This document shows, in pieces, positions 1 through 64,000 of a DNA stretch of 64,000 bases. Every line of letters starts with the position of its first letter. Positions within the stretch are counted from its first letter, which is position 1. The DNA is taken from NCBI GenBank assembly GCA_965247145.1, contig CBDFGH010000010.1, forward strand, positions 38,231-102,230. The letters run 5' to 3'. The position numbers were made by a program, and so were the translations under genes. Under the pieces are notes generated by a model that was not told the origin of the DNA, searched no databases, and saw nothing but the letters and a program-made list of their open reading frames with translations. The DNA is from Rickettsiales bacterium (GTDB taxonomy: Bacteria > Pseudomonadota > Alphaproteobacteria > Rickettsiales > JAIXRX01).

Positions 1-74
1 GCATGCGCCGCTTCCTGAATGCGCTGGGCCGCAAATTCGACCAGAAGGCCAAGATCGAGGAACTCATCGCATGA
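1..74 (+). CDS. 3' end of an unidentified CDS entering from the left edge (...RRFLNALGRKFDQKAKIEELIA*)
   Basis: The frame is open from the window edge. Its TGA (72-74) overlaps the pmbA ATG (71-73) as ATGA. Too short to assign a family. Confidence 0.3.
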   Translation, partial: MRRFLNALGRKFDQKAKIEELIA

Positions 75-1450
75 GCGCCATCCGCGCCGCCAATACCGCC
101 ATTGAGACTGCGCAACGCATGATCGAGGCCGCCCGCGCGGCGGGTGCGGATGCGGCGGATGCGCTGCTGGTGCAGAGCGCCGAGACGCATGCCAGCATCC
201 GCCTGGGCAATCCCGAGGAAATCGAACGCGCAGAGTCCGCAGGCATCGGGCTGCGGGTCTGGGTGGGCAAACAAGTCGCCAGCGTTTCGGGCACCGACAC
301 GCATCCAGACACGCTGAAGCGACTGGCCGAACAGGCGGTCGCCATCGCCCGCGTGGCGCCTGAAGATCCTTACGCCACACTCGCGCCGGAACCATTGCTT
401 GCGGGGAATATAGACGCCTCCGCGCTCGATCTGGTGGATGACAATCCGCCGGATCTGGCTTGGCTGCAGGCGCAATGCCGCCTCGCCGAAGAAGCCGCGC
501 GCGCCGTGCCCGGCATCACCAATTCGCGCGGCGCTTCCGGCAGTGTGGGCAGCGCGGAAGTGGCACTCGCCACCACGCAGGGTTTCGCCTGCAGCTACCG
601 CACCAGCAGCTGCAACCTTTCCGTCTCCGTATTGGCGGGCGAGGGCACGACGATGGAGCGCGATTACGCGACTTCCAATGCCCGCCACCGCAGTCAGCTG
701 CGCGACCCCGCCGCCATCGGGCGCGAAGCCGCCGAACGCACCCTGGGTCGCATGCATGCCCGCCCGGCGCGCAGCGGCCTGGTGCCGGTAATCTACGAAC
801 CCCGCGTGGCGCGCGGCCTGATCTCCGCGCTTTCCAGCGCGCTTTCCGGCACCGCCGTCGCCAACGGCACCAGCTTCCTGCGCGACGCGATGGGCACGCG
901 CATCCTGCGCGAAGGCGTCGATCTGATCGACGACGCGACCTTGGTGCGCGGCCTGGGCTCCCGCCCGTTCGACGGGGAAGGGGTGCCCGCGCGCCGCCTG
1001 GCGCTGATCGAAAACGGCGTGCTGCAAAGCTGGCTACTGGATGCGCGCACTGCGCTGCGCCTCGGACTCACCACCACCGGCCACGCCATTCGCGGCCTGT
1101 CGGGCCCGCCCGCACCTGCCCCCTCGAATCTGTTTCTCAAAGCCGGGCCGGACAGCCCGGAGGCCTTGATCGGCGAGGTCAAGGACGGATTCTACGTGAC
1201 CGAAACTTCCGGCATGGGGGTGAATCTGGTGACGGGGGATTACAGCCAGGGCGCTTCCGGCATGTGGATCGAGAACGGCAAGCTGGCTTATGCGGTGAGC
1301 GGTGTTACCATTGCCGGCAAACTGGCCGATATGTTCGCCAATTTCACGCCCGCCAACGATCTGGCCTTCGAAAGCCGCCTCAATGCACCCACCCTGGGGG
1401 TGGGGCGGTTGACGGTGGCGGGCAGCGCCCACCAAGGAAGCCCCGCATGA
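71..1450 (+). CDS. pmbA: PmbA/TldE-type metalloprotease (TldD/PmbA family)
   Basis: 459-aa ORF with the family-typical layout: N-terminal ...ADALLVQSAETHASIRLG...GIGLRVWVG... and C-terminal ...GFYVTETSGMGVNLVTGDYSQGASGMWIENGKL... Confidence 0.85.
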   Translation: MSAIRAANTAIETAQRMIEAARAAGADAADALLVQSAETHASIRLGNPEEIERAESAGIGLRVWVGKQVASVSGTDTHPDTLKRLAEQAVAIARVAPEDPYATLAPEPLLAGNIDASALDLVDDNPPDLAWLQAQCRLAEEAARAVPGITNSRGASGSVGSAEVALATTQGFACSYRTSSCNLSVSVLAGEGTTMERDYATSNARHRSQLRDPAAIGREAAERTLGRMHARPARSGLVPVIYEPRVARGLISALSSALSGTAVANGTSFLRDAMGTRILREGVDLIDDATLVRGLGSRPFDGEGVPARRLALIENGVLQSWLLDARTALRLGLTTTGHAIRGLSGPPAPAPSNLFLKAGPDSPEALIGEVKDGFYVTETSGMGVNLVTGDYSQGASGMWIENGKLAYAVSGVTIAGKLADMFANFTPANDLAFESRLNAPTLGVGRLTVAGSAHQGSPA

Positions 1451-3282
1451 GCCGCCGACCCAATACTTTGACCACTGCACCGCAGGCCAGCTGGCCGCTG
1501 TTCAAGCGCCTGTGGTCCGATTACATCGCGCCGCAAAAGCGCAAATTGCTGCTTGCCGTCATCGGCATGGTCATCGCCGCCGGGGCGACCGCCGCCAATG
1601 CCTGGATTCTCAAACCCGCGCTGGACGGCATTTTCCTAAAGCACGACGACGACATGCTGCGGCTGATTCCCATCGCCATCGTCGTCATCGCGGTGGTCAA
1701 CGGCGTAGCGACCTACAGCCAGAACATTCTCATGCGCCATGTCGGCCAGCGCATCATCGCCGATATGCAGACCGAGCTTTTCGCCCATTGCCTGCGCGCC
1801 GATCTCGCGCTGTTTCACGACCAGGCCCCCGGTCGCCTCATCAGCCGCTTCACCAACGATATTCAGATGATGCGCGCCGCCGTATCCAACGTATTGACCG
1901 GTGTAGCGAAGGAATTGATGACCACGCTTTTCCTGCTCATCGTCATGATCTACCAGAGCCCGTTGCTTTCGGCGGGGGCGATTCTGCTCTTCCCCATCGC
2001 CATCCATCCCATCTTGCGCATGGGCCGCCGCATGCGCAAATTGTCGGACCAGACGCAGGACGAACTCGGGCTGCTGACCGCGCGCCTGGACGAGACTTTC
2101 CAAGGCGTGCGCCTGGTGAAAGCCTATGCGCAGGAGCACAAGGAAAGCGAACGCGCGCGCGAAGTCATCGAGCGGCTCCACCATCTCTATATCAAATCCG
2201 CCCGCGTCCAGGTGCTCTCCAGCCCCTTGATGGAAATCCTCACCAGCCTCATCATCGCGGGCGTGATCTATTACGGCGGGTTGCAGGTAATGAAGGGCGT
2301 GACCTCGCCCGGTGCCTTCTTCTCCTTCATCGCCGCGATGATCATGGCATATCGTCCGGTCAAAACCATCGGCACCTTGAACACCCAATTGCAGGAAGGC
2401 CTGGCCGCCGCCGCGCGCCTCTACACCGTGCTCGACACCACCCCGAGCGTGGCGGACGCGCCGGATGCGACGGAGCTGAAAGTCACCGAAGGCCATCTGC
2501 GCCTGGAGCGCGCCAGCTTCCGCTACAGCGGCCAGGAAACGCTGAACCGCGGCGCCATCGAAGATTTGAGCATGGATATTCCGGCGGGCGCGATGGTGGC
2601 CCTGGTCGGTCCTTCGGGTGCGGGCAAATCCACCGTGTTCAACCTGCTGCTGCGCTTCTACGATCTGCAATCCGGCCATATCACGGTGGACGGACAGGAG
2701 GTGCGCCTCGTCACCCAGCGTTCCTTACGCGAAAAGATCGCCTATGTGGCGCAGGATACCGTGCTGTTCGACGATTCGGTGGCGGCCAACATCGCCTACA
2801 GCCGGCCTGAGGCCAGCCGCGACGCCATCGAACGCGCCGCGCGCCAGGCCAATGCGCATGAATTCATCGCGGCCTTGCCGGAAGGCTATGATACGGCGGT
2901 CGGCCCCGGTGGGGTGAAGCTTTCGGGCGGCCAGCGTCAGCGCCTCGCCATCGCGCGCGCCATTCTGAAAGACGCCCCGATCCTGCTGCTGGACGAAGCC
3001 ACCAGCGCGCTCGATTCCGAATCCGAAAAACTGGTGCAGGCGGCGCTGGAAGAACTCATGCAGAACCGCACCACGCTGGTCATCGCCCACCGGCTTTCCA
3101 CCGTGCTGCATGCCGATCTCATCTGCGTGCTGGATCAAGGCCGGGTGGTGGAGCAGGGAACGCACACCGAACTGCTGGCGCAGGCCGGGCTTTATGCGCG
3201 GCTGTACGAGCAGCAATTCGCCCGCCTGCCGGATGCGGGCATTCCGCCCAAACCGGTCTTTCCGAAACTGGGCATGCCATGA
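1447..3282 (+). CDS. msbA: Lipid A export ABC transporter, fused permease/ATPase (MsbA-like)
   Basis: The in-frame ATG at 1447 overlaps the pmbA stop (ATGA). Six-TM exporter domain followed by an NBD with Walker A GPSGAGKST, signature LSGGQRQR and Walker B ILLLDEATSALD. Sits directly upstream of waaA and lpxK. Confidence 0.8.
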   Translation: MSRRPNTLTTAPQASWPLFKRLWSDYIAPQKRKLLLAVIGMVIAAGATAANAWILKPALDGIFLKHDDDMLRLIPIAIVVIAVVNGVATYSQNILMRHVGQRIIADMQTELFAHCLRADLALFHDQAPGRLISRFTNDIQMMRAAVSNVLTGVAKELMTTLFLLIVMIYQSPLLSAGAILLFPIAIHPILRMGRRMRKLSDQTQDELGLLTARLDETFQGVRLVKAYAQEHKESERAREVIERLHHLYIKSARVQVLSSPLMEILTSLIIAGVIYYGGLQVMKGVTSPGAFFSFIAAMIMAYRPVKTIGTLNTQLQEGLAAAARLYTVLDTTPSVADAPDATELKVTEGHLRLERASFRYSGQETLNRGAIEDLSMDIPAGAMVALVGPSGAGKSTVFNLLLRFYDLQSGHITVDGQEVRLVTQRSLREKIAYVAQDTVLFDDSVAANIAYSRPEASRDAIERAARQANAHEFIAALPEGYDTAVGPGGVKLSGGQRQRLAIARAILKDAPILLLDEATSALDSESEKLVQAALEELMQNRTTLVIAHRLSTVLHADLICVLDQGRVVEQGTHTELLAQAGLYARLYEQQFARLPDAGIPPKPVFPKLGMP

Positions 3283-4007
3283 GATTGTCCCGCGAGGCTC
3301 GCGCACGGCTGCGCACCATATTGCGCTTCCCCTTCACCAGTCGTTACGGGCAGGTGGTGCTCGGCGTCATCATCGCCAGCTACATCCATCTGCTCTATTT
3401 CACCGCCCGCGTGCGGCGTCAGGTACATCCGGAAGCGATGCCGTATGTACGTGGCGAGCAGCCCGCCATCTTCGCCTTCTGGCATGGCCGCATGCTGCTG
3501 ATGGCACGCTTCTGCCCGCCCAAGCGCCCCATGTGGGTGATGATCTCCTCGCACCGCGACGGGCAGTGGATCGCGCGCGCCATGCGGGCCTTCCGCTTCG
3601 GCACCGTGCGCGGTTCTTCCAGCCGGGGCGGTCACGGCGCGCTGCGCAATGCTTTGGGCCGCTTGAAAGCCGGGCACAATGTTTCGCTGACGCCGGACGG
3701 GCCGCGCGGGCCGTTCGAGGTGGCGCAGCCGGGCGCGATCAAGCTCGCCGCCATGTCCGGCGTGCCGGTGATCGCGGTCAGCTTCGCCAGCAGTTTTTCG
3801 CTGCGCGCCCACAGCTGGGACCGCTTCCTGCTGGCCTTTCCCTTCGGACGCTTAAGCTTCGTGGCCGCCGCTCCGCTGTTTGTGGATGCGGATGCGGATG
3901 AATCGACATTGATGCAAGGCAGTGCAAAATTGACCCAGCGCTTGGCAGAGGCCACCAAACTGGCCGACCGCATGGCCCTGCACCCCAAAGCCGCAGGCTC
4001 GCGCTGA
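3279..4007 (+). CDS. DUF374-type lysophospholipid acyltransferase-family protein
   Basis: ATGA overlap with msbA. Motifs FAFWHGRM...SSHRDG...RGSSSRGG...LTPDGPRGP match my memory of the DUF374 proteins found next to waaA. Confidence 0.7.
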   Translation: MRLSREARARLRTILRFPFTSRYGQVVLGVIIASYIHLLYFTARVRRQVHPEAMPYVRGEQPAIFAFWHGRMLLMARFCPPKRPMWVMISSHRDGQWIARAMRAFRFGTVRGSSSRGGHGALRNALGRLKAGHNVSLTPDGPRGPFEVAQPGAIKLAAMSGVPVIAVSFASSFSLRAHSWDRFLLAFPFGRLSFVAAAPLFVDADADESTLMQGSAKLTQRLAEATKLADRMALHPKAAGSR

Positions 4008-4118
4008 AACGCGGGATTTTGTCCCGTGGCAAGGCAAGTCTTGCCAATCTCGCGTGAATTTGGAACAGTGCCGCCTATTGCCTTCCGCTGCGGCGGCGCC
4101 CTTCACTGTACAGGCACC

Positions 4119-5468
4119 ATGAACGCATTTGCCGCACCGCCTATGCCCACTCGCCGTCACTGGCGGCTGTATCGCCTGCTGTGGCGGCTGGCCACGCCCA
4201 TCGTTCCTTTGTGGCTCGGCATGCGCGCCATGCGCCACAAGGAAGACACCATGCGCCTGGGCGAGCGCCATGGCCGCTCCGGTCTTGCGCGGCCCGATGG
4301 CCCGCTTTTCTGGGCGCATGCGGCAAGCGTGGGCGAGGCAAACGCCGTGCTGCCGCTGCTCACGCAATTGCTGGAGGCCCACCCCGAATGGCACGGCCTC
4401 ATCACCACCGGCACGCGCACTTCCGCCGCTTTGCTCGCCACCCGCCTGCCGCCGCGCGCGATCCATCAATTCGTGCCGCTCGACCATCCGGCCTATGTGG
4501 CGCGCTTCCTCGCGCATTGGCGGCCGCAGGCGGTGTTCTGGAGCGAATCCGAGCTCTGGCCCAACCTGCTGCTCGACACGCGCGCCACGGGTGCACGCAT
4601 GTGGCTGGTCAATGGCCGTATGTCGAAGCGGTCTTTCAATGGCTGGCAGCGCGCCCGCACCCAGATTCAGGCATTGCTCGGCGTATTCGAAGCGATCTAT
4701 GCAGGCAGCGCGCGCGACGCGCAGCATTTCGCCGCCTTGAGCAAAACCACGCCCGTGCGCTTCGTCGGCAATTTGAAATACGACACGCCGGAACTGCCGG
4801 TGGATGCTGAAGAACTGGCCCATATGCAGGAAAATATCGGCGACCGCCCGGTGTTGCTCGCCGCCTCCACCCATCCCGGCGAAGAGGTGATGCTGGCCGA
4901 GGTGCATACGCGCCTTTCCGCGCATTGGCCGAACCTGCTCACCATTCTCGTGCCGCGTCATGCCGTGCGCGGGGAAGGCGTCAGCGAATTGCTGGCGCGC
5001 CAGGGCATGCAGGTGGCGCGCCGCGCGGCCTATGAATCGATCACGCCGCACATCCAGATGTATGTGGCGGATACGATGGGCGAGCTGGGCCTGTTCTACC
5101 GTCTCGCCAGCGTGGTTTTCGTGGGCGGCAGCCTGGTGCCGCATGGCGGCCAGAATCCGCTCGAGCCGCTGAAACTCGGCGTGCCGACCGTTTCCGGTCT
5201 CTATATGCAGAATTTCGCGGATATGGTGGCGATGCTGGAAGCCAGCGGCGGTTTCAAACGCGTGCTGAGCGCGGAAGCTCTGAGCGCGGAAATCGACCAT
5301 CTGCTCGGCGACCCGATGCTGCGGCAGGAGCGCCTGCATTTGTGCCAGGGCGTGCTTGAGGCCCAGGGCGGGGCGCTGGCGTTCCTCGGCTTCGATCTCG
5401 GCGTGGCCTTGGACGAAATCGCACAGCCGCCCGTGGAAGAAACGCCCGCCATCGAAGCGGCGGCATAG
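4119..5468 (+). CDS. waaA: 3-deoxy-D-manno-octulosonic acid (Kdo) transferase
   Basis: Recognisable WaaA/KdtA sequence (RLGERHG...LFWAHAASVGEANAVLPL...VFVGGSLVPHGGQNPLEP). I chose the ATG at 4119 over the GTG at 4026 given by the ORF track. Confidence 0.85.
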   Translation: MNAFAAPPMPTRRHWRLYRLLWRLATPIVPLWLGMRAMRHKEDTMRLGERHGRSGLARPDGPLFWAHAASVGEANAVLPLLTQLLEAHPEWHGLITTGTRTSAALLATRLPPRAIHQFVPLDHPAYVARFLAHWRPQAVFWSESELWPNLLLDTRATGARMWLVNGRMSKRSFNGWQRARTQIQALLGVFEAIYAGSARDAQHFAALSKTTPVRFVGNLKYDTPELPVDAEELAHMQENIGDRPVLLAASTHPGEEVMLAEVHTRLSAHWPNLLTILVPRHAVRGEGVSELLARQGMQVARRAAYESITPHIQMYVADTMGELGLFYRLASVVFVGGSLVPHGGQNPLEPLKLGVPTVSGLYMQNFADMVAMLEASGGFKRVLSAEALSAEIDHLLGDPMLRQERLHLCQGVLEAQGGALAFLGFDLGVALDEIAQPPVEETPAIEAAA

Positions 5469-5472
5469 GGCC

Positions 5473-6456
5473 ATGCTGCGCACACCCGCTTTCTGGCGCA
5501 GGCGCGGGCCGCTGGCCTGGCTGCTGAGTCCATGCGGCGCATTCTATCTGATCGGTGGGAAAATCCGGCAGGCGCGGGGCAGACCGCAGGCCGCGCCGAT
5601 TCCCGTCATCTGCATCGGCAATGCCGTGGTGGGCGGTTCGGGTAAAACGCCGGTGGTGCGGGCCTTGGCCGAAATGTTGCAGGCGGCGGGCCATCGGCCG
5701 CATATCCTTTCGCGCGGCTATGGCGGCAAGGCGGTTGGTGCCATGCCCCGCCGCGTCCAGACGACCGACCATTCCGCCGATGTCGGGGACGAGCCGTTGA
5801 TGCTGGCCGCCACCGCACCCGTATGGGTAAGCCCCAACCGTCTCGCCAGCGCGAAAGCGGCGGCGGACGCGGACGCGGACGCGGATGCGGCGATCATGGA
5901 TGATGGCTGGCAATCCACCGCCCTGCGCAAAGACATCAATCTGCTGGTGCTGGATGGGGCTTACGGCATCGGCAACGGTTTCGGCCTGCCCGCCGGACCA
6001 TTGCGCGAATGCTGGCCAGCGGCCTTGGCGCGGGCAGATGCGGTGGTGCTGTATGGGCAGGATGCGCATGGGTTGTTGCAAGGCAGCGACCTACCCGTCT
6101 TTCGCGCCGCCCTCGCTGCGGATAGGGAGGGCGATTGGCACGGTCGCCGCCTGCTCGCATTCGCGGGTATCGGGCGCCCGGAGAAATTTTTCGCGACGCT
6201 CGAAAATCTGGGTGCGCAGATGGTGGAACAGCGCGCCTTCCCCGACCATCATCCTTACGATGCGGAGGAAATTCGCGCGTTGACCGAGCGCGCCCAAGCG
6301 TTGGATGCGACCCTGGCGACCACGGAAAAAGACTGGGCGCGCATGGGGCGGCCGGAAGCGGTGGCCTATCTGCCGGTGCGCTGCAGGTGGGAAGACGAGG
6401 CGGGCCTGCGCCGATGGCTGCTGGCCCGCCTCGCGGCGGCCAAAACTAGTCTTTGA
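5473..6456 (+). CDS. lpxK: Tetraacyldisaccharide 4'-kinase
   Basis: N-terminal MLRTPAFWRRRG and P-loop IGNAVVGGSGKTP, then SRGYGG. The ATG at 5473 lies 4 nt after the waaA stop. Confidence 0.85.
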   Translation: MLRTPAFWRRRGPLAWLLSPCGAFYLIGGKIRQARGRPQAAPIPVICIGNAVVGGSGKTPVVRALAEMLQAAGHRPHILSRGYGGKAVGAMPRRVQTTDHSADVGDEPLMLAATAPVWVSPNRLASAKAAADADADADAAIMDDGWQSTALRKDINLLVLDGAYGIGNGFGLPAGPLRECWPAALARADAVVLYGQDAHGLLQGSDLPVFRAALAADREGDWHGRRLLAFAGIGRPEKFFATLENLGAQMVEQRAFPDHHPYDAEEIRALTERAQALDATLATTEKDWARMGRPEAVAYLPVRCRWEDEAGLRRWLLARLAAAKTSL

Positions 6457-6676
6457 CGCCGGTTACGGCGAAGCCCTGGCTTTTGTAGTTATTCACGCAA
6501 TCCTCGTCGTTGCCCTTCTGGATATGGTAGCCGATGGCGCCCCCGGCCCAGGATGCGCCGGAACTGCCGCCGCAGGTGGTGACCTGTCCGGTTTTCGGGT
6601 TTTGCAATGTGGTGGTCGGCGTCGTGCAGGCGGCGAGGCCGAGCAAGAGAAGCGTGGCGGTGGCGATGCGAGTCAT
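6446..6676 (-). CDS. Small lipoprotein (76 aa), function unknown
   Basis: MTRIATATLLLLGLAAC has a lipobox (LAAC). The mature part is Gly/Cys-containing. Its 3' end overlaps the lpxK 3' end by 11 nt (convergent). Confidence 0.55.
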   Translation of the reverse strand: MTRIATATLLLLGLAACTTPTTTLQNPKTGQVTTCGGSSGASWAGGAIGYHIQKGNDEDCVNNYKSQGFAVTGVKD

Positions 6677-6701
6677 GGATGTCTCCCCGTTGAGTGAATG
6701 A

Positions 6702-7295
6702 TCAGGTGGTCGGCACGCGCAGCTTTCCCTCGGCCAGATCCCGTAAGGCCTGCGGGTAGAGGCGGTGTTCTTCGGCCAGAATGCGCGCGGCCAGCGTGGC
6801 TTCGGTATCGTCTTCATACACCGGCACTTCGGCCTGCGCCACGATCGGGCCTTCGTCGCATCCGGCGGTAACGAAATGCACGGTGCAGCCCGCGAATTTC
6901 ACGCCCGCTTCCAGCGCGCGGCGGTGCGTGTGCAGGCCGGGGAAGGCGGGCAGCAGGGAGGGGTGGATGTTCAGCATGCGGCCGTGCCACTTTTCCACAA
7001 ACCCCGGCGAAAGCAGGCGCATGAATCCCGCAAGGCACACCAACTCGATGTTCGTGCCGGTCAGTGCTGCGTGCAGCGCCCCGTCGTAAGCCTCGCGCGT
7101 CGTATAATCCGTGTGGGGCAGAACGAGCGTTTTCACGCCCGCCCGACCCGCGCGTTCCAACCCGTGGGCATGCGGTTTGTTGGAAATCACCAGCACGATT
7201 CTTGCGGGATAGTCCGGCTGCTCGGCGGCATCCAGCAGGGCCTGCAGATTGCTGCCCGAGCCGGAGATGAGCACCGCCGTGCGGATTTTTTCCAC
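6702..7295 (-). CDS. purN: Phosphoribosylglycinamide formyltransferase
   Basis: VLISGSGSNLQALL...NIHPSLLPAFPG...GCTVHFV motifs. Probable GTG start at 7295, 2 nt after the purM stop. The longer ORF in the track (to 7973) overlaps purM. Confidence 0.85.
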   Translation of the reverse strand: MEKIRTAVLISGSGSNLQALLDAAEQPDYPARIVLVISNKPHAHGLERAGRAGVKTLVLPHTDYTTREAYDGALHAALTGTNIELVCLAGFMRLLSPGFVEKWHGRMLNIHPSLLPAFPGLHTHRRALEAGVKFAGCTVHFVTAGCDEGPIVAQAEVPVYEDDTEATLAARILAEEHRLYPQALRDLAEGKLRVPTT

Positions 7296-7297
7296 GG

Positions 7298-8365
7298 TTA
7301 GAACTGCGTGTCCGGTAAGGCCACGGCGGGGCCTTCTTCGGCCCGCGCTTCCAGCGCGCCGATGACATAGACCGTCTCGCCATGCGCTTCCAGCACAGTG
7401 CGCACTTCTTCCGCCTGCGCTTTGGCCACCACCAGCACCATGCCGATGCCCGCATTGAAGGTGCGCCAGAAATCTTCCATCGGCACTTGCCCCGCTTTCT
7501 GCAACCAGCGGAAACATTCCGGCATCACCCAGGCGCTGGGTTCGATATGCGCCTGCAGATGATCCGGCAGCACGCGGGGAATATTCTCGATCAGCCCGCC
7601 GCCCGTGATATGCGCCAAAGCGCGCACGCCGCCGGTGGCGATGGCGGCCAGGCAGCTCTTCACGTATATGCGCGTGGGCTCCAGCCACACCTGTCCGAAA
7701 TTCTTGCCCTCGGCGAAAGGCGCGGGGTCGGCGTAGGTCACGCCCGCATGCTCCATGATACGGCGCACCAGGGAAAAACCATTCGCATGCACGCCGCTGG
7801 AAGCGAGGCCGAGCACGAGATCGCCCGCCTGCATCGCGTCGTGGTTCGGCAGCAGCCCGTCCCGCTCCACCGCGCCCACGCTGAATCCGGCCAGATCGTA
7901 ATCCTCGCCATGATACAGCCCCGGCATTTCGGCGGTCTCGCCGCCAGTCAAAGCGCAGCCCGCCAGGCGACAACCTTCGGCGATGCCCGCCACCACCGTG
8001 GTCGCGTTATCGACCGACAATTTCCCCGTCGCGTAATAATCCAAAAAGAACAGCGGGCGCGCGCCTTGCACCACGAGATCGTTCACGCACATGGCGACGA
8101 GGTCGATGCCGATGGTGGTGTGGTCACCCGTATCGAGCGCGGCTTTGAGTTTGGTGCCCACGCCGTCCGTCGCTGCCACCAGCAGCGGGTCCGTCATGCC
8201 CAGCGCTTTGATGTCGAACAGCGCGCCGAAACCGCCCAGGCCCCCCATCACGCCGGGGATGGCGGTGGATTTGGCATGCGGCTTGATGCGTTCGACCAAT
8301 GCATTGCCCGCATCGATATCGACACCGGCGGCGGCATAGGTCAGGGAATGGGGTGCTGCAGACAT
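7298..8365 (-). CDS. purM: Phosphoribosylformylglycinamidine cyclo-ligase (AIR synthetase)
   Basis: Full-length PurM: [15 protein letters not shown]...[13 protein letters not shown]...[10 protein letters not shown]...[10 protein letters not shown]... Confidence 0.95.
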
Positions 8366-8486
8366 AATAAGATTGGCCGAAAAGTAAGTGTGAGTGCGCC
8401 ATCCATGAGAAGGCTGGCGCGGCGGTTACGGCTTGTTTATTATGCCGCCGTGCCGCCCGCAAGCCCCAACCCCGTCAGGAACCGTG

Positions 8487-9689
8487 ATGCGCATCATTCT
8501 TTCTCTGCCTGCATGGCTGTGGCTCGTGCCCTGTACCGCGCTCGCGCTCTCGGGCAACGCGCAGGAAGCCGACGCGCCGACCCCGCCGGGGCTGGAGATC
8601 GATGCGGGCAGCGCCAAGGATTTGCCGCCGGATCTGGTCGTGCATGCGGGCCGGCTGCCGAGCGAAGTGGTGGTGGCGGTGACGCTGAACGCCGAAAATC
8701 TCAAACTCGCCGAGACGACCGCGAAGGATCTGGCGGTGCGCGAGGGTCTGCGGTTCGTGCTGAAGACCCAAAGCCCCGAAAAATCCGCCGCCTTGATGCA
8801 GATGGTCGAGCCCGAGCACCGCAAAAGTCTGGTGCGCACGATGAGCGCGACCGACGAAGTGCGCACCGTCGCCACCTACCGCGCTACTTTGCACATACTC
8901 TACGACACGGCGGGGCTCGAAGCGCTCATCGGCCATCCACTGAAAGACACCACGCATGATTCGCCGAAAGCCGTGCTTGCGCCCGCCGCCGGGCAGGCGG
9001 CGCTGGTGATTCCGGTCTGGGCGAAGGCCGAGCCTGCCTTGATCTGGGAGGCGGAGAATCCCTGGCGCAAAGCTTTGGCGCGCGCCGCGCTGGAGGAAAG
9101 CAAAGGCCGCCTGATCCTGCCGCCGGGCGATGCGGCGGACCAACGCGCCGTCACCGCCGTCACCGCACCCACATTGACCTTCGCCCAAGCCGCGCCGATG
9201 GCCGAGCGTTATGGAGCAAGCGAAGTGCTGATCGCGCGCGCCACGCCCATGCCGGGCAACAATCTGCGTCTTCAACTGCAGCGCCTCACCCCCAACGCCG
9301 CCGAGCCGCAGGAGATGCTGATCGCCCCCGAAGAAGGCGCGGATGCCGATACGGTCATGCGCAAAGCCGCCTCCGAAGTGGCGGCGCTGGCCCGCAAACG
9401 ATTTCAAAACGCCGCCGCCAGCAGCGCGCAGGCCGCGACCCAGACGCACCAGGTGCGGGTGCTGGCACCCATTACCCGCGCGGCGGATTGGGCGGGCATG
9501 CGCGCGCGCCTCAGCGGGTTGTCGATGGTCGAGTCGGTGACGCCGATCAGCCTGGGAACGGACGCGGTGGAGCTCGATATCACCTTCCGCGGTCCACCGG
9601 AACGCTTCGGCGCGGCCCTGAAAGGCGCAGGCATTCACGCTACGCCGCAGGCAGATAAGTTGTTGCTCGGGTTTTATCCTATTCCCTAA
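8487..9689 (+). CDS. Secreted protein, DUF2066-like (assigned mainly by position)
   Basis: Signal peptide MRIILSLPAWLWLVPCTALALSG. It lies between purM and perM/hdaA, where I recall DUF2066 genes in other proteobacteria. No catalytic motif seen. Confidence 0.5.
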   Translation: MRIILSLPAWLWLVPCTALALSGNAQEADAPTPPGLEIDAGSAKDLPPDLVVHAGRLPSEVVVAVTLNAENLKLAETTAKDLAVREGLRFVLKTQSPEKSAALMQMVEPEHRKSLVRTMSATDEVRTVATYRATLHILYDTAGLEALIGHPLKDTTHDSPKAVLAPAAGQAALVIPVWAKAEPALIWEAENPWRKALARAALEESKGRLILPPGDAADQRAVTAVTAPTLTFAQAAPMAERYGASEVLIARATPMPGNNLRLQLQRLTPNAAEPQEMLIAPEEGADADTVMRKAASEVAALARKRFQNAAASSAQAATQTHQVRVLAPITRAADWAGMRARLSGLSMVESVTPISLGTDAVELDITFRGPPERFGAALKGAGIHATPQADKLLLGFYPIP

Positions 9690-9766
9690 TGACTTCGGCC
9701 CAGGTAGTTTCGCGCTCGTCATGGCCAATCCCGGTCCGCCGAATTTTCAACCCCACACGAGGCCCC

Positions 9767-10933
9767 ATGGCTTTTTTGTTCGACACGGAAACGCGTCCCT
9801 TCTCCTATCGTGCCATGATTTTCTGGCTGGCGCTGATCGTGGTGCTGGTATGGTTTCTGATGTCGGTCAGCAGTGTGCTTCTGCCTTTCCTGCTTGGGCT
9901 GCTCATCGCCTTCCTGGCAGACGGATTGTGCGATAAAATGGAGCGCCACATGCCGCGCGCGGTGGCGGCGGGCATCGTGGTCGTCGGTGTGCTGGCGGCC
10001 TTTGTGGGGATTCTCATCGCCGTGCTGCCGCTGCTGGCCGACCAGCTGGGTCAGTTGTTGCAGGCCCTGCCGCACATGGTGGTGCTGGGCAAGGCCTGGG
10101 TGCTTAACTGGGTGAGCCATCTGCCCATTCCCCGCAACGCGGTGCCGATGGAGGAGGTGAAGGCTCAACTGGGCGAGGCTTCCAGTGAACTGGCGGGTAC
10201 CGCCAAATCCGTGGTCGGCACCGTATTGCGCTCCGGCGGCGCGCTGCTCAATACCATCACGCTGCTGCTTATTACACCTGTGGTGGCTTTTTACTGCTTG
10301 CGCGACTGGGACAAGATGATCGCCACGGTGGACAGCGTATTGCCACGCCAGCACGCCCCCACCATCCGCCTGCAGGCGCAGGAAATCGACCGTACGCTGG
10401 CGGGCTTTTTGCGCGGCCAGTTGAATGTCTGCCTGATTATGGGCATTCTCTATGCCATCGGACTGACGATTTGCGGCCTCAATTTCGGTTTGGTGATCGG
10501 TTTGTTTTCCGGGGCGCTGTTGATTGTGCCTTATGCGGGTGCCGCGATGTCGACCATCATCGGCGTGGGCATCGCCATCGCGCAGTTCGACGATACGGCG
10601 CATATCCTGGCGGTGGCGGCGGTATTTCTGATCGGGCAGGGGCTGGAAAGCAACGTGCTCACCCCCAAGCTGGTGGGCGACAAGGTAAACCTGCATCCGG
10701 TCTGGCTGATCTTCGGCATGCTGGCCGGGGGCGCCTTGATGGGTTTTGTCGGCGTGCTGGTCGCCGTGCCGCTCACGGCGGTGCTGGGCGTGCTCGTGCG
10801 TTTCGCCATCGGGCGGTATATGAGCAGCCCCTTCTACGATCCCGCCATGGCGGACCGCGTGCCGCTGGTGATGGATGGGGATACGGTGGTTTCGACCGCA
10901 ACGACGACCATCATCCCCGCCGAAAGTTACTAA
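9767..10933 (+). CDS. perM: AI-2E family transporter (PerM/YhhT-like permease)
   Basis: Polytopic membrane protein with family-like segments (...LPFLLGLLIAFL..., ...LESNVLTPKLVGDKVNLHPVWLIF...). ATG at 9767 preferred. Confidence 0.8.
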   Translation: MAFLFDTETRPFSYRAMIFWLALIVVLVWFLMSVSSVLLPFLLGLLIAFLADGLCDKMERHMPRAVAAGIVVVGVLAAFVGILIAVLPLLADQLGQLLQALPHMVVLGKAWVLNWVSHLPIPRNAVPMEEVKAQLGEASSELAGTAKSVVGTVLRSGGALLNTITLLLITPVVAFYCLRDWDKMIATVDSVLPRQHAPTIRLQAQEIDRTLAGFLRGQLNVCLIMGILYAIGLTICGLNFGLVIGLFSGALLIVPYAGAAMSTIIGVGIAIAQFDDTAHILAVAAVFLIGQGLESNVLTPKLVGDKVNLHPVWLIFGMLAGGALMGFVGVLVAVPLTAVLGVLVRFAIGRYMSSPFYDPAMADRVPLVMDGDTVVSTATTTIIPAESY

Positions 10934-10938
10934 TCCCC

Positions 10939-11613
10939 ATGCGGCAGCTCACGCTCGATGTGGGGGTGCGGGGCTCCTATGCACCGGAAGATCTGACGGT
11001 GAGTGCCGCCAATGCAGCATTGATTGCCGAACTGGAAGCCGAGCCTTCCACCGCGATCCCTGGGTTGCTGCTGACCGGCCCGCCGAAAAGCGGCAAAACG
11101 CATCTGGCCCGATTATGGGCGGTGCGCCACCGCGCTTTGTGGCTTTCTCCCGAATCGCTCGGCACCCAACCGGCGGATATGCTGCTGCAGGGCCGGACTT
11201 CGGTGGTGCTGGACGGCTTGGAACAGGTGCGCGACTGGCCCGCCCTGGCGCAGGCGATGAACCAACTGAAAGCGCAAAGCGGCTTCTGGCTGATGACCGT
11301 CTCCGGTCCGGTCGATGCTCGGCTGGTGCCGCTGCCGGACGCGCGCTCGCGCCTGCAGGCGTTACAGGTGCGGCCCATCCCCAAGCCGGACGATGACCTG
11401 TTGGAAGCCTTGTTGCGTAAACGGTTCAGCGATTGGCAGTGGCAGGCCGAGGAAGGCGTGATCCATTACATGATGCCCCGTTTGCCGCGCGATTACACCG
11501 GGCTGGATGCGACATTGGAACGCCTGCGCTGGCACATGGCCCACGATCCGGGCCGCCTCACCGTGCACCGGCTGAGACAATGGATGGAACCGCATGCGGA
11601 AGTCCCTGTTTAG
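10939..11613 (+). CDS. hdaA: DnaA regulatory inactivator (HdaA-type AAA+ protein)
   Basis: 224 aa with P-loop LLLTGPPKSGKTHL, then ...DLLEALLRKRFSDWQ...VIHYMMPRLPRDY... typical of Hda. ATG at 10939. Confidence 0.65.
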   Translation: MRQLTLDVGVRGSYAPEDLTVSAANAALIAELEAEPSTAIPGLLLTGPPKSGKTHLARLWAVRHRALWLSPESLGTQPADMLLQGRTSVVLDGLEQVRDWPALAQAMNQLKAQSGFWLMTVSGPVDARLVPLPDARSRLQALQVRPIPKPDDDLLEALLRKRFSDWQWQAEEGVIHYMMPRLPRDYTGLDATLERLRWHMAHDPGRLTVHRLRQWMEPHAEVPV

Positions 11614-11746
11614 AATAATTGTAACGATTTACTAGGGATTTAGTTCCAAACAGACTGGCATGGAACGGGATAAATACTTGATAAAAACTTTATGAATGCT
11701 ATCTGGATTAAACATTTTTTAGCTTTCAACGCAGTACCCTGAAGTC

Positions 11747-12301
11747 ATGGCCATTCAAACCATTGCATCCAACACACGGCTTCTTTCCAACCGATTGGCA
11801 AACATCGATGTTTTGATTGCCGATTCGGATATGCCGATCGCCAACCTCGTTCGGGACGTGCTGAAAAGCGTGGGTTTCAGCCAGGTGCGCATCGTCAAAG
11901 ACGGGCGCGAAGCATTGGATCTTCTGGTCAGCCAGCCGATCGATCTGCTGATTACCGATTGGCGCATGGAACATATGGACGGCGTTTCGCTGATGCGTTT
12001 CCTGCGCAGCGATCCGAGCTCCCCCAACCGTTTTCTGCCGATCATTATGCTGACCGGGCGCGCCGAACGGCGGGATGTGGAAGAAGCGCGCGATGCGGGC
12101 GTCACCGAATATGTGGTGAAACCCTTCACGGCCAAGGCCTTGTTCGAGCGCATCGTGCAAGTGATCGAGAATCCGCGCAGCTTTATCCTCGCCAAAGCCT
12201 ACCAGGGGCCGGACCGCCGCCGCCGCGCGGTCGAGTCCAGCGATCAGGAACGCCGCAAGACAAAACCCAAACCCAAGCCCACCCCCACCCCCCGTAGCTA
12301 A
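11747..12301 (+). CDS. Single-domain CheY-like response regulator with an Arg-rich C-terminal extension
   Basis: Receiver motifs: acidic pocket (IADSD), phospho-acceptor LLITDWRM, MLTG and VVKPF. The extension reads PRSFILAKAYQGPDRRRRAVESSDQERRKTKPKPKPTPTPRS. Confidence 0.85.
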   Translation: MAIQTIASNTRLLSNRLANIDVLIADSDMPIANLVRDVLKSVGFSQVRIVKDGREALDLLVSQPIDLLITDWRMEHMDGVSLMRFLRSDPSSPNRFLPIIMLTGRAERRDVEEARDAGVTEYVVKPFTAKALFERIVQVIENPRSFILAKAYQGPDRRRRAVESSDQERRKTKPKPKPTPTPRS

Positions 12302-12342
12302 GCTCAAAATCCCCTTCCCGCGACCCCAGTGAGGAACCGCGC

Positions 12343-12858
12343 ATGCTTTCCCCGACCCCATCGACGCCACCGGCTTCTCCAGAAGAACCGATTATCTTCC
12401 AGCCGGATTTCCGGCTGCGCGAAAAAATCGGTCGCGATGTAACCATCACCGATCTGCTCAAGCCCGAAATGCTCAATCAAGCGCAGGCGGTCATCCAGCA
12501 ATCGCGGCAGGATTTCATCGCCTGGATCAAGGAAGACGTGCTGTTCATGCAGGAATTACTGGAGCAGTTGCAAGAGACGACCTGGGACGCGAAACTGCTC
12601 GATCAATTCATGCGGCTGGTGCTGCAGGTGAAGGCCCGCGCCGGCACTTTCGGCTATCCGCTGGCTTCTGAAATCGCCCGCCGTCTGTACGTTTTCTGTG
12701 AGGAAGGCTACCGCGCCAAAGCCGACCACATGCTGGTGGTGCGTAAACACACCGAAGGCCTGCGCGTGGTCATTCATAACAATATTGAAGGCGACGGGGG
12801 GCAGGTCGGCCGCGAATTGCTCGCCACCTTAAGCAAACTGGCCGAAAAACTGAAATAA
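12343..12858 (+). CDS. Hypothetical helical protein, possibly a degenerate HPt-like domain
   Basis: 171 aa, 41 nt downstream of the regulator. The segment VLQVKARAGTFGYPLASEIARRLYVFCE resembles the HPt helix (HxLKGxaxxlG...la..lE) with Gln in place of the His. This is a by-eye comparison only. Confidence 0.4.
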   Translation: MLSPTPSTPPASPEEPIIFQPDFRLREKIGRDVTITDLLKPEMLNQAQAVIQQSRQDFIAWIKEDVLFMQELLEQLQETTWDAKLLDQFMRLVLQVKARAGTFGYPLASEIARRLYVFCEEGYRAKADHMLVVRKHTEGLRVVIHNNIEGDGGQVGRELLATLSKLAEKLK

Positions 12859-12874
12859 GCGATCAAGCCGCGTG

Positions 12875-13417
12875 TTATCCCTGCATCCAGCCTTCGCGGC
12901 TGCGGCGTAAAGCGGCAAGCAAGATAGGCCGAGAACCCAGTTCGGCCCATGTCTGGCGCTCGGGCAGATGAAACACACACAAACCCGCCGGTGCGAAACC
13001 TTGGGCCAACTGGCGGCCCAGCCAAGGCTGCCGTTCCATTTCCGCATCCGAGAGCAGAGCCAGGGCCAGCTGGTGAACACCGGGATTGTGCGCCAGCAGC
13101 AATAGACTGCGCACATTCGCATCCACACGCTGAATGCGTTCCGACATCAGATCCGGCATTCCCATATACAATCCGGATTCAACCGCGATCTGGGCGAAAC
13201 CGCGGCGTTCTCCCATGCATTGCAGGGTTTCCTGGGTTCGGCGTGCATCCGAACACAAAGCCATTTCCGGCCAGGCGAGGTCTGGTGGCCAGTCCTCGCC
13301 CACGCGGCGTGCCTCGGCCATTCCTTCGGCGCTCAAGGCGCGGGCATGGTCGCTCTCCTCGCCCATGCTGGCGGTGGCATGGCGCATGAGAATGAGTGTA
13401 CGAAATGAATGCGACAT
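12875..13417 (-). CDS. sixA: Histidine phosphatase superfamily protein (SixA-like phosphohistidine phosphatase)
   Basis: LILMRHA (RHG-type motif) near the N-terminus and LLLAHNPG later. The size (~180 aa) fits SixA. Confidence 0.7.
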   Translation of the reverse strand: MSHSFRTLILMRHATASMGEESDHARALSAEGMAEARRVGEDWPPDLAWPEMALCSDARRTQETLQCMGERRGFAQIAVESGLYMGMPDLMSERIQRVDANVRSLLLLAHNPGVHQLALALLSDAEMERQPWLGRQLAQGFAPAGLCVFHLPERQTWAELGSRPILLAALRRSREGWMQG

Positions 13418-13515
13418 GGATTAACCCGTTCTTAGTGCCCTTGTGCTACACAGAGCGGAGCCGCTTGCCAAGCATTGTACGATCCGCACGTCTTTTCACT
13501 TCTTTTTTATCCCGC

Positions 13516-15744
13516 ATGCCGATGTCCCCCCCGCTTCCTACCGCCGCACCGCATTTCGATCTTGAAGCCGCGAAACGCTATGTACCGCGCCCGGAAGCAC
13601 GTTTCATCAATCGTGAAATGTCGTGGCTGGCTTTCAATACGCGGGTGATGGAAGAGGCGCGCAATCCCTCCAATCCCTTACTCGAACGCGTGCGCTTTCT
13701 GTCGATCTCGGCGGCCAATCTCGACGAATTCGCCATGGTGCGCATCGCAGGCCTGAAAGATCAGTTGCGCCACGGCGTGACGAAACTCAGCGATGACGGC
13801 CTGAGCGCCGCCGAGCAGCTCGAACAGATCCTGCGCGAAACCACCACCCTGGCGCAAAACCAGCAGGCCAGCTGGGTAGGACTGCGGCGAGAGCTGGCCG
13901 AACAGGGCATGCGCGTGCTCGACGCCGCCGATCTGAATAAAGCGGATATCGTCTGGCTGCGCGCCTATTTCATGGATCATATCTTCCCCGTCCTCACCCC
14001 CATCGCCATCGACCCGGCGCATCCCTTTCCTTTCCTGCCCAATCTCAACATCGCGCTGTTGTTCCGCCTGGGCCACGGCCCGCAGAAAAAGCGCGAGCAG
14101 GTCGCCATCGTGCCGCTGCCGCCGAAGCTCGACCGCTTCATTCCGCTGCCGGCGGAAGCCGGCAATCAGCGTTTCCTGAAACTGGAAGACGCCATCGTGC
14201 TGTGTCTGGACGCGTTTTTCCCGGGCTATGCGACGCTCGACGTCACCGCCATCCGCATCGTACGCGACAGCGATCTGGAGATCGACGACGAGGCGGAAGA
14301 CCTCATGCGCTCCTTCGAGCGCGCCGTGCTGCTGCGCAGGCGCGGGCGCGTCATCCGCGTCAAAACCATGTCCTACATCTCCAGCTTCCTGTTGCAATTC
14401 GTGCTGGAACATCTGCAGGTGGGGCTGGAGGAAGTGGAACTGGTCGAGGGCATGGTGGGGCTGTCGAACCTGATGGAGCTGGTCAATGTCGGGCCGGACA
14501 GTTTGAAATTCCCGAGCTTCAATGTGCGCTTCCCCGAGCGCATTCAGGATTTCGGCGGGGATTGCTTCCAGGCCATCGCGGCCAAAGACATCGTGGTCCA
14601 TCACCCCTTCGAAAGCTTCGACGTGGTGGTGCAGTTCCTGCGCCAGGCAGCCGCCGACCCCGATGTGGTTTCGATCAAACAGACATTGTACCGCACCAGC
14701 GACGATTCCCCCATCGTCAAAGCCCTGATCGAAGCGGCCGAGCGCGGCAAATCCGTCACCGCGCTGGTCGAGCTCAAAGCGCGCTTCGACGAGGAAGCCA
14801 ACATCCGCTGGGCCCGCGATCTGGAGCGGGCGGGGGCGCAGGTGGTCTATGGCTTCGTGAAGTTGAAAACGCATTCCAAGGTCTCCCTCGTCGTGCGCCG
14901 CACGGAGGGAAAGCTGAAATCCTACGTGCATTTGGGCACCGGGAACTATCACCCGAAAACCGCGCGCAGCTACACCGACCTGTCTTTTTTCACCACCGAC
15001 CCGGCCATCTGCCGCGACGTGGCGTTGTTTTTCAACCATGTGACGGGCTACGCGCCGCCGCAGGGCTTGCAGAAATTGATTCTCGCGCCGAACGATCTGC
15101 GCCCGAAAGTCTCCGAACTCATCCGCCAGGAGATCGCGTTTGCTAAAGAGGGCAAGCCCGCGGGCATCTGGGCGAAGATGAACGCGCTGGTCGATCCGCA
15201 GATCGTCGATCTGCTCTATGAGGCCAGCCAGGCGGGGGTGGAAGTGCGGCTGCTGGTGCGCGGCATGTGCATCCTGCGCCCGGGCGTGCCGGGATTGTCC
15301 GAACGGATTCAGGTGAAAAGCGTCATCGGGCGGTTTCTGGAGCATTCGCGCATCTTCGCTTTCGGCAACGGGTTGCCCATGCCCAGCCGCCAAGCGCGCC
15401 TTTATATCGGCTCGGCTGACTGGATGGTGCGCAATTTCGACTGGCGGGTGGAAACCATGGTGCCGATCGAAAACCCCACCGTGCATGCCCAGATCCTCGA
15501 CCAGATCATGGGTGCCTATCTGCGCGACAATCTGCAAAGCTGGATGCTGGGGCCGGACGGCAAGTACACCCGTCTGCAACCCACCGAAAGCACCCCCGGC
15601 TTTCGCGCGCACGATTACTTTATCGCCAATCCGAGTTTGTCGGGGCGTGGGCGGGCGCTGAAAAAGATCGAGGAAGCGGCGGAACAGGACGATTCCCTCA
15701 AACGCATGGCCCTCCCGAAACCGAAAGCTGCGAAAAAGAAATGA
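13516..15744 (+). CDS. ppk1: Polyphosphate kinase 1
   Basis: RFINREMSWLAFNTRVMEEA..., the autophosphorylation-region motif KTHSK, and both PLD-like halves. ATG at 13516 chosen. Confidence 0.95.
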   Translation: MPMSPPLPTAAPHFDLEAAKRYVPRPEARFINREMSWLAFNTRVMEEARNPSNPLLERVRFLSISAANLDEFAMVRIAGLKDQLRHGVTKLSDDGLSAAEQLEQILRETTTLAQNQQASWVGLRRELAEQGMRVLDAADLNKADIVWLRAYFMDHIFPVLTPIAIDPAHPFPFLPNLNIALLFRLGHGPQKKREQVAIVPLPPKLDRFIPLPAEAGNQRFLKLEDAIVLCLDAFFPGYATLDVTAIRIVRDSDLEIDDEAEDLMRSFERAVLLRRRGRVIRVKTMSYISSFLLQFVLEHLQVGLEEVELVEGMVGLSNLMELVNVGPDSLKFPSFNVRFPERIQDFGGDCFQAIAAKDIVVHHPFESFDVVVQFLRQAAADPDVVSIKQTLYRTSDDSPIVKALIEAAERGKSVTALVELKARFDEEANIRWARDLERAGAQVVYGFVKLKTHSKVSLVVRRTEGKLKSYVHLGTGNYHPKTARSYTDLSFFTTDPAICRDVALFFNHVTGYAPPQGLQKLILAPNDLRPKVSELIRQEIAFAKEGKPAGIWAKMNALVDPQIVDLLYEASQAGVEVRLLVRGMCILRPGVPGLSERIQVKSVIGRFLEHSRIFAFGNGLPMPSRQARLYIGSADWMVRNFDWRVETMVPIENPTVHAQILDQIMGAYLRDNLQSWMLGPDGKYTRLQPTESTPGFRAHDYFIANPSLSGRGRALKKIEEAAEQDDSLKRMALPKPKAAKKK

Positions 15745-15780
15745 TATCCAATTTAGCCTATGTCATCCGCCGGCCGATGA

Positions 15781-15890
15781 CTCCCTCCCCCGCTCGCGGG
15801 GGCAGGGTGGGGTGGGGGTTCTCTCCCCTCATTCGACAGCATGCGCGGAAAGAACCCCCCTCCTGCTCCCCCCGCGAGCGGGGGGAGGGT
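15781..15890. repeat. Nested-palindrome intergenic repeat, copy 1 (subtype A)
   Basis: ccctcccccgctcgcgggggcagggtggggtgggggttct ... agaacccccctcctgctccccccgcgagcggggggaggg. The ~40-nt arms are reverse complements, and each arm holds its own CCCCC-N6-GGGGG hairpin. It fills the ppk-ppx spacer. Confidence 0.8.
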
Positions 15891-15898
15891 TCATCCTT

Positions 15899-17386
15899 AT
15901 GACCCGCCTCTCCCCCACCCTGCCTTTCGGCGAATTTCAGCATGACGGCAAGGTCGGCGTCATCGACATCGGCTCGAACTCCATCCGGCTGGTGGTCTAT
16001 GACGGCGTGAAGCGCGTGCCGGTGCCGATGTTCAACGAGAAGATGATGTGCGGCCTGGGGCGGGGTTTGGGCGAAACCGGGCGGCTCAACCCCGAAGGCG
16101 TGGTGCTCGCGCATCAATGCCTCGCCCGCCTGCTCACCATGGTGAAGCTGCTCGGCGTGGCCGAATTGCAGGTGCTTGCCACCGCCGCGATCCGCGATGC
16201 GGAGGACGGAGAAGAGTTTGTCGAAACCGTCCAGGCGCGCCACCATTTGCGCATCCGCGTCATCTCCGGCACCACCGAGGCGCGGCTGGCGGGTTATGGC
16301 GTGCTGGCGAATATCCACGCGCCCGTGGGCATCGTGGGCGATCTCGGCGGCGGCAGCATGGAGGTGGTCTCGGTAGAAAGCGGCGCCTTGGGCGAACAGG
16401 CCACCTTGCCCATCGGCCCGCTGCGCATGCTCGATATCGAAGACGCCACGCCCGAGCGCATCCGCGCCACCATCCGCGACGCCATGCTCGGCGTCCAATG
16501 GCTGGGGCAGGGCAAGGGACAGGCTTTCTACGCGGTGGGCGGCTCCTTCCGCGCCATCGCCAAACTGCAGATGGACCGCCAGAATTACCCGCTGCACATC
16601 CTGCACCAATATCGTGCCCCGGCGGAGATCGTACGCGAAACCTGCCATTTCGTGCAATCCCTCAGCGTGGAGCAACTCAAGCAGCTCGACGTGCCCGGCA
16701 AGCGTGCCGCTGCCCTCGGCCCCGCCGCCATGGCGCTGGAAGAAGTGCTCGCCGCCACCGGCGTTTCTGAAGTGGTCTTCTGCGCCAGCGGCATCCGCGA
16801 AGGTTATCTCTACGAACAGCTCTCGCCCTTCCTGCGCACCGAAGACCCTCTGATCGCCAGCGCGACCGACCTCAGCCGCCATGAAGGCCTGCGCGTGGCC
16901 TATGCGCGCGAGCTCTTCGCCTGGATGAAACCCGTCTTCGAAGACGAAACCTCCGCCGAATCGCGCCTGCGGTTGGCTTTGTGCATCCTCAGCGAAATCG
17001 CCTGGCACATCCATCCAGAATATCGCGGGGCCTATGCCTTCCAGCGCATTCTGCATTCGGCCCTGGTCGGGCTGGATCACGCCGAACGGGTGGCCCTCGC
17101 CGTGGCGCTGCATCACCGTTACAAATACAAGGAACCCGTGACTTCCGACCTATTGGAACTGCTCACCCCCCGCCAGCGCGCCTGGGGCCCGGCGGTTGGC
17201 GTCGCCGCCCACCTCGCCTTCCAACTCTCCGGCGGCATGCCCGGCAATCTGCCGCTCTCGCGCTTAAGCTTGAGCAAAAAGGAAGTCGAATTGGAACTCG
17301 ACGAAACACTGAAAGACGCGCTGGATGACGGCATTCACAAGCGTTTGAAAGCGCTGGGCGTGCGTTTGGGGGAATGGGAAAGCTAA
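15899..17386 (+). CDS. ppx: Exopolyphosphatase (Ppx/GppA family)
   Basis: VGVIDIGSNSIRLVVYD... and DLGGGSME motifs. ATG at 15899; the upstream part of the track ORF translates the repeat. Confidence 0.9.
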   Translation: MTRLSPTLPFGEFQHDGKVGVIDIGSNSIRLVVYDGVKRVPVPMFNEKMMCGLGRGLGETGRLNPEGVVLAHQCLARLLTMVKLLGVAELQVLATAAIRDAEDGEEFVETVQARHHLRIRVISGTTEARLAGYGVLANIHAPVGIVGDLGGGSMEVVSVESGALGEQATLPIGPLRMLDIEDATPERIRATIRDAMLGVQWLGQGKGQAFYAVGGSFRAIAKLQMDRQNYPLHILHQYRAPAEIVRETCHFVQSLSVEQLKQLDVPGKRAAALGPAAMALEEVLAATGVSEVVFCASGIREGYLYEQLSPFLRTEDPLIASATDLSRHEGLRVAYARELFAWMKPVFEDETSAESRLRLALCILSEIAWHIHPEYRGAYAFQRILHSALVGLDHAERVALAVALHHRYKYKEPVTSDLLELLTPRQRAWGPAVGVAAHLAFQLSGGMPGNLPLSRLSLSKKEVELELDETLKDALDDGIHKRLKALGVRLGEWES

Positions 17387-18089
17387 AAACGCTGCGCCCA
17401 GGGCGTCGATGCTTCGGCGCTTGCTTCCAAGGCCGTGGTGAATTTTCCCATCACCGAGCGTTGCGTGATCCGCACGGGATTTCCTTGACGGATGGAATCG
17501 ACGAAACGCAGCACAGGCTCGGGATCTATCTTGTGCGGGGTATTATAATTAGCAGGCAAGGCGGGTTTATGTGCGATGATTTCGCGTATGGGTACGAGGT
17601 CTTGCCCTGAGTTCAATCGCTCCCAGTAATCCTCTAAGGGTTCGTGCAGCCCAACGAGATGGCGGCGTAGATCGACTTTTTCTGGCTCTGCGATGGGATG
17701 CGCGCCGCCTTGAAATGCAGGCTGGGTACCGTAAAGCTGCGGCTGATCGGTATTGCGTAACACGCGATCCGTAAGGAAAGCATAGAAACCGGGCGTCGCT
17801 GTATCCTTCATTGTGTCTAGCAAGCGGCTTGCCTTTGCACTGCGGCGCTATGCGCCGATGCGGGGAGCAATCCATTCGCATCTCCATGCTGGGCCATCAG
17901 GAAAGCCGCCGTTTCCGCTTCCAATCCATATTGGTTTTGTCCCGGCCAGCTATAAAGGCGGACGAACTCCGCTACCATCTTTAGATTGTCATTGCACAAT
18001 GCAACCCATTGCGCTTTCGCCTCCGCTGTGTTGCCACTGGCGCGTAATGCTTCAAGTGCCACCGTTTCCCGGTTTTGCAGTTGCCGCAA
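17383..18089 (-). pseudogene. Uncharacterised protein apparently split by a frameshift into two ORFs (17817-18089 and 17383-17823)
   Basis: The two short ORFs overlap by 7 nt in different frames. The upstream half carries ...SWPGQNQYGLEAETAAFLMAQHGD. The downstream half carries ...YAFLTDRVLRNTDQPQLYGTQ...VDLRRHLVGL.PLEDY. I recall these motifs occurring together in single uncharacterised proteins. Restoring one nt in the AAA run near 17830 joins the frames. Confidence 0.45.
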
Positions 18090-18176
18090 TTGTGCGATGC
18101 GTTCCGGCGGCGCGATGGGAAATGAAAAAATCTGACATAGCCTAAGCTTAGCCGAAGATCATGACGTTTCGATAAC

Positions 18177-18503
18177 TCAGCGCCCCATCGCGCAGAGCGC
18201 GTCCACCAGCACCAGCTGCAGGTGGCTGTGGTTGAGTTTGGCCTGCAGGTTGGGGTAGGGGGTCAGGGCTTGTTTGCAGGTTTGCACCAAAGCGTTCTGG
18301 GCGCGGTTGATGCCGCTCAGCATGGTCAGCATGTCGGCGTTGTCACCTGCGGCCTGACGCCGGGCGCTTTCATATTCTTCCATAGCCTGCTGCACTTTCG
18401 GCGTGCTCAATAGCAGGCGCAGATGCACCTGATAAAAGGCGTGCTGCGCCAAAAGTGCTTCCACCTGGGGATTGAGTGAAAAACGGAGATTGGGTTGGGC
18501 CAT
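18177..18503 (-). CDS. Hypothetical helical protein (108 aa)
   Basis: ATG-initiated ORF below an AT-rich promoter-like spacer (18504-18626). Same strand as the split gene downstream. No recognisable family. Confidence 0.5.
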   Translation of the reverse strand: MAQPNLRFSLNPQVEALLAQHAFYQVHLRLLLSTPKVQQAMEEYESARRQAAGDNADMLTMLSGINRAQNALVQTCKQALTPYPNLQAKLNHSHLQLVLVDALCAMGR

Positions 18504-18626
18504 GAAGAAATCATACCACGCTGCGATGGAACAAAGCCACTGAATGACTTTAAGGCAGATACAGCTTAAATACTTTCAAGCCACAGGCAAGCGTATGATT
18601 AAAAAAGAAATCAATCAATAGTGATT

Positions 18627-19244
18627 CTAAAAATGCACGGGCAGTGACACAGCCGCGGCCAAGCGCTGCAAATAATCGGCGCGGGTGACCTCCTGCACGC
18701 CGAATTGCAGCAGATGCGGATTGACGAATTGCGTGTCCAGTAGCACGAAACCCTGCATTACCAAATGTCGCGCCAAACCGACCAGCGCCGCTTTGCTGGC
18801 GCCGGGAGCAAGGCTTACCATGCTCTCGCCGAAAAAGGCTCCGCCCAGGGCCACGCCGTACAGCCCGCCCAGCCACTGCCCGTCCCGCCAGCTTTCCACC
18901 GAATGGGCGAAGCCCTGGGCATGCAGCTCCAGCAGCAGCGCGATAAGCCGTTCGCTGATCCAGGTCCCGCTTTCCTGCGTGCGCGCCATATCCGCACAGG
19001 CACGCAGGGTTTTCTCGAAAGCGGTATTACGGCGGATTTCAAAGTTTGCCTGGCGCAGATCACGTTGCAGGCGGCGCGGCACATGGAACGGATCGAGTGG
19101 CAGGATGGCGCGCGGGTCCGGGCCATACCAGCGCAGACGATCGCTGTGGCGGGAAGGCGCCATGGGAAATGCGCCAGAGGCATAAGCCGCCAGCAGATGT
19201 TCCGGGCTGAGTTGGTCGGCGTCGGACGCGTCGAATGCATGCAT
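18627..19244 (-). CDS. aat: Leucyl/phenylalanyl-tRNA--protein transferase
   Basis: LLAAYASGAFPM...WYGPDPRAILPLD.FHVPRRL...GESMVS... are typical Aat motifs. Confidence 0.9.
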   Translation of the reverse strand: MHAFDASDADQLSPEHLLAAYASGAFPMAPSRHSDRLRWYGPDPRAILPLDPFHVPRRLQRDLRQANFEIRRNTAFEKTLRACADMARTQESGTWISERLIALLLELHAQGFAHSVESWRDGQWLGGLYGVALGGAFFGESMVSLAPGASKAALVGLARHLVMQGFVLLDTQFVNPHLLQFGVQEVTRADYLQRLAAAVSLPVHF

Positions 19245-19336
19245 GATCGGATTATATCATCCCGCTCTTCTGCGGCAATATGTCATCAAACCGTCATGCA
19301 ACCCTGCTACACACCCCGCCCAATCAGGAGCCAGAC

Positions 19337-19789
19337 ATGCCGCAGGATACTTTGAAAACCAACCCGCCACAAGATGGCGACACGCGCCGCGCCGAGCCCG
19401 TCTCGGAACCTTCATACGTCCAAGGCAAGTGCGTTGATCCGAACCAGCAGGGCTACAAAACAGGCCACCAAGACACGCCATTGCCGGACAGCAATCCTTA
19501 TTACGATGCCCAAACCGGCGTTGCGGTGAATCTGTCCGCACAGGCGCGCATGCGGATGGAAGCCCATCTGGGTGCCCCCTGGGACCGCACGAAGCATCAG
19601 GCGCTTCTGGCGCAACTGCTGGATGACAATGCGGCGCAATGGAAGCCGAAATCGGTGATAACCGGTGAATCAGGAAATCTGGCATTCGATTTGGAAAATC
19701 CGGAAGGACGTGCCGCATTACGCCTGGTTCAAGCCTATCAAGCCGAGCTGCAGGCGCGACTCGCGCGTTCCGCACGCACGCCTACCTAG
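19337..19789 (+). CDS. Hypothetical protein (150 aa) with a disordered Pro/Asp/Gln-rich N-terminus
   Basis: ATG at 19337 preceded by AGGAG (19326-19330). No family recognised. Its 3' end overlaps the aroQ 3' end by 4 nt. Confidence 0.5.
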
Positions 19790-20283
19790 TGGCGCACCCA
19801 CTCCGCCAACGCTTCCAGCCCCAGCGCATAGCCCAGCGGGCCGCAGCCGCAGATGACGGCTTTGGCCACGGCGGAGACATGGCTGTGATGGCGGAATGCC
19901 TCGCGGGCGTGGATGTTGGAGAGATGCACTTCCACCACCGGTAGATCCACCGCCGCCAGCGCATCGCGCAGCGTGATGGAGGTGTGGCTGTAGGCACCGG
20001 GATTGATGAGTATGCCGTGCGCGCCCATACCATGGTCAGTGCCGCGCGCTTCGTGAATCCAATCGATCAATTCGCCTTCATGGTTGCTCTGGCGGAAATC
20101 GATACGCAGGCCGAGATCGGTCGCGCGCGCCTCGCAGCGCATGCGCAGATCTTCCAGCGTGCCCGCGCCGTAGATCGCAGGCTCGCGCGTGCCCAGCAGA
20201 TTGAGGTTCGGCCCGTTCAATACGAGCACAAGCGGCGTGCTGAGGCTGGGCGGCTTCGGGGTGGTGACGAGGGCGGAGGACAT
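19786..20283 (-). CDS. aroQ: Type II 3-dehydroquinate dehydratase
   Basis: [20 protein letters not shown]...[15 protein letters not shown]...[13 protein letters not shown]...[17 protein letters not shown]. Confidence 0.92.
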
Positions 20284-20364
20284 AAGGGCCTTATGGATTG
20301 GCAGGGAGGAAATTGGCGCTATGATGCCCGCACCCCGCGAATTTGTCACCCGAAAGAGTCTTGC

Positions 20365-20571
20365 ATGCGCCTGCGCATCAACGGCGAGGAACGCGACCTC
20401 GCATTGCCCCCCGAACCCACCGCCGCCCATCTGGTCGAAGCCCTCGGCCTGGATCTGCGCAAAGCGGCGCTGGAGCGCAACCGCCTGGTCCTGCCCAAAA
20501 GCCGCCACGCCGAGACCCGGCTGGAGGCGGGAGATGAGATCGAGATCGTGCAATTCATCGGGGGTGGTTAG
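20365..20571 (+). CDS. thiS: Sulfur carrier protein ThiS
   Basis: 68 aa starting MRLRINGEE and ending ...[12 protein letters not shown] (C-terminal GG), upstream of thiG. Confidence 0.85.
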
Positions 20572-20664
20572 CCACTGTGAATCAAGGAAGCCTTATTGGG
20601 GCGGATAGGAATTGTTACGGCGAAATTCACATGAAGTGGCAATGAAGTTTGTTATCATGCGCCT

Positions 20665-20901
20665 ATGGCCGAGCATGATGCGCAGATCCTCCTCTATCCC
20701 TTCCCGCAATATGCGCCGGGGGATTGCGTCTATTACCGCGACGGGGTGTTTCAGTTGAAGCTTCAAGCTGCGCAGCTTTTGAACCAAGTCGCCTGCGGCA
20801 GCTACAGTCTCACCCCGCAAAACATCCATGCGCTCGCGGACGTCAACCGCCGCTGCCACGAAGTGGGCTTGACCCCGCTGGATTATCCGCCATCTATGTA
20901 A
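20665..20901 (+). CDS. Hypothetical 78-aa ORF between thiS and thiG
   Basis: ATG ORF in a lower-GC ~350-nt insert separating two genes that are normally adjacent. No homology recognised, so coding status is uncertain. Confidence 0.35.
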   Translation: MAEHDAQILLYPFPQYAPGDCVYYRDGVFQLKLQAAQLLNQVACGSYSLTPQNIHALADVNRRCHEVGLTPLDYPPSM

Positions 20902-20922
20902 CTCGCCCGAGTTGCTTGAAGG

Positions 20923-21714
20923 ATGAGCCCCATGAGTACTGATACCTGGTCCGTCGCCGGACGCACGCTGACCTCCCGCCTTATCGTGGGCACCGGGAAA
21001 TACAAGGATTTTGCCGAGACCAGGGAGGCCATCGAAGCTTCCGGCGCGGAGATCGTGACGGTGGCGGTGCGCCGGGTGAATATCTCCGATACCAGCCAGC
21101 CCAGCCTGCAGGATTTCCTCGATCCCGCGAAAATCATCTACCTGCCCAACACCGCCGGTTGCTACACGGCGGAAGACGCGGTGCGCACGTTGCGCCTGGC
21201 GCGCGAGATCGGGGGGTGGAATCTGGTGAAGCTCGAAGTGCTGGGCGACGAGATGACGCTCTACCCCGACATGCCCGCCACCTTCGAGGCGGCCAAGGCG
21301 CTGCTGGAAGACGGGTTCGAGGTGATGGTCTACACCAACGACGACCCGTTGGCGGCCAAGAAGCTGGAAGAAATGGGCTGCTGCGCCATCATGCCGCTGG
21401 GCGGGCTGATCGGTTCGGGTCACGGCCTGCTCAACCCGCTGAACATTCAACTCATCATCAACCGTGCGAAAGTGCCCGTGCTGGTGGATGCGGGCGTCGG
21501 CACGGCGTCCGACGCCGCTTTTGCGATGGAACTGGGCTGCGACGCGGTGTTGATGAATTCCGCCATCGCCCATGCCCGGCAGCCGGTGCGCATGGCGCGC
21601 GCCATGAAACACGCCATCATTGCCGGGCGCGAAGCTTTTCTGGCGGGCCGCATGCCGAAGAAGCAATATGGCGAGGCCAGTTCGCCCATCCAAGGCAAAA
21701 TCGGGGCTGCATAA
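20923..21714 (+). CDS. thiG: Thiazole synthase
   Basis: [10 protein letters not shown]...EIVTVAVRR...LPNTAGC.TAEDAVR...KLEVLGD...LMPLG.LIGSG.G...[28 protein letters not shown]. Confidence 0.95.
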
Positions 21715-21774
21715 TCCTTTCATTTGGCGTATCGCTACGCATCGACACGATGCAACTTCCGGAATGCCCAAAGC

Positions 21775-22578
21775 ATGAAAACCACGCCCGAACTGGAACT
21801 TTCCCCCTTCCGCTTTCCTTCCGGATGGGCGTTGCTTTCCCCGTTACTGATCGGGCTGCTGCTGGCCGCGCTTTGGTATCTGCACCGCCACGGCCTGCCG
21901 TGGGACGACGCCTGGGCGCGCTGGTTCTATCGACCCGAGAATAGCACCGCGCAAAGCGGCCCCTGGGTGTGGGACGAGCATCAGCGCCGCACCAGCTTCT
22001 GGGCGCACCACATGGTGCGCCTGGGTTTCCAGATCTTCGGGCTTTTCGCGGCCTGGATGGCGTGGCGCAAACCCACCGCACGGCGCGGATGGCTGGCGCT
22101 GCTTCTGGCGCTGATCCTGGTGCCCACGCTCATTTCCAGCATGAAGCATATGAGCCATCATTATTGCCCGGATCATCTCGCGCGTTTCGGCGGCCCGATC
22201 CGCGAAGATGGCTCGTTCGACGGCTTCGCCATGGATGCGGAAACCCAGCATCCACCGAAACCGCAATGCTTCCCCGCCGGGCATGTGGCGCCGGGCTTTG
22301 CGTTGATGGCGCTGATCTTCGTGGCGCGCACGCGGCGCGGGAAAATCGCCGCCGTGGCTCTGGCGCTCGGTTGCGGCACCGCGCTGACATTTCTGCAGAT
22401 GGCGCGCGGCGAGCATTTCTTCAGCCATGGCATGGCCAGCCTGATCGTGGCGTTGTTGCTACTCGTGCCGTGCCACTGGCTGGCGGGCGGATTGCTCCGG
22501 GCCATCGGCCTGCGCGGCAGATGGCGCGCCCGTGCCACCCATCGCATGATGTATGAAGCACTTGCCCTCGTCGGTTAA
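21775..22578 (+). CDS. PAP2-family membrane phosphatase (lipid phosphatase-like)
   Basis: Polytopic membrane protein with PAP2-like motifs: KHMSHHYCP (KxxxxxxRP-like), FPAGH (PSGH-like) and ARGEHFFSH (SRxxxxxH-like). Confidence 0.6.
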   Translation: MKTTPELELSPFRFPSGWALLSPLLIGLLLAALWYLHRHGLPWDDAWARWFYRPENSTAQSGPWVWDEHQRRTSFWAHHMVRLGFQIFGLFAAWMAWRKPTARRGWLALLLALILVPTLISSMKHMSHHYCPDHLARFGGPIREDGSFDGFAMDAETQHPPKPQCFPAGHVAPGFALMALIFVARTRRGKIAAVALALGCGTALTFLQMARGEHFFSHGMASLIVALLLLVPCHWLAGGLLRAIGLRGRWRARATHRMMYEALALVG

Positions 22579-23351
22579 GAACGCTCGGTACGGATAGAGA
22601 GCATCGCCAATAGGAAGGTGGCCAGGGTCAGCGCCAATGCCCCGCGCATTGCCAACGCCGAGCCGAGCAACAGCGCAGCCGGTGTCATCAGTATCAATCC
22701 CGGCAGCAAGGCATGCGCGGCGATGCGCAGCCAGTCCTGGTAAGCGAACCGAAGACCGACGAGATACTGCGCCAGCCAGCCGAAAGCCGCGAGCAACAAC
22801 GAAGCGATTACGGTCATCAACCAGAAAACCAGCAAGGCCACGGCAATGCCCCCGCAGCAAATCAGCATGACCCACGACCCGATGGTCTGGCGATAGACGC
22901 CGGCGTCCACATGCCGCTCCTGGCCGAAATACTCGCCCACGCTCCAATGTTTGCGGATGCCGAGCTTGGGGAAAAGGGAATAGACGTCGCGCTGCGTGAC
23001 CATGAACAGCACATGATTCTTCGTCATCCATTCCATCACCTGCGGCGGCTCGCCGCCCCGCGTATCGAAAATGAAACTATCGCCGAGTTCCCCCGGCCCG
23101 TTTTCGGAAACGACGACGCGGCGGGGAATGGGCTCCGCCCCATGGGCCACGCCGCCCTGCACTTCGAGCACGGGAAACATGGCGGAGATGTCATAGAGTT
23201 CGGGGATGGCGATGGTGGCGTACCATCCCAATCCGATGAACTGGATGCACAGGCACAATTTAACGAGAAACCCGAGCCCGGTCCCCGGCTCATAAGCGAG
23301 ATCGCGGTAGAAATTGGGCCACCAGAAATGGCCGAAGAAACGCGCGAGCAT
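22575..23351 (-). CDS. Integral membrane protein, DUF1189-like
   Basis: 258 aa. The N-terminal FFGHFWWPNFYRDLAYEPGTGLGFL followed by TM helices resembles my memory of DUF1189. Weak assignment. Confidence 0.45.
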   Translation of the reverse strand: MLARFFGHFWWPNFYRDLAYEPGTGLGFLVKLCLCIQFIGLGWYATIAIPELYDISAMFPVLEVQGGVAHGAEPIPRRVVVSENGPGELGDSFIFDTRGGEPPQVMEWMTKNHVLFMVTQRDVYSLFPKLGIRKHWSVGEYFGQERHVDAGVYRQTIGSWVMLICCGGIAVALLVFWLMTVIASLLLAAFGWLAQYLVGLRFAYQDWLRIAAHALLPGLILMTPAALLLGSALAMRGALALTLATFLLAMLSIRTERS

Positions 23352-23378
23352 GAGTGATCGTTCCCGTGGGTAAAAATG

Positions 23379-24692
23379 CTATTTGTAGACGTGCACCTTG
23401 TTGCCATGCAGCGCCAGATCCAGCCCCTCGGCTTCGATCAACGGTGTAACGCGCAGTCCCATGAGCGCTTTTACCAGCTTCAGCAGCAGGAAAGTCGCCA
23501 GCGCCGTATAGGCCACGACCACGGCCACCGCCACGGCTTGCGCCCCGAGCTGCGCCCAATTGCCCTCGATCACGCCGGAAGTGCCGCCGATCTCTTTGCT
23601 GGCGAAGACGCCCGTCAGCAGCGCACCGACGATACCGCCCACACCATGAATGCCGAAAGCGTCCAACGTATCGTCGAAGCCCAGGCGCTCTTTCAGGAAA
23701 GCCACCGCACCGTAGCAGGCCAAAGCCCCGGCCACCCCGATCAGCAGCGAGGATTCGAAGCCGACGAAACCCGCGGCGGGGGTGATGGCGACCAGGCCCG
23801 CCACCGCGCCGGAAATCGCGCCCACCACGCTGGGCTTGCCCTCATGTTTCCATTCCACCAGCACCCAGGTGAGGCCTGCTGCGGCGGCCGACGTATTCGT
23901 CACTAGCATCGCCATGCCCGCCTGCGTGCCCGCGATGAGGGCGGAACCGGCATTGAACCCGAACCAGCCCACCCACAGAAACGCCGCGCCCATCACAGAG
24001 AGCACGAGATTGTTGGAGGTCGATTCGTTCGGCACCCGGCTTTTGCCGAGCACCAAAGCCGCCACCAGCCCGGCGATGCCGGAGGTGACATGCACCACCG
24101 TGCCGCCCGCGAAATCGAGCGCTTTGCCAAGGCCGAACAGGCCTGTGTAACTGTCATCCCCCGTACCGCCGATGAAGCCGCCCGGACCCCACACCCAATG
24201 CGCCACCGGCGTATAGACCACCGCGATCCATAGCGCGGAGAAGACGAGCACGGAGGAGAATTTGATACGATCCGCCACGCTGCCCAGCAGGATGGCCGCC
24301 GTGATGATGGCGAAGGTCATCTGGAAGAAGATGAACACGGTCTCGGGGATGGTGCCCGACAGCGAAGTCGGCTTCACGCCATGCAGCAGAATCTTCGACG
24401 CATCCCCCAGCCAGCGGAATTCATTGGTGCCGGTGAACGCAAACCCATACCCCACGATCGGCCAGACCAAACTCACCACGATCGCCACCGCAAACGTCTG
24501 CATCAACGTCGCCAGCAGATTATCCTTCCGCACCAGCCCGCCATAGAACAAAGCAAGGCCAGGCAGGGACATCATCAGCACAAGAATGCCGGACATCATC
24601 ATCCAAGCCGTGTCGCCCTTATCGAGCGCGGCATCGGCGGCGAGGGCAGGGGTGGCGAGAAAAGCCAGAGGGAGAAAACGAGAGAAACGCAT
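23379..24692 (-). CDS. amtB: Ammonium transporter (Amt family)
   Basis: Signal peptide MRFSRFLPLAFLATPALA, then DKGDTAWMMMSGILVLMMSLPGLALFYGG...DFAGGTVVH...FGIHGVGGIVGALLTG. No glnK adjacent. Confidence 0.92.
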   Translation of the reverse strand: MRFSRFLPLAFLATPALAADAALDKGDTAWMMMSGILVLMMSLPGLALFYGGLVRKDNLLATLMQTFAVAIVVSLVWPIVGYGFAFTGTNEFRWLGDASKILLHGVKPTSLSGTIPETVFIFFQMTFAIITAAILLGSVADRIKFSSVLVFSALWIAVVYTPVAHWVWGPGGFIGGTGDDSYTGLFGLGKALDFAGGTVVHVTSGIAGLVAALVLGKSRVPNESTSNNLVLSVMGAAFLWVGWFGFNAGSALIAGTQAGMAMLVTNTSAAAAGLTWVLVEWKHEGKPSVVGAISGAVAGLVAITPAAGFVGFESSLLIGVAGALACYGAVAFLKERLGFDDTLDAFGIHGVGGIVGALLTGVFASKEIGGTSGVIEGNWAQLGAQAVAVAVVVAYTALATFLLLKLVKALMGLRVTPLIEAEGLDLALHGNKVHVYK

Positions 24693-24873
24693 GAGCTGAC
24701 CGAAGCAAGAATGAATAGCATTTCTAAGCCCAACCCCGCGCGGCGGCAAGCGGCGAGTCATTGGAATTCGCAAAAGAAATTACCCCCAGCGCTGCACAAA
24801 AATTCGGCGACTTGCTCAATGAGCATGCATTCCGTGCAATGACGCTACAAGCTAACTTTGCGCTGATCTGGGA

Positions 24874-25299
24874 CTATTGTCGGCTTGGTTGAAGCTTACT
24901 CATCAAAAGATCGCTCGCCTGTTCATCCAGCGCGAAATCCACATCGATTGTTTTGAACACATGCATGGTCTGCCCATCATGGGTAAGCATTCGGTTCGTG
25001 GCATGGATCGCTGCATAGGGAATGGCGAAACCGCGTTGGCTTTGGCGAATGCCGCGACCGGGCGTCATCAGAAGATGCGTCGGGGTGAAGCGCAGGCCTA
25101 GGCAATGTAGAAAATAATCGCGGCCCAGCATGCCGGTGTAGAAATCGCGCATATATGGCGTGGGGGTCCAGCCATAGGCATATCGCAAATGCTGTTGGAC
25201 CGAGGGAGTGAGAAACGAGGGTTTATTGCTGAACAAAGGATTGGATAAAGCAAGGAATATCAGCCCAGCAAGGATCAGCCACCGCCGCCAATGCCTCAC
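24874..25299 (-). CDS. Hypothetical membrane-anchored protein (141 aa) translationally coupled to virD4
   Basis: Its GTG start overlaps the virD4 TGA (GTGA at 25296-25299). One N-terminal TM (WLILAGLIFLALSNPLF). No family recognised. Confidence 0.5.
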   Translation of the reverse strand: MRHWRRWLILAGLIFLALSNPLFSNKPSFLTPSVQQHLRYAYGWTPTPYMRDFYTGMLGRDYFLHCLGLRFTPTHLLMTPGRGIRQSQRGFAIPYAAIHATNRMLTHDGQTMHVFKTIDVDFALDEQASDLLMSKLQPSRQ

Positions 25300-27116
25300 G
25301 CCGCTGGTTCTTCCGGCGCACCCTGCGCAGTGGATTTCGGTTTCTTGCGGGGGTCGTAGGGTTCCTGCACCGGCACGAAGGTTTTGGGCAGCAGCCGCTT
25401 GGTGAAGAACTTATCCTGGTAATAGAATATCTTCTTCGTTTTCATCGGGGGGTTGGATTCGATGAGGATGATTTGTTCGTCTCTTGGAAGCGTGATGACT
25501 TCCTGGGGAAGTACCAGCGCGCGTTGGACTTCGGAGGTGTTCACCGTACGCGCGCCGGGGTTGAGGTCGAAGAATTTCGGGCGGCTGTGCGATTCGCTCT
25601 TCACCGTCTTGTTCCCGATCATCTGGGAGATCATGTTCGCGGTGTCGATGTTGTTGGCGGCGAAGGTGACGCGGTAATAGGCGTTCGAGAGGAACGAGTT
25701 CATGCCCGCTTCTTCGTAGATGCCTTTCAGCTGCTGGGTATCCTGCGTGATCAGGAACAATTTCACGCGGTATCCGCGGAAATACGCGATGCCCGACTTG
25801 AAGCTTTCCATCTCGCCCAGCGTCGGGAACTCATCCATCAGCATCAGCACGCCGAAAGGTTCGTCCTTGCGCGGCATCCAGCGTGTCATGAAATCGGCGG
25901 CTTGCTGGTAGAAGGTCTTCAGCAGCGGTTCGAGACGCTTCAAGTTGTCCGGCGTCACCCCGCAATAGACCGTGATCTTTTTCTTCTTCATCTCGGAAAA
26001 ATTGAAATCCGAGGTCGCGGTCGCGGTGTCGATCAGCGGGTTGGCCCAGAGCTCCAAGCCGGAGTTCAGCGTCGAGACCACGCCGGAACGTTCCTTGTCC
26101 GCTTTCTGCAGGAAGGAGGCGATGTTCATATAGGAAACCGGGTGGATTTTCTTGCCGATCGTATCCAGCACCACGGCCAGGCTATAGACCACGTCGTCCG
26201 AACGCATGGTGCGCACCACTTCGCCGAAGGAGCACATTTTCTCCGGGTTCGGCGGACGGGAAACGCTGAACAGATAGAGGATCACGCCCATCAGCAGCGA
26301 GCGCGCTTCGTTCTGCCAGAATTCCTGTTCGGGCAGGATCAAATTGCAGATCTTCTGCACGTCATCCACCATCTGCCCCATCTTCTCGCTGATCCAGTCG
26401 AGCGGATTGTAGCAATGGGTGTTCCCGTCCGGGTCGGCGGGATTCCAGACATAGACTTCCTGGCCGATGCTGGCGCGGTAGCCGCTGCAGAGCTCGTAGT
26501 TTTCCAGCTTGATGTCGTGGCAGATCACGCTGTTTTCCCAGAAGAGCAGATTCGGGATCACGAAGCCCACCCCTTTCCCCGAGCCGGTGGGGGCGAAGAG
26601 GAGGACGTGCTGGAAATCGTCTGCGATCAGGTAATCCGCCGCACCTGTGCGGCCCAGCAGCAGGCCCTTCTTGGCGCGCAGTTTCGCCGCCTTGATCTCG
26701 ACCGGGGTTGCCCAATGCGCGTCTCCGTGCAGGGTTTCCTTGCGCTTGAAAGGGCGGAAATCGAGCAGCGGCGCGCGCAGCCAGAAAACCAGAAGGCTGC
26801 TGATGACAAAGGCCCCGACCACTGGACCGATGACGAATTTAAACAGGGGTTTCGCCGCCGGATGGTTGTGCAACGGCCAGAGATAATCCACATACAGCCA
26901 CTTCACCACCGGCCAGAACTGATGCGGATCGAGCGCGCGCTTGGCGTAGACGAGGCCGTAGCCGAAGGCCTTGTCCGCGCCGTAGCTTGGTTCGTACAAT
27001 TTCGCCATGACCAGCCACACCGAAGCGCAGACCCCGAGATACAACGGGATCACCACCAGGATCGCGACGACGATCATGACCATGAAGCGGTTATAGACGG
27101 AATATTTGAAGGCCAT
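25296..27116 (-). CDS. virD4: Type IV secretion coupling protein (VirD4/TraG family)
   Basis: Two N-terminal TMs and Walker A LLFAPTGSGKGVGFVIPNLL, then ...MLMDEFPTLG... and the rest of the TraG/VirD4 layout. Confidence 0.9.
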   Translation of the reverse strand: MAFKYSVYNRFMVMIVVAILVVIPLYLGVCASVWLVMAKLYEPSYGADKAFGYGLVYAKRALDPHQFWPVVKWLYVDYLWPLHNHPAAKPLFKFVIGPVVGAFVISSLLVFWLRAPLLDFRPFKRKETLHGDAHWATPVEIKAAKLRAKKGLLLGRTGAADYLIADDFQHVLLFAPTGSGKGVGFVIPNLLFWENSVICHDIKLENYELCSGYRASIGQEVYVWNPADPDGNTHCYNPLDWISEKMGQMVDDVQKICNLILPEQEFWQNEARSLLMGVILYLFSVSRPPNPEKMCSFGEVVRTMRSDDVVYSLAVVLDTIGKKIHPVSYMNIASFLQKADKERSGVVSTLNSGLELWANPLIDTATATSDFNFSEMKKKKITVYCGVTPDNLKRLEPLLKTFYQQAADFMTRWMPRKDEPFGVLMLMDEFPTLGEMESFKSGIAYFRGYRVKLFLITQDTQQLKGIYEEAGMNSFLSNAYYRVTFAANNIDTANMISQMIGNKTVKSESHSRPKFFDLNPGARTVNTSEVQRALVLPQEVITLPRDEQIILIESNPPMKTKKIFYYQDKFFTKRLLPKTFVPVQEPYDPRKKPKSTAQGAPEEPAA

Positions 27117-27132
27117 GTGGTCGATTCATCTA

Positions 27133-27253
27133 GCCTCCCCCCGCCCGCGGGGGGAGGTTGGAGGGGGGTAGCCACCGCTTGTGCCGTCGAACTTTTCTCG
27201 CACAAGCGGAGAGAACCCCCACCCCTCCCTCCCCCGCGGGCGGGGGAGGGGGT
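27133..27253. repeat. Nested-palindrome intergenic repeat, copy 2 (subtype A)
   Basis: cctccccccgcccgcggggggaggttggaggggggta ... agaacccccacccctccctcccccgcgggcgggggaggggg, with an inner palindrome ccgcttgtgc...gcacaagcgg. It fills the virB11-virD4 gap. Confidence 0.8.
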
Positions 27254-27270
27254 TTTCTATGTGGGCAATC

Positions 27271-28254
27271 CTAGTGCCCGCCCTCTTTAAAGTAAATCTC
27301 GGAAACGAAACGCCGACCGCGATCCCCGCGTTTCAGCTGCACGATGACATGGATGACGTTTTCGACATATTCCTTGATCTGCTCGCGCGTGATGCCCAGC
27401 CCCGCCTGCATCACCATCAGGCACAATTGTTCGATGGCCAAAGCGGGCGTGTCCGCGTGCAACGTGGAGACCGAACCCGGGTGGCCGGTATTGACCGCGC
27501 GCAGGAAGGCGAAGGCTTCCGCGCCGCGCAATTCGCCCACGATGATGCGGTCCGGGCGCAGGCGCAGGCAAGCTTCGATGAGTTGCTGCGTATCCACTTT
27601 GGCGCGGCCCTGGCCACCTTTCGAGGCGAGCAGATGCACTTTGTTGGGGAGATGTTCGAGATTGATCTCGCGCGCATCTTCCGCCGTGATGATGCGCTCG
27701 GAGACCGGGATTTCGCGCAAGGCGGCATTGACGAAGGTGGTTTTCCCCGTGCTGGTGCCGCCGGAGACGATGATGTTTTTCTTGGCATGGATGGCGAGTT
27801 TGAGGAAATCCTTGATCGCGCCCGCATCGAGCAATCCGCGCATCTGCGCATCCACCGGATTGAGTTGCGTGCGGCTGATCGTGCTTTGAAATGCACCCAA
27901 AGCCTCGTAATTATCCAAATTCAACTGCATCACGGTGGGTTTGCGGATGGAGAAAGCGACTTGGCCGTCCGCGCAGGCGGGGGGGAAAACGATCTGCACG
28001 CGGAAGCCGTCCGGCAGCGTGCCCGAAAGCAGGGGCATTTCCTCGCTGATGTTCTGGTCGGTCGATTGGGCGATGAGTTTACCCAGGGTCTTGAGATGCT
28101 GCAGCGTGAGATCGGGCAGTTCCTCGCGCACCATGTCGCCGCGCATTTCCACCCAGGCTTCACCGGGGCGGTTGATTGAAATCTCGCTTACCCCCTCGCG
28201 GTCGAACAAAGCGCGCAGGGGCTGCAGGTAGGTATCAAGCGCGGTGAGCGACAT
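27271..28254 (-). CDS. virB11: Type IV secretion ATPase VirB11
   Basis: Walker A IIVSGGTSTGKTTF, then ...RIITAEDAREI...RPDRIIVGELRG.EA..FLRAVNTGHPGS.STLHA. are classic VirB11 motifs. Confidence 0.92.
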   Translation of the reverse strand: MSLTALDTYLQPLRALFDREGVSEISINRPGEAWVEMRGDMVREELPDLTLQHLKTLGKLIAQSTDQNISEEMPLLSGTLPDGFRVQIVFPPACADGQVAFSIRKPTVMQLNLDNYEALGAFQSTISRTQLNPVDAQMRGLLDAGAIKDFLKLAIHAKKNIIVSGGTSTGKTTFVNAALREIPVSERIITAEDAREINLEHLPNKVHLLASKGGQGRAKVDTQQLIEACLRLRPDRIIVGELRGAEAFAFLRAVNTGHPGSVSTLHADTPALAIEQLCLMVMQAGLGITREQIKEYVENVIHVIVQLKRGDRGRRFVSEIYFKEGGH

Positions 28255-29565
28255 CTATTGCAGCACCGTCGGGCCGCTCAACACGTTTTGCGGGAAGCTG
28301 AGATCGTGATTGACGAAGATGTTGATGTGGGTGCCCTGGTCGAGCATGATGGTAGGCCGCACATCGATGAAGCGTTTGACCACGCTCTGCGTCGTATCCC
28401 CCAGATCGGTGACCGAACGCTGCAACGCGATCGCACCCGCTGAACCGGTGGTGGTGCTGCCCAGGCCGGAATTGCTGGTGCTGACATCGCCGCCGATCGC
28501 CGCATCCCCCGCCACTGCGGTGCCCACCGTGAGCAGGCTGGTGAGAATGGCCGAGGAATAGATCTCGAGATATTTGTTGTCCACCATGCCTTCCACGCCG
28601 CCCCGGCCGATCTGGTCCAGGCCGGGGGAATTGATGGCGATCACCACCCCGTCTGGCCGCATGACGCGCGACCAGATGATGTAGACGCGTTTTTGCCCGC
28701 GGAATAGATCGGTATTGTATTGCCCGATAACACGCGATCCTTTGGGAATGAGTACGCCCCGTCCCGATTCGGCATAGACATCGCGGCTGACGATGGCGCG
28801 GATGGGCGCGGGAAGATCGGTATTGATGGCGCTTTCGAGAATGACGTCGACGATCTTGCCTTGGGCGATGAGCGCCTCGAGATTGCTCAACCGTTCTGCC
28901 GTAACGACCGAAACTTTCTGTCCCTCGCCGTTGCGGGAGAATTGCAGATTGCTGTCTTTCGCATTGCCCGTTGGATCGCTTGAGATTGTGCTGGATTTCC
29001 CACCGAGCAGACTGGAAGCCCCGCCCCCGCCGCCACTCACGGTCATGCCTGAACGCCGGCGGCGCTGGCGCATTTCTTCCGCAGACTGACGGGCGCGGAT
29101 TTCTTCCTGTGGATCGGCGCTCGGGGTATTGGCGGTAACCGGTGCGCCGGGCAGGCCGGGCACGCTTTCCTGAATCGGCAGCGGCGGTGGGGGCAGGGAA
29201 ACCGCATCGGTCTGCACCGGCGCGGGGTCAGGCGGGGGTGCCGGCGCCGGCAATGGGGCCGAGGTATCGACGGGAGCGGCCACCGGCACGCTTTCGTTTT
29301 GTCGGCGGGCGGCTTCCATCTCTTCCTGCGTGGGGGTTTTGCTTTGACCGAAAAGCACAAAAAGCAACACGCCCACTAAGCCGATTCCCACGATCAGCAT
29401 CACCACCACGCGGCTTTGGGTCGCAGCCACCGCCGGGCGGGTCTGCGTTAGAATCGGCTCCGCTTCCTCCGGTGTTTCCAGAAAATCTTCCTGGCTGGGC
29501 CGGTATCCTTCGGTGCCGTATTCGCCGCTCTCGGGTGCGTCGGGGGGATTGGTGTCCTGGCTCAT
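28255..29565 (-). CDS. virB10: Type IV secretion protein VirB10 (TrbI family)
   Basis: Cytoplasmic N-terminus, one TM (VVVMLIVGIGLVGVLLFVLF), a Pro-rich region and a conserved C-terminal barrel domain (...LPAPIRAIVSRDVY...IPKGSRVIGQY...RVYIIWSRVMRPDGVVI...). Confidence 0.9.
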   Translation of the reverse strand: MSQDTNPPDAPESGEYGTEGYRPSQEDFLETPEEAEPILTQTRPAVAATQSRVVVMLIVGIGLVGVLLFVLFGQSKTPTQEEMEAARRQNESVPVAAPVDTSAPLPAPAPPPDPAPVQTDAVSLPPPPLPIQESVPGLPGAPVTANTPSADPQEEIRARQSAEEMRQRRRRSGMTVSGGGGGASSLLGGKSSTISSDPTGNAKDSNLQFSRNGEGQKVSVVTAERLSNLEALIAQGKIVDVILESAINTDLPAPIRAIVSRDVYAESGRGVLIPKGSRVIGQYNTDLFRGQKRVYIIWSRVMRPDGVVIAINSPGLDQIGRGGVEGMVDNKYLEIYSSAILTSLLTVGTAVAGDAAIGGDVSTSNSGLGSTTTGSAGAIALQRSVTDLGDTTQSVVKRFIDVRPTIMLDQGTHINIFVNHDLSFPQNVLSGPTVLQ

Positions 29566-29625
29566 GGGCCTACCTGCTTGCTGATGCCGTCTTGCGCATG
29601 CCGCGCATGGCTCGGGATGCGTGGA

Positions 29626-30825
29626 TTATTTGTTTTGGCGCGTTTCGTTGTAGATGGTGGCTTTCTGCTCGCCGCTGCGCAGCACGAATTTCGCACCGAC
29701 ACCGCCCGCCACCCAATATTTATCTTCTCGGTTCAGCGGCACCGCGATTTCTTTGCCTTCACGCGTGACGCGGAAGAGTTTGGGCGCGCTGCTGGCATTC
29801 AGGAACTGGAAGTAGGTGCGCTGACCGTCGTCGAACATCGCGTAGGGCAATATCTGTCCGCTGCCCTCATAGGTGTAATTGAAATTGAGCGCCGCGCTGT
29901 TGGCCGTTGGCGGCAGCGGGGAAGGTGCCGCCGCAATGTTGTTCGCCGGAATATTGCTGGCGACGGATGCGGCAGGCAATGGCGTATCGTACGGTCCGGC
30001 CCCGTAGCGGTTTTTCGTGGCGGTGGTCGGCGGCGGGCTTTGCATGGCAGTGCTGCGCATGGCTGCGGGCAGAGACGGCTTGGGCTGCGGGGCGGGCAGA
30101 GAGTGGCTCTGTGCGCTATCATGCGGTGCGGCCAGTGGTACGGCGCTGACCGGCATGGGCATGGCCGGTGCCGGTTCCACCGCCGGGGCAGGCGTGTCGG
30201 ACGCCATGCTTCCGGCGTTGTAATGCATCGTGGCCGGTGCCGCATTGCCGGTGGGATAGGCCACGGCGGCGGCGCCATAGGCGTTGCCGCCCATGGGATA
30301 GGCCTGGGGCGCCGGTGCGGCGGCAGGCACCATGGCACCCGGGGTGCGGGCATTTTTCGGATCGTCTGGATAGTAGAAGCGGATGACGTAGGCCAGTTCT
30401 TCCTGCGGCAAATCCGCCGGATTGGTGGCACGCAGGTCGAATTGATACGCGCGTTCGTTGGTGATCACGGTCATGTTGGTATGCAGATCGTCCGCCACCG
30501 CGCGGATGAACAAACGCCGTCCGGCGGGCACCACCTGCCAGCCCGCGCGATCTCCGATGGAAACGGTTTCGATGCGTTCCTTCGGCCCGAATTCCACGTT
30601 TGATTGAAAGCCGTAATAGGTCAACAGGCTATAGACGTCGTTCTCATTGAAGACGAATGTCTTGACCCGGCTGTCGGAAGCGACCGGCGGAGCGGGATTG
30701 GCGGCCTGTGCGGGCAGCATGCCTCCCAGCATGTAAAACAGGGCCGTGCCGCAGGCCATAGACATCAGTGCCGTCCGGCGGCGGGGCGGCAAAATCGGGG
30801 CTGGGTGAATCGCTGCGTGCTGCAT
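29626..30825 (-). CDS. virB9: Type IV secretion protein VirB9 with an expanded Pro/Ala-rich linker
   Basis: Signal peptide. N-domain (...RVKTFVFNENDVYSLLTYYGFQSNVEF...NMTVITNERAYQFDL...) and C-domain (...NFNYTYEGSG...DDGQRTYFQF...) are separated by ~155 low-complexity residues. The ATG at 30825 overlaps the virB8 stop (TGATG). Confidence 0.85.
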   Translation of the reverse strand: MQHAAIHPAPILPPRRRTALMSMACGTALFYMLGGMLPAQAANPAPPVASDSRVKTFVFNENDVYSLLTYYGFQSNVEFGPKERIETVSIGDRAGWQVVPAGRRLFIRAVADDLHTNMTVITNERAYQFDLRATNPADLPQEELAYVIRFYYPDDPKNARTPGAMVPAAAPAPQAYPMGGNAYGAAAVAYPTGNAAPATMHYNAGSMASDTPAPAVEPAPAMPMPVSAVPLAAPHDSAQSHSLPAPQPKPSLPAAMRSTAMQSPPPTTATKNRYGAGPYDTPLPAASVASNIPANNIAAAPSPLPPTANSAALNFNYTYEGSGQILPYAMFDDGQRTYFQFLNASSAPKLFRVTREGKEIAVPLNREDKYWVAGGVGAKFVLRSGEQKATIYNETRQNK

Positions 30826-31508
30826 CACTGGGACTCTTTAATTAGACTGTAATCGGAAACATAGAAGCCCACCGGATTGAAGAAAGCTTCTTCGAATTGT
30901 AAATCGACCTTGCGGAATTCATACTTGACCGTGGCCATGAAATGTTCGGTGGTCTGCACTTCGCCCACCCGGTTGCCGGTTTCCACGTAGAAATGAATCT
31001 GCGCCGTGCCGGGGCTGGGAAAATACATCGACTTGATCTTCACGTCGCGTTTGCCGGCCTGCCCCAGACGACCTGCGGCAGTATTGGGATCCAGCGGATT
31101 GGCCTCGCGGATGTATTTGCGAAACACATCCGGGTTGGACATCAGGCGGATGAGGTTCGCATTATAGGAAAAATCGCCGATGTTGATGGTTTGCCAGGCG
31201 CGCAGATATTGCACCAGGAAGTAATTGGTCACCGCTTTGTCTTTTTCGAACAGACCGCTATCGAGCGGTGCCACGGCTTGCACCAGGCCGGCACGTTTGT
31301 CGATTTCGATCGCGAAAGGTTCGACGGCAACCAAAGGAATGCGGGTATAAATAAGGAAAATCGTGCCCAGCAAGCCAAGCAGAGACACCATGGCGGCGAC
31401 GAAGAGGATATTGCGCTGAACGATGGCCGTCTGGTAGCGGTCGCTATACCAGTTCTTGGTTTCGGTCTGCGCTTTGTCCTCGGGTTTCTTGAAATGCTCA
31501 AAGGCCAT
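30825..31508 (-). CDS. virB8: Type IV secretion protein VirB8
   Basis: NWYSDRYQTAIVQRN + TM + periplasmic NTF2-like domain layout typical of VirB8. Confidence 0.85.
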   Translation of the reverse strand: MAFEHFKKPEDKAQTETKNWYSDRYQTAIVQRNILFVAAMVSLLGLLGTIFLIYTRIPLVAVEPFAIEIDKRAGLVQAVAPLDSGLFEKDKAVTNYFLVQYLRAWQTINIGDFSYNANLIRLMSNPDVFRKYIREANPLDPNTAAGRLGQAGKRDVKIKSMYFPSPGTAQIHFYVETGNRVGEVQTTEHFMATVKYEFRKVDLQFEEAFFNPVGFYVSDYSLIKESQ

Positions 31509-31511
31509 GGT

Positions 31512-31625
31512 TCATCCAGCCGCTTGCGGCCCCGTTAGCGCGGCTGCGCAGGGCATAGTTTTTTGATACTGCAGCCATGGCGCGAATGCAAGATGCATGC
31601 GGGCCAAGATGGGGAAAGGCCACAT
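31512..31625 (-). CDS. Candidate 37-codon ORF exactly filling the virB6-virB8 gap (VirB7 position)
   Basis: MWPFPILARMHLAFAPWLQYQKTMPCAAALTGPQAAG*. Its ATG overlaps the virB6 stop (TGATG) and its TGA lies 3 nt before the virB8 ATG. No lipobox, and coding status is unproven. Confidence 0.25.
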   Translation of the reverse strand: MWPFPILARMHLAFAPWLQYQKTMPCAAALTGPQAAG

Positions 31626-33454
31626 CAAATTTCATCGCTGTTCCCCTCCATCCGCTCGCGGGCCATATTGTACTCGTAGTTCCGTTCCGCAATTTCTTGC
31701 TCGAGTTCTTCTTTCTTCTTCCAGAACTCTTTGTGCTCTTCGCGCAATTTCTTCAATGTTTCTTCGTCGGCTTCCGAGAGTTTTTCTTGTTCCTGCAGTC
31801 GTATGGCCTGTTGATACCAGACGCCCTCCTTATTTTCGGCGCTTTTCAGTTCGAGCATGGCTTTGTTGTATTCGTCGCGGCGGGCATACATGTCGGGCAG
31901 CGTGGAGAATATCTCGTCCGGGCTCATGTCGGATTTGGAGAACTCGGCCCCCTGCTGAAACGCCATCGCAAAACGGTTGGGTATCGCGCGGACGATGCTG
32001 TCGTTCTTCAGGTAATCGGGATCGTATTGCCGAATGCTGTCTTTGATACTTTGCTGGTAGCCGGGATCGTAGCCGTAACGGAAGCCCGCGCTGAAATTGC
32101 GCGCCACTTTGTCGAAATTGCCGAAACCGAAACCGCCGCGCGCATCCGAATTCGCGCCGCCACCGCCGAGATTCATCGCATAGCCGGAACCGCCCAGGGT
32201 CTGGGCAATGGAGGGAAGCTGTTCGAGGATTTCATTGACCCCCCATATCACCAGCAACACGGATAAACCGTTATACAGAATGTATTTGAAGAATTCGAAA
32301 TGCTTCAGCGATGCCAGATACGTCGTGCCTTTGGCATTGGGCGGGCATTCGAATCCATGGAAGGGGGCCATGCCGGGAACGAAATTGAACTTGCCGCCGA
32401 TGCAGGGCGTACAAAACTCCACGACCTCGCCGGACTTGCCGAAGCTGATGCCGAAAGAGCGCAGATCCGTGATTTCGCTGGGCGAAATGCGCATCGCCTG
32501 CAGCAACCCTTTGAACATATCCCAGAAATCGAACAAATGGTAGGTGATCATGATAACCGCGAAGACGATGATCATCTGCAATGTATAACTGATGATGGCT
32601 TGCAGCCAGCGGTCGAAGAAACTGCGCGTATTGCGGAACATGGCAAAGCCGATGAACATGGGGCTGGCCGCCATCAGCAGCGCCACCGCACCCAGTGCGA
32701 CCATGAAGCCGAGTGCGGCGCGGATCAGCATGAAAATCAAAGTCAGCATCATCGCGAATACCGGCCCGCCCACGATCGGGAAAACCAGGAAGATGAAGAA
32801 CAGGAAGATGATGGCGGTGCCCGCGCAGGTCGGCGCGTCGGAGGGCAGATTGTCCTGCGGGTCGATAATCGGATTGGTGGAGAAAAGCGCGGCGAATTTC
32901 TTGAACTGCCCGTCCTGCCCGCTGAACGGATTGTCGGCGGCGGAATAGAACCAACTGATCGTGTCCTGACTGACCGAAAGGAAAAAGCCGTAAATCAGCT
33001 TCATCGCAATCTCGGCATTCAGCGCCAGCATCAGCACGAGGGAAATCTTGATAATCAGGATCATCGATTCCCGGGCGCTGAGCGAGGTCAACCCGAATAG
33101 CACGGACGCCCCGTAGATCAAAACCGCCAGCACCCCTGCGGCCAACAAGGGCGGTTCGACCAACTCGCGCACCGCGCAATAGCCCAAGGCCAGCGAATCG
33201 AACAAAGCGGCTTCCCAGGCCAGCAACACATGCTTGAAAGGCTCGTCGATCCCGGCATTGTCGGGATCGATCGTTTCATTGATCATATGCGGGTTGACGG
33301 GATTTCCGGAGGCGGTGCTGCTTGGGCAGCTGAAACTCTGATTCACGGAGATATAATCGAATCCACTGCCCGCCGCCTGTGCCTGCGTGCTTGAAAACAC
33401 CATGCCACCCAAAGAGACAATCAGAAGCAGCCAGAAAAAAAGGCGTCCATGCAC
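31625..33454 (-). CDS. virB6: Type IV secretion protein VirB6 (TrbL/VirB6 family) with a long C-terminal extension
   Basis: Signal-like N-terminus, a polytopic TrbL-type core, then a ~190-aa soluble tail ending in a charged coiled-coil-like region (...EETLKKLREEHKEFWKKKEELEQEIAERNYE...). Start uncertain: GTG at 33454 (after the virB4 stop) versus in-frame starts up to 33598 that overlap virB4. Confidence 0.8.
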   Translation of the reverse strand: MHGRLFFWLLLIVSLGGMVFSSTQAQAAGSGFDYISVNQSFSCPSSTASGNPVNPHMINETIDPDNAGIDEPFKHVLLAWEAALFDSLALGYCAVRELVEPPLLAAGVLAVLIYGASVLFGLTSLSARESMILIIKISLVLMLALNAEIAMKLIYGFFLSVSQDTISWFYSAADNPFSGQDGQFKKFAALFSTNPIIDPQDNLPSDAPTCAGTAIIFLFFIFLVFPIVGGPVFAMMLTLIFMLIRAALGFMVALGAVALLMAASPMFIGFAMFRNTRSFFDRWLQAIISYTLQMIIVFAVIMITYHLFDFWDMFKGLLQAMRISPSEITDLRSFGISFGKSGEVVEFCTPCIGGKFNFVPGMAPFHGFECPPNAKGTTYLASLKHFEFFKYILYNGLSVLLVIWGVNEILEQLPSIAQTLGGSGYAMNLGGGGANSDARGGFGFGNFDKVARNFSAGFRYGYDPGYQQSIKDSIRQYDPDYLKNDSIVRAIPNRFAMAFQQGAEFSKSDMSPDEIFSTLPDMYARRDEYNKAMLELKSAENKEGVWYQQAIRLQEQEKLSEADEETLKKLREEHKEFWKKKEELEQEIAERNYEYNMARERMEGNSDEI

Positions 33455-33491
33455 AAGGCCCTGCAGGCCGGTGCGTCCGTACGGGGCCGCA

Positions 33492-35903
33492 CTAGGCAAC
33501 GCCGAGATAGGCGGGTAGCCAATCATGCAGCGCCTCCCCTTTGCTGGCGCGCAATTGATCGAATTTCCGCAAGCGGTCCGCATCCGCCGAAAGCACATTC
33601 ATCAAGGGCTCGAGCCCTTGCAGATTCAATTCGGCGACGATGGATTCCGGCCCGCGCTTGAGCAAAAAATGCCGCCGACGCGATTCCATGGCCTGAACAT
33701 AGACCAGCTCCTGCTCGTTCAGCCCGAAAATATCGATCAGGCTACGGTCGGCGGTGGCGTCCGGCAGGAAGATCTGGGTGGCGATATGCTCCATGATCGT
33801 CGGGTTGAGCTCGCTCTTGGCCGCTTCCTCATGACGTTCCGTGGAAAGCAGCGCCATTGCGTTCATGCCGCGCAGGCGCTCGAACCACCCGCCCAGGCGG
33901 GTGGTAAAAATCGGATTGTCGAGCATGCGCCAAGCTTCATCCAGCACTACGATCGCGGGATAGCCATCGAGCTCGTTCATGATGCGGTGCAACAGGTAAG
34001 CCACAACCGGCGCGCGCGTGCGCGGCGTCTTGTTCAATTCGCTCAAGTTGAATCCTGCGATGCCTCCGCTGAGATCGAGCGCATCTTCGGCATGGTCGAA
34101 AATAGCGGCGAAAGCACCGGTGGAATGCCATTCGGCGAGGTAGATGCCCAGGCGTTCTTCACGCAGGCGCACGAAATCGGCCAGCACTTTCAATCGCCGC
34201 TCTTCGCGCGGCAGGGTGAAGAGATAATCGATCCCCCCCGCCAGATGCGGCCAGAACTGCTCGCGGTAGCGTGCGATGCCCGGTGCTGCATCCTGCAAAA
34301 GCGATTCGAGCCAGACGAGAAGGAAAGTACGGTTGCCAGGCGTGTCATCCATCAATAGCGGGTTCATTGCAGGCCACAAGGGCCGGCTCAGATGATCGGT
34401 CTCCATCACCCGGTGATATTCGCCGCCAATGGCGCGCAGGAAAATCTCCGCCGAGCGGTCATGGTCGAAATAAAACAGCTTCGGCTGGTATTTCCGTGCT
34501 TCCGAAAGCAGGAAATTCATGAGTACCGACTTACCCGCGCCGGGTGGGCCGACCAGAATGGTGTGCCCGTTGGTGCCGATGTGGAAGTTGAAGAAATAGG
34601 GCGTATGGGCGGCGGTGTAGAACAGCGAAAGCGCCGGACCCCAATGGGTGTTGTTGGCGCGGCCCGAAGGCAGGTTGTTCAGCAGCGCGAAGCCGCCGAT
34701 GCGCGCGGCGTCGATCGGGCGCAGGCGGCGCAGGAAGGGGAAATTGCCAGGCAATTGTGCCCAATAGCTCTCCTCCAGCATCATATCTTCGCGCAGCAGC
34801 GTGATGCCCAGCGCATTGAATTCCCGGGTGCAGAGCAGCAGATTTTTCTCCAAGCCCTCCAGCGAATCATTCATCACGAAAATGGTGATCTGGTGTTCGC
34901 CGAAATCGGTGGCCTGCCCACGGTTGCTGGCCATCACGGCACTCAACCCGCTGCTTTCGGAGAGATCGGTATTGCCGCTCATTTTGAAGTAATCGTATTG
35001 CTCTTCGAAATGCTTCAACGCTTCTTTATGATGGATGAAATCGAAGCTCTGGCTGACCACGAACTCCACCGGCATCTGCAACAGGCGGCCCAGAGCGTTG
35101 AGCGAGATATTGTGAAATTCCTTGACGGTGAGCAATGCCCCGTACCGCGTTTTTCCCACGCGGTAATTGCGCACCTCCATCACGTTGCTGCCGAAGGCGA
35201 TGTCCATCGCCTGGGAAAGCGTGTCGTCCAGCCCCCGCTCGGGCAGAGGAATATCCTCATCCGTCAGCGTGATGAGCTTGCTTAGGAATTTCAACGGTTC
35301 GGAATAGATCACGCCGCCATCTTCGATCAGTCCCAGCCGGTGCGCGCCGTACTCGTTCAGCACGCGCATCATCTCGATCGTCGCATCCTGCAACTTGGCG
35401 TGGGCTTCTTCGGTGTAGGCATCGCGCGCATGCGCATCCGCCCAGGGCACCAGGGCACGCAGGGTGCTGGCCATGTCTTTCAATCGTGCACGCTGACCCT
35501 GATGCAGCACGGTGATGTAGATTTCGTTCAGATATTGGTTGTCCCAGCCATTATGCTCGACCCAGGCGGCATTCAGCACGCGGGAGAAATCTTCCGGATA
35601 TTCACCTTCGGGGCGGATGTCGGCGGCGCGGCGCACGGTGTGGATGCAGACCGCGAAATCGGTGGAATTCACCGACGCGCGGATGGCGTCGCGGATGGTC
35701 TGGCGCAAATCGCGGATGTCGTTGGTCAATGCTTCGAAGGCGAAGCCGGTGATCTTGATGATCTGCAGCAGCTCGCCATTTTTGGTAAGCAGGGTATGCG
35801 GGTCGATATGACAGGAATAAGGGACGAAATCTTGCTCGATCACCTCATGGTCGATCAGCTTCCCCTCGCTCTTTTTCAGCCATTTCAGGGGAAGGGGAGG
35901 CAT
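33492..35903 (-). CDS. virB4: Type IV secretion ATPase VirB4
   Basis: 803 aa. N-terminal ...FVPYSCHIDPHTLLTKNGELLQIIKITG..., Walker A LVGPPGAGKSVLMNFLL and Walker B region ...IVVLDEAW. There is no N-terminal TM or VirB3-like fusion. Confidence 0.93.
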   Translation of the reverse strand: MPPLPLKWLKKSEGKLIDHEVIEQDFVPYSCHIDPHTLLTKNGELLQIIKITGFAFEALTNDIRDLRQTIRDAIRASVNSTDFAVCIHTVRRAADIRPEGEYPEDFSRVLNAAWVEHNGWDNQYLNEIYITVLHQGQRARLKDMASTLRALVPWADAHARDAYTEEAHAKLQDATIEMMRVLNEYGAHRLGLIEDGGVIYSEPLKFLSKLITLTDEDIPLPERGLDDTLSQAMDIAFGSNVMEVRNYRVGKTRYGALLTVKEFHNISLNALGRLLQMPVEFVVSQSFDFIHHKEALKHFEEQYDYFKMSGNTDLSESSGLSAVMASNRGQATDFGEHQITIFVMNDSLEGLEKNLLLCTREFNALGITLLREDMMLEESYWAQLPGNFPFLRRLRPIDAARIGGFALLNNLPSGRANNTHWGPALSLFYTAAHTPYFFNFHIGTNGHTILVGPPGAGKSVLMNFLLSEARKYQPKLFYFDHDRSAEIFLRAIGGEYHRVMETDHLSRPLWPAMNPLLMDDTPGNRTFLLVWLESLLQDAAPGIARYREQFWPHLAGGIDYLFTLPREERRLKVLADFVRLREERLGIYLAEWHSTGAFAAIFDHAEDALDLSGGIAGFNLSELNKTPRTRAPVVAYLLHRIMNELDGYPAIVVLDEAWRMLDNPIFTTRLGGWFERLRGMNAMALLSTERHEEAAKSELNPTIMEHIATQIFLPDATADRSLIDIFGLNEQELVYVQAMESRRRHFLLKRGPESIVAELNLQGLEPLMNVLSADADRLRKFDQLRASKGEALHDWLPAYLGVA

Positions 35904-35947
35904 GGTTTCTATCCGTCAAGGAACTTGGGAAAGTCGGAAACATCAAT

Positions 35948-35973
35948 CCCCCGCCAGCCGAAGCTGACGGGGG
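35948..35973 (-). other. Stem-loop between virB2 and virB4
   Basis: cccccgccagc-cgaa-gctgacggggg: ~10 bp with a tetraloop in the 85-nt spacer. There is no downstream U-tract on the transcribed strand, so it is not a canonical terminator. Confidence 0.5.
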
Positions 35974-35988
35974 GAAGATTATCAGTGT

Positions 35989-36363
35989 TTAGCTGCAGAA
36001 GTTGCCGCCGGTGGTGCTGTTGTTGCCAACACCATTGCCGACCATATTGACGATCGAAGCCGCACCGAAGACCAGCGCAACGCCGATGGCAACGATCAAT
36101 GCCATACCCCAGGAGACCTTACCCATCAGAGCGCCGATGCCGACGATGATGATGGCGATCGAAGCGAGTACGCGGCCGGTGGTGCCGGTGAAGGCGTTGT
36201 AGATGTTGCACAGCGCCTGATCGATGCCGCTGCGGGTTTGTGTTTGCGCCAGCGCCAGATCCGGCGCCAGATTGTAAGCCAGCAGTACGCCGGTCATCAC
36301 GACCAGGCACCAGGTGAAATCCATCGTGCGCTGGGCCGAAGCCGAGGGAGTCATAATGTTCAT
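35989..36363 (-). CDS. virB2: VirB2/TrbC-type T4SS pilin
   Basis: 124 aa. Long leader, then two hydrophobic helices (GRVLASIAIIIVGIGALMGKVSWGMALIVAIGVALVFGAASIV) typical of VirB2. First gene of the array, below an AT-rich 300-nt promoter region. Confidence 0.75.
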   Translation of the reverse strand: MNIMTPSASAQRTMDFTWCLVVMTGVLLAYNLAPDLALAQTQTRSGIDQALCNIYNAFTGTTGRVLASIAIIIVGIGALMGKVSWGMALIVAIGVALVFGAASIVNMVGNGVGNNSTTGGNFCS

Positions 36364-36667
36364 GGGAGTGTCCTTTTCAGTGTTTCAGTGTGTGGTTGTT
36401 TTTAAAAATGGTCACCAGTGGTTACGTTTCCTCCAACGCCAGTACCTTTCCTTATAGCACCGAAGCATGACAGTTTTTTGACAATGGCCATAAAAAAGCG
36501 ACCATAAGCCGGAAAAACCACCCTTTGGTGTAAAGACTGACAAGGACGCGCAAACGTCATCCTATCTGCAGCCTATGTTGCGGAGGATTGCTTAAGGTTC
36601 GGTTAAACGCTTGGCCTTTTGCCCCGACTGTGGCATGGAACACACAGCATGACCCCAGGAGAAAAAC

Positions 36668-37138
36668 ATGACCCACCAACCCGAAACCGCGCTGCAGAAA
36701 CTCGGCATCACCCTTCCCACCCCGGCGGCGCCCGTGGCGAATTACGTGGGGTATGTGCAGACCGGGAACCTCGTGGTGGTTTCCGGCCAATTGCCGCTGG
36801 AAGATGGCAAGCTGGCGGTGGCGGGCCATGTGGGCGAGGGCATCGGGCTGGAAGAGGCGCAGCGCGCCGCCCGCCTGTGCGCGATCAATGTGCTGGCGCA
36901 GGTGAAAGCCGCCTGCGGTGGCGATCTATCGCGCGTGAAACGCTGCGTGCGCCTGGGCATCTTCGTCAATTCCACCAAGACCTTTACCGACCAGCCCAAG
37001 GTGGCCAACGGCGCTTCCGACCTCATCGTGGCGGTGCTGGGGGATGTGGTGGGCAAGCATGCCCGCGCCGCCGTGGGCGTGAACATTCTGCCGCTGGGTG
37101 CGGCGGTCGAAGTCGAAGGCATGTTCGAGATCGCGTAG
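36668..37138 (+). CDS. ridA: RidA/YjgF-family protein
   Basis: ...GNLVVVSGQLP...AR.ALINVLA......V.VGIFVNS...F.....V.NGASDL......G.HARAAVGV..LPLGAAVEVE..F are family-typical. Confidence 0.85.
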   Translation: MTHQPETALQKLGITLPTPAAPVANYVGYVQTGNLVVVSGQLPLEDGKLAVAGHVGEGIGLEEAQRAARLCAINVLAQVKAACGGDLSRVKRCVRLGIFVNSTKTFTDQPKVANGASDLIVAVLGDVVGKHARAAVGVNILPLGAAVEVEGMFEIA

Positions 37139-37145
37139 TGTAGAC

Positions 37146-37254
37146 CTTCTCCCTCTGGGAGAAGGTTGGATGAGGGTCGCTCCGCGAGTTAGAACCAGCC
37201 GGTGGACCCTCACCGGCTCGCGGCTGCACTCGCCACCCTTCCAAAAGAAGAGGG
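37146..37254. repeat. Nested-palindrome intergenic repeat, copy 3 (subtype B, degenerate)
   Basis: cttctccctctgggagaaggttggatgagggtc ... gaccctcac...cccttccaaaagaagaggg. It fills the convergent ridA/symporter gap. Confidence 0.7.
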
Positions 37255-37259
37255 CTCAA

Positions 37260-38537
37260 TCACGCCGCGTAATACATCTCTTTATCCAGCGTATTTTCGC
37301 TCGCATCCACCACCAGCGTAATCGCCGCGTCGCCGGTGATGTTGATGGTGGTGCGCAGCATGTCCAGCACGCGGTCGATGCCCATGATGACACCGATGGT
37401 CTCGATCGGCAGGCCGACGCTGGAGAGCACCATGCCCATGAAGATCAGCGAGCCGCTGGGAATGCCCGCCGCGCCGATGCTCGCCACCGTGCAGGTGAGA
37501 ATGAGTGTGAAATACTGGCTCCAATCCAGCGTAATCCCGAAGGCCTGGGCGGTGAACATGGCACAGATGCCGAGATAGATCGCCGTGCCGTCCATATTGA
37601 TCGAGGCCCCCAGCGGCAGCACGAAATTGGCGCTGCCCTTGGAGACGCCCAGGCGTTCCTGCAGCACGCGCATGGCGGTGGTCAGGGTCGCTTTGCTGGA
37701 GGAGGTGGCGAAAGCCAGCGCCTGGGCTTCCACCATCTTGCGGTAGAAAGGCAGCGGCGAAACGCGGCCGACGATGAGGATGAGGAGGCCGAACAGCAGA
37801 TATTGGAACAAGCAGGCCGCCACCACCGCCACCACCAAGGTGCCGAGGGATTTGAGAATGTCGAATCCTTGCGTGGCCACCAACCAGGAGATGAAGCCGA
37901 AGACGCCGAAAGGCGAAAGCTTCACGATCAGCTCGATCATCTTGAAGGTGAGCGTCGCCCCTTCGTGGCACAGGCGCAGCAGGTTGGGCACCTTGCCGCG
38001 CACGAGATTGAGCGTGACGCCGGTGAAGATGGAGAAAACCACCACCTGCAGAATGTTGCCCTCCGCCATCGCGCCGATGGCGTTGGTGGGGATGAAGCTC
38101 ATCAGCAATTCGCCGAAACCGGTGGGGGCTTTCGCCGCCGGGGCATTGCCCGCGAATTGCGCGAGGTCGATGGAAAGACCGACGCCGGGATGGAACAGAT
38201 GCCCCGCCACGAGACCGATCACCACCGCGAAGGCCGCCGTGGTAAGGAAAGCAGCCACGGCCTTGCCCGCGATGCGCGAGAAATTCTGGTCGTCCCCCAG
38301 ATTGGTGATGCCGTAGACCAGCGCGAAGAACACCAGCGGGATCACCACCATCTTGATGAGGTCGATAAAGATGATGCCGAGCGGCTTGAACATCGCCGCA
38401 TCCTCGGCGCTCATCACACCGCTGGCGATTTCATGTTTGAACAGCAACCCGACCGCGATCCCGAGAATCAGCGCGACGACGACCTGCTGCCATAAGGGGA
38501 AGCGGGGAGTGACGGGAGAAGATTCCGAAGCGTCCAT
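37260..38537 (-). CDS. Dicarboxylate/amino acid:cation symporter (DAACS, GltP/DctA-like)
   Basis: 425 aa with family motifs ...SSSKATLTTAM..., ...LPLGASINMDGTAIY..., ...IGAAGIPSGSL..., ...DRVLDMLRTTINITGD... Confidence 0.88.
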   Translation of the reverse strand: MDASESSPVTPRFPLWQQVVVALILGIAVGLLFKHEIASGVMSAEDAAMFKPLGIIFIDLIKMVVIPLVFFALVYGITNLGDDQNFSRIAGKAVAAFLTTAAFAVVIGLVAGHLFHPGVGLSIDLAQFAGNAPAAKAPTGFGELLMSFIPTNAIGAMAEGNILQVVVFSIFTGVTLNLVRGKVPNLLRLCHEGATLTFKMIELIVKLSPFGVFGFISWLVATQGFDILKSLGTLVVAVVAACLFQYLLFGLLILIVGRVSPLPFYRKMVEAQALAFATSSSKATLTTAMRVLQERLGVSKGSANFVLPLGASINMDGTAIYLGICAMFTAQAFGITLDWSQYFTLILTCTVASIGAAGIPSGSLIFMGMVLSSVGLPIETIGVIMGIDRVLDMLRTTINITGDAAITLVVDASENTLDKEMYYAA

Positions 38538-38627
38538 GCGAAGTCCGATGCAAGCGTGGCGGGCGTGGGCCGCACATTAGCGGGCGCGCATGGCTTGGCA
38601 AGGGGAATTGGTGAGAACGCCCCGCCG

Positions 38628-39968
38628 TTAATCGCCGCTTTCGGCTTGCGGGGGCGCAGCCTCTTCCGCCGTCTCCGCGCCCGGCGCGGTCGCGTTCCTC
38701 GTGTAACTGCCTTCAGGGCTTAGGTAACGGGTGGCGAAAGGCGTGGGCAGCGGCACGTGGTGCTGGCGGAATTGCTCGAGGATCGCCATCCAGATCTCGG
38801 TCTTCGCCGCCGCCGTGCCCTTGGTGATATCGGACACCCAGAAATAACTTACCATCTCCACATAGCCTTCCTTGAAGGCGGCGATGAAGCAGGTGGGTTC
38901 CGGGGTGGGAGAGACGTAGGGGTGCGCTTTCACCGCCGCCAGCATGATGGCGCGCACGGCATTGAGATCGGCCTCATAAGCCACGAAAGTGCGCAGATCG
39001 AGCTTCCCCTTGCGCCCGGCGTAAGTGAGGTTGATGACGCGCTGGGTGATGAATTGCTCGTTGGGGATGAGGCAGGCGCGCCCGTCATCCGTATCCACCA
39101 GCGTATAGCGCGCGCCCGTGCGGCGCACATAGCCGGTCAGGCCGCTTTCCAAGGTGATCTGGTCGTTGACCTCGATCGAGCGTTCCATCAGCAGGATGAT
39201 GCCGCTGACGAAATTCGAGGCGATCTTCTGCAACCCGAACCCGATCCCCACACCGAGCGCGCCGCCGAAGACGGTGAGCGCCGTGACATCCACCCCCAGA
39301 ATCGACAATGCAATGAGGCCGACGATGCAATAAAGCGCGATGGTCAGTGTTTTCAGCAGCAATTGCCGCGTGCTGCCGCGAATCGACAGCTTGCCCAGCA
39401 CGCGTTCGCTGCCGCGCTGCACCGCGCCCGCCAGCCACAGCAGCACGATCAGCGCCAGCAGCGAACTGAGCACGCCATACAGCGTCACCTTGATCTTGCC
39501 GAATTTGTATTGGATGCCCTGGCTCGCCTCGATGGCGGGATTGAGCAACTCCAGCACATCCAGCATGAACAACCCGCCGATGACGATGATGCAGAAAACG
39601 CGGGCCACCGCACTTTTCACGAAAAGCAATATGCCCTGCAGCAGCAGCCAGCCGAAGAAGAGCTTTCCAGCGATAGGGAAAGCCTCCACCGGAATGCCGT
39701 CATGCGACAACGCGCTATAGACCACGCCGGTGAGGATCAGCGTAAGCAGCGGAGTTGCGAGCGGGAGCAGGTAGATCGAGCCGTCGAGCACCGATTGGGC
39801 GAGCTTGTGCCTGCTGGTCGTGCGCAGGCGGCGCAGCCAGTAGCTCAGGCCGGTGCGCAGCACGAAAGCGAACAAGACGATGGCGATGAGAATCAAAAAC
39901 TGCGCCCAGCCTTCGGGCTGTACCAGCACATCGTCGAACCAGCTGCGCAAAGTGGTGAATGCTTTCAT
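38628..39968 (-). CDS. Mechanosensitive ion channel (MscS family, extended N-terminal TM region)
   Basis: Several N-terminal TMs, then the MscS core (...ALTVFGGALGVGIGFGLQKIASNFVSGIILLMERSIEVNDQITL...GYVRRTGARYT...). The ATG at 39968 overlaps the kinase stop (ATGA). The longer track ORF runs out of frame through the kinase gene. Confidence 0.8.
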   Translation of the reverse strand: MKAFTTLRSWFDDVLVQPEGWAQFLILIAIVLFAFVLRTGLSYWLRRLRTTSRHKLAQSVLDGSIYLLPLATPLLTLILTGVVYSALSHDGIPVEAFPIAGKLFFGWLLLQGILLFVKSAVARVFCIIVIGGLFMLDVLELLNPAIEASQGIQYKFGKIKVTLYGVLSSLLALIVLLWLAGAVQRGSERVLGKLSIRGSTRQLLLKTLTIALYCIVGLIALSILGVDVTALTVFGGALGVGIGFGLQKIASNFVSGIILLMERSIEVNDQITLESGLTGYVRRTGARYTLVDTDDGRACLIPNEQFITQRVINLTYAGRKGKLDLRTFVAYEADLNAVRAIMLAAVKAHPYVSPTPEPTCFIAAFKEGYVEMVSYFWVSDITKGTAAAKTEIWMAILEQFRQHHVPLPTPFATRYLSPEGSYTRNATAPGAETAEEAAPPQAESGD

Positions 39969-41029
39969 GCTTCCTCGTCGTCTTCGGGCAAGGCGTCTTC
40001 GGGGGTCGGGGACGCATCCGCCACGGCGGGAAGGCGGATGTCGACGATCAGCCCGGTGCCGCTGTCGGGGCTGCGCAATGTTAGTGTGCCCTGGTGTAAA
40101 TCGACAATGCGCTTGACGATGGCGAGGCCCAGCCCAGTGCCGGACTGATCGGTGGTCGGGGCTTTCACGAAGCGTTCCAGCACCCGCCCGCGATCCTGCA
40201 CCTGGATGCCCGGGCCATTGTCGCTGACGCGCAGGATCGCCCAATGCTTGCCCTCCGGCGTGATCTCCGAATCCACCTCTACCGTGATCGCGCCGCCTGC
40301 GGGCACATAGGCGATGGCGTTGCGCAGCAGGTTCGACAGCAGCACAGCGACGCTGTCTTTGTGCGCCAGCGCCTTGCCGCGCCCGCCTTCGGCTAAGGTG
40401 AGCTTGATGCTTTTCTCCATCGCCCGGTTGGCCACGGTCGCCATCACGAACTGCGCCACGCGCATGAGGTTGGTGGGCCGCAGCTGGCCCTCGATCTTGC
40501 CCGGCGCGAGGCGGGAAAGGGTGAGGAGTTGCTCGACCAGATGGGTGGCGCGGTCGACGCTGCGCAGGATGTTGCGCATCGCCTTGCCGCGCGCCTTGTC
40601 GTCTCCCGCGCGCATGGCGAGCTGGGCCTGCAGGCGGATACCGGAAAGCGGCGTGCGCAATTCGTGGCTGGCATGGGCGCTGAAATCCCGCTCGTTCTGA
40701 TAGATGTCTTTCAGGCGGTAGATACTGCGATTCAGCGCCACCAGCAAAGGCGCGGCTTCCGGTGGGGCGGCTTCGGCATCGAAGGGCTCGAGCGTTTCCA
40801 GCACATGCTCTTCCAGCGTGCCCGCGATGGTCCGCACCTCGGCATATTTCCGCCGCGTCAGATGCATCTGCCACATCCACAATCCTGCGGCGGGCAATGA
40901 AACGGAAAGCGCCGCGAACGGCACCAGCGCGACCGGCAGCGGATGCGGCAGCACCCACCAGGCGGCAGCGGTCCAGGCGAAAGCAAGGAGAAACAACGCC
41001 CCGAGAAGGAGCTCGGGCCGGTTAGGCAT
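39965..41029 (-). CDS. Sensor histidine kinase with a minimal extracytoplasmic loop
   Basis: Two TMs separated by only a few residues. H-box SHELRTPLSGI, N-box LLRNAIAY and G-boxes DNGPGI / GTGLGLAIV. Confidence 0.85.
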   Translation of the reverse strand: MPNRPELLLGALFLLAFAWTAAAWWVLPHPLPVALVPFAALSVSLPAAGLWMWQMHLTRRKYAEVRTIAGTLEEHVLETLEPFDAEAAPPEAAPLLVALNRSIYRLKDIYQNERDFSAHASHELRTPLSGIRLQAQLAMRAGDDKARGKAMRNILRSVDRATHLVEQLLTLSRLAPGKIEGQLRPTNLMRVAQFVMATVANRAMEKSIKLTLAEGGRGKALAHKDSVAVLLSNLLRNAIAYVPAGGAITVEVDSEITPEGKHWAILRVSDNGPGIQVQDRGRVLERFVKAPTTDQSGTGLGLAIVKRIVDLHQGTLTLRSPDSGTGLIVDIRLPAVADASPTPEDALPEDDEEA

Positions 41030-41834
41030 CGGAGGCTCCGGCGGTTCTTAAGCTCTCCCCCTTGAGGGTGGAGGGTTGGGTGGGGGTGGCGCCGCTGGTT
41101 CCGGCATTCGCGGCTCCACCCCCCTCCTGCCTCCCCCCCTCAAGGAGGGAGGTTTCTTTATCCGGCGCATCCATCACATACCCCAGGCCCCGCACCGTGC
41201 GGATGGCTTCTTTGCCCAGCTTCTTGCGCAGCCCGTGGATATGCACCTCCACCGTGTTGCTTTCGATCTCCATATCCCAGCCATACAGGCTGTCTTCCAG
41301 CTGTGCCTTGGTCACGATCTTGCCGGATTTCTCCATCAGCAGATGCAGCAGGGCCAGCTCTTTCGGCCCGAGTTCGATCTTCGCGCCGTTCAGCGTCACC
41401 CGCCGTGCGGCGGGATCGAGCGCGATGGGGCCGAGGGTGATGAGCGGCGAGGCCTGCCCCTGCGCCCGGCGGCGCAAGGCGCGTACGCGGGCCATGAGTT
41501 CGCCCAGATCGAACGGCTTGATGAGGTAATCGTCCGCCCCGTGATCGAGCCCCTTGATGCGGTCGTCGAACGTATCGTAGGCCGTGAGGATCAGCACGGG
41601 CAGGGGCTGGCTGCCCTGCTTGGTCTGCTTCTCGCGCAGGCCCTTCAGCACCTCCAGGCCCGAACCGTCCGGCAGCCCGAGATCGAGGATCATCAGCGCA
41701 TATTCGTTCGCAGCCAACGCGTCCTTCGCCTCGGCCACATTTTTCACCCAATCGGCGGCATATTGCTCCATGGTCAGGGCCGACACCAGCCCGTCGCCCA
41801 GAATTTTGTCGTCTTCCACGATGAGAATGCGCAT
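41022..41834 (-). CDS. OmpR-family response regulator with a ~48-aa repeat-derived C-terminal tail
   Basis: MRILIVEDD..., phospho-acceptor LMILDLGLPDG, LILTA, and a winged helix ending ...IRTVRGLGYVM. It is followed by a Gly/Ala/Thr-rich tail that covers the repeat. The stop overlaps the kinase ATG by 8 nt. Confidence 0.88.
   Translation of the reverse strand: MRILIVEDDKILGDGLVSALTMEQYAADWVKNVAEAKDALAANEYALMILDLGLPDGSGLEVLKGLREKQTKQGSQPLPVLILTAYDTFDDRIKGLDHGADDYLIKPFDLGELMARVRALRRRAQGQASPLITLGPIALDPAARRVTLNGAKIELGPKELALLHLLMEKSGKIVTKAQLEDSLYGWDMEIESNTVEVHIHGLRKKLGKEAIRTVRGLGYVMDAPDKETSLLEGGRQEGGGAANAGTSGATPTQPSTLKGESLRTAGASDA
41053..41152. repeat. Nested-palindrome repeat, copy 4 (subtype A), lying inside the 3' end of the regulator ORF
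   Basis: ctcccccttgagggtggagggttgggtgggggtgg ... ccacccccctcctgcctccccccctcaaggagggagg. Confidence 0.75.
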
Positions 41835-41911
41835 ATCGGTCTCCTCCGCCGCGAGTGTGGCACGCCACGGCGCGCAGTCAACTTTTTTGCCGCCCGCACT
41901 GTATGGCAGAC

Positions 41912-41940
41912 AAAAAAAGACCCGCCGCAAGGCGGGCCTT
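41912..41940 (-). terminator. Rho-independent terminator after the small secreted-protein gene
   Basis: Minus strand: ggcccgcc-ttgc-ggcgggtc followed by TTTTTTT. Confidence 0.8.
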
Positions 41941-41957
41941 TTCGAGTAGGAAACCGT

Positions 41958-42245
41958 TTACTTGGCTTCTTTGGTTTCGGTCTTCACTTCGTTTTTGGTT
42001 TCGATCTTGGCGGGGGTGCTGGAAACGACCGGGGCTTTGGCGATGGTCAGCGGCTTGGCAGGCACCGCTTTGGCATCCACGATCTTGGCATCTTTCTTGT
42101 CGATCACCTTGGTATCCGCCACCGGGGCGGTGGTGGTCAGCGTGGTTTCTTTTTTGCTTTCGACGGTGCCGGTCGCCAGCGGCGCGGCAAAAGCGGGAAC
42201 GGCGATCACGGAAGCGAGCAGCGCGAGAACGGTGAATTTGGTCAT
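41958..42245 (-). CDS. Small secreted Lys/Thr/Ala-rich low-complexity protein (95 aa)
   Basis: Signal peptide MTKFTVLALLASVIAVPAFA, followed by its own terminator. Confidence 0.5.
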   Translation of the reverse strand: MTKFTVLALLASVIAVPAFAAPLATGTVESKKETTLTTTAPVADTKVIDKKDAKIVDAKAVPAKPLTIAKAPVVSSTPAKIETKNEVKTETKEAK

Positions 42246-42360
42246 GGGACGTTTCCTTGTGTGGAGGAATGAGTGAAGCCGAATCTTCGGCACATCCCCG
42301 TTCTACGCCCCCCACATTAAGCCCACCTGATGCGGGGCTTAAGCGGAGATGAAGGCGAAT

Positions 42361-42765
42361 TTAAGCCCCCAAAGATTTTTGGTCCTTTTGCAGTAGCGTC
42401 CGCAAAGCTCGCTTTGCCGCAGCTTGGTGCGCTTCATATCGATCTTCCGCCTCGGGGGAGGCGGCAAGTAAGGCAGAGTAGGGATCGGGCATATCGCCGA
42501 TGCTGCGTGCGATGTCTTGCAGAATGGTTTTGATGGCGGGAATGGGACATGCAGTGGAGGCAGCTCGCAGTTCTTCCCATCCTGCCATGCCCGCATTGCC
42601 GAAATATTGCGCTATGCCGCCGTTTCTCGTTTCCATATCCAGCCGGGCGAAGGCATGGCAAAGCCGTTCGGCGGAAGTGAGCGTGGCCGGGGCTTCCTGA
42701 CGCTTCTGCTCGATGCGCTGAAAGGCGTCGAGCAGCCAATCTTCCAATGCCCAATCGTCCTGCAT
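42361..42765 (-). CDS. DUF4375/DMP19-like protein (recalled motif only)
   Basis: ATG at 42765 preceded by GAGGAG. The segment ...ARLDMETRNGGIAQYFGNAGMAGWEEL... resembles the NGGF.QYF.N core I associate with the DMP19/DUF4375 family. Confidence 0.45.
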   Translation of the reverse strand: MQDDWALEDWLLDAFQRIEQKRQEAPATLTSAERLCHAFARLDMETRNGGIAQYFGNAGMAGWEELRAASTACPIPAIKTILQDIARSIGDMPDPYSALLAASPEAEDRYEAHQAAAKRALRTLLQKDQKSLGA

Positions 42766-42865
42766 CCAACGCTCCTCGTGATGCGGCCAGCATAGCCCGG
42801 CCAGATCATACGCCAACAAAAAACCCCCACGCTAGGTGGGGGTTTTTCTTTCGATACGGAATCAC

Positions 42866-47095
<4,230 letters not shown>

Positions 47096-47104
47096 TTTTT
47101 TCTC

Positions 47105-47212
47105 CGATGAATCGATGAAAGATGAATCGATGAGTCGATTGGGCTTTCGTCGAAGTAGGCGTTTAAGTTGGGATGAACCGATTCATCGACGCATCGTTCA
47201 TCGATTCATCCC
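47105..47212 (-). promoter_or_regulatory. Long imperfect inverted repeat (predicted extended stem-loop) in the rpoB-rpoC spacer
   Basis: gatgaatcgatgaaagatgaatcgatgagtcgatt ... aaccgattcatcgacgcatcgttcatcgattcatc. The ~35-nt arms are AT-richer than their surroundings. Confidence 0.6.
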
Positions 47213-47218
47213 AATATT

Positions 47219-50200
47219 CTAAGCGGCGTCCGATTCCTGCAATTGCACGTTCAGGCCCAGGGAACGCAGTTCCTTGACCATGACGTGGAACGATTCGGGG
47301 ATGCCCGACTCGAAGCTGTGATCGCCGCGCACGAGCGACTCATACACTTTGGAGCGGCCCGCCACGTCGTCCGACTTGACGGTGAGCATTTCCTGCAAGG
47401 TGTAGGCCGCGCCGTAGGCTTGCAAGGCCCAGCATTCCATTTCCCCGAAGCGTTGGCCGCCGAACTGCGACTTCCCGCCCAGAGGCTGCTGGGTGACGAG
47501 GGAGTACGGCCCGATGGAGCGCGCGTGGATCTTGTCATCGACCAGATGGTGGAGCTTCAGCATGTAGATGATGCCCACCGTCACTTTGCGGTCGAAGGAT
47601 TCACCGGTGCGTCCGTCGATCAGGGTGACCTGACCAGAGGAATCCTGACCGGCCTTCTGCAGCCAATGCACGATATCCGCTTCGCCCGCGCCATCGAAGA
47701 CGGGGGTCGCGAAGGGCAGGCCTTTTTTGAGGTTGGTGGCGAGTTCGACCACTTCCTCGGTGTTCATCTTCTTCACGTTGGCGTTGATCGCATCGTCTTC
47801 GTACATGGTGCCGATCATGTTGCGCAGCTCGTCGATCTTCTGACCGCCCTGATACGCATCCAAGGCGGCGGCGACTTGCTTGCCGATGCCGATGGAAGCC
47901 CAGCCGAGGTGGGTCTCGAGAATCTGACCGACGTTCATGCGCGAAGGCACGCCCAGCGGGTTCAGCACGATGTCGACCTGCGTACCGTCTTCCAGATGCG
48001 GCATGTCTTCGAGCGGCACGATGCGGGAAACGACCCCTTTGTTGCCATGGCGTCCGGCCATTTTATCGCCCGGTTGCAGCTTGCGCTTCACCGCCACGAA
48101 GACCTTCACCATTTTCAGCACGCCGGGGGGCATGTCGTCGCCGGACTGCACTTTTTCCACCTTGTCGGCGAAACGCGCACCCAATTGACGCTCGGCCGCA
48201 TCCAGCTGGTTTTTCAACTGCTCGATGGAGCGGGTGGCTTTTTCGTCTTCCACCACGATCTGCCACCATTGGCCCTTGCTCAGGGATTCCAGCAGCGCAT
48301 CGTCGATCTTGCTCTTCGGCTTGGTGCCTTTCGGGCCGGTGACCATTTCCTTGCCGGTCAGCAGGCGCTTCAATTCACCGTAGACGTAGCGATCCACGAT
48401 CGCGCGCTCATCGTCGCGATCCTTCGCCAGGCGTTCGATTTCCGATTTCTCCAAGGCCAGCGCGCGTTCATCCTTCTCGATGCCGCGACGGCTGAAGATA
48501 CGAACGCCGACGATGGTACCCGAGACGCCCGGCGGCAGCCGCAGGGAGGAATCACGCACATCCGCCGCTTTTTCGCCGAAAATGGCACGCAGCAGCTTTT
48601 CTTCCGGCGTCATGGGAGATTCGGATTTCGGCGTGACTTTACCGACGAGGATATCGCCCGGCTTCACTTCCGCCCCGATATGCACCACGCCGACTTCATC
48701 CAACTGGCGAAGCGCTTCTTCACCGACGTTCGGAATATCGCGGGTCACTTCTTCGGCACCCAGTTTGGTGTCGCGCGCCATGACTTCGTATTCCTCGATA
48801 TGGATCGAGGTGAAGACGTCGTCGGACACGATACGCTCGGAGATCAGGATCGAATCTTCGAAGTTGTAGCCGTTCCACGGCATGAAGGCGACGAGCACGT
48901 TGCGGCCCAGGGCGAGTTCGCCCAAGTCCGTCGAGGCGCCATCGGCGATGATGTCGCCCGCTTTCACCACATCGCCCACTTTCACCAGCGGACGCTGGTT
49001 GATGCAGGTGTTCTGGTTGGAGCGCTGGAACTTCTGGAGGTTGTAGATATCCACGCCCGGTGCATCGTAGGCCGATTGATCGGCGGTGCGCAGCACCACG
49101 CGGGTGGCGTCGACCTGATCCACCACGCCATCGCGGCGGGCGGTGATCGCGGCGCCGGAATCATGGGCCACGGTCGCTTCCATGCCGGTACCCACCAGGG
49201 GTGCCTCGTTGCGCAGCAAGGGAACTGCTTGGCGTTGCATGTTCGAACCCATCAGCGCGCGGTTCGCATCATCGTTCTCGAGGAACGGGATGAGCGCGGC
49301 GGCGACGGATACCAACTGCTTGGGCGCGACGTCGATATAATCGATCTCCAGCGGCGGGGCCATGACGAAATCGCCGCGGCGGCGGGCCGAAACCAGCTCC
49401 TCGGTGAACTTGCCGCCTTTGTCTTGCGCGGCGGAAGCCTGAGCGATGGTGTAGCGGCCTTCTTCGATGGCCGAGAGATAGGTCACTTCACCAGCCACTT
49501 TGCCGTTGATGACCTTGCGGTAAGGCGATTCGATGAAGCCGTATTTGTTGATGCGGGCATAGGTCGCCATCGAGTTGATAAGGCCGATGTTCGGACCTTC
49601 CGGGGTTTCGATCGGGCAGATGCGGCCGTAATGGGTCGGGTGCACGTCGCGCACTTCGAAGCCCGCACGTTCACGCGTCAAGCCACCTGGCCCAAGGGCC
49701 GAAAGGCGGCGCTTGTGGGTGATTTCGGAAAGCGGATTGGTCTGATCCATGAACTGGCTCAGCTGGCTGGAGCCGAAGAATTCGCGCACCGCAGCCGAAA
49801 CCGGCTTGGCGTTCACGAGGTCATGCGGCATCACGGTGTCGATATCCACGCTGGACATACGCTCGACGATGGAACGCACCATGCGCAGCAGACCCACGCG
49901 GTACTGGTTCTCCATCAACTCGCCCACCGAGCGCACGCGACGGTTGCCCAGGTGATCGATATCGTCGATTTCGCCCTGGCCGTCCTTCAGACCGACCAGC
50001 AGCTTCATGGCAGCCAGGATGTCTTCCTTGGTCAGCGTGCCGTTTTCTTCCGGCGACTCGATGCCCAGGCGGGCATTCAGCTTCATGCGGCCCACGGCGG
50101 AGAGATCGTAACGCTCCGCATCGAAAAACAGGCTTTTGAACAAAGCTTCCGCAGCTTCCACCGTGGCAGGCTCGCCGGGACGCATGACGCGGTAGATATC

Positions 50201-51343
50201 CAGCAGCGCTTCTTCGGTGTTGGTGTTTTTATCCAGCGCCAGCGTGTTGCGGATGTAGGGCCCGACGCGCACGCCGTCGATGTCCAGCACAGGGAGTTCC
50301 TTGATCCCGCCTTCGGCCAGCAGCTTGATGCCGTCCACGGTCAGTTCGTCACCGGCTTCGATGTAGATTTCGCCAGTCTCTTCGTTGATCAGATCGGCGG
50401 CGAAATAATGCCCGGCCAGCTGCTCGTCCGTCAGCAGAATATCTTTCAGACCGTTTTCTTCGAGTTGCTTCAGCACGCGGCTGGTCAGTTTCTTGCCCGC
50501 TTCGGCCACGACCTTGCCGGTTTTGGCGTCGATCATATCCTGGTCGATCTTGGCGCCTTTCCACTTCTCGGCCTTGTAGCCGGTGGACCAGCCATCCTTG
50601 TGCTTTTTGTAGGTCACGGTGTTGTAGAAAGTGCCCAAAATCGCTTCGGTCTGCAGGCCCAGGGCGCGCAGCAAAGTGGTCGCCGGCAGCTTGCGCTTGC
50701 GATCGATGCGGACGAAGACGATGTCCTTCGCGTCGAATTCGAAATCGAGCCAGGAGCCGCGGTAGGGGATGACGCGGGCGGAGAACAGAATCTTGCCCGA
50801 GCTGTGCGACTTGCCCTGGTCGTGGCTGAAGAAGACGCCGGGGCTGCGGTGCATCTGGGAGACGATCACGCGCTCGGTGCCGTTGATGATGAAGGTGCCG
50901 TTGTCGGTCATGAGCGGAATGTCGCCCATATAGACGTCTTGTTCCTTGATGTCCTTGATCTCGCGCGCGCCCGTATCGGCATCCACGTCCCAGACGATCA
51001 AACGCAGCGTCACGCGCAGGGGAGCGGAGAAGTTGATGTCGCGCTGGCGGCATTCATCCACGTCGTATTTCGGCGCATCGAATTCATACTTCACGAATTC
51101 CAGCGTCGCGGTATCGGCGAAATCCTTGATCGGGAAGACCGATTTGAACACGGCTTGCAGACCGTAATCCTTGCGCACGGCACCGGAGGAATGTTCCATC
51201 TGCAGGAACTGGTCGTAGGAATTCTTCTGCACCTCGATCAGATTCGGCAGACGCGTGGCGCTCTCGAGGCGACCGAAGCTCTTGCGGAAACGTTTGCGGG
51301 CGGTGAAGGAATGGACATTGCTGGTAGCGGCGGCTTGAGCCAT
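47219..51343 (-). CDS. rpoB: DNA-directed RNA polymerase subunit beta
   Basis: 1374 aa with hallmark segments ([34 protein letters not shown]...). Confidence 0.99.
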
Positions 51344-51535
51344 GACAACCTCTAAGCGCTAAAGAGCGCAATATATTTCATTAGGACGGGTAGGCACTTG
51401 CGGCGGAGGGCCATGCGGCGATGCGAAACGACGAAAACGGCACCGGAAAGCCCCGATACCGCGTCATTCAAAAAATTACTGTAGAAGCATCATGCGTATG
51501 TAGAACCCGAAACCGATATTCCAAGAGGGAAGTTA

Positions 51536-51564
51536 CCGGGCGGTGGCAATCTACCACCACCCGG
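51536..51564 (-). promoter_or_regulatory. GC-rich hairpin in the rplL-rpoB spacer (attenuator-like)
   Basis: Minus strand: ccgggtggtgg-tagatt-gccaccgcccgg (11 bp including one G-U). No U-tract. Its position corresponds to the known rplL-rpoB attenuator region of other bacteria. Confidence 0.45.
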
Positions 51565-51578
51565 CACGCAAGCAATGC

Positions 51579-51956
51579 TTACTTTACTTCGACTTTGGCA
51601 CCGGCTTTGGTCATGATGTCTTTGATCTTTTCGGCTTCTTCTTTGTTCACGCCTTCCTTGATCGCCTTCGGCGCGCCTTCGACCAGGTCTTTGGCCTCTT
51701 TCAGGCCGAGACCGGTGATCGCACGTACTTCTTTGATGGCGTTGATCTTGTTGGCGCCGGCATCGAGCAGCATGACGGTGAATTCGGTTTGTTCTTCGGC
51801 GGCGGCAGCCGGGGCAGCGCCACCGGCAGCGGCAGCGGCTACGGGAGCAGCAGCGGAAACGCCCCATTTTTCTTCGAGCATTTTGGAGAGTTCAGCGGCT
51901 TCGATCACGGTGAGGGCCGAGAGTTGATCGACCAGTTTTTCGAGATTGGCGGACAT
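51579..51956 (-). CDS. rplL: 50S ribosomal protein L7/L12
   Basis: [27 protein letters not shown]...Ala-rich hinge...[23 protein letters not shown]... Confidence 0.97.
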
Positions 51957-52005
51957 GAGATATACCTTGGTTTGAGTGGGTTAGTAAGTAGTAAATATTT
52001 GCGGT

Positions 52006-52512
52006 CTACTTTTCGCTGTAGGCCGAAATGACACGGGCCACGGCACCGGCCGGCGCTTGCAGCACGCTGGCGATCCGTTGGGCCGGGGTTTGCAGCAGGC
52101 CGACCAGTTGTCCGCGCAATTCATCGAGCGAGGGCATTTTCGCCAGTGCTTCCACTTGGCGGATGTCCAGACGCTTTTCGCCGAAACCACCGCCGACGAG
52201 CTTCAGCTTGTCGTTGGTCTTGGCGAATTCGGCGAAGACCTTGGCGGGGGCGACGGGGTCGGTGGCATAAGCCACCACCGTCGGGCCGACGAACAGATCG
52301 GTCAGGCCTTCGAATTTGGTGTTTTTCAGCGACAATTTGGTCAGGCGGTTCTGCGTGACTTTGATGCGGATACCGGCGTCGCGGCTTTTGCGGCGCAGGT
52401 TGGTCATCTCGGCCACCGTCAGGCCCTTGTAATGGGCGATGACGACCACGGCAGCTTCATTCAGCGCGCCGTTCAGGTCGGTGATGTATTGGGCTTTTTC
52501 GGTGCGGTTCAT
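52006..52512 (-). CDS. rplJ: 50S ribosomal protein L10
   Basis: MNRTEKAQYITDLNGALNEAAVVVIAHYKGLTVAEMTNLRRK... is typical L10. Confidence 0.95.
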   Translation of the reverse strand: MNRTEKAQYITDLNGALNEAAVVVIAHYKGLTVAEMTNLRRKSRDAGIRIKVTQNRLTKLSLKNTKFEGLTDLFVGPTVVAYATDPVAPAKVFAEFAKTNDKLKLVGGGFGEKRLDIRQVEALAKMPSLDELRGQLVGLLQTPAQRIASVLQAPAGAVARVISAYSEK

Positions 52513-52534
52513 CGGAACTCTCCCTCGACTTCGA

Positions 52535-53269
52535 TTAAGCGGCGTCGGCGGTGGAGGCCAAATCGACCTTCACGCTGCGACCCATGGTGGAGGAGATGGA
52601 CACCTTCTTCATGTAAGTGCCCTTCGCGCCTGCCGGTTTCGCCTTGGTCACGGCCGAAAGGAACGCACGGATGTTTTGTTCGATCGCCTCGGCGGCAAAG
52701 CTCGCCTTGCCGACGCCGGCATGCAGGATGCCCGCTTTTTCCACGCGGAATTCGACTTCCCCGCTCTTGGCTTTCTTTACGGCGTCCGCCACGTTCGGCG
52801 TCACGGTGCCGAGCTTCGGGTTCGGCATCAGGCCGCGGGGGCCGAGTACCTTACCGAGTTTACCGACTAGCACCATCATGTCCGGGGTGGCGATCACGCG
52901 GTCGTAGTTCAATTCGCCTTTTTGCATGGCCTCGGCCAGCTCTTCGGCGCCCACCACGTCCGCCCCGGCTTCCGTCGCGGCGGTTGCTTTGTCGCCACGG
53001 GCGAACACGGCCACACGCACTTCTTTGCCCAGACCGTTCGGCATGGCGACCATGCCACGAACCTGCTGGTCCGAATGGCGGGGATCGACGCCGAGATTGA
53101 CCGATACGTCGATCGTCTCGTCGAATTTGGTTTTGGCATTGTCCTTCACCAGGGCGATCGCCTCGGTGAGCGTGTAAAGCTTTTCGCGTTCGATGGCCTT
53201 GTCCGCGCCCTGCAGGCGCTTGGAGACTTTGGGGCCGGTGGGACGCTTATTGGCTGATTCTTTGGCCAT
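52535..53269 (-). CDS. rplA: 50S ribosomal protein L1
   Basis: ...[24 protein letters not shown]...LPNG.GK..RVAVFA.G. The ATG at 53269 is preceded by GAGGAA. Confidence 0.95.
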
Positions 53270-53380
53270 GGGATTCCTCATTCTTTTCGGTTTCTCCTAC
53301 GATGGCCTGAAGCGTGACAGGGTCGTAGTACGGTCGAATGCGAAAAGGGCAGACCCTTCGAGCATTGATTCAGTCGGGTT

Positions 53381-53818
53381 TTAGGCAGCTTCTCCGGTGA
53401 CTTCCAAACCCATCGACAGCGCGGTGCCGCGCAGCATGGCGGCGGCGCCTTCGACGTCGTTGGCGTTCAGATCGGACATTTTCACTTTCGCCACTTCGCG
53501 CAGATCGTCCATCGACACTTTGCCGACGATGTTCTTTCCGGGCTCTTTCGAACCGGCGGTGAGGTTCGCCTTCTTCATGATGAGGTAGGAAGCGGGCGGC
53601 GTCTTCGTCACGAAGGTGAAGGAGCGATCCGAGAATACGGTGATGACGACCGGGGTGGGCTGGCCCACTTCGATCTTCTGGGTGGCCGCGTTGAACTGCT
53701 TGCAGAATTCCATGATGTTTACGCCGCGCTGACCGAGCGCCGGCCCGATGGGCGGCGAAGGGTTCGCTTTCCCGGCGGGAATCTGCAGCTTGATGTATCC
53801 GTCGATTTTCTTGGCCAT
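53381..53818 (-). CDS. rplK: 50S ribosomal protein L11
   Basis: [43 protein letters not shown]... Confidence 0.97.
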
Positions 53819-53946
53819 GACCGTATCCTAATGCGTCCTTTTGCGGAGTATCTCGCGCGGACTTGTCGTCAAAAGAGGGCGAACTTATAGAGCAGTTTGC
53901 GGGAAGTGCAATGGGTATTTTGCAGATTTTTGCGGTGATCGGAAAA

Positions 53947-54056
53947 GCCCTCTCCCTCTGGGAGAGGGTGGGGTGAGGGTCTCTCCGCTTGCTTCGCCGC
54001 CAGTAGAGAGACCCTCATCCTCCGCTTCGCTCCCCCTTCTCCCAAAGGGAGAAGGC
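53947..54056. repeat. Nested-palindrome intergenic repeat, copy 5 (subtype B)
   Basis: ccctctccctctgggagagggtggggtgagggtctctc ... gagagaccctcatcctccgcttcgctcccccttctcccaaagggagaagg. It abuts the nusG stop codon. Confidence 0.8.
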
Positions 54057-54057
54057 G

Positions 54058-54597
54058 TTATGCGACTTTATCCACCTGCCCGTAATCCAACTCCACCGGC
54101 GTTGGGCGACCGAAGATCGACACCGAAACCTTCACCTTTTCGCGGCCTTCGTCGATGTCTTCGACGATGCCGGTGAAGGATTCGAACGGGCCGTCATTGA
54201 CCTTCACGGTCTCGCCGATCTGGTAGGAGATGGCGCGTTTCGGCTTCTCGGCGCCTTCGGTCATCTGGAGCAGCAGCGCGGAAATCTCGGCTTCCGGCAC
54301 GGGCACGGGGCGTCCGCCCTTGCCGCCGCCCAGGAAATCCGTCACTTTCGGGATGCTTTTCACCAGGTGCCAGGTCTGATCGCTCAGCTCCATCTTCACC
54401 AGCATGTAGCCGGGGAAATACTTCCGGTCCGACGCCACTTTCTTGCCGCGGCGGATTTCCACCACGCTTTCGGTGGGCACGATCACTTCCTCGATCTTAT
54501 CGGTGAGGCCTTGCTGGGCGGCTTTTTCCTTGATGGTCTGGGCGACCTTGTTCTCGAAACCGGAATGGGCGTGAAGGATGTACCAACGGGCTGCCAT
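54058..54597 (-). CDS. nusG: Transcription termination/antitermination factor NusG
   Basis: RWYILHAHSGFENKV... NGN domain and a C-terminal KOW (...ETVKVNDGPFESFTGIVEDID...). Confidence 0.95.
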   Translation of the reverse strand: MAARWYILHAHSGFENKVAQTIKEKAAQQGLTDKIEEVIVPTESVVEIRRGKKVASDRKYFPGYMLVKMELSDQTWHLVKSIPKVTDFLGGGKGGRPVPVPEAEISALLLQMTEGAEKPKRAISYQIGETVKVNDGPFESFTGIVEDIDEGREKVKVSVSIFGRPTPVELDYGQVDKVA

Positions 54598-54633
54598 GTG
54601 TCTGCTCCTGCGGGGAATATCTAAAAAGTTGGG

Positions 54634-54825
54634 TTAGCGGCCGATGCCGAGGATGGCGCTGACGCCGTTGGAGATCGCGTAATCCACGCACAGGAAGAAA
54701 ATCGCCGCGATCAGCACCAGCACCAGTACGGTGACGGTGGAGGCGATCGTCTCCTTGCGGCTGGGCCAGGTGGTGCGGGCGGCTTCGACACGCACTTCGC
54801 GGATAAATTTGGCGGGATTCATCAT
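54634..54825 (-). CDS. secE: Preprotein translocase subunit SecE
   Basis: MMNPAKFIREVRVEAARTTWPSRKET + one TM. Lies immediately upstream of nusG. Start is at 54825 or 54822. Confidence 0.85.
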   Translation of the reverse strand: MMNPAKFIREVRVEAARTTWPSRKETIASTVTVLVLVLIAAIFFLCVDYAISNGVSAILGIGR

Positions 54826-54955
54826 CAGTCTCCGAAAAGACAAGTTGGGGGGAGGACCGGTGTCCGTCATCAAAATGTCATTGGCATTAGGGGGAGGAGC
54901 GCAGTTATACGCATGTTGACGAATTAGCCAAGCTTTTTATGAAAGGTCGTCCATC

Positions 54956-55750
54956 ATGAAACCACCGGTCGACTCACCGGCTAGTCAGAATACGCACGGG
55001 CAATCCTACGATCCCATGCGTAAGAGCAAAACACTCACGCCGCGTGAAACAGTCAAGCAGGCGGCCAAGGATTTATATTACATCGCCGCCGAATATCAGA
55101 GCCGATGCAACCGCACGCCGCTTGGGGGAAAGAACGCGCCCCACTTTCTAGACCAAGACCTCATTCAGCAACGGATGCGTGATGCCATGAACGATGGCAG
55201 GGCTGCCGTATATAATGAATTGCGCCCTGTATTGACGCTGGCCGGCATACTCTCCGTATTGGGCACCAGCCCTCAGGAAATGCGCTCCGCCGCTAACGGC
55301 ACGGATAATGACGATTACACCATTCTGATGGGCACCAAAGCATTTCCCTATTATGCCTCCATTATTCAGGCAGGCGGAATACCTGCGAGAATCCACTCCG
55401 AAGATGTGATGGATACCCCCGGATCGAATGCCTCCGCAGCGGATCTGCAGGAATGGGCCGATTTGCAGAGGAAAGCGAGCGCTCCCCGAATCGATGATCC
55501 AGCCGTGCTGGACAAGGTTGACAGCGAGAGCGTAAAAGCCATTCCCACAGCCGCACTTCTGCCCACCATGGGGATGTATCTCGAAAAACTTCAAGTCGCC
55601 GCCGCCGCGCTGGCGGTTGAGAAAAGAGAAGAGCACCCTGCCAGAAACGAGGGGACTTCCGCCATCGGGGTGATGCAAAACGCGTTGAACGACCTTTTCG
55701 GAAAATACAATACTTGCCGTACGGGCCCAAGAAGTGTGACATTTCGATAG
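54956..55750 (+). CDS. Hypothetical soluble protein (264 aa), lower GC, orphan
   Basis: ATG ORF with no signal peptide, TM segment or recognisable motif. Convergent with the mer-like operon. Confidence 0.5.
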   Translation: MKPPVDSPASQNTHGQSYDPMRKSKTLTPRETVKQAAKDLYYIAAEYQSRCNRTPLGGKNAPHFLDQDLIQQRMRDAMNDGRAAVYNELRPVLTLAGILSVLGTSPQEMRSAANGTDNDDYTILMGTKAFPYYASIIQAGGIPARIHSEDVMDTPGSNASAADLQEWADLQRKASAPRIDDPAVLDKVDSESVKAIPTAALLPTMGMYLEKLQVAAAALAVEKREEHPARNEGTSAIGVMQNALNDLFGKYNTCRTGPRSVTFR

Positions 55751-55812
55751 AAAATTTATGGAACCTCACCCGTCCTTGCGTGGTTTACCGACCGATCGAA
55801 CAGGCCCGCTGA

Positions 55813-56202
55813 TTATCCCGCATTGAAATAACGCGCGACAAAGGCGAAATAAAATCCGATCGCATACATGGCCAGCGAGAAGGTGAATACGGCCAGACTG
55901 ACCCGGCGTAACCGGCGGCAGGATCTGGCCTGGGCCGGATCGGCCGGACAAGGGGCATAACGGCTTTTCCACCGCATCAGCCCGGAGAAGGTCAGCATGC
56001 AAGCGGCGAAGAGGAACAGCGCCACTTTATGCTCCGACAGCCAGATCAGTTGCGGCACGTTGGAAACTAACCCGCCCAAAGCCGCGCCTGCACCCAATGC
56101 GACGAACAACGCAGGCAGGGCACAGCAGAACAAAGTACTGAACGAGCCGAAAAGCGCCAATGTCGAGACGAGGCTGGAAGGTTTTGGTTTGGCGATGGGC
56201 AT
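55813..56202 (-). CDS. MerT/MerC-like inner-membrane metal-ion transporter
   Basis: ~129 aa and ~3-4 TMs. A vicinal Cys pair in TM1 (FCCALPALFVALG; compare the MerT CCxxP motif) and a second Cys pair in a loop (APCPADPAQARSC). The ATG overlaps the merP-like stop (TGATG). Confidence 0.6.
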   Translation of the reverse strand: MPIAKPKPSSLVSTLALFGSFSTLFCCALPALFVALGAGAALGGLVSNVPQLIWLSEHKVALFLFAACMLTFSGLMRWKSRYAPCPADPAQARSCRRLRRVSLAVFTFSLAMYAIGFYFAFVARYFNAG

Positions 56203-56486
56203 CACTCGGCCCGTGCAATGGCGGTGACGCTGTAGCCCGCATCCGTCAGCACTTTAGTGATCGCCGCATCGTCCAGCGTTTGTTTCGGCTTGGTGGCGAT
56301 GGTCACCAACTTCTTATCCAGATCGACCGTTACGGAATCGACTTCGGGCTGCGCTTTGAAACTCTTCTCGATGCCGGTGGCGCAGAAGGAACAGACCAGC
56401 CCGTTGACGTTCGCCTTGATCGTTTCGGCTTGGGCCGTGCCTGCCAGCAGGAACAGCGCCGCACCCATCATCCATACTCCACGCAT
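56202..56486 (-). CDS. merP: Periplasmic heavy-metal-associated (HMA) protein, MerP-like
   Basis: Signal peptide MRGVWMMGAALFLLAGTAQA, then VNGLVCSFCATGIEK (GMxCxxC-type metal site) in a ~70-aa ferredoxin-like domain. Confidence 0.75.
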   Translation of the reverse strand: MRGVWMMGAALFLLAGTAQAETIKANVNGLVCSFCATGIEKSFKAQPEVDSVTVDLDKKLVTIATKPKQTLDDAAITKVLTDAGYSVTAIARAE

Positions 56487-56495
56487 CGTTATCTC

Positions 56496-57125
56496 CTAAA
56501 ATTGTAATTGCCAGTTGAACATGAATTGGTCGTTGCTACTGTATCCGGCTTCCAACAGCGTGGTTTTGTAGAAAAAACGCACCAATGGCGTCACCACCAG
56601 TGTCTGGTCCTTGGCCGGGTGATGGTCGACCTGAAGCATGAACCAGGTGTTGATGCCGTCGTAATCCGCCAGATAGGGCGCAACCCCGATGCGTGCCCGC
56701 TGCCAGGCCGAACTTTCGATGTTGTCCGCAACCATGAACCGGGCCTCGACCGAGGTGAAGACACGCCGCGTTTCGTAATCCGCCAGAAAGCCCGTCCAGG
56801 CCGAAGCTTCGTCCTCGCCATGAAAACGCGAAACGCCCGCTCCCGTCATGTTGAAGATATTGCCCTGACCGTCCGGCAGGTTCCACCGTTGAATCAGCGT
56901 ATTCACCTGCGGGCCGAGCGTGGCGAATTCCTTGCCGCCGCTTTCCTGCTTGGCATACAGGCCCAGCGCATAGCGCGGTGTCACCGTATAATCCAGCGAG
57001 AGGCTGTGGCCGGTCTCGTCGTTTTCCTGCATCGCCATCGTCCCGCCGACATAGGAAAGTGGCTTGGCGCGTGCGTTTTCAGTCACTCCGAAAACAAGGA
57101 ACGATGCGCATAGACATCCCGTCAT
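56496..57125 (-). CDS. Predicted outer-membrane beta-barrel protein (209 aa), unknown family
   Basis: Signal peptide MTGCLCASFLVFGVTENARA, alternating hydrophobic/polar strands and a C-terminal ...FNWQLQF (terminal Phe). Confidence 0.5.
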   Translation of the reverse strand: MTGCLCASFLVFGVTENARAKPLSYVGGTMAMQENDETGHSLSLDYTVTPRYALGLYAKQESGGKEFATLGPQVNTLIQRWNLPDGQGNIFNMTGAGVSRFHGEDEASAWTGFLADYETRRVFTSVEARFMVADNIESSAWQRARIGVAPYLADYDGINTWFMLQVDHHPAKDQTLVVTPLVRFFYKTTLLEAGYSSNDQFMFNWQLQF

Positions 57126-57219
57126 GGCGCGTTGGTAACATGACGCATATCGCCTCCAGGGCTTAGAAACGATGCGGCGCGCGGGCAAGGCATGGTCAGG
57201 AAGAAAATCGGGGCGGGCT

Positions 57220-57642
57220 CTAATCGGCATCGTCGTGCATGTGGTCGAGGATGGGGCACTGGCTGGTCGGCGCATCGCCGCCCGGGCAGCGTTGGGCCAA
57301 TGTTCTCAAGACCGATTGAATTTCTTTGAGTTCCTGAATGCGACGCTCGGCGTCCGCGATCTTCGCTTCGGTGCGGGAAAGCATTTTACCGCAGGTTGCT
57401 TCGTCGGAAGCGTCGAGAAGAAGCAATTGCTTGATTTCTTCCAGCGTGAACTGCAGCGCCTTTGCGCCTCGAATGAATTTTACCCGCCGAATCGCATCCG
57501 GGCCGTAAAGCCGATAGCCGGAGGCCGAGCGCCGCGCGGCCACGACAAGGCCGAGCTTTTCGTAATAGCGCAACGTATCCGTGCGCGTACCGGTACGCGC
57601 GGCCAGGGTTCCAATGGTCAGATCGATGTTTTTTTTATGCAT
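57220..57642 (-). CDS. merR: MerR-family metal-responsive regulator with a Hg-MerR-like tri-cysteine pattern
   Basis: HTH LTIGTLAARTGTRTDTLRYYEKLGL. Cysteines at 84, 119 and 129 (spacing 35 and 10). The CPGGDAPTSQCPIL segment resembles the C117-C126 loop of Tn21 MerR as I recall it. Confidence 0.8.
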   Translation of the reverse strand: MHKKNIDLTIGTLAARTGTRTDTLRYYEKLGLVVAARRSASGYRLYGPDAIRRVKFIRGAKALQFTLEEIKQLLLLDASDEATCGKMLSRTEAKIADAERRIQELKEIQSVLRTLAQRCPGGDAPTSQCPILDHMHDDAD

Positions 57643-57648
57643 GCGAAC

Positions 57649-57680
57649 AAGCTACACCTTGGAGTATGCTCCAAGGTCAA
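57649..57680 (-). promoter_or_regulatory. MerR-type promoter/operator
   Basis: Minus strand: TTGACC-ttggagcatactccaaggtg-TAGCTT-gttcgc-ATG. The spacer is an over-long 20 bp and contains the perfect dyad ACCTTGGAG-cata-CTCCAAGGT (57656-57677). The -10 element ends 6 nt before the merR ATG. Confidence 0.75.
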
Positions 57681-57835
57681 AGGATTTTTTCGTCCAGGCC
57701 CCGCAGCATAGGCCGACCCGCACAGGCCGCTGCTTCCAAGGGGTGAGAGCATACCATGCCGCTCGGGCCGCGATACGCAGCCTTTTGGGCGAGAGTCAAT
57801 GCGGATGCCACGGTTTTTCGCTCCGCTTACGGCGA

Positions 57836-58486
57836 TCAGGCTACCGCTTCACGCCATGTCTCATGGTAATCCGCTTCCGTTTTGGCGCGCACTTCTTCCG
57901 CGCCTACGCCCGGCGCGAGTTCGATCAATCGCAGCCCGGCCTCGTCGCGCGCGAACACCGCCAGATCGGTGACGATCATCGTCACCACGCCCGCGCCGGT
58001 CAGCGGCAGGGTGCAGGCTTTCAGGATTTTCGGCGCGCCGTCTTTGGTGGTGTGTTCCATCAGGGCGATGATTTTTTTGACACCCGCCACGAGGTCCATC
58101 GCGCCGCCCATGCCTTTGACCATCTTGCCCGGCACCATCCAATTGGCAATGTCGCCGTTTTCGGCGACTTCGAGCGCGCCTAAGATGGTGAGGTCGATAT
58201 GCCCGCCGCGGATCATCGCGAAGCTGAGCGCGCTGTCGAAATAACTCGAATCCGGCAATTCGCTGATCGTCTGCTTCCCCGCATTGATGAGGTCGGGGTC
58301 GATGGTCGCCTCGGTCGGAAACGGCCCCATGCCCAGCATCCCGTTCTCGCTCTGGAAGGTGACATGCATGCCGGGTGGAATGTGGTTGGCCACGAGCGTG
58401 GGCAGGCCGATGCCGAGATTCACATACGCGCCGTCATACAGCTCCAGCGCCGCACGCGCGGCCATTTCGTCTCGGTTCCAGGGCAT
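57836..58486 (-). CDS. scoB: 3-oxoacid CoA-transferase subunit B
   Basis: ...[17 protein letters not shown]...FQSENGMLG...GGAMDLV... are typical ScoB/AtoA motifs. Confidence 0.9.
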
Positions 58487-58510
58487 TGTCGCTCTTTCGA
58501 ATGATGGAGG

Positions 58511-58636
58511 TTAGCGCTTGCTGGAATCTTTGCTCAGCGCATTCTGCACGTTGGAACCACCGGCGGGCGGCTTCGGCGGGGCGGCTTTTTTGGGTTTCTT
58601 GGCTTCGCGGTTGGATTTCTGTTGTCCTTTGGCCAT
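58511..58636 (-). CDS. Candidate small basic protein (41 aa), not in the ORF track
   Basis: [45 protein letters not shown] lies 8 nt upstream of the ATG. It sits in the gap between the repaired scoA end and scoB. It resembles small Lys-rich proteins (M.KGQ..SN+E.+KPK...) that I recall from other proteobacteria. Confidence 0.4.
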
Positions 58637-58702
58637 GATGGTCGCTCCGTGATGGTGATTGAGGGGATAGGATAGCGGATGTCGCGCTTTCGCGCGCGAT
58701 GT

Positions 58703-59412
58703 TTATGCGCTCCGCACCGTACGGAACTCGATGCGTTTCTCAAACGTCTCGCCCACGAACACCCGCTGCACGAAGATGCCGGGGTGTGGATGTTGTCCGC
58801 GTCCAGATGATCGACCAGCTCTTCGACTTCCGCCACAGTCACCTTGCCCGCCATCGCCATCATCGGGTTGAAGTTGCGGGCGGTTTTGCGATAGACGAGA
58901 TTCCCGCTGCGGTCGGCTTTCCAGGCTTTTACGATGGCGAGGTCGCCGCGCAGGGCGGTTTCCATCACGAAAGTCTGGGGCTCGCCGTCCGGCCCCGGGA
59001 ATTCCCGCAGCTCCTTGCCTTCCGCCACGATGGTGCCCACCCCGGTGCGGGTGAAGAAGGCGGGGATGCCCGCGCCCCCGGCGCGGATGCGTTCGGCGAG
59101 CGTGCCTTGCGGGTTGAATTCCAGCTCCAGCTCGCCGCTGAGATATTGCTTCTCGAAGGTCTTGTTCTCGCCCACATAGGAGGAAATCATCTTCCGGATC
59201 TGGCGGGTATGCAGCAGCTGCCCCAGCCCGAAATCATCCACCCCGCAATTGTTGCTGATCACGGTGAGGTCTTTCACGCCCGAGGCATGGATGGCGCGGA
59301 TGCAGTTCTCGGCGATGCCGCACAGCCCAAACCCGCCGGAGAGGAGGGTGATGCCGTCACGAAGCAGGTCGCTGAGAGCAACGGTTGCGTTGGCGTAGAC
59401 TTTATCGGCCAT
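58703..59412 (-). pseudogene. scoA: 3-oxoacid CoA-transferase subunit A with an apparent 1-nt frameshift near 58779-58785
   Basis: The sequence is canonical ScoA up to ...[11 protein letters not shown] and then reads nonsense (ASSCSGCSW...). Shifting one nt at caCCCCGGc gives [25 protein letters not shown] (stop at 58703-58705), the expected ScoA C-terminus. Confidence 0.75.
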
Positions 59413-59415
59413 GAT

Positions 59416-60132
59416 TCAGTGCTCCTGATGCATCCGGATCGCCCGGAAGAATTGGTAGGGCGGATAATCGCGCAGCTTGGGGTATTCGCGCCTGCGTTTC
59501 AAGTTCCAGAAACTGATCATGCGGTCGCGTTCGCGGTTGAACAAGGTAGGGTTTTCACGCGCAAAGCGGTGCCATGTCGCCCAATCCGCACGCTGTAAAC
59601 ATTGTTCCGCCAAAGGGATGCTGATCTTAGTGACATAACCGCCAATGCCTTGAAGCAAGACGGCCAAGGCAGGCGGCGTATCATGATTCAGCAACCGGCC
59701 AAGCGCGATTTCACGCACGAAGCCATCGGCATGCATGCCGAGTATCACGAACAATAGCAGTCGTGTTGGGCGATCCCACAACGAGGTCTCGCGCAAAAGA
59801 GCAATCAAATCGAGATGCCGAAGCGGGCGTGGGAAAAATATGGGATAACCCTGCTGCTTCCAAAAACCAAACTTGCGCCACAAATGTCGGTCAATCCGCG
59901 TAAAAAGCAGTTTGAGCAATGTGTAACGCACCTGGAATTTCTGCTTGCTCCAAGCGCCGACAAGCAGAGGATATGTTGCGCCGTAACTAACCAAATTTTC
60001 CGATTCGATGGCGAGATTGTCCACTCCATGCTTCTGTAGGATTCTCATCACGGGTTTGAGCGTGGTTTCTCCTAGCCATGGAAAGCAAGCTTCCATGTCG
60101 GGCAGTCCTTCGATTTCTACGTAACGAAGCAT
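59416..60132 (-). CDS. Hypothetical protein (238 aa), lower GC, first gene of the scoAB transcription unit
   Basis: Its stop lies 3 nt before the scoA ATG, and the scoA RBS (AGGAG) lies in its 3' end. No family recognised. Confidence 0.5.
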   Translation of the reverse strand: MLRYVEIEGLPDMEACFPWLGETTLKPVMRILQKHGVDNLAIESENLVSYGATYPLLVGAWSKQKFQVRYTLLKLLFTRIDRHLWRKFGFWKQQGYPIFFPRPLRHLDLIALLRETSLWDRPTRLLLFVILGMHADGFVREIALGRLLNHDTPPALAVLLQGIGGYVTKISIPLAEQCLQRADWATWHRFARENPTLFNRERDRMISFWNLKRRREYPKLRDYPPYQFFRAIRMHQEH

Positions 60133-60232
60133 AGGTAACCAAATCTGCGGTGAGCCTCCCTTTTTCGCTGGTAATTCCCTAATTTCCAGTTAAAAGCGCG
60201 CATCTCCAAAAAATTCCTACAGGAACGCTCTC

Positions 60233-62068
60233 ATGACCGAGATTCGCAACATCGCCATCATCGCGCACGTCGATCATGGCAAGACCACGCTCATCGACCA
60301 GCTGCTGCGCCAGGCCGGCTCCTTCCGCGACAACCAGCAAGTGGCGGAACGCGTGATGGATTCGAACGATCTGGAAAAAGAACGCGGCATCACCATTCTC
60401 GCCAAATGCACCTCCGTGCAGTGGGACGATGTGCGCATGAACATCGTCGATACCCCCGGCCACGCCGATTTCGGCGGGGAAGTGGAGCGCGTGCTGAGCA
60501 TGGTGGACGGCGTGCTGCTGCTGGTGGATGCCGCCGAAGGCCCGCTGCCGCAGACCAAATTCGTCCTCGGCAAGGCGCTGGCGCTCGGCATGCGCCCGAT
60601 GGTCATCATCAACAAGATCGACCGCCCCGATGCGCAGATCGATGTGGTGCTGAACGAAGTGTTCGATCTCTTCGCCGCCATCGGCGCGACGGATGAACAG
60701 CTCGATTTCCCCGTGCTCTACGCCTCCGGCCGTCAGGGCTGGTGCGTGACCGAACTCGATCAGCCCCGCGAAAACCTGCATGGCATGTTCGATCTCGTCG
60801 TGAAGCACGTACCCGCGCCGGACGTGGACAAGGACGCGCCCTTCACCATGCTGGCGACGATTCTGGAAGCCGATCCTTACTTGGGCCGCATTCTCACCGG
60901 CAAAGTCTATAGTGGCCGCGCCAAGGTGAACAGCCCGGTGAAAGTGCTCGATCTCGAAGGCAAGGTGCTGGAAACCGGTCGCTTGACCAAGCTGCTTTCC
61001 TTCCAGGGCATCAAGCGCTCGCCGGTGGAAGAAGTGGAAGCAGGCGATATCGTCTCCATCGCCGGTCTGACGGTGGCCACCGTGGCCAACACCATCGCCG
61101 CTCCCGAGGTCGAAACCCCCGTGCCCTCCATGCCGATCGATCCGCCTACCATGGCGATCACCATCTCGGTGAACGATTCGCCCTTCGCGGGCCAGGAAGG
61201 CACCAAAGTCACCAGCCGCATGATCCGCGACCGTTTGCTGGCCGAAGCCGAAACCAACGTGGCGATTACGGTCGATGAAACCGCAGCGGGCGATGCCTAC
61301 GTGGTCGGTGGCCGCGGCGAATTGCAGCTGGGCGTGCTCATCGAAAACATGCGCCGGGAAGGCTTCGAGCTGACCGTCTCCCGCCCCCGCGTCATCATGC
61401 GGACCGACGAGGACGGCAAAAAGCTGGAGCCGATGGAAGAAGTGACCGTCGATGTCGATGACGAATATACCGGCGTCGTGGTCGAGAAAATCTCGATGCG
61501 CAAAGGCGAGATGACCGACATGCGCCCGAGTGGCGGCGGCAAGACCCGCATCATGTTCCTGGCTCCCAGCCGCGGCCTCATTGGCTATCAGGGCGAATTC
61601 CTGACCGACACGCGCGGCACCGGTGTCATCAACCGTCTGTTCAGCGCCTTCGGCCCCTACAAAGGCGACATCCCCGGCCGCCGCAACGGCGCGCTCATCA
61701 GCACGGATCAGGGCGAAGCGGTGGCCTACGCGATCTTCAACCTGCAGGATCGCGGCGTGATGTTCATCAAGGAAGGCATCAAGGTTTATGGCGGCATGAT
61801 CGTCGGCGAACATAGCCGCGACAACGACCTCGAGATCAACGTGCTGAAGGGCAAACAGCTCACCAACATTCGCACGACGAGCAAGGACGAAGCCGTCCGC
61901 CTGATCCCGCCGAAAGCCATGACCCTGGAAGAAATGATTGCCTACATCGAGGAAGATGAACTGGTCGAAGTCACTCCGAAGAATTTGCGGCTGCGGAAAA
62001 CTTCGCTGGATGCGAACGAGCGGAAGCGGTTTGCCCGGGACAAGAAGAATGGCAAAGACGCGGCGTAA
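60233..62068 (+). CDS. typA: Translational GTPase TypA/BipA
   Basis: [17 protein letters not shown]...[14 protein letters not shown]...NKIDR..., with EF-G-like domains and the BipA C-terminal domain. Confidence 0.95.
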
Positions 62069-62086
62069 CAATCGGCTGTATCGTTC

Positions 62087-62113
62087 AAAGGGGAGGCATG
62101 GCCTCCCCTTTTC
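62087..62113. terminator. Bidirectional Rho-independent terminator between typA and the glycosyltransferase gene
   Basis: aaa-ggggaggc-atg-gcctcccc-ttttc. Confidence 0.75.
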
Positions 62114-62122
62114 ATTTCTGCC

Positions 62123-63352
62123 TTACGCTCCATCACCTACTTCCTCTTGCGGTTCGGCCCAGTAGATCTGGTGGGCCAGTATCGCGAGGATGATGAGGAT
62201 GAAGAAAGGCTGCAGCAAGGTGGGTACGGCGGGCGGTTCGCCATCGGCAAGGTAGGGGGTGTAGGAGAAGAACACCACGATCTGCGAGAGAACGGCCAGC
62301 GCAGTGAAGCGGGGCCGTGCGAAGGCCAAAGCGAACAGAAAGATTTCCGCCGACATCATGTAGCGCTCATGCATTCTGGGCAACAAGAACGGCACCAGAA
62401 ACAGCAGGAAAGTGGCGAATGTCAACCGGTCGCCGCGCCGCATGCCGCGCTCCTGCATCAGCGCGTTCAGCGCGCAAAACCCGACGCAGGCGGTAGCAAG
62501 ACACAAGCCGCCCGAAACGAAATAGGGCGAGAGAAAATTTGGCACCCATTGGTAAAGATTGGGCGAACTCCAGGTGAGTTGCTGCGGGTAGCCGTGCGCC
62601 TGAGTGAAGTAGATCATTAAGAGATCGGCCAAAGGCCGCCCGGCAAGCAGGGAAGGAACGAGCAAAAGCGCGTAGGTTCCCACCGCCGCCAGCGGCGCGA
62701 AGAAGCGACAGCGCGCATCGCTCACCCACAGAAAGACGAGGAACGGTACGAAGAATGCGGCTTGGAGCTTCAGAGCGAAAGCCACGGCCCAGAACGCCCA
62801 GCTGCGCGCATATCGGCCTTGATGAACCGCTGTGAAGCTGAACAGCAGAAACGCTGTATAGGCCGCATCGCACTGCCCCCACATGCTGCCGTTGAAGAAC
62901 ACGCTGGGCACGAAAAGTGTCATGATTCCGGCAAGCATCGGTCGGTGGGGCTGCGTGGTTTCCAGCCGCACGATCCGCATAATGCCATAAGCCAGCAGCA
63001 GGTCGAACAGCACCGCCAGCGATTTCACGGCCAGCAACGGCGAGAGCCCGACCAGCGTGCCCAGATAAAGCAACATCAGATAGGGATGGCTGTAATAATA
63101 GGGATAGGTGCCGAAACTGCGAAACCCCTGTTCGCGCAACACGCCATACCAGCCGGTTAGATCGACGTCGAAGTCATGCGAATGAAAGGGGTAGAATGCC
63201 ACCCGCAGATAAATCGCCAGCAATGCCAGAACGACCATACCTGCCTGCACCATTCGGTCGATTGGGAAGCGATAGCGACTTGAGGCAATGGATGAAACAC
63301 ACGGTGTATCAGTGCGTCGTCCGGTGTTTTGGAATGGCGGAATCTCTTGCAT
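62123..63352 (-). CDS. GT-C-fold polytopic membrane glycosyltransferase (mannosyltransferase-like)
   Basis: ~409 aa and >9 TMs, with an acidic motif in the first loop (HSHDFDVDL). ATG at 63352 preceded by GGGGAG. The family call is approximate. Confidence 0.55.
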   Translation of the reverse strand: MQEIPPFQNTGRRTDTPCVSSIASSRYRFPIDRMVQAGMVVLALLAIYLRVAFYPFHSHDFDVDLTGWYGVLREQGFRSFGTYPYYYSHPYLMLLYLGTLVGLSPLLAVKSLAVLFDLLLAYGIMRIVRLETTQPHRPMLAGIMTLFVPSVFFNGSMWGQCDAAYTAFLLFSFTAVHQGRYARSWAFWAVAFALKLQAAFFVPFLVFLWVSDARCRFFAPLAAVGTYALLLVPSLLAGRPLADLLMIYFTQAHGYPQQLTWSSPNLYQWVPNFLSPYFVSGGLCLATACVGFCALNALMQERGMRRGDRLTFATFLLFLVPFLLPRMHERYMMSAEIFLFALAFARPRFTALAVLSQIVVFFSYTPYLADGEPPAVPTLLQPFFILIILAILAHQIYWAEPQEEVGDGA

Positions 63353-63589
63353 TTCGGTCTCCCCAACATTGGTGTCGGGGAGTTCAGAAAACCGGATATA
63401 AGAACGGCTCGCATGCACCTTTGGCCGCAGCTTGAACATACGTGCATGCCTCCCCGACCAAGGTCGGAGAGTGTTGGTAACGGTACACAAGACCGCTTAT
63501 ATCCAGAGGTTCTGATGCCCCAAAGCAGCGAAGCTGCTTCACACATACGGTAGAGAGAAAGATCAACCGGTTCAAGTCTCGTGTGATGC

Positions 63590-63621
63590 AAAAAGCCCCG
63601 CTATCGGGCGGGGCTTTTTTT
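63590..63621. terminator. Bidirectional Rho-independent terminator overlapping the DUF4236 gene stop
   Basis: aaaa-agccccgc-tatcgg-gcggggct-tttttt. Confidence 0.75.
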
Positions 63622-63909
63622 ATGGTGATGGGCAGGCTTTTCTTCGGGGAGCATTTGGTCTAGCCAGTGATTCTGCTGCGCCCACCACACGCCTAAGCCC
63701 AGCAGCAGGATCAACACCCAGCCGAAGGTGATGCCGCCGGGGCTGCTGCGGTGATACAGGCCGTAGCGGCCTGCATGGGTATAGGTCTTGCCGTCCGCGT
63801 CGATGCCCGCGCGCAGGCCTTTGCCGCCCACCGAGACGCCGAGGCCGCTTTTGGAGAGATTCAGGCGCACCGGGCCGAGATGGATGCCTTTGCGAATATA
63901 AAAAGGCAC
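63601..63909 (-). CDS. DUF4236-like protein with a C-terminal TM
   Basis: (V)PFYIRKGIHLGPVRLNLSKSGLGVSVGGKGLRAG matches the recalled DUF4236 N-terminal motif. GTG start. Confidence 0.65.
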   Translation of the reverse strand: MPFYIRKGIHLGPVRLNLSKSGLGVSVGGKGLRAGIDADGKTYTHAGRYGLYHRSSPGGITFGWVLILLLGLGVWWAQQNHWLDQMLPEEKPAHHHKKSPAR

Positions 63910-63913
63910 TGGC

Positions 63914-64000
63914 TCAACGCTGCAGGAACAGGAAGGCGCATTGCAGGCCGGTGGCGGTGATGTTGTAGACGGCGGTGCTCGCCACGTTGGTGGTCGGGCA
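63914..64000 (-). CDS. 3' end of an unidentified CDS entering from the right edge (...TAVYNITATGLQCAFLFLQR*)
   Basis: The frame is open to the window edge, and its stop lies 4 nt before the downstream GTG start. Too short to classify. Confidence 0.25.
   Translation of the reverse strand, partial: CPTTNVASTAVYNITATGLQCAFLFLQR

Follow-up and report, generated by a model that had tools for sequence, protein, structure and literature searches.

Does a cluster of T4SS genes set among housekeeping genes encode a self-contained secretion machine, an apparatus for moving DNA, or one part of a larger system? We addressed this question for a cluster in a 64 kb stretch of DNA, here called the window.

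The gene cluster and its chromosomal site

Assignment of ORFs to families by Pfam and NCBIfam profiles yielded nine colinear minus-strand ORFs at 24874-36363, comprising eight T4SS components and orf141 (Table 1). The genes are closely coupled: virB8 and virB9 share a TGATG overlap (CAGTGATGCAG), virB10 and virB11 meet at TAGATG with zero gap, and virD4 and orf141 overlap at GTGA (GCGTGAGG). The virB2-virB4 spacer measures 85 nt (35904-35988), and non-coding sequence on the coding strand is confined to gaps of 60, 85, 116, and 154 nt. Comparison with relatives points to the ATG at 33526 as the most likely start of virB6, so that the gene would overlap virB4 by 35 nt, as it does in the relatives. 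An earlier note, made from the sequence, had described the eight components in a colinear minus-strand array, the TGATG, no-gap, and GTGA couplings, and the 85-nt gap; the profile assignments, the junctions read directly, and the spacer coordinates agree with it.

Table 1. Features of the T4SS cluster and its flanks, numbered by position in the window
Feature	Position	Strand	Remarks
amt	23379-24773		flank of cluster
orf141	24874-25299	-	no family match even at E<=1
virD4 coupling protein, 606 aa	25296-27116	-	7e-286; NF010472/PRK13897 equivalog
two GC-rich palindromes, virB11-virD4 spacer	27135-27252	.	27225-27252 and about 27135-27170
virB11 ATPase, 327 aa	27271-28254	-	3e-163; NF010475/PRK13900 equivalog
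virB10, 436 aa	28255-29565	-	TrbI/VirB10 PF03743, 2e-48
virB9, about 399 aa	29626-30825	-	CagX/VirB9 PF03524, 3e-50, in two stretches; ORF spans 29626-30828
virB8, 227 aa	30825-31508	-	PF04335, 3e-38
virB6-like, 633 aa	31625-33526	-	TrbL/VirB6 PF04610, 1e-14; ORF spans 31625-33598
virB4, RvhB4-II paralog type, 803 aa	33492-35903	-	CagE_TrbE_VirB 4e-29; TIGR00929 3e-173
GC-rich hairpin directly 3' of virB2	35948-35973	-	11-bp stem, z = -3.0
virB2 (TrbC/VirB2 pilin, 124 aa)	35989-36363	-	PF04956, 5e-19
candidate operon promoter	36451-36484	-	Pho-box-like direct repeat and -10-like TATAAG
ridA	36668-37138		flank of cluster
SDF/DctA-type symporter	37260-38537		flank of cluster

The ORFs of all eight components are intact. 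VirB4 retains Walker A and Walker B (motifs GPPGAGKS and DEAW), and VirD4 has a Walker A motif and two N-terminal TM segments. The hydropathy profile of VirB6 resolves a signal/TM segment and a TrbL core containing several TM segments; its C-terminal extension of ~200 aa is hydrophilic and predicted to form a coiled coil. Agrobacterium VirB6 has about 295 aa. VirB9 carries a long Pro/Ala-rich linker between its N- and C-terminal CagX domains and measures 341-367 aa in relatives, and VirB10 also weakly matches ComB10 (NCBIfam). Among 11 solved-structure matches to VirB8, the best were the VirB8 chains 4lso, 4mei, and 4kz1, presumably Bartonella proteins, and no rickettsial chain was recognized among the 11.

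Purifying selection is evident against the nearest relative, with identities running from 95% for VirB11 down to 54% for VirB6, the fastest-evolving component (54% to L086). VirB11 is 86-95% identical to its counterparts in L081, L082, and L086 and 64-77% identical to those of distant MAG operons; VirD4 is 67-90% identical in relatives (90% in L086), and the identity of VirB2 to its positional counterparts in L081, L082, L086, and L087 is 45-77%. The remaining ORF, orf141, has a GC3 of 0.60 versus 0.68-0.82 for the T4SS genes and no counterpart in the relatives, L086 included. We regard it from these features as a strain-specific ORF of doubtful status, outside the conserved system.

VirB1, VirB3, VirB5, and VirB7 were found neither in the locus nor in the scanned parts of the 64 kb window. 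No coding space on the operon strand is unassigned; VirB1, VirB3, and VirB5 cannot lie in the coding-strand gaps because these, at 154 nt or less, are too short. A VirB3 HMM trained on 11 rvh-type sequences (positive control 9e-49) and run on the entire window in all six frames gave no match at E<=10, and no window-type locus contained VirB3. The coding strand of the cluster holds no lipobox ORF (VirB7), the small ORF between virB6 and virB8 is not conserved, and no SLT-domain protein (VirB1) occurs among the scanned window ORFs. The VirB5 family was absent from these ORFs and from the called genes of both T4SS islands in the relatives described below. The VirB7 and VirB1 genes may lie elsewhere. 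In Rickettsia, VirB1 is encoded apart from the main cluster, and VirB1 and VirB7 were overlooked for years (PMC2653234). The same four components had been listed as missing in the earlier note, which had also called for the six-frame VirB3 search, and gap lengths, profiles, and the lipobox scan uphold that list. The lack of VirB5 does not single out this locus; it is shared by rvh systems and is one of their defining traits (PMC2653234, PMC11077975).

The cluster lies between amt and the ridA-symporter pair. The ridA/T4SS/amt synteny recurs in relatives with VirB4 72-88% identical, and ridA, amt, thiG/aroQ, and a CoA-transferase pair recur near the T4SS in MAGs with VirB4 only 41-55% identical. 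Because the ridA, amt, thiG, and aroQ neighbors recur in these distant MAGs, we consider the chromosomal site to be old; because the ridA/T4SS/amt context is kept in relatives and partly in far more distant MAGs, we judge from synteny that the cluster is no mobile element. T4SS genes and flanking genes are similar in GC3. No tRNA or tmRNA was found in the 64 kb, and the Pfam-scanned flanking ORFs of the window fall into housekeeping families or have no match, with no relaxase, integrase, Rep/Par, or SLT protein among them. Among plasmid-borne homologues, identity to the window proteins peaks at 33.5% for VirB4 and at 38% for VirD4. The host genome has a GC content of ~60%, and the housekeeping genes in the window look like those of a free-living bacterium. 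Syntenic relatives, flanking families, and scans of the window accordingly sustain what had been noted before: a chromosomal housekeeping context between amt and ridA plus a symporter, with neither a relaxase nor an integrase, rep/par gene, or tRNA nearby.

Relationship to rvh systems and a second island in relatives

We placed VirB4 in a neighbor-joining (NJ) tree with bootstrap and two plasmid-borne outgroups (Agrobacterium and Sphingomonas). The tree separated two paralog clades, a VirB3-linked clade (98% bootstrap) and a clade II (100%) made up of the solitary VirB4 of Rickettsiaceae- or Rickettsiales-labelled MAGs and of every window-type operon. The window VirB4 falls in this RvhB4-II clade with 100% NJ bootstrap, as does that of locus L023, the Athabascaceae MAG UBA6187. 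Its score of 586 bits on NF010473 (cutoff 1050) is in keeping with those of other B4-II proteins; the scores of B4-I proteins exceed 1200. VirD4 and VirB11 exceed the equivalog cutoffs of the NCBIfam PRK13897-13900 series, whose models we take to derive from Rickettsia (950 bits versus 728 on NF010472/PRK13897 and 543 versus 389 on NF010475/PRK13900, respectively). The order B2-B4-B6-B8-B9-B10-B11-D4 was found in at least 10 distant MAGs. On phylogenetic grounds (VirB4, VirD4, and VirB11), we class the system as an rvh-type T4SS. The earlier note had held that the component set was unlike the rvh type and had proposed a VirB4 phylogeny as a check; that phylogeny and the NF010472 and NF010475 scores overturn its view.

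The best 80 VirB4 loci in genomes all come from MAGs, most of them labelled Rickettsiales or Alphaproteobacteria, and the best match among GTDB species representatives is 55% identical. We therefore place the host, by MAG labels only, as an uncultured alphaproteobacterium, of a lineage that the 55% best match sets apart from the Mitibacteraceae and Athabascaceae MAGs.

A relative with the same synteny (VirB4 73% and RpoB 90% identical) carries a second island, VirB3-VirB4-I-3xVirB6, on the same contig of at least 2.3 Mb, where the two islands map to about 0.52 and 2.25 Mb of the record. This second island (island A) is also present in a second relative, with identical flanks, and both island types occur in four more distant MAGs. 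The island-A VirB6 proteins of the two relatives measure 580/795/489 aa and 578/755/519 aa. The window itself has a VirB4 only of the B4-II type and one extended VirB6 (633 aa). Since two close relatives carry VirB3 at the second island, the VirB3 of the window system is most likely, by analogy, encoded outside the window. P0143, a VirB4-I, branches relative to the VirB4-I of the two relatives as the window VirB4 does, and may be the B4-I of the window genome. The apparatus had been described as reduced; the VirB3, VirB4-I, and three VirB6 at a distant site in two close relatives speak against this. The genes thus lie on separate chromosomal islands in the relatives, with neighbors kept across deep divergence, as expected of vertical inheritance.

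The system resembles that of Rickettsia (PMC2653234) in being P-type with VirD4 and without VirB5 or a relaxase, in the B8-B9-B10-B11-D4 order, and in the splitting of genes across chromosomal islands. The relatives' island A, like islet A of Rickettsia, contributes VirB3 beside VirB4-I, which makes two VirB4 paralogs, and several extended VirB6 proteins; VirD4 and VirB11, as well as VirB4-I and VirB3 in relatives, score above the cutoffs of the PRK13897-13900 equivalogs. In contrast to Rickettsia, where the corresponding islets B, E, and C are separate, virB2, virB4-II, virB6, and virB8-virD4 form one operon here, VirB4-II keeps canonical Walker motifs, and the host is GC-rich and rich in housekeeping genes rather than reduced and AT-rich. 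Classical islet C also has duplicated VirB8 and VirB9 together with VirB7 (PMC2653234), whereas virB8 and virB9 are single in the operons of the window, L081, L082, and L086, with no virB7 between them in the window. Not all rvh hallmarks are demonstrated, because the operon has a single virB8, a single virB9, and no virB7; should the genome have no further virB8 and virB9 copies, the system would be an rvh form that lacks these duplications. [quoted passage not shown] 2022, PMC9352585; Lehman et al. 2024, PMC11077975), which come from environmental MAGs with higher GC, biosynthetic genes, a VirB4 duplication, and no known eukaryote-targeting effectors, and for which the same role has been proposed. 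PMC9352585 reports rvh in basal, putatively free-living Rickettsiales and hypothesizes a bacteria-killing or anti-protist role.

Candidate promoter, hairpin, and palindromes

The candidate promoter upstream of virB2 combines a Pho-box-like direct repeat (TTGTCAAAAAACTGTCAT, 36467-36484) with, 10 nt on, a -10-like TATAAG (36451-36456); the PHO box definition used for comparison was that of PMC4415409. This block is kept in five relatives. Exact TGTCA-N6-TGTCA matches numbered 19 in 3.03 Mb, and 17 of the 19 lay immediately 5' of virB2 or virB4-II in the coding orientation. When up to one mismatch was allowed, the motif was present in 13/70 clade-II upstream regions, and the background was 0.03 per kb. 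This conservation suggests phosphate-starvation control of the operon, with transcription probably starting at a PhoB-type promoter upstream of virB2. We found no published report of phosphate-starvation control for such a system.

The hairpin after virB2 has a weak U-tract, and a strong hairpin of different sequence (z -3.6 to -5.5) occupies the same place in L081, L082, L086, and L087. It could be an attenuator, a terminator, or an mRNA-stabilizing stem-loop and, to judge from conservation, may hold pilin expression higher than that of the downstream genes. The virB11-virD4 spacer is 154 nt long versus 38-55 nt in relatives (from gene coordinates), and its palindromes look like a REP-like insertion.

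Function and alternative readings

We favor, at a probability of about 0.78, the reading that the locus forms island B of a chromosomally fixed, effector-delivering rvh-type P-type T4SS that is split, with its second island elsewhere. The single operon supplies VirB2, the RvhB4-II ATPase, an extended VirB6, the VirB8/9/10 core channel, VirB11, and VirD4; the second island would, by analogy with the two relatives, supply VirB3, the RvhB4-I ATPase, and three VirB6 proteins. Extended VirB6 proteins presumably take the stalk role in place of VirB5. VirD4 most likely recruits protein effectors for contact delivery into neighboring cells. Rival bacteria or protists would be the targets, in line with what has been proposed for basal Rickettsiales. 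We infer a machine without DNA transfer, that is, a nonconjugative one. The preference for effector delivery over plasmid transfer expressed earlier is sensible given that no relaxase is nearby and the site is fixed in relatives. No effector or immunity gene was found. The Xanthomonadales X-T4SS, a model for basal rvh, is likewise chromosomal and relaxase-less and delivers toxins to rival bacteria in a VirD4-dependent manner, and a functional analogy to it is possible, although its lineage and gene order are different. The X-T4SS has VirB1, B3, B5, a large VirB7 (N0 domain), and XVIPCD effectors with immunity genes; Pfam found none of its hallmarks (VirB1, B3, B5, the large VirB7, and XVIPCD effectors) in the window.

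The earlier note had seen a self-contained, minimized T4SS, in which VirB2/4/6/8/9/10/11/D4 are enough without VirB1/3/5/7. The operon is complete for core, ATPases, and pilin; its VirB4, with intact Walker A/B, is co-transcribed with the channel genes while VirB3 and VirB4-I lie elsewhere in relatives; and every window-type locus lacks VirB3. We nevertheless consider this reading improbable, as the VirB3-VirB4-I-VirB6 island accompanies the operon in 2/2 checkable close relatives and in four distant MAGs, and joint retention of both VirB4 paralogs dates back to before the lineages split, an argument for their acting together. In R388 structures, the inner-membrane complex joins VirB3 to VirB4 as an integral partner, and a partnership of this type also speaks against a machine without it. 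A related and somewhat less doubtful proposal, still an unlikely one, makes island B an autonomous, PhoB-controlled contact-dependent weapon or nutrient scavenger, induced by phosphate starvation, and island A an accessory or regulatory inner-membrane module, with the two-module layout being ancestral. It takes its basis from the intact catalytic motifs of VirB4-II and its co-transcription with the whole channel and VirD4 in island B. RvhB4-II is regarded as a degenerate copy in Rickettsia; if the autonomy proposal were true, RvhB4-II would originally have been the working ATPase of the operon, and phosphate starvation would be the first environmental cue for any rvh system.

One could argue for a decaying or silent relic that no longer functions from the REP-like palindromes inserted between virB11 and virD4 and from the hairpin with a weak U-tract 3' of virB2. 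Eight intact ORFs with conserved motifs, strong conservation in relatives, and a conserved promoter block make this very improbable. We give even less credence to a conjugative or mobilizing apparatus, whether left over from an ICE or working with a relaxase encoded in trans: although VirD4 belongs to the T4SS-DNA_transf/TraG family, which is also used in conjugation, and most plasmid homologues sit on conjugative plasmids, the ORFs scanned in the 64 kb window include none of the relaxase, integrase, or replication functions that mark a conjugative MPF-T system or ICE, nor was a tRNA found there, position and neighbors are kept over deep divergence, composition is ameliorated to the host genome, and plasmid VirB4 and VirD4 are distant. 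The Agrobacterium VirB/VirD4 and MPF-T systems share homologous VirB2, B4, B6, B8-B11, and D4 and the general P-type order, but their VirB4 is 30-33% and their VirD4 at most 38% identical to those of the window, their operon has VirB1, B3, B5, and B7 (VirB3 adjoins VirB4 in L084 and L085), and they are plasmid-borne and usually come with a relaxase. Least probable of all is a competence system for DNA uptake or release like ComB or the gonococcal GGI. VirB10 weakly matches ComB10, and Gillespie et al. 2009 pointed to the resemblance of rvh to ComB7/ComB9 and considered DNA uptake worth attention (PMC2653234); against this, the cluster has both VirD4 and VirB11, its best-conserved components, and other genes of DNA-secretion islands, such as a relaxase, were not found in the window. 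Bordetella Ptl and Helicobacter ComB are also reduced or atypical P-type sets, but Ptl lacks VirD4, and ComB lacks both VirD4 and VirB11. The presence of VirD4 in the cluster agrees with the earlier exclusion of a Ptl-type system.

Under the favored split rvh-type reading, the locus belongs to a known system and represents neither a new kind of secretion system nor a stripped-down design. The rvh T4SS is the signature machine with which Rickettsiales pathogens manipulate their hosts, and its origin and pre-host role are still debated. The locus contributes a high-GC lineage whose single operon still unites virB2, virB4-II, a virB6, and virB8-D4, which lie scattered in Rickettsia. A single operon at an ancient site, together with a second fixed site in relatives, helps to reconstruct how the rvh "archipelago" formed, and the conserved Pho-box-like promoter offers a testable handle on when bacteria that are not host-associated turn such systems on.

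Gene content of the operon

The T4SS operon of the window (island B) comprises nine head-to-tail minus-strand ORFs at 24874-36363, eight of which were assigned as T4SS components with Pfam and NCBIfam. The eight colinear components that the earlier note had read from the sequence alone were thus confirmed, and every junction it described could be read in the sequence: TGATG joins virB8 and virB9, TAG-ATG joins virB10 and virB11 with zero gap, orf141 overlaps the virD4 stop codon (GTGA), and virB2 and virB4 are 85 nt apart. The core, ATPase, pilin, and coupling-protein gene set is complete and its catalytic motifs are intact, including Walker A (GPPGAGKS) and Walker B (DEAW) in VirB4. The ninth ORF, orf141, was considered as a conserved accessory or effector and rejected: it has a counterpart in none of the relatives and an atypical GC3 of 0.60, and is therefore not a part of the system.

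Features of island B and its upstream spacer (window positions)
Feature	Position	Strand	Basis or remark
VirB2	35989-36363	minus	Pfam/NCBIfam
VirB4	33492-35903	minus	Pfam/NCBIfam; 803 aa
VirB6/TrbL, long	31625-33598, probable start 33526	minus	Pfam/NCBIfam
VirB8	30825-31508	minus	Pfam/NCBIfam
VirB9	29626-30825	minus	Pfam/NCBIfam
VirB10	28255-29565	minus	Pfam/NCBIfam
VirB11	27271-28254	minus	Pfam/NCBIfam
VirD4	25296-27116	minus	Pfam/NCBIfam
orf141	24874-25299	minus	no family even at E<=1
Pho-box-like repeat TTGTCAAAAAACTGTCAT	36467-36484	minus (virB2 strand)	one conserved block of the ridA-virB2 spacer
GC-rich hairpin right after virB2	35948-35973	minus	kept in close relatives

The absence of VirB1, VirB3, VirB5, and VirB7 from the locus, also claimed earlier, held up. 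Coding-strand gaps in the cluster measure only 60, 85, 116, and 154 nt, so VirB1, VirB3, or VirB5 cannot be concealed there. The six-frame check for VirB3 proposed in the note was carried out over the whole window with an HMM trained on 11 VirB3 sequences of rvh type (positive control, 9e-49), and gave zero matches at E<=10. A lipobox scan of the cluster's coding strand yielded zero VirB7 candidates. Small ORFs were weighed as VirB7 or VirB3 and discarded: a 64-aa ORF at 31498-31692 is not conserved among relatives and has no lipobox; the same is true of a 44-aa ORF between virB6 and virB8 in L081, a close relative's operon; and two ORFs 5′ of virB2 (36402-36560 and 36557-36829) lack any TM or VirB3 signal. 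A VirB3-VirB4 fusion was likewise rejected, the alignment of the 803-aa VirB4 with the PRK13898 model beginning at residue 6 and model position 4. The note had seen no relaxase, integrase, rep/par gene, or flanking tRNA at the locus; no relaxase, integrase, or Rep/Par gene was found among the window ORFs scanned with Pfam, and a tRNA scan of the window found none. Rfam at gathering thresholds gave zero matches in the window, and none of its genes was recognised as a candidate effector or immunity gene.

Relationship to the rvh system and its second island

The locus is island B of a Rickettsiales vir homolog (rvh)-type T4SS, a system of an already known kind. VirD4 clears the equivalog cutoff of NF010472/PRK13897 with 950 bits against 728, and VirB11 that of NF010475/PRK13900 with 543 against 389; both score far lower on Agrobacterium-type NCBIfam models. 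Among 5.8 billion proteins searched, VirB4 had just seven close relatives, at 54-88% identity, and then hundreds of matches at 38-48%, the few named ones being "Rickettsiales bacterium" or "Alphaproteobacteria bacterium" MAGs. The best 80 VirB4 loci in GTDB species genomes all came from MAGs (80/80; top identity, 55%); the best plasmid-borne matches among 72,556 plasmids reached 33.5% for VirB4 and 38% for VirD4. When window proteins were compared with the fetched loci by tblastn, the colinear B2-B4-B6-B8-B9-B10-B11-D4 operon was found in at least 10 of these MAGs, with VirB11 64-77% and VirD4 67-77% identical to those of the window.

The VirB4 phylogeny that the note had called for was run as a neighbor-joining tree of 88 sequences rooted on two plasmid-borne VirB4s (Agrobacterium and Sphingomonas). 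Two clades result, one linked to VirB3 (clade I) and the other (clade II) holding solitary copies from Rickettsiaceae- or Rickettsiales-labelled MAGs together with every window-type operon. Bootstrapping of 56 taxa supported the two clades at 98% and 100%, respectively, and placed the window's VirB4 in the second. The two clades are the RvhB4-I/RvhB4-II duplication described for Rickettsiales (PMC2653234, PMC9352585, PMC11077975). On NF010473/PRK13898 (cutoff 1050), two VirB3-linked VirB4s pass with 1212 and 1246; the window's protein scores 586 and RvhB4-II proteins of Rickettsiales-labelled genomes score 575-607. Clade II also carries an A/S-T-E signature (LLSTERH at residues ∼685-691 of the window's VirB4) where clade I and the plasmid-borne outgroups have A-T-Q-S. 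The earlier conclusion that the component set did not match the rvh type is contradicted by the VirD4 and VirB11 equivalogs, the VirB4 clade, and the NF010473 score pattern; a novel reduced T4SS outside all known types is also unlikely, the VirB3-bearing island lying elsewhere in relatives. Several RvhB4-II copies from lower-GC MAG loci have a degenerate Walker A or B motif; most operon-encoded ones are intact.

Among the fetched loci, VirB3 occurs only immediately upstream of the other VirB4 class, which is ∼35% identical to the window's VirB4 and is often followed by several VirB6 genes, and never in window-type operons. A VirB4-I query retrieved P0166, on a 2,301,402-bp ENA contig that also carries L081. 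Of the long relatives of the window's operon, L081 is the nearest (VirB4 73% and RpoB 90% identical), and it shares its context (rpoC...RR-HK-MscS-SDF-ridA/T4SS/amt). The second island on this contig (island A) consists of VirB3 (PF05101, passing NF010474), VirB4-I, and three TrbL/VirB6 genes, flanked by relA/spoT, pdxJ, and acpS and by carD and sdhBA. An island of identical composition and flanks is present in another relative, which shares its JGI and SRA samples with L082 and L083, and both island types occur in four further, more distant MAGs (L002/L076, L003/L070, L021/L061, and L027/L077). The VirB4-I protein P0143, encoded on an NCBI/ENA contig of 234,684 bp, is 84% and 80% identical to VirB4-I of the two relatives and branches outside them, as the window's VirB4 does in VirB4-II; it may belong to the window's genome as its second VirB4. 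In an Elusimicrobia-labelled MAG, a single unsplit locus (L078, 9696-16563) has VirB3-VirB4 followed by VirB8-VirB9-VirB10, with the most basal VirB4 of the VirB3-linked clade; the ancestor of island A may have looked like this operon.

In Rickettsia, the rvh genes lie in five islets: A, virB3-virB4a-virB6a-e; B, virB2; C, virB9a-virB8a-virB7-virB8b-virB9b-virB10-virB11-virD4; D, virB1; and E, virB4b (Gillespie et al. 2009, PMC2653234). By that layout, the window's operon corresponds to islets B and E, one virB6, and a nonduplicated islet C, all fused, and the relatives' second island corresponds to islet A. VirB8 and VirB9, duplicated in Rickettsia islet C, are single in the window's operon. 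Absence of VirB5 is an rvh hallmark that the window's operon shares. VirB1, which has its own islet in Rickettsia, and VirB7 were both long missed in annotation there; neither was found in the window's cluster.

Candidate regulatory elements

Alignment of the ridA-virB2 spacer over five relatives revealed two conserved blocks, and it was through this comparison that a Pho-box architecture was detected; a sigma-70 consensus scan found no coding-strand promoter 5′ of virB2. TATAAG lies exactly 10 nt after TTGTCAAAAAACTGTCAT (whole element, 36451-36484, minus), a spacing that agrees with the usual Pho promoter geometry, with the box in place of a −35 element. TTGTCAAAAAACTGTCAT fits the definition of the PHO box as two 7-nt CTGTCAT-type direct repeats with 4 nt between them (PMC4415409). 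The 3.03 Mb of fetched sequence contain 19 exact copies of TGTCA-N6-TGTCA, and 17 of these sites lie in coding orientation just 5′ of virB2 or virB4-II; they come from the window, from its relatives (L081-L083, L086, and L087), and from distant MAGs (L011, L013, L014, L017, L021, L033, L041, and L071). The sites are often arrayed with 11-bp phasing, and a TGnTAnnnT-like −10 comes after each. This pattern suggests that an rvh-type T4SS is controlled by PhoB (phosphate starvation); no earlier report of such control was found in the literature searched. The neighboring two-component pair (39965-41930) was rejected as PhoBR: it is of a generic OmpR/PmrA/QseB-like type and does not reach the PhoB cutoff. 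Since the OmpR-family regulator nearby (41022-41930) is no orthologue of PhoB, a true PhoB would be encoded elsewhere.

The hairpin after virB2 recurs at L081 ∼9934-9968, L082 ∼9933-9967, L086 ∼1946-1975, and L087 ∼1875-1915. Its structure is conserved in all five loci with unrelated stem sequences, and a U-run follows in three, suggesting an intra-operon attenuator or transcript stabiliser that would favor pilin over machinery expression. The 154-nt virB11-virD4 spacer contains two GC-rich palindromes (27135-27252) that relatives, with spacers of 38-55 nt, lack. A similar one lies between ppk and ppx (15784-15805); with the form CCTCCCCC(C)G-N4-CGGGGG(G)AGG, they look like a family of REP-like intergenic elements. 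A conserved palindrome, CTGTG-N10-CACAG (36628-36647), 20-40 nt 5′ of ridA, adjoins a block, GCAAAAGGCCAAG..TTTAACC, conserved in 5/5 relatives; the region is possibly an operator/promoter of ridA or of the divergent pair.

Chromosomal setting, organism, and proposed function

Island B is an old chromosomal resident, not a mobile element. Flanking amt on one side and ridA plus a symporter on the other, as the note had them, were confirmed through NCBIfam and homology to relatives' annotated genes, which also identified the symporter as SDF and added MscS and rpoBC. Pfam matched an ABC exporter (which we take to be MsbA-like), kdtA, lpxK, purN/purM, ppk, ppx, aat, aroQ, thiG, and PAP2 on one flank, and the two-component pair, an L10-L1-L11-nusG block, CoA-transferases, and bipA on the other. 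The operon lies between ridA and amt in the nearest relatives (VirB4 72-88% identical). In MAGs with 41-58% identical proteins, ridA is still 5′ of virB2 (L006, L008, L009, L020, and L071), amt follows virD4 (L001), thiG and aroQ lie downstream (L008), and the CoA-transferase pair is close by (L006, L008, L020, L041, and L071). GC3 in the T4SS genes (0.68-0.82) is near that in the flanking genes for which it is given (0.78-0.85). Identity to the nearest relative grades from VirB11 (95%) through VirD4 (90%), VirB4 (88%), and VirB9 (62%) to VirB6 (54%), a normal purifying-selection pattern. Between virD4 and amt the sequence is variable: L086 holds unrelated sequence there, with a 98-aa TM ORF on the opposite strand.

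Some neighboring genes merit record. In L081, alone among the relatives, a membrane protein of the TraX family (F-pilin acetylase-like) is encoded next to the T4SS, between ridA and the SDF symporter (7951-8745); the window has no such gene there. Immediately 3′ of rpoC, the window has a DMP19-like gene of the DNA-mimic protein family (42361-42819; PF14300, 2e-8). The remaining Pfam-scanned window ORFs had no family match; four are sizeable, at 62123-63490 (455 aa), 56496-57275 (259 aa), 59416-60132 (238 aa), and 54956-55750 (264 aa; low GC3, 0.60).

The window's RpoB shares 90% identity with its counterpart on the L081 contig and, beyond that, 76-82% with many MAG proteins, mostly called "Rickettsiales bacterium" or "Alphaproteobacteria bacterium" where named; no cultured relative was found. 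Unlike classical Rickettsiales, the window has high GC (∼60%) and is rich in biosynthetic genes, which is compatible with environmental basal lineages.

Both islands would jointly assemble one envelope-spanning machine, with VirD4 recruiting protein substrates to be injected into contacted cells. Several extended VirB6 proteins may form or cap the stalk, VirB5 being absent, and expression would respond to phosphate limitation. Killing of rival bacteria or defence against protists has been hypothesized for basal, non-host-dependent rvh carriers (PMC9352585, PMC11077975). For the evolution and regulation of rvh, the locus offers helpful details: its operon layout, an intact VirB4-II, and a candidate Pho-box promoter.
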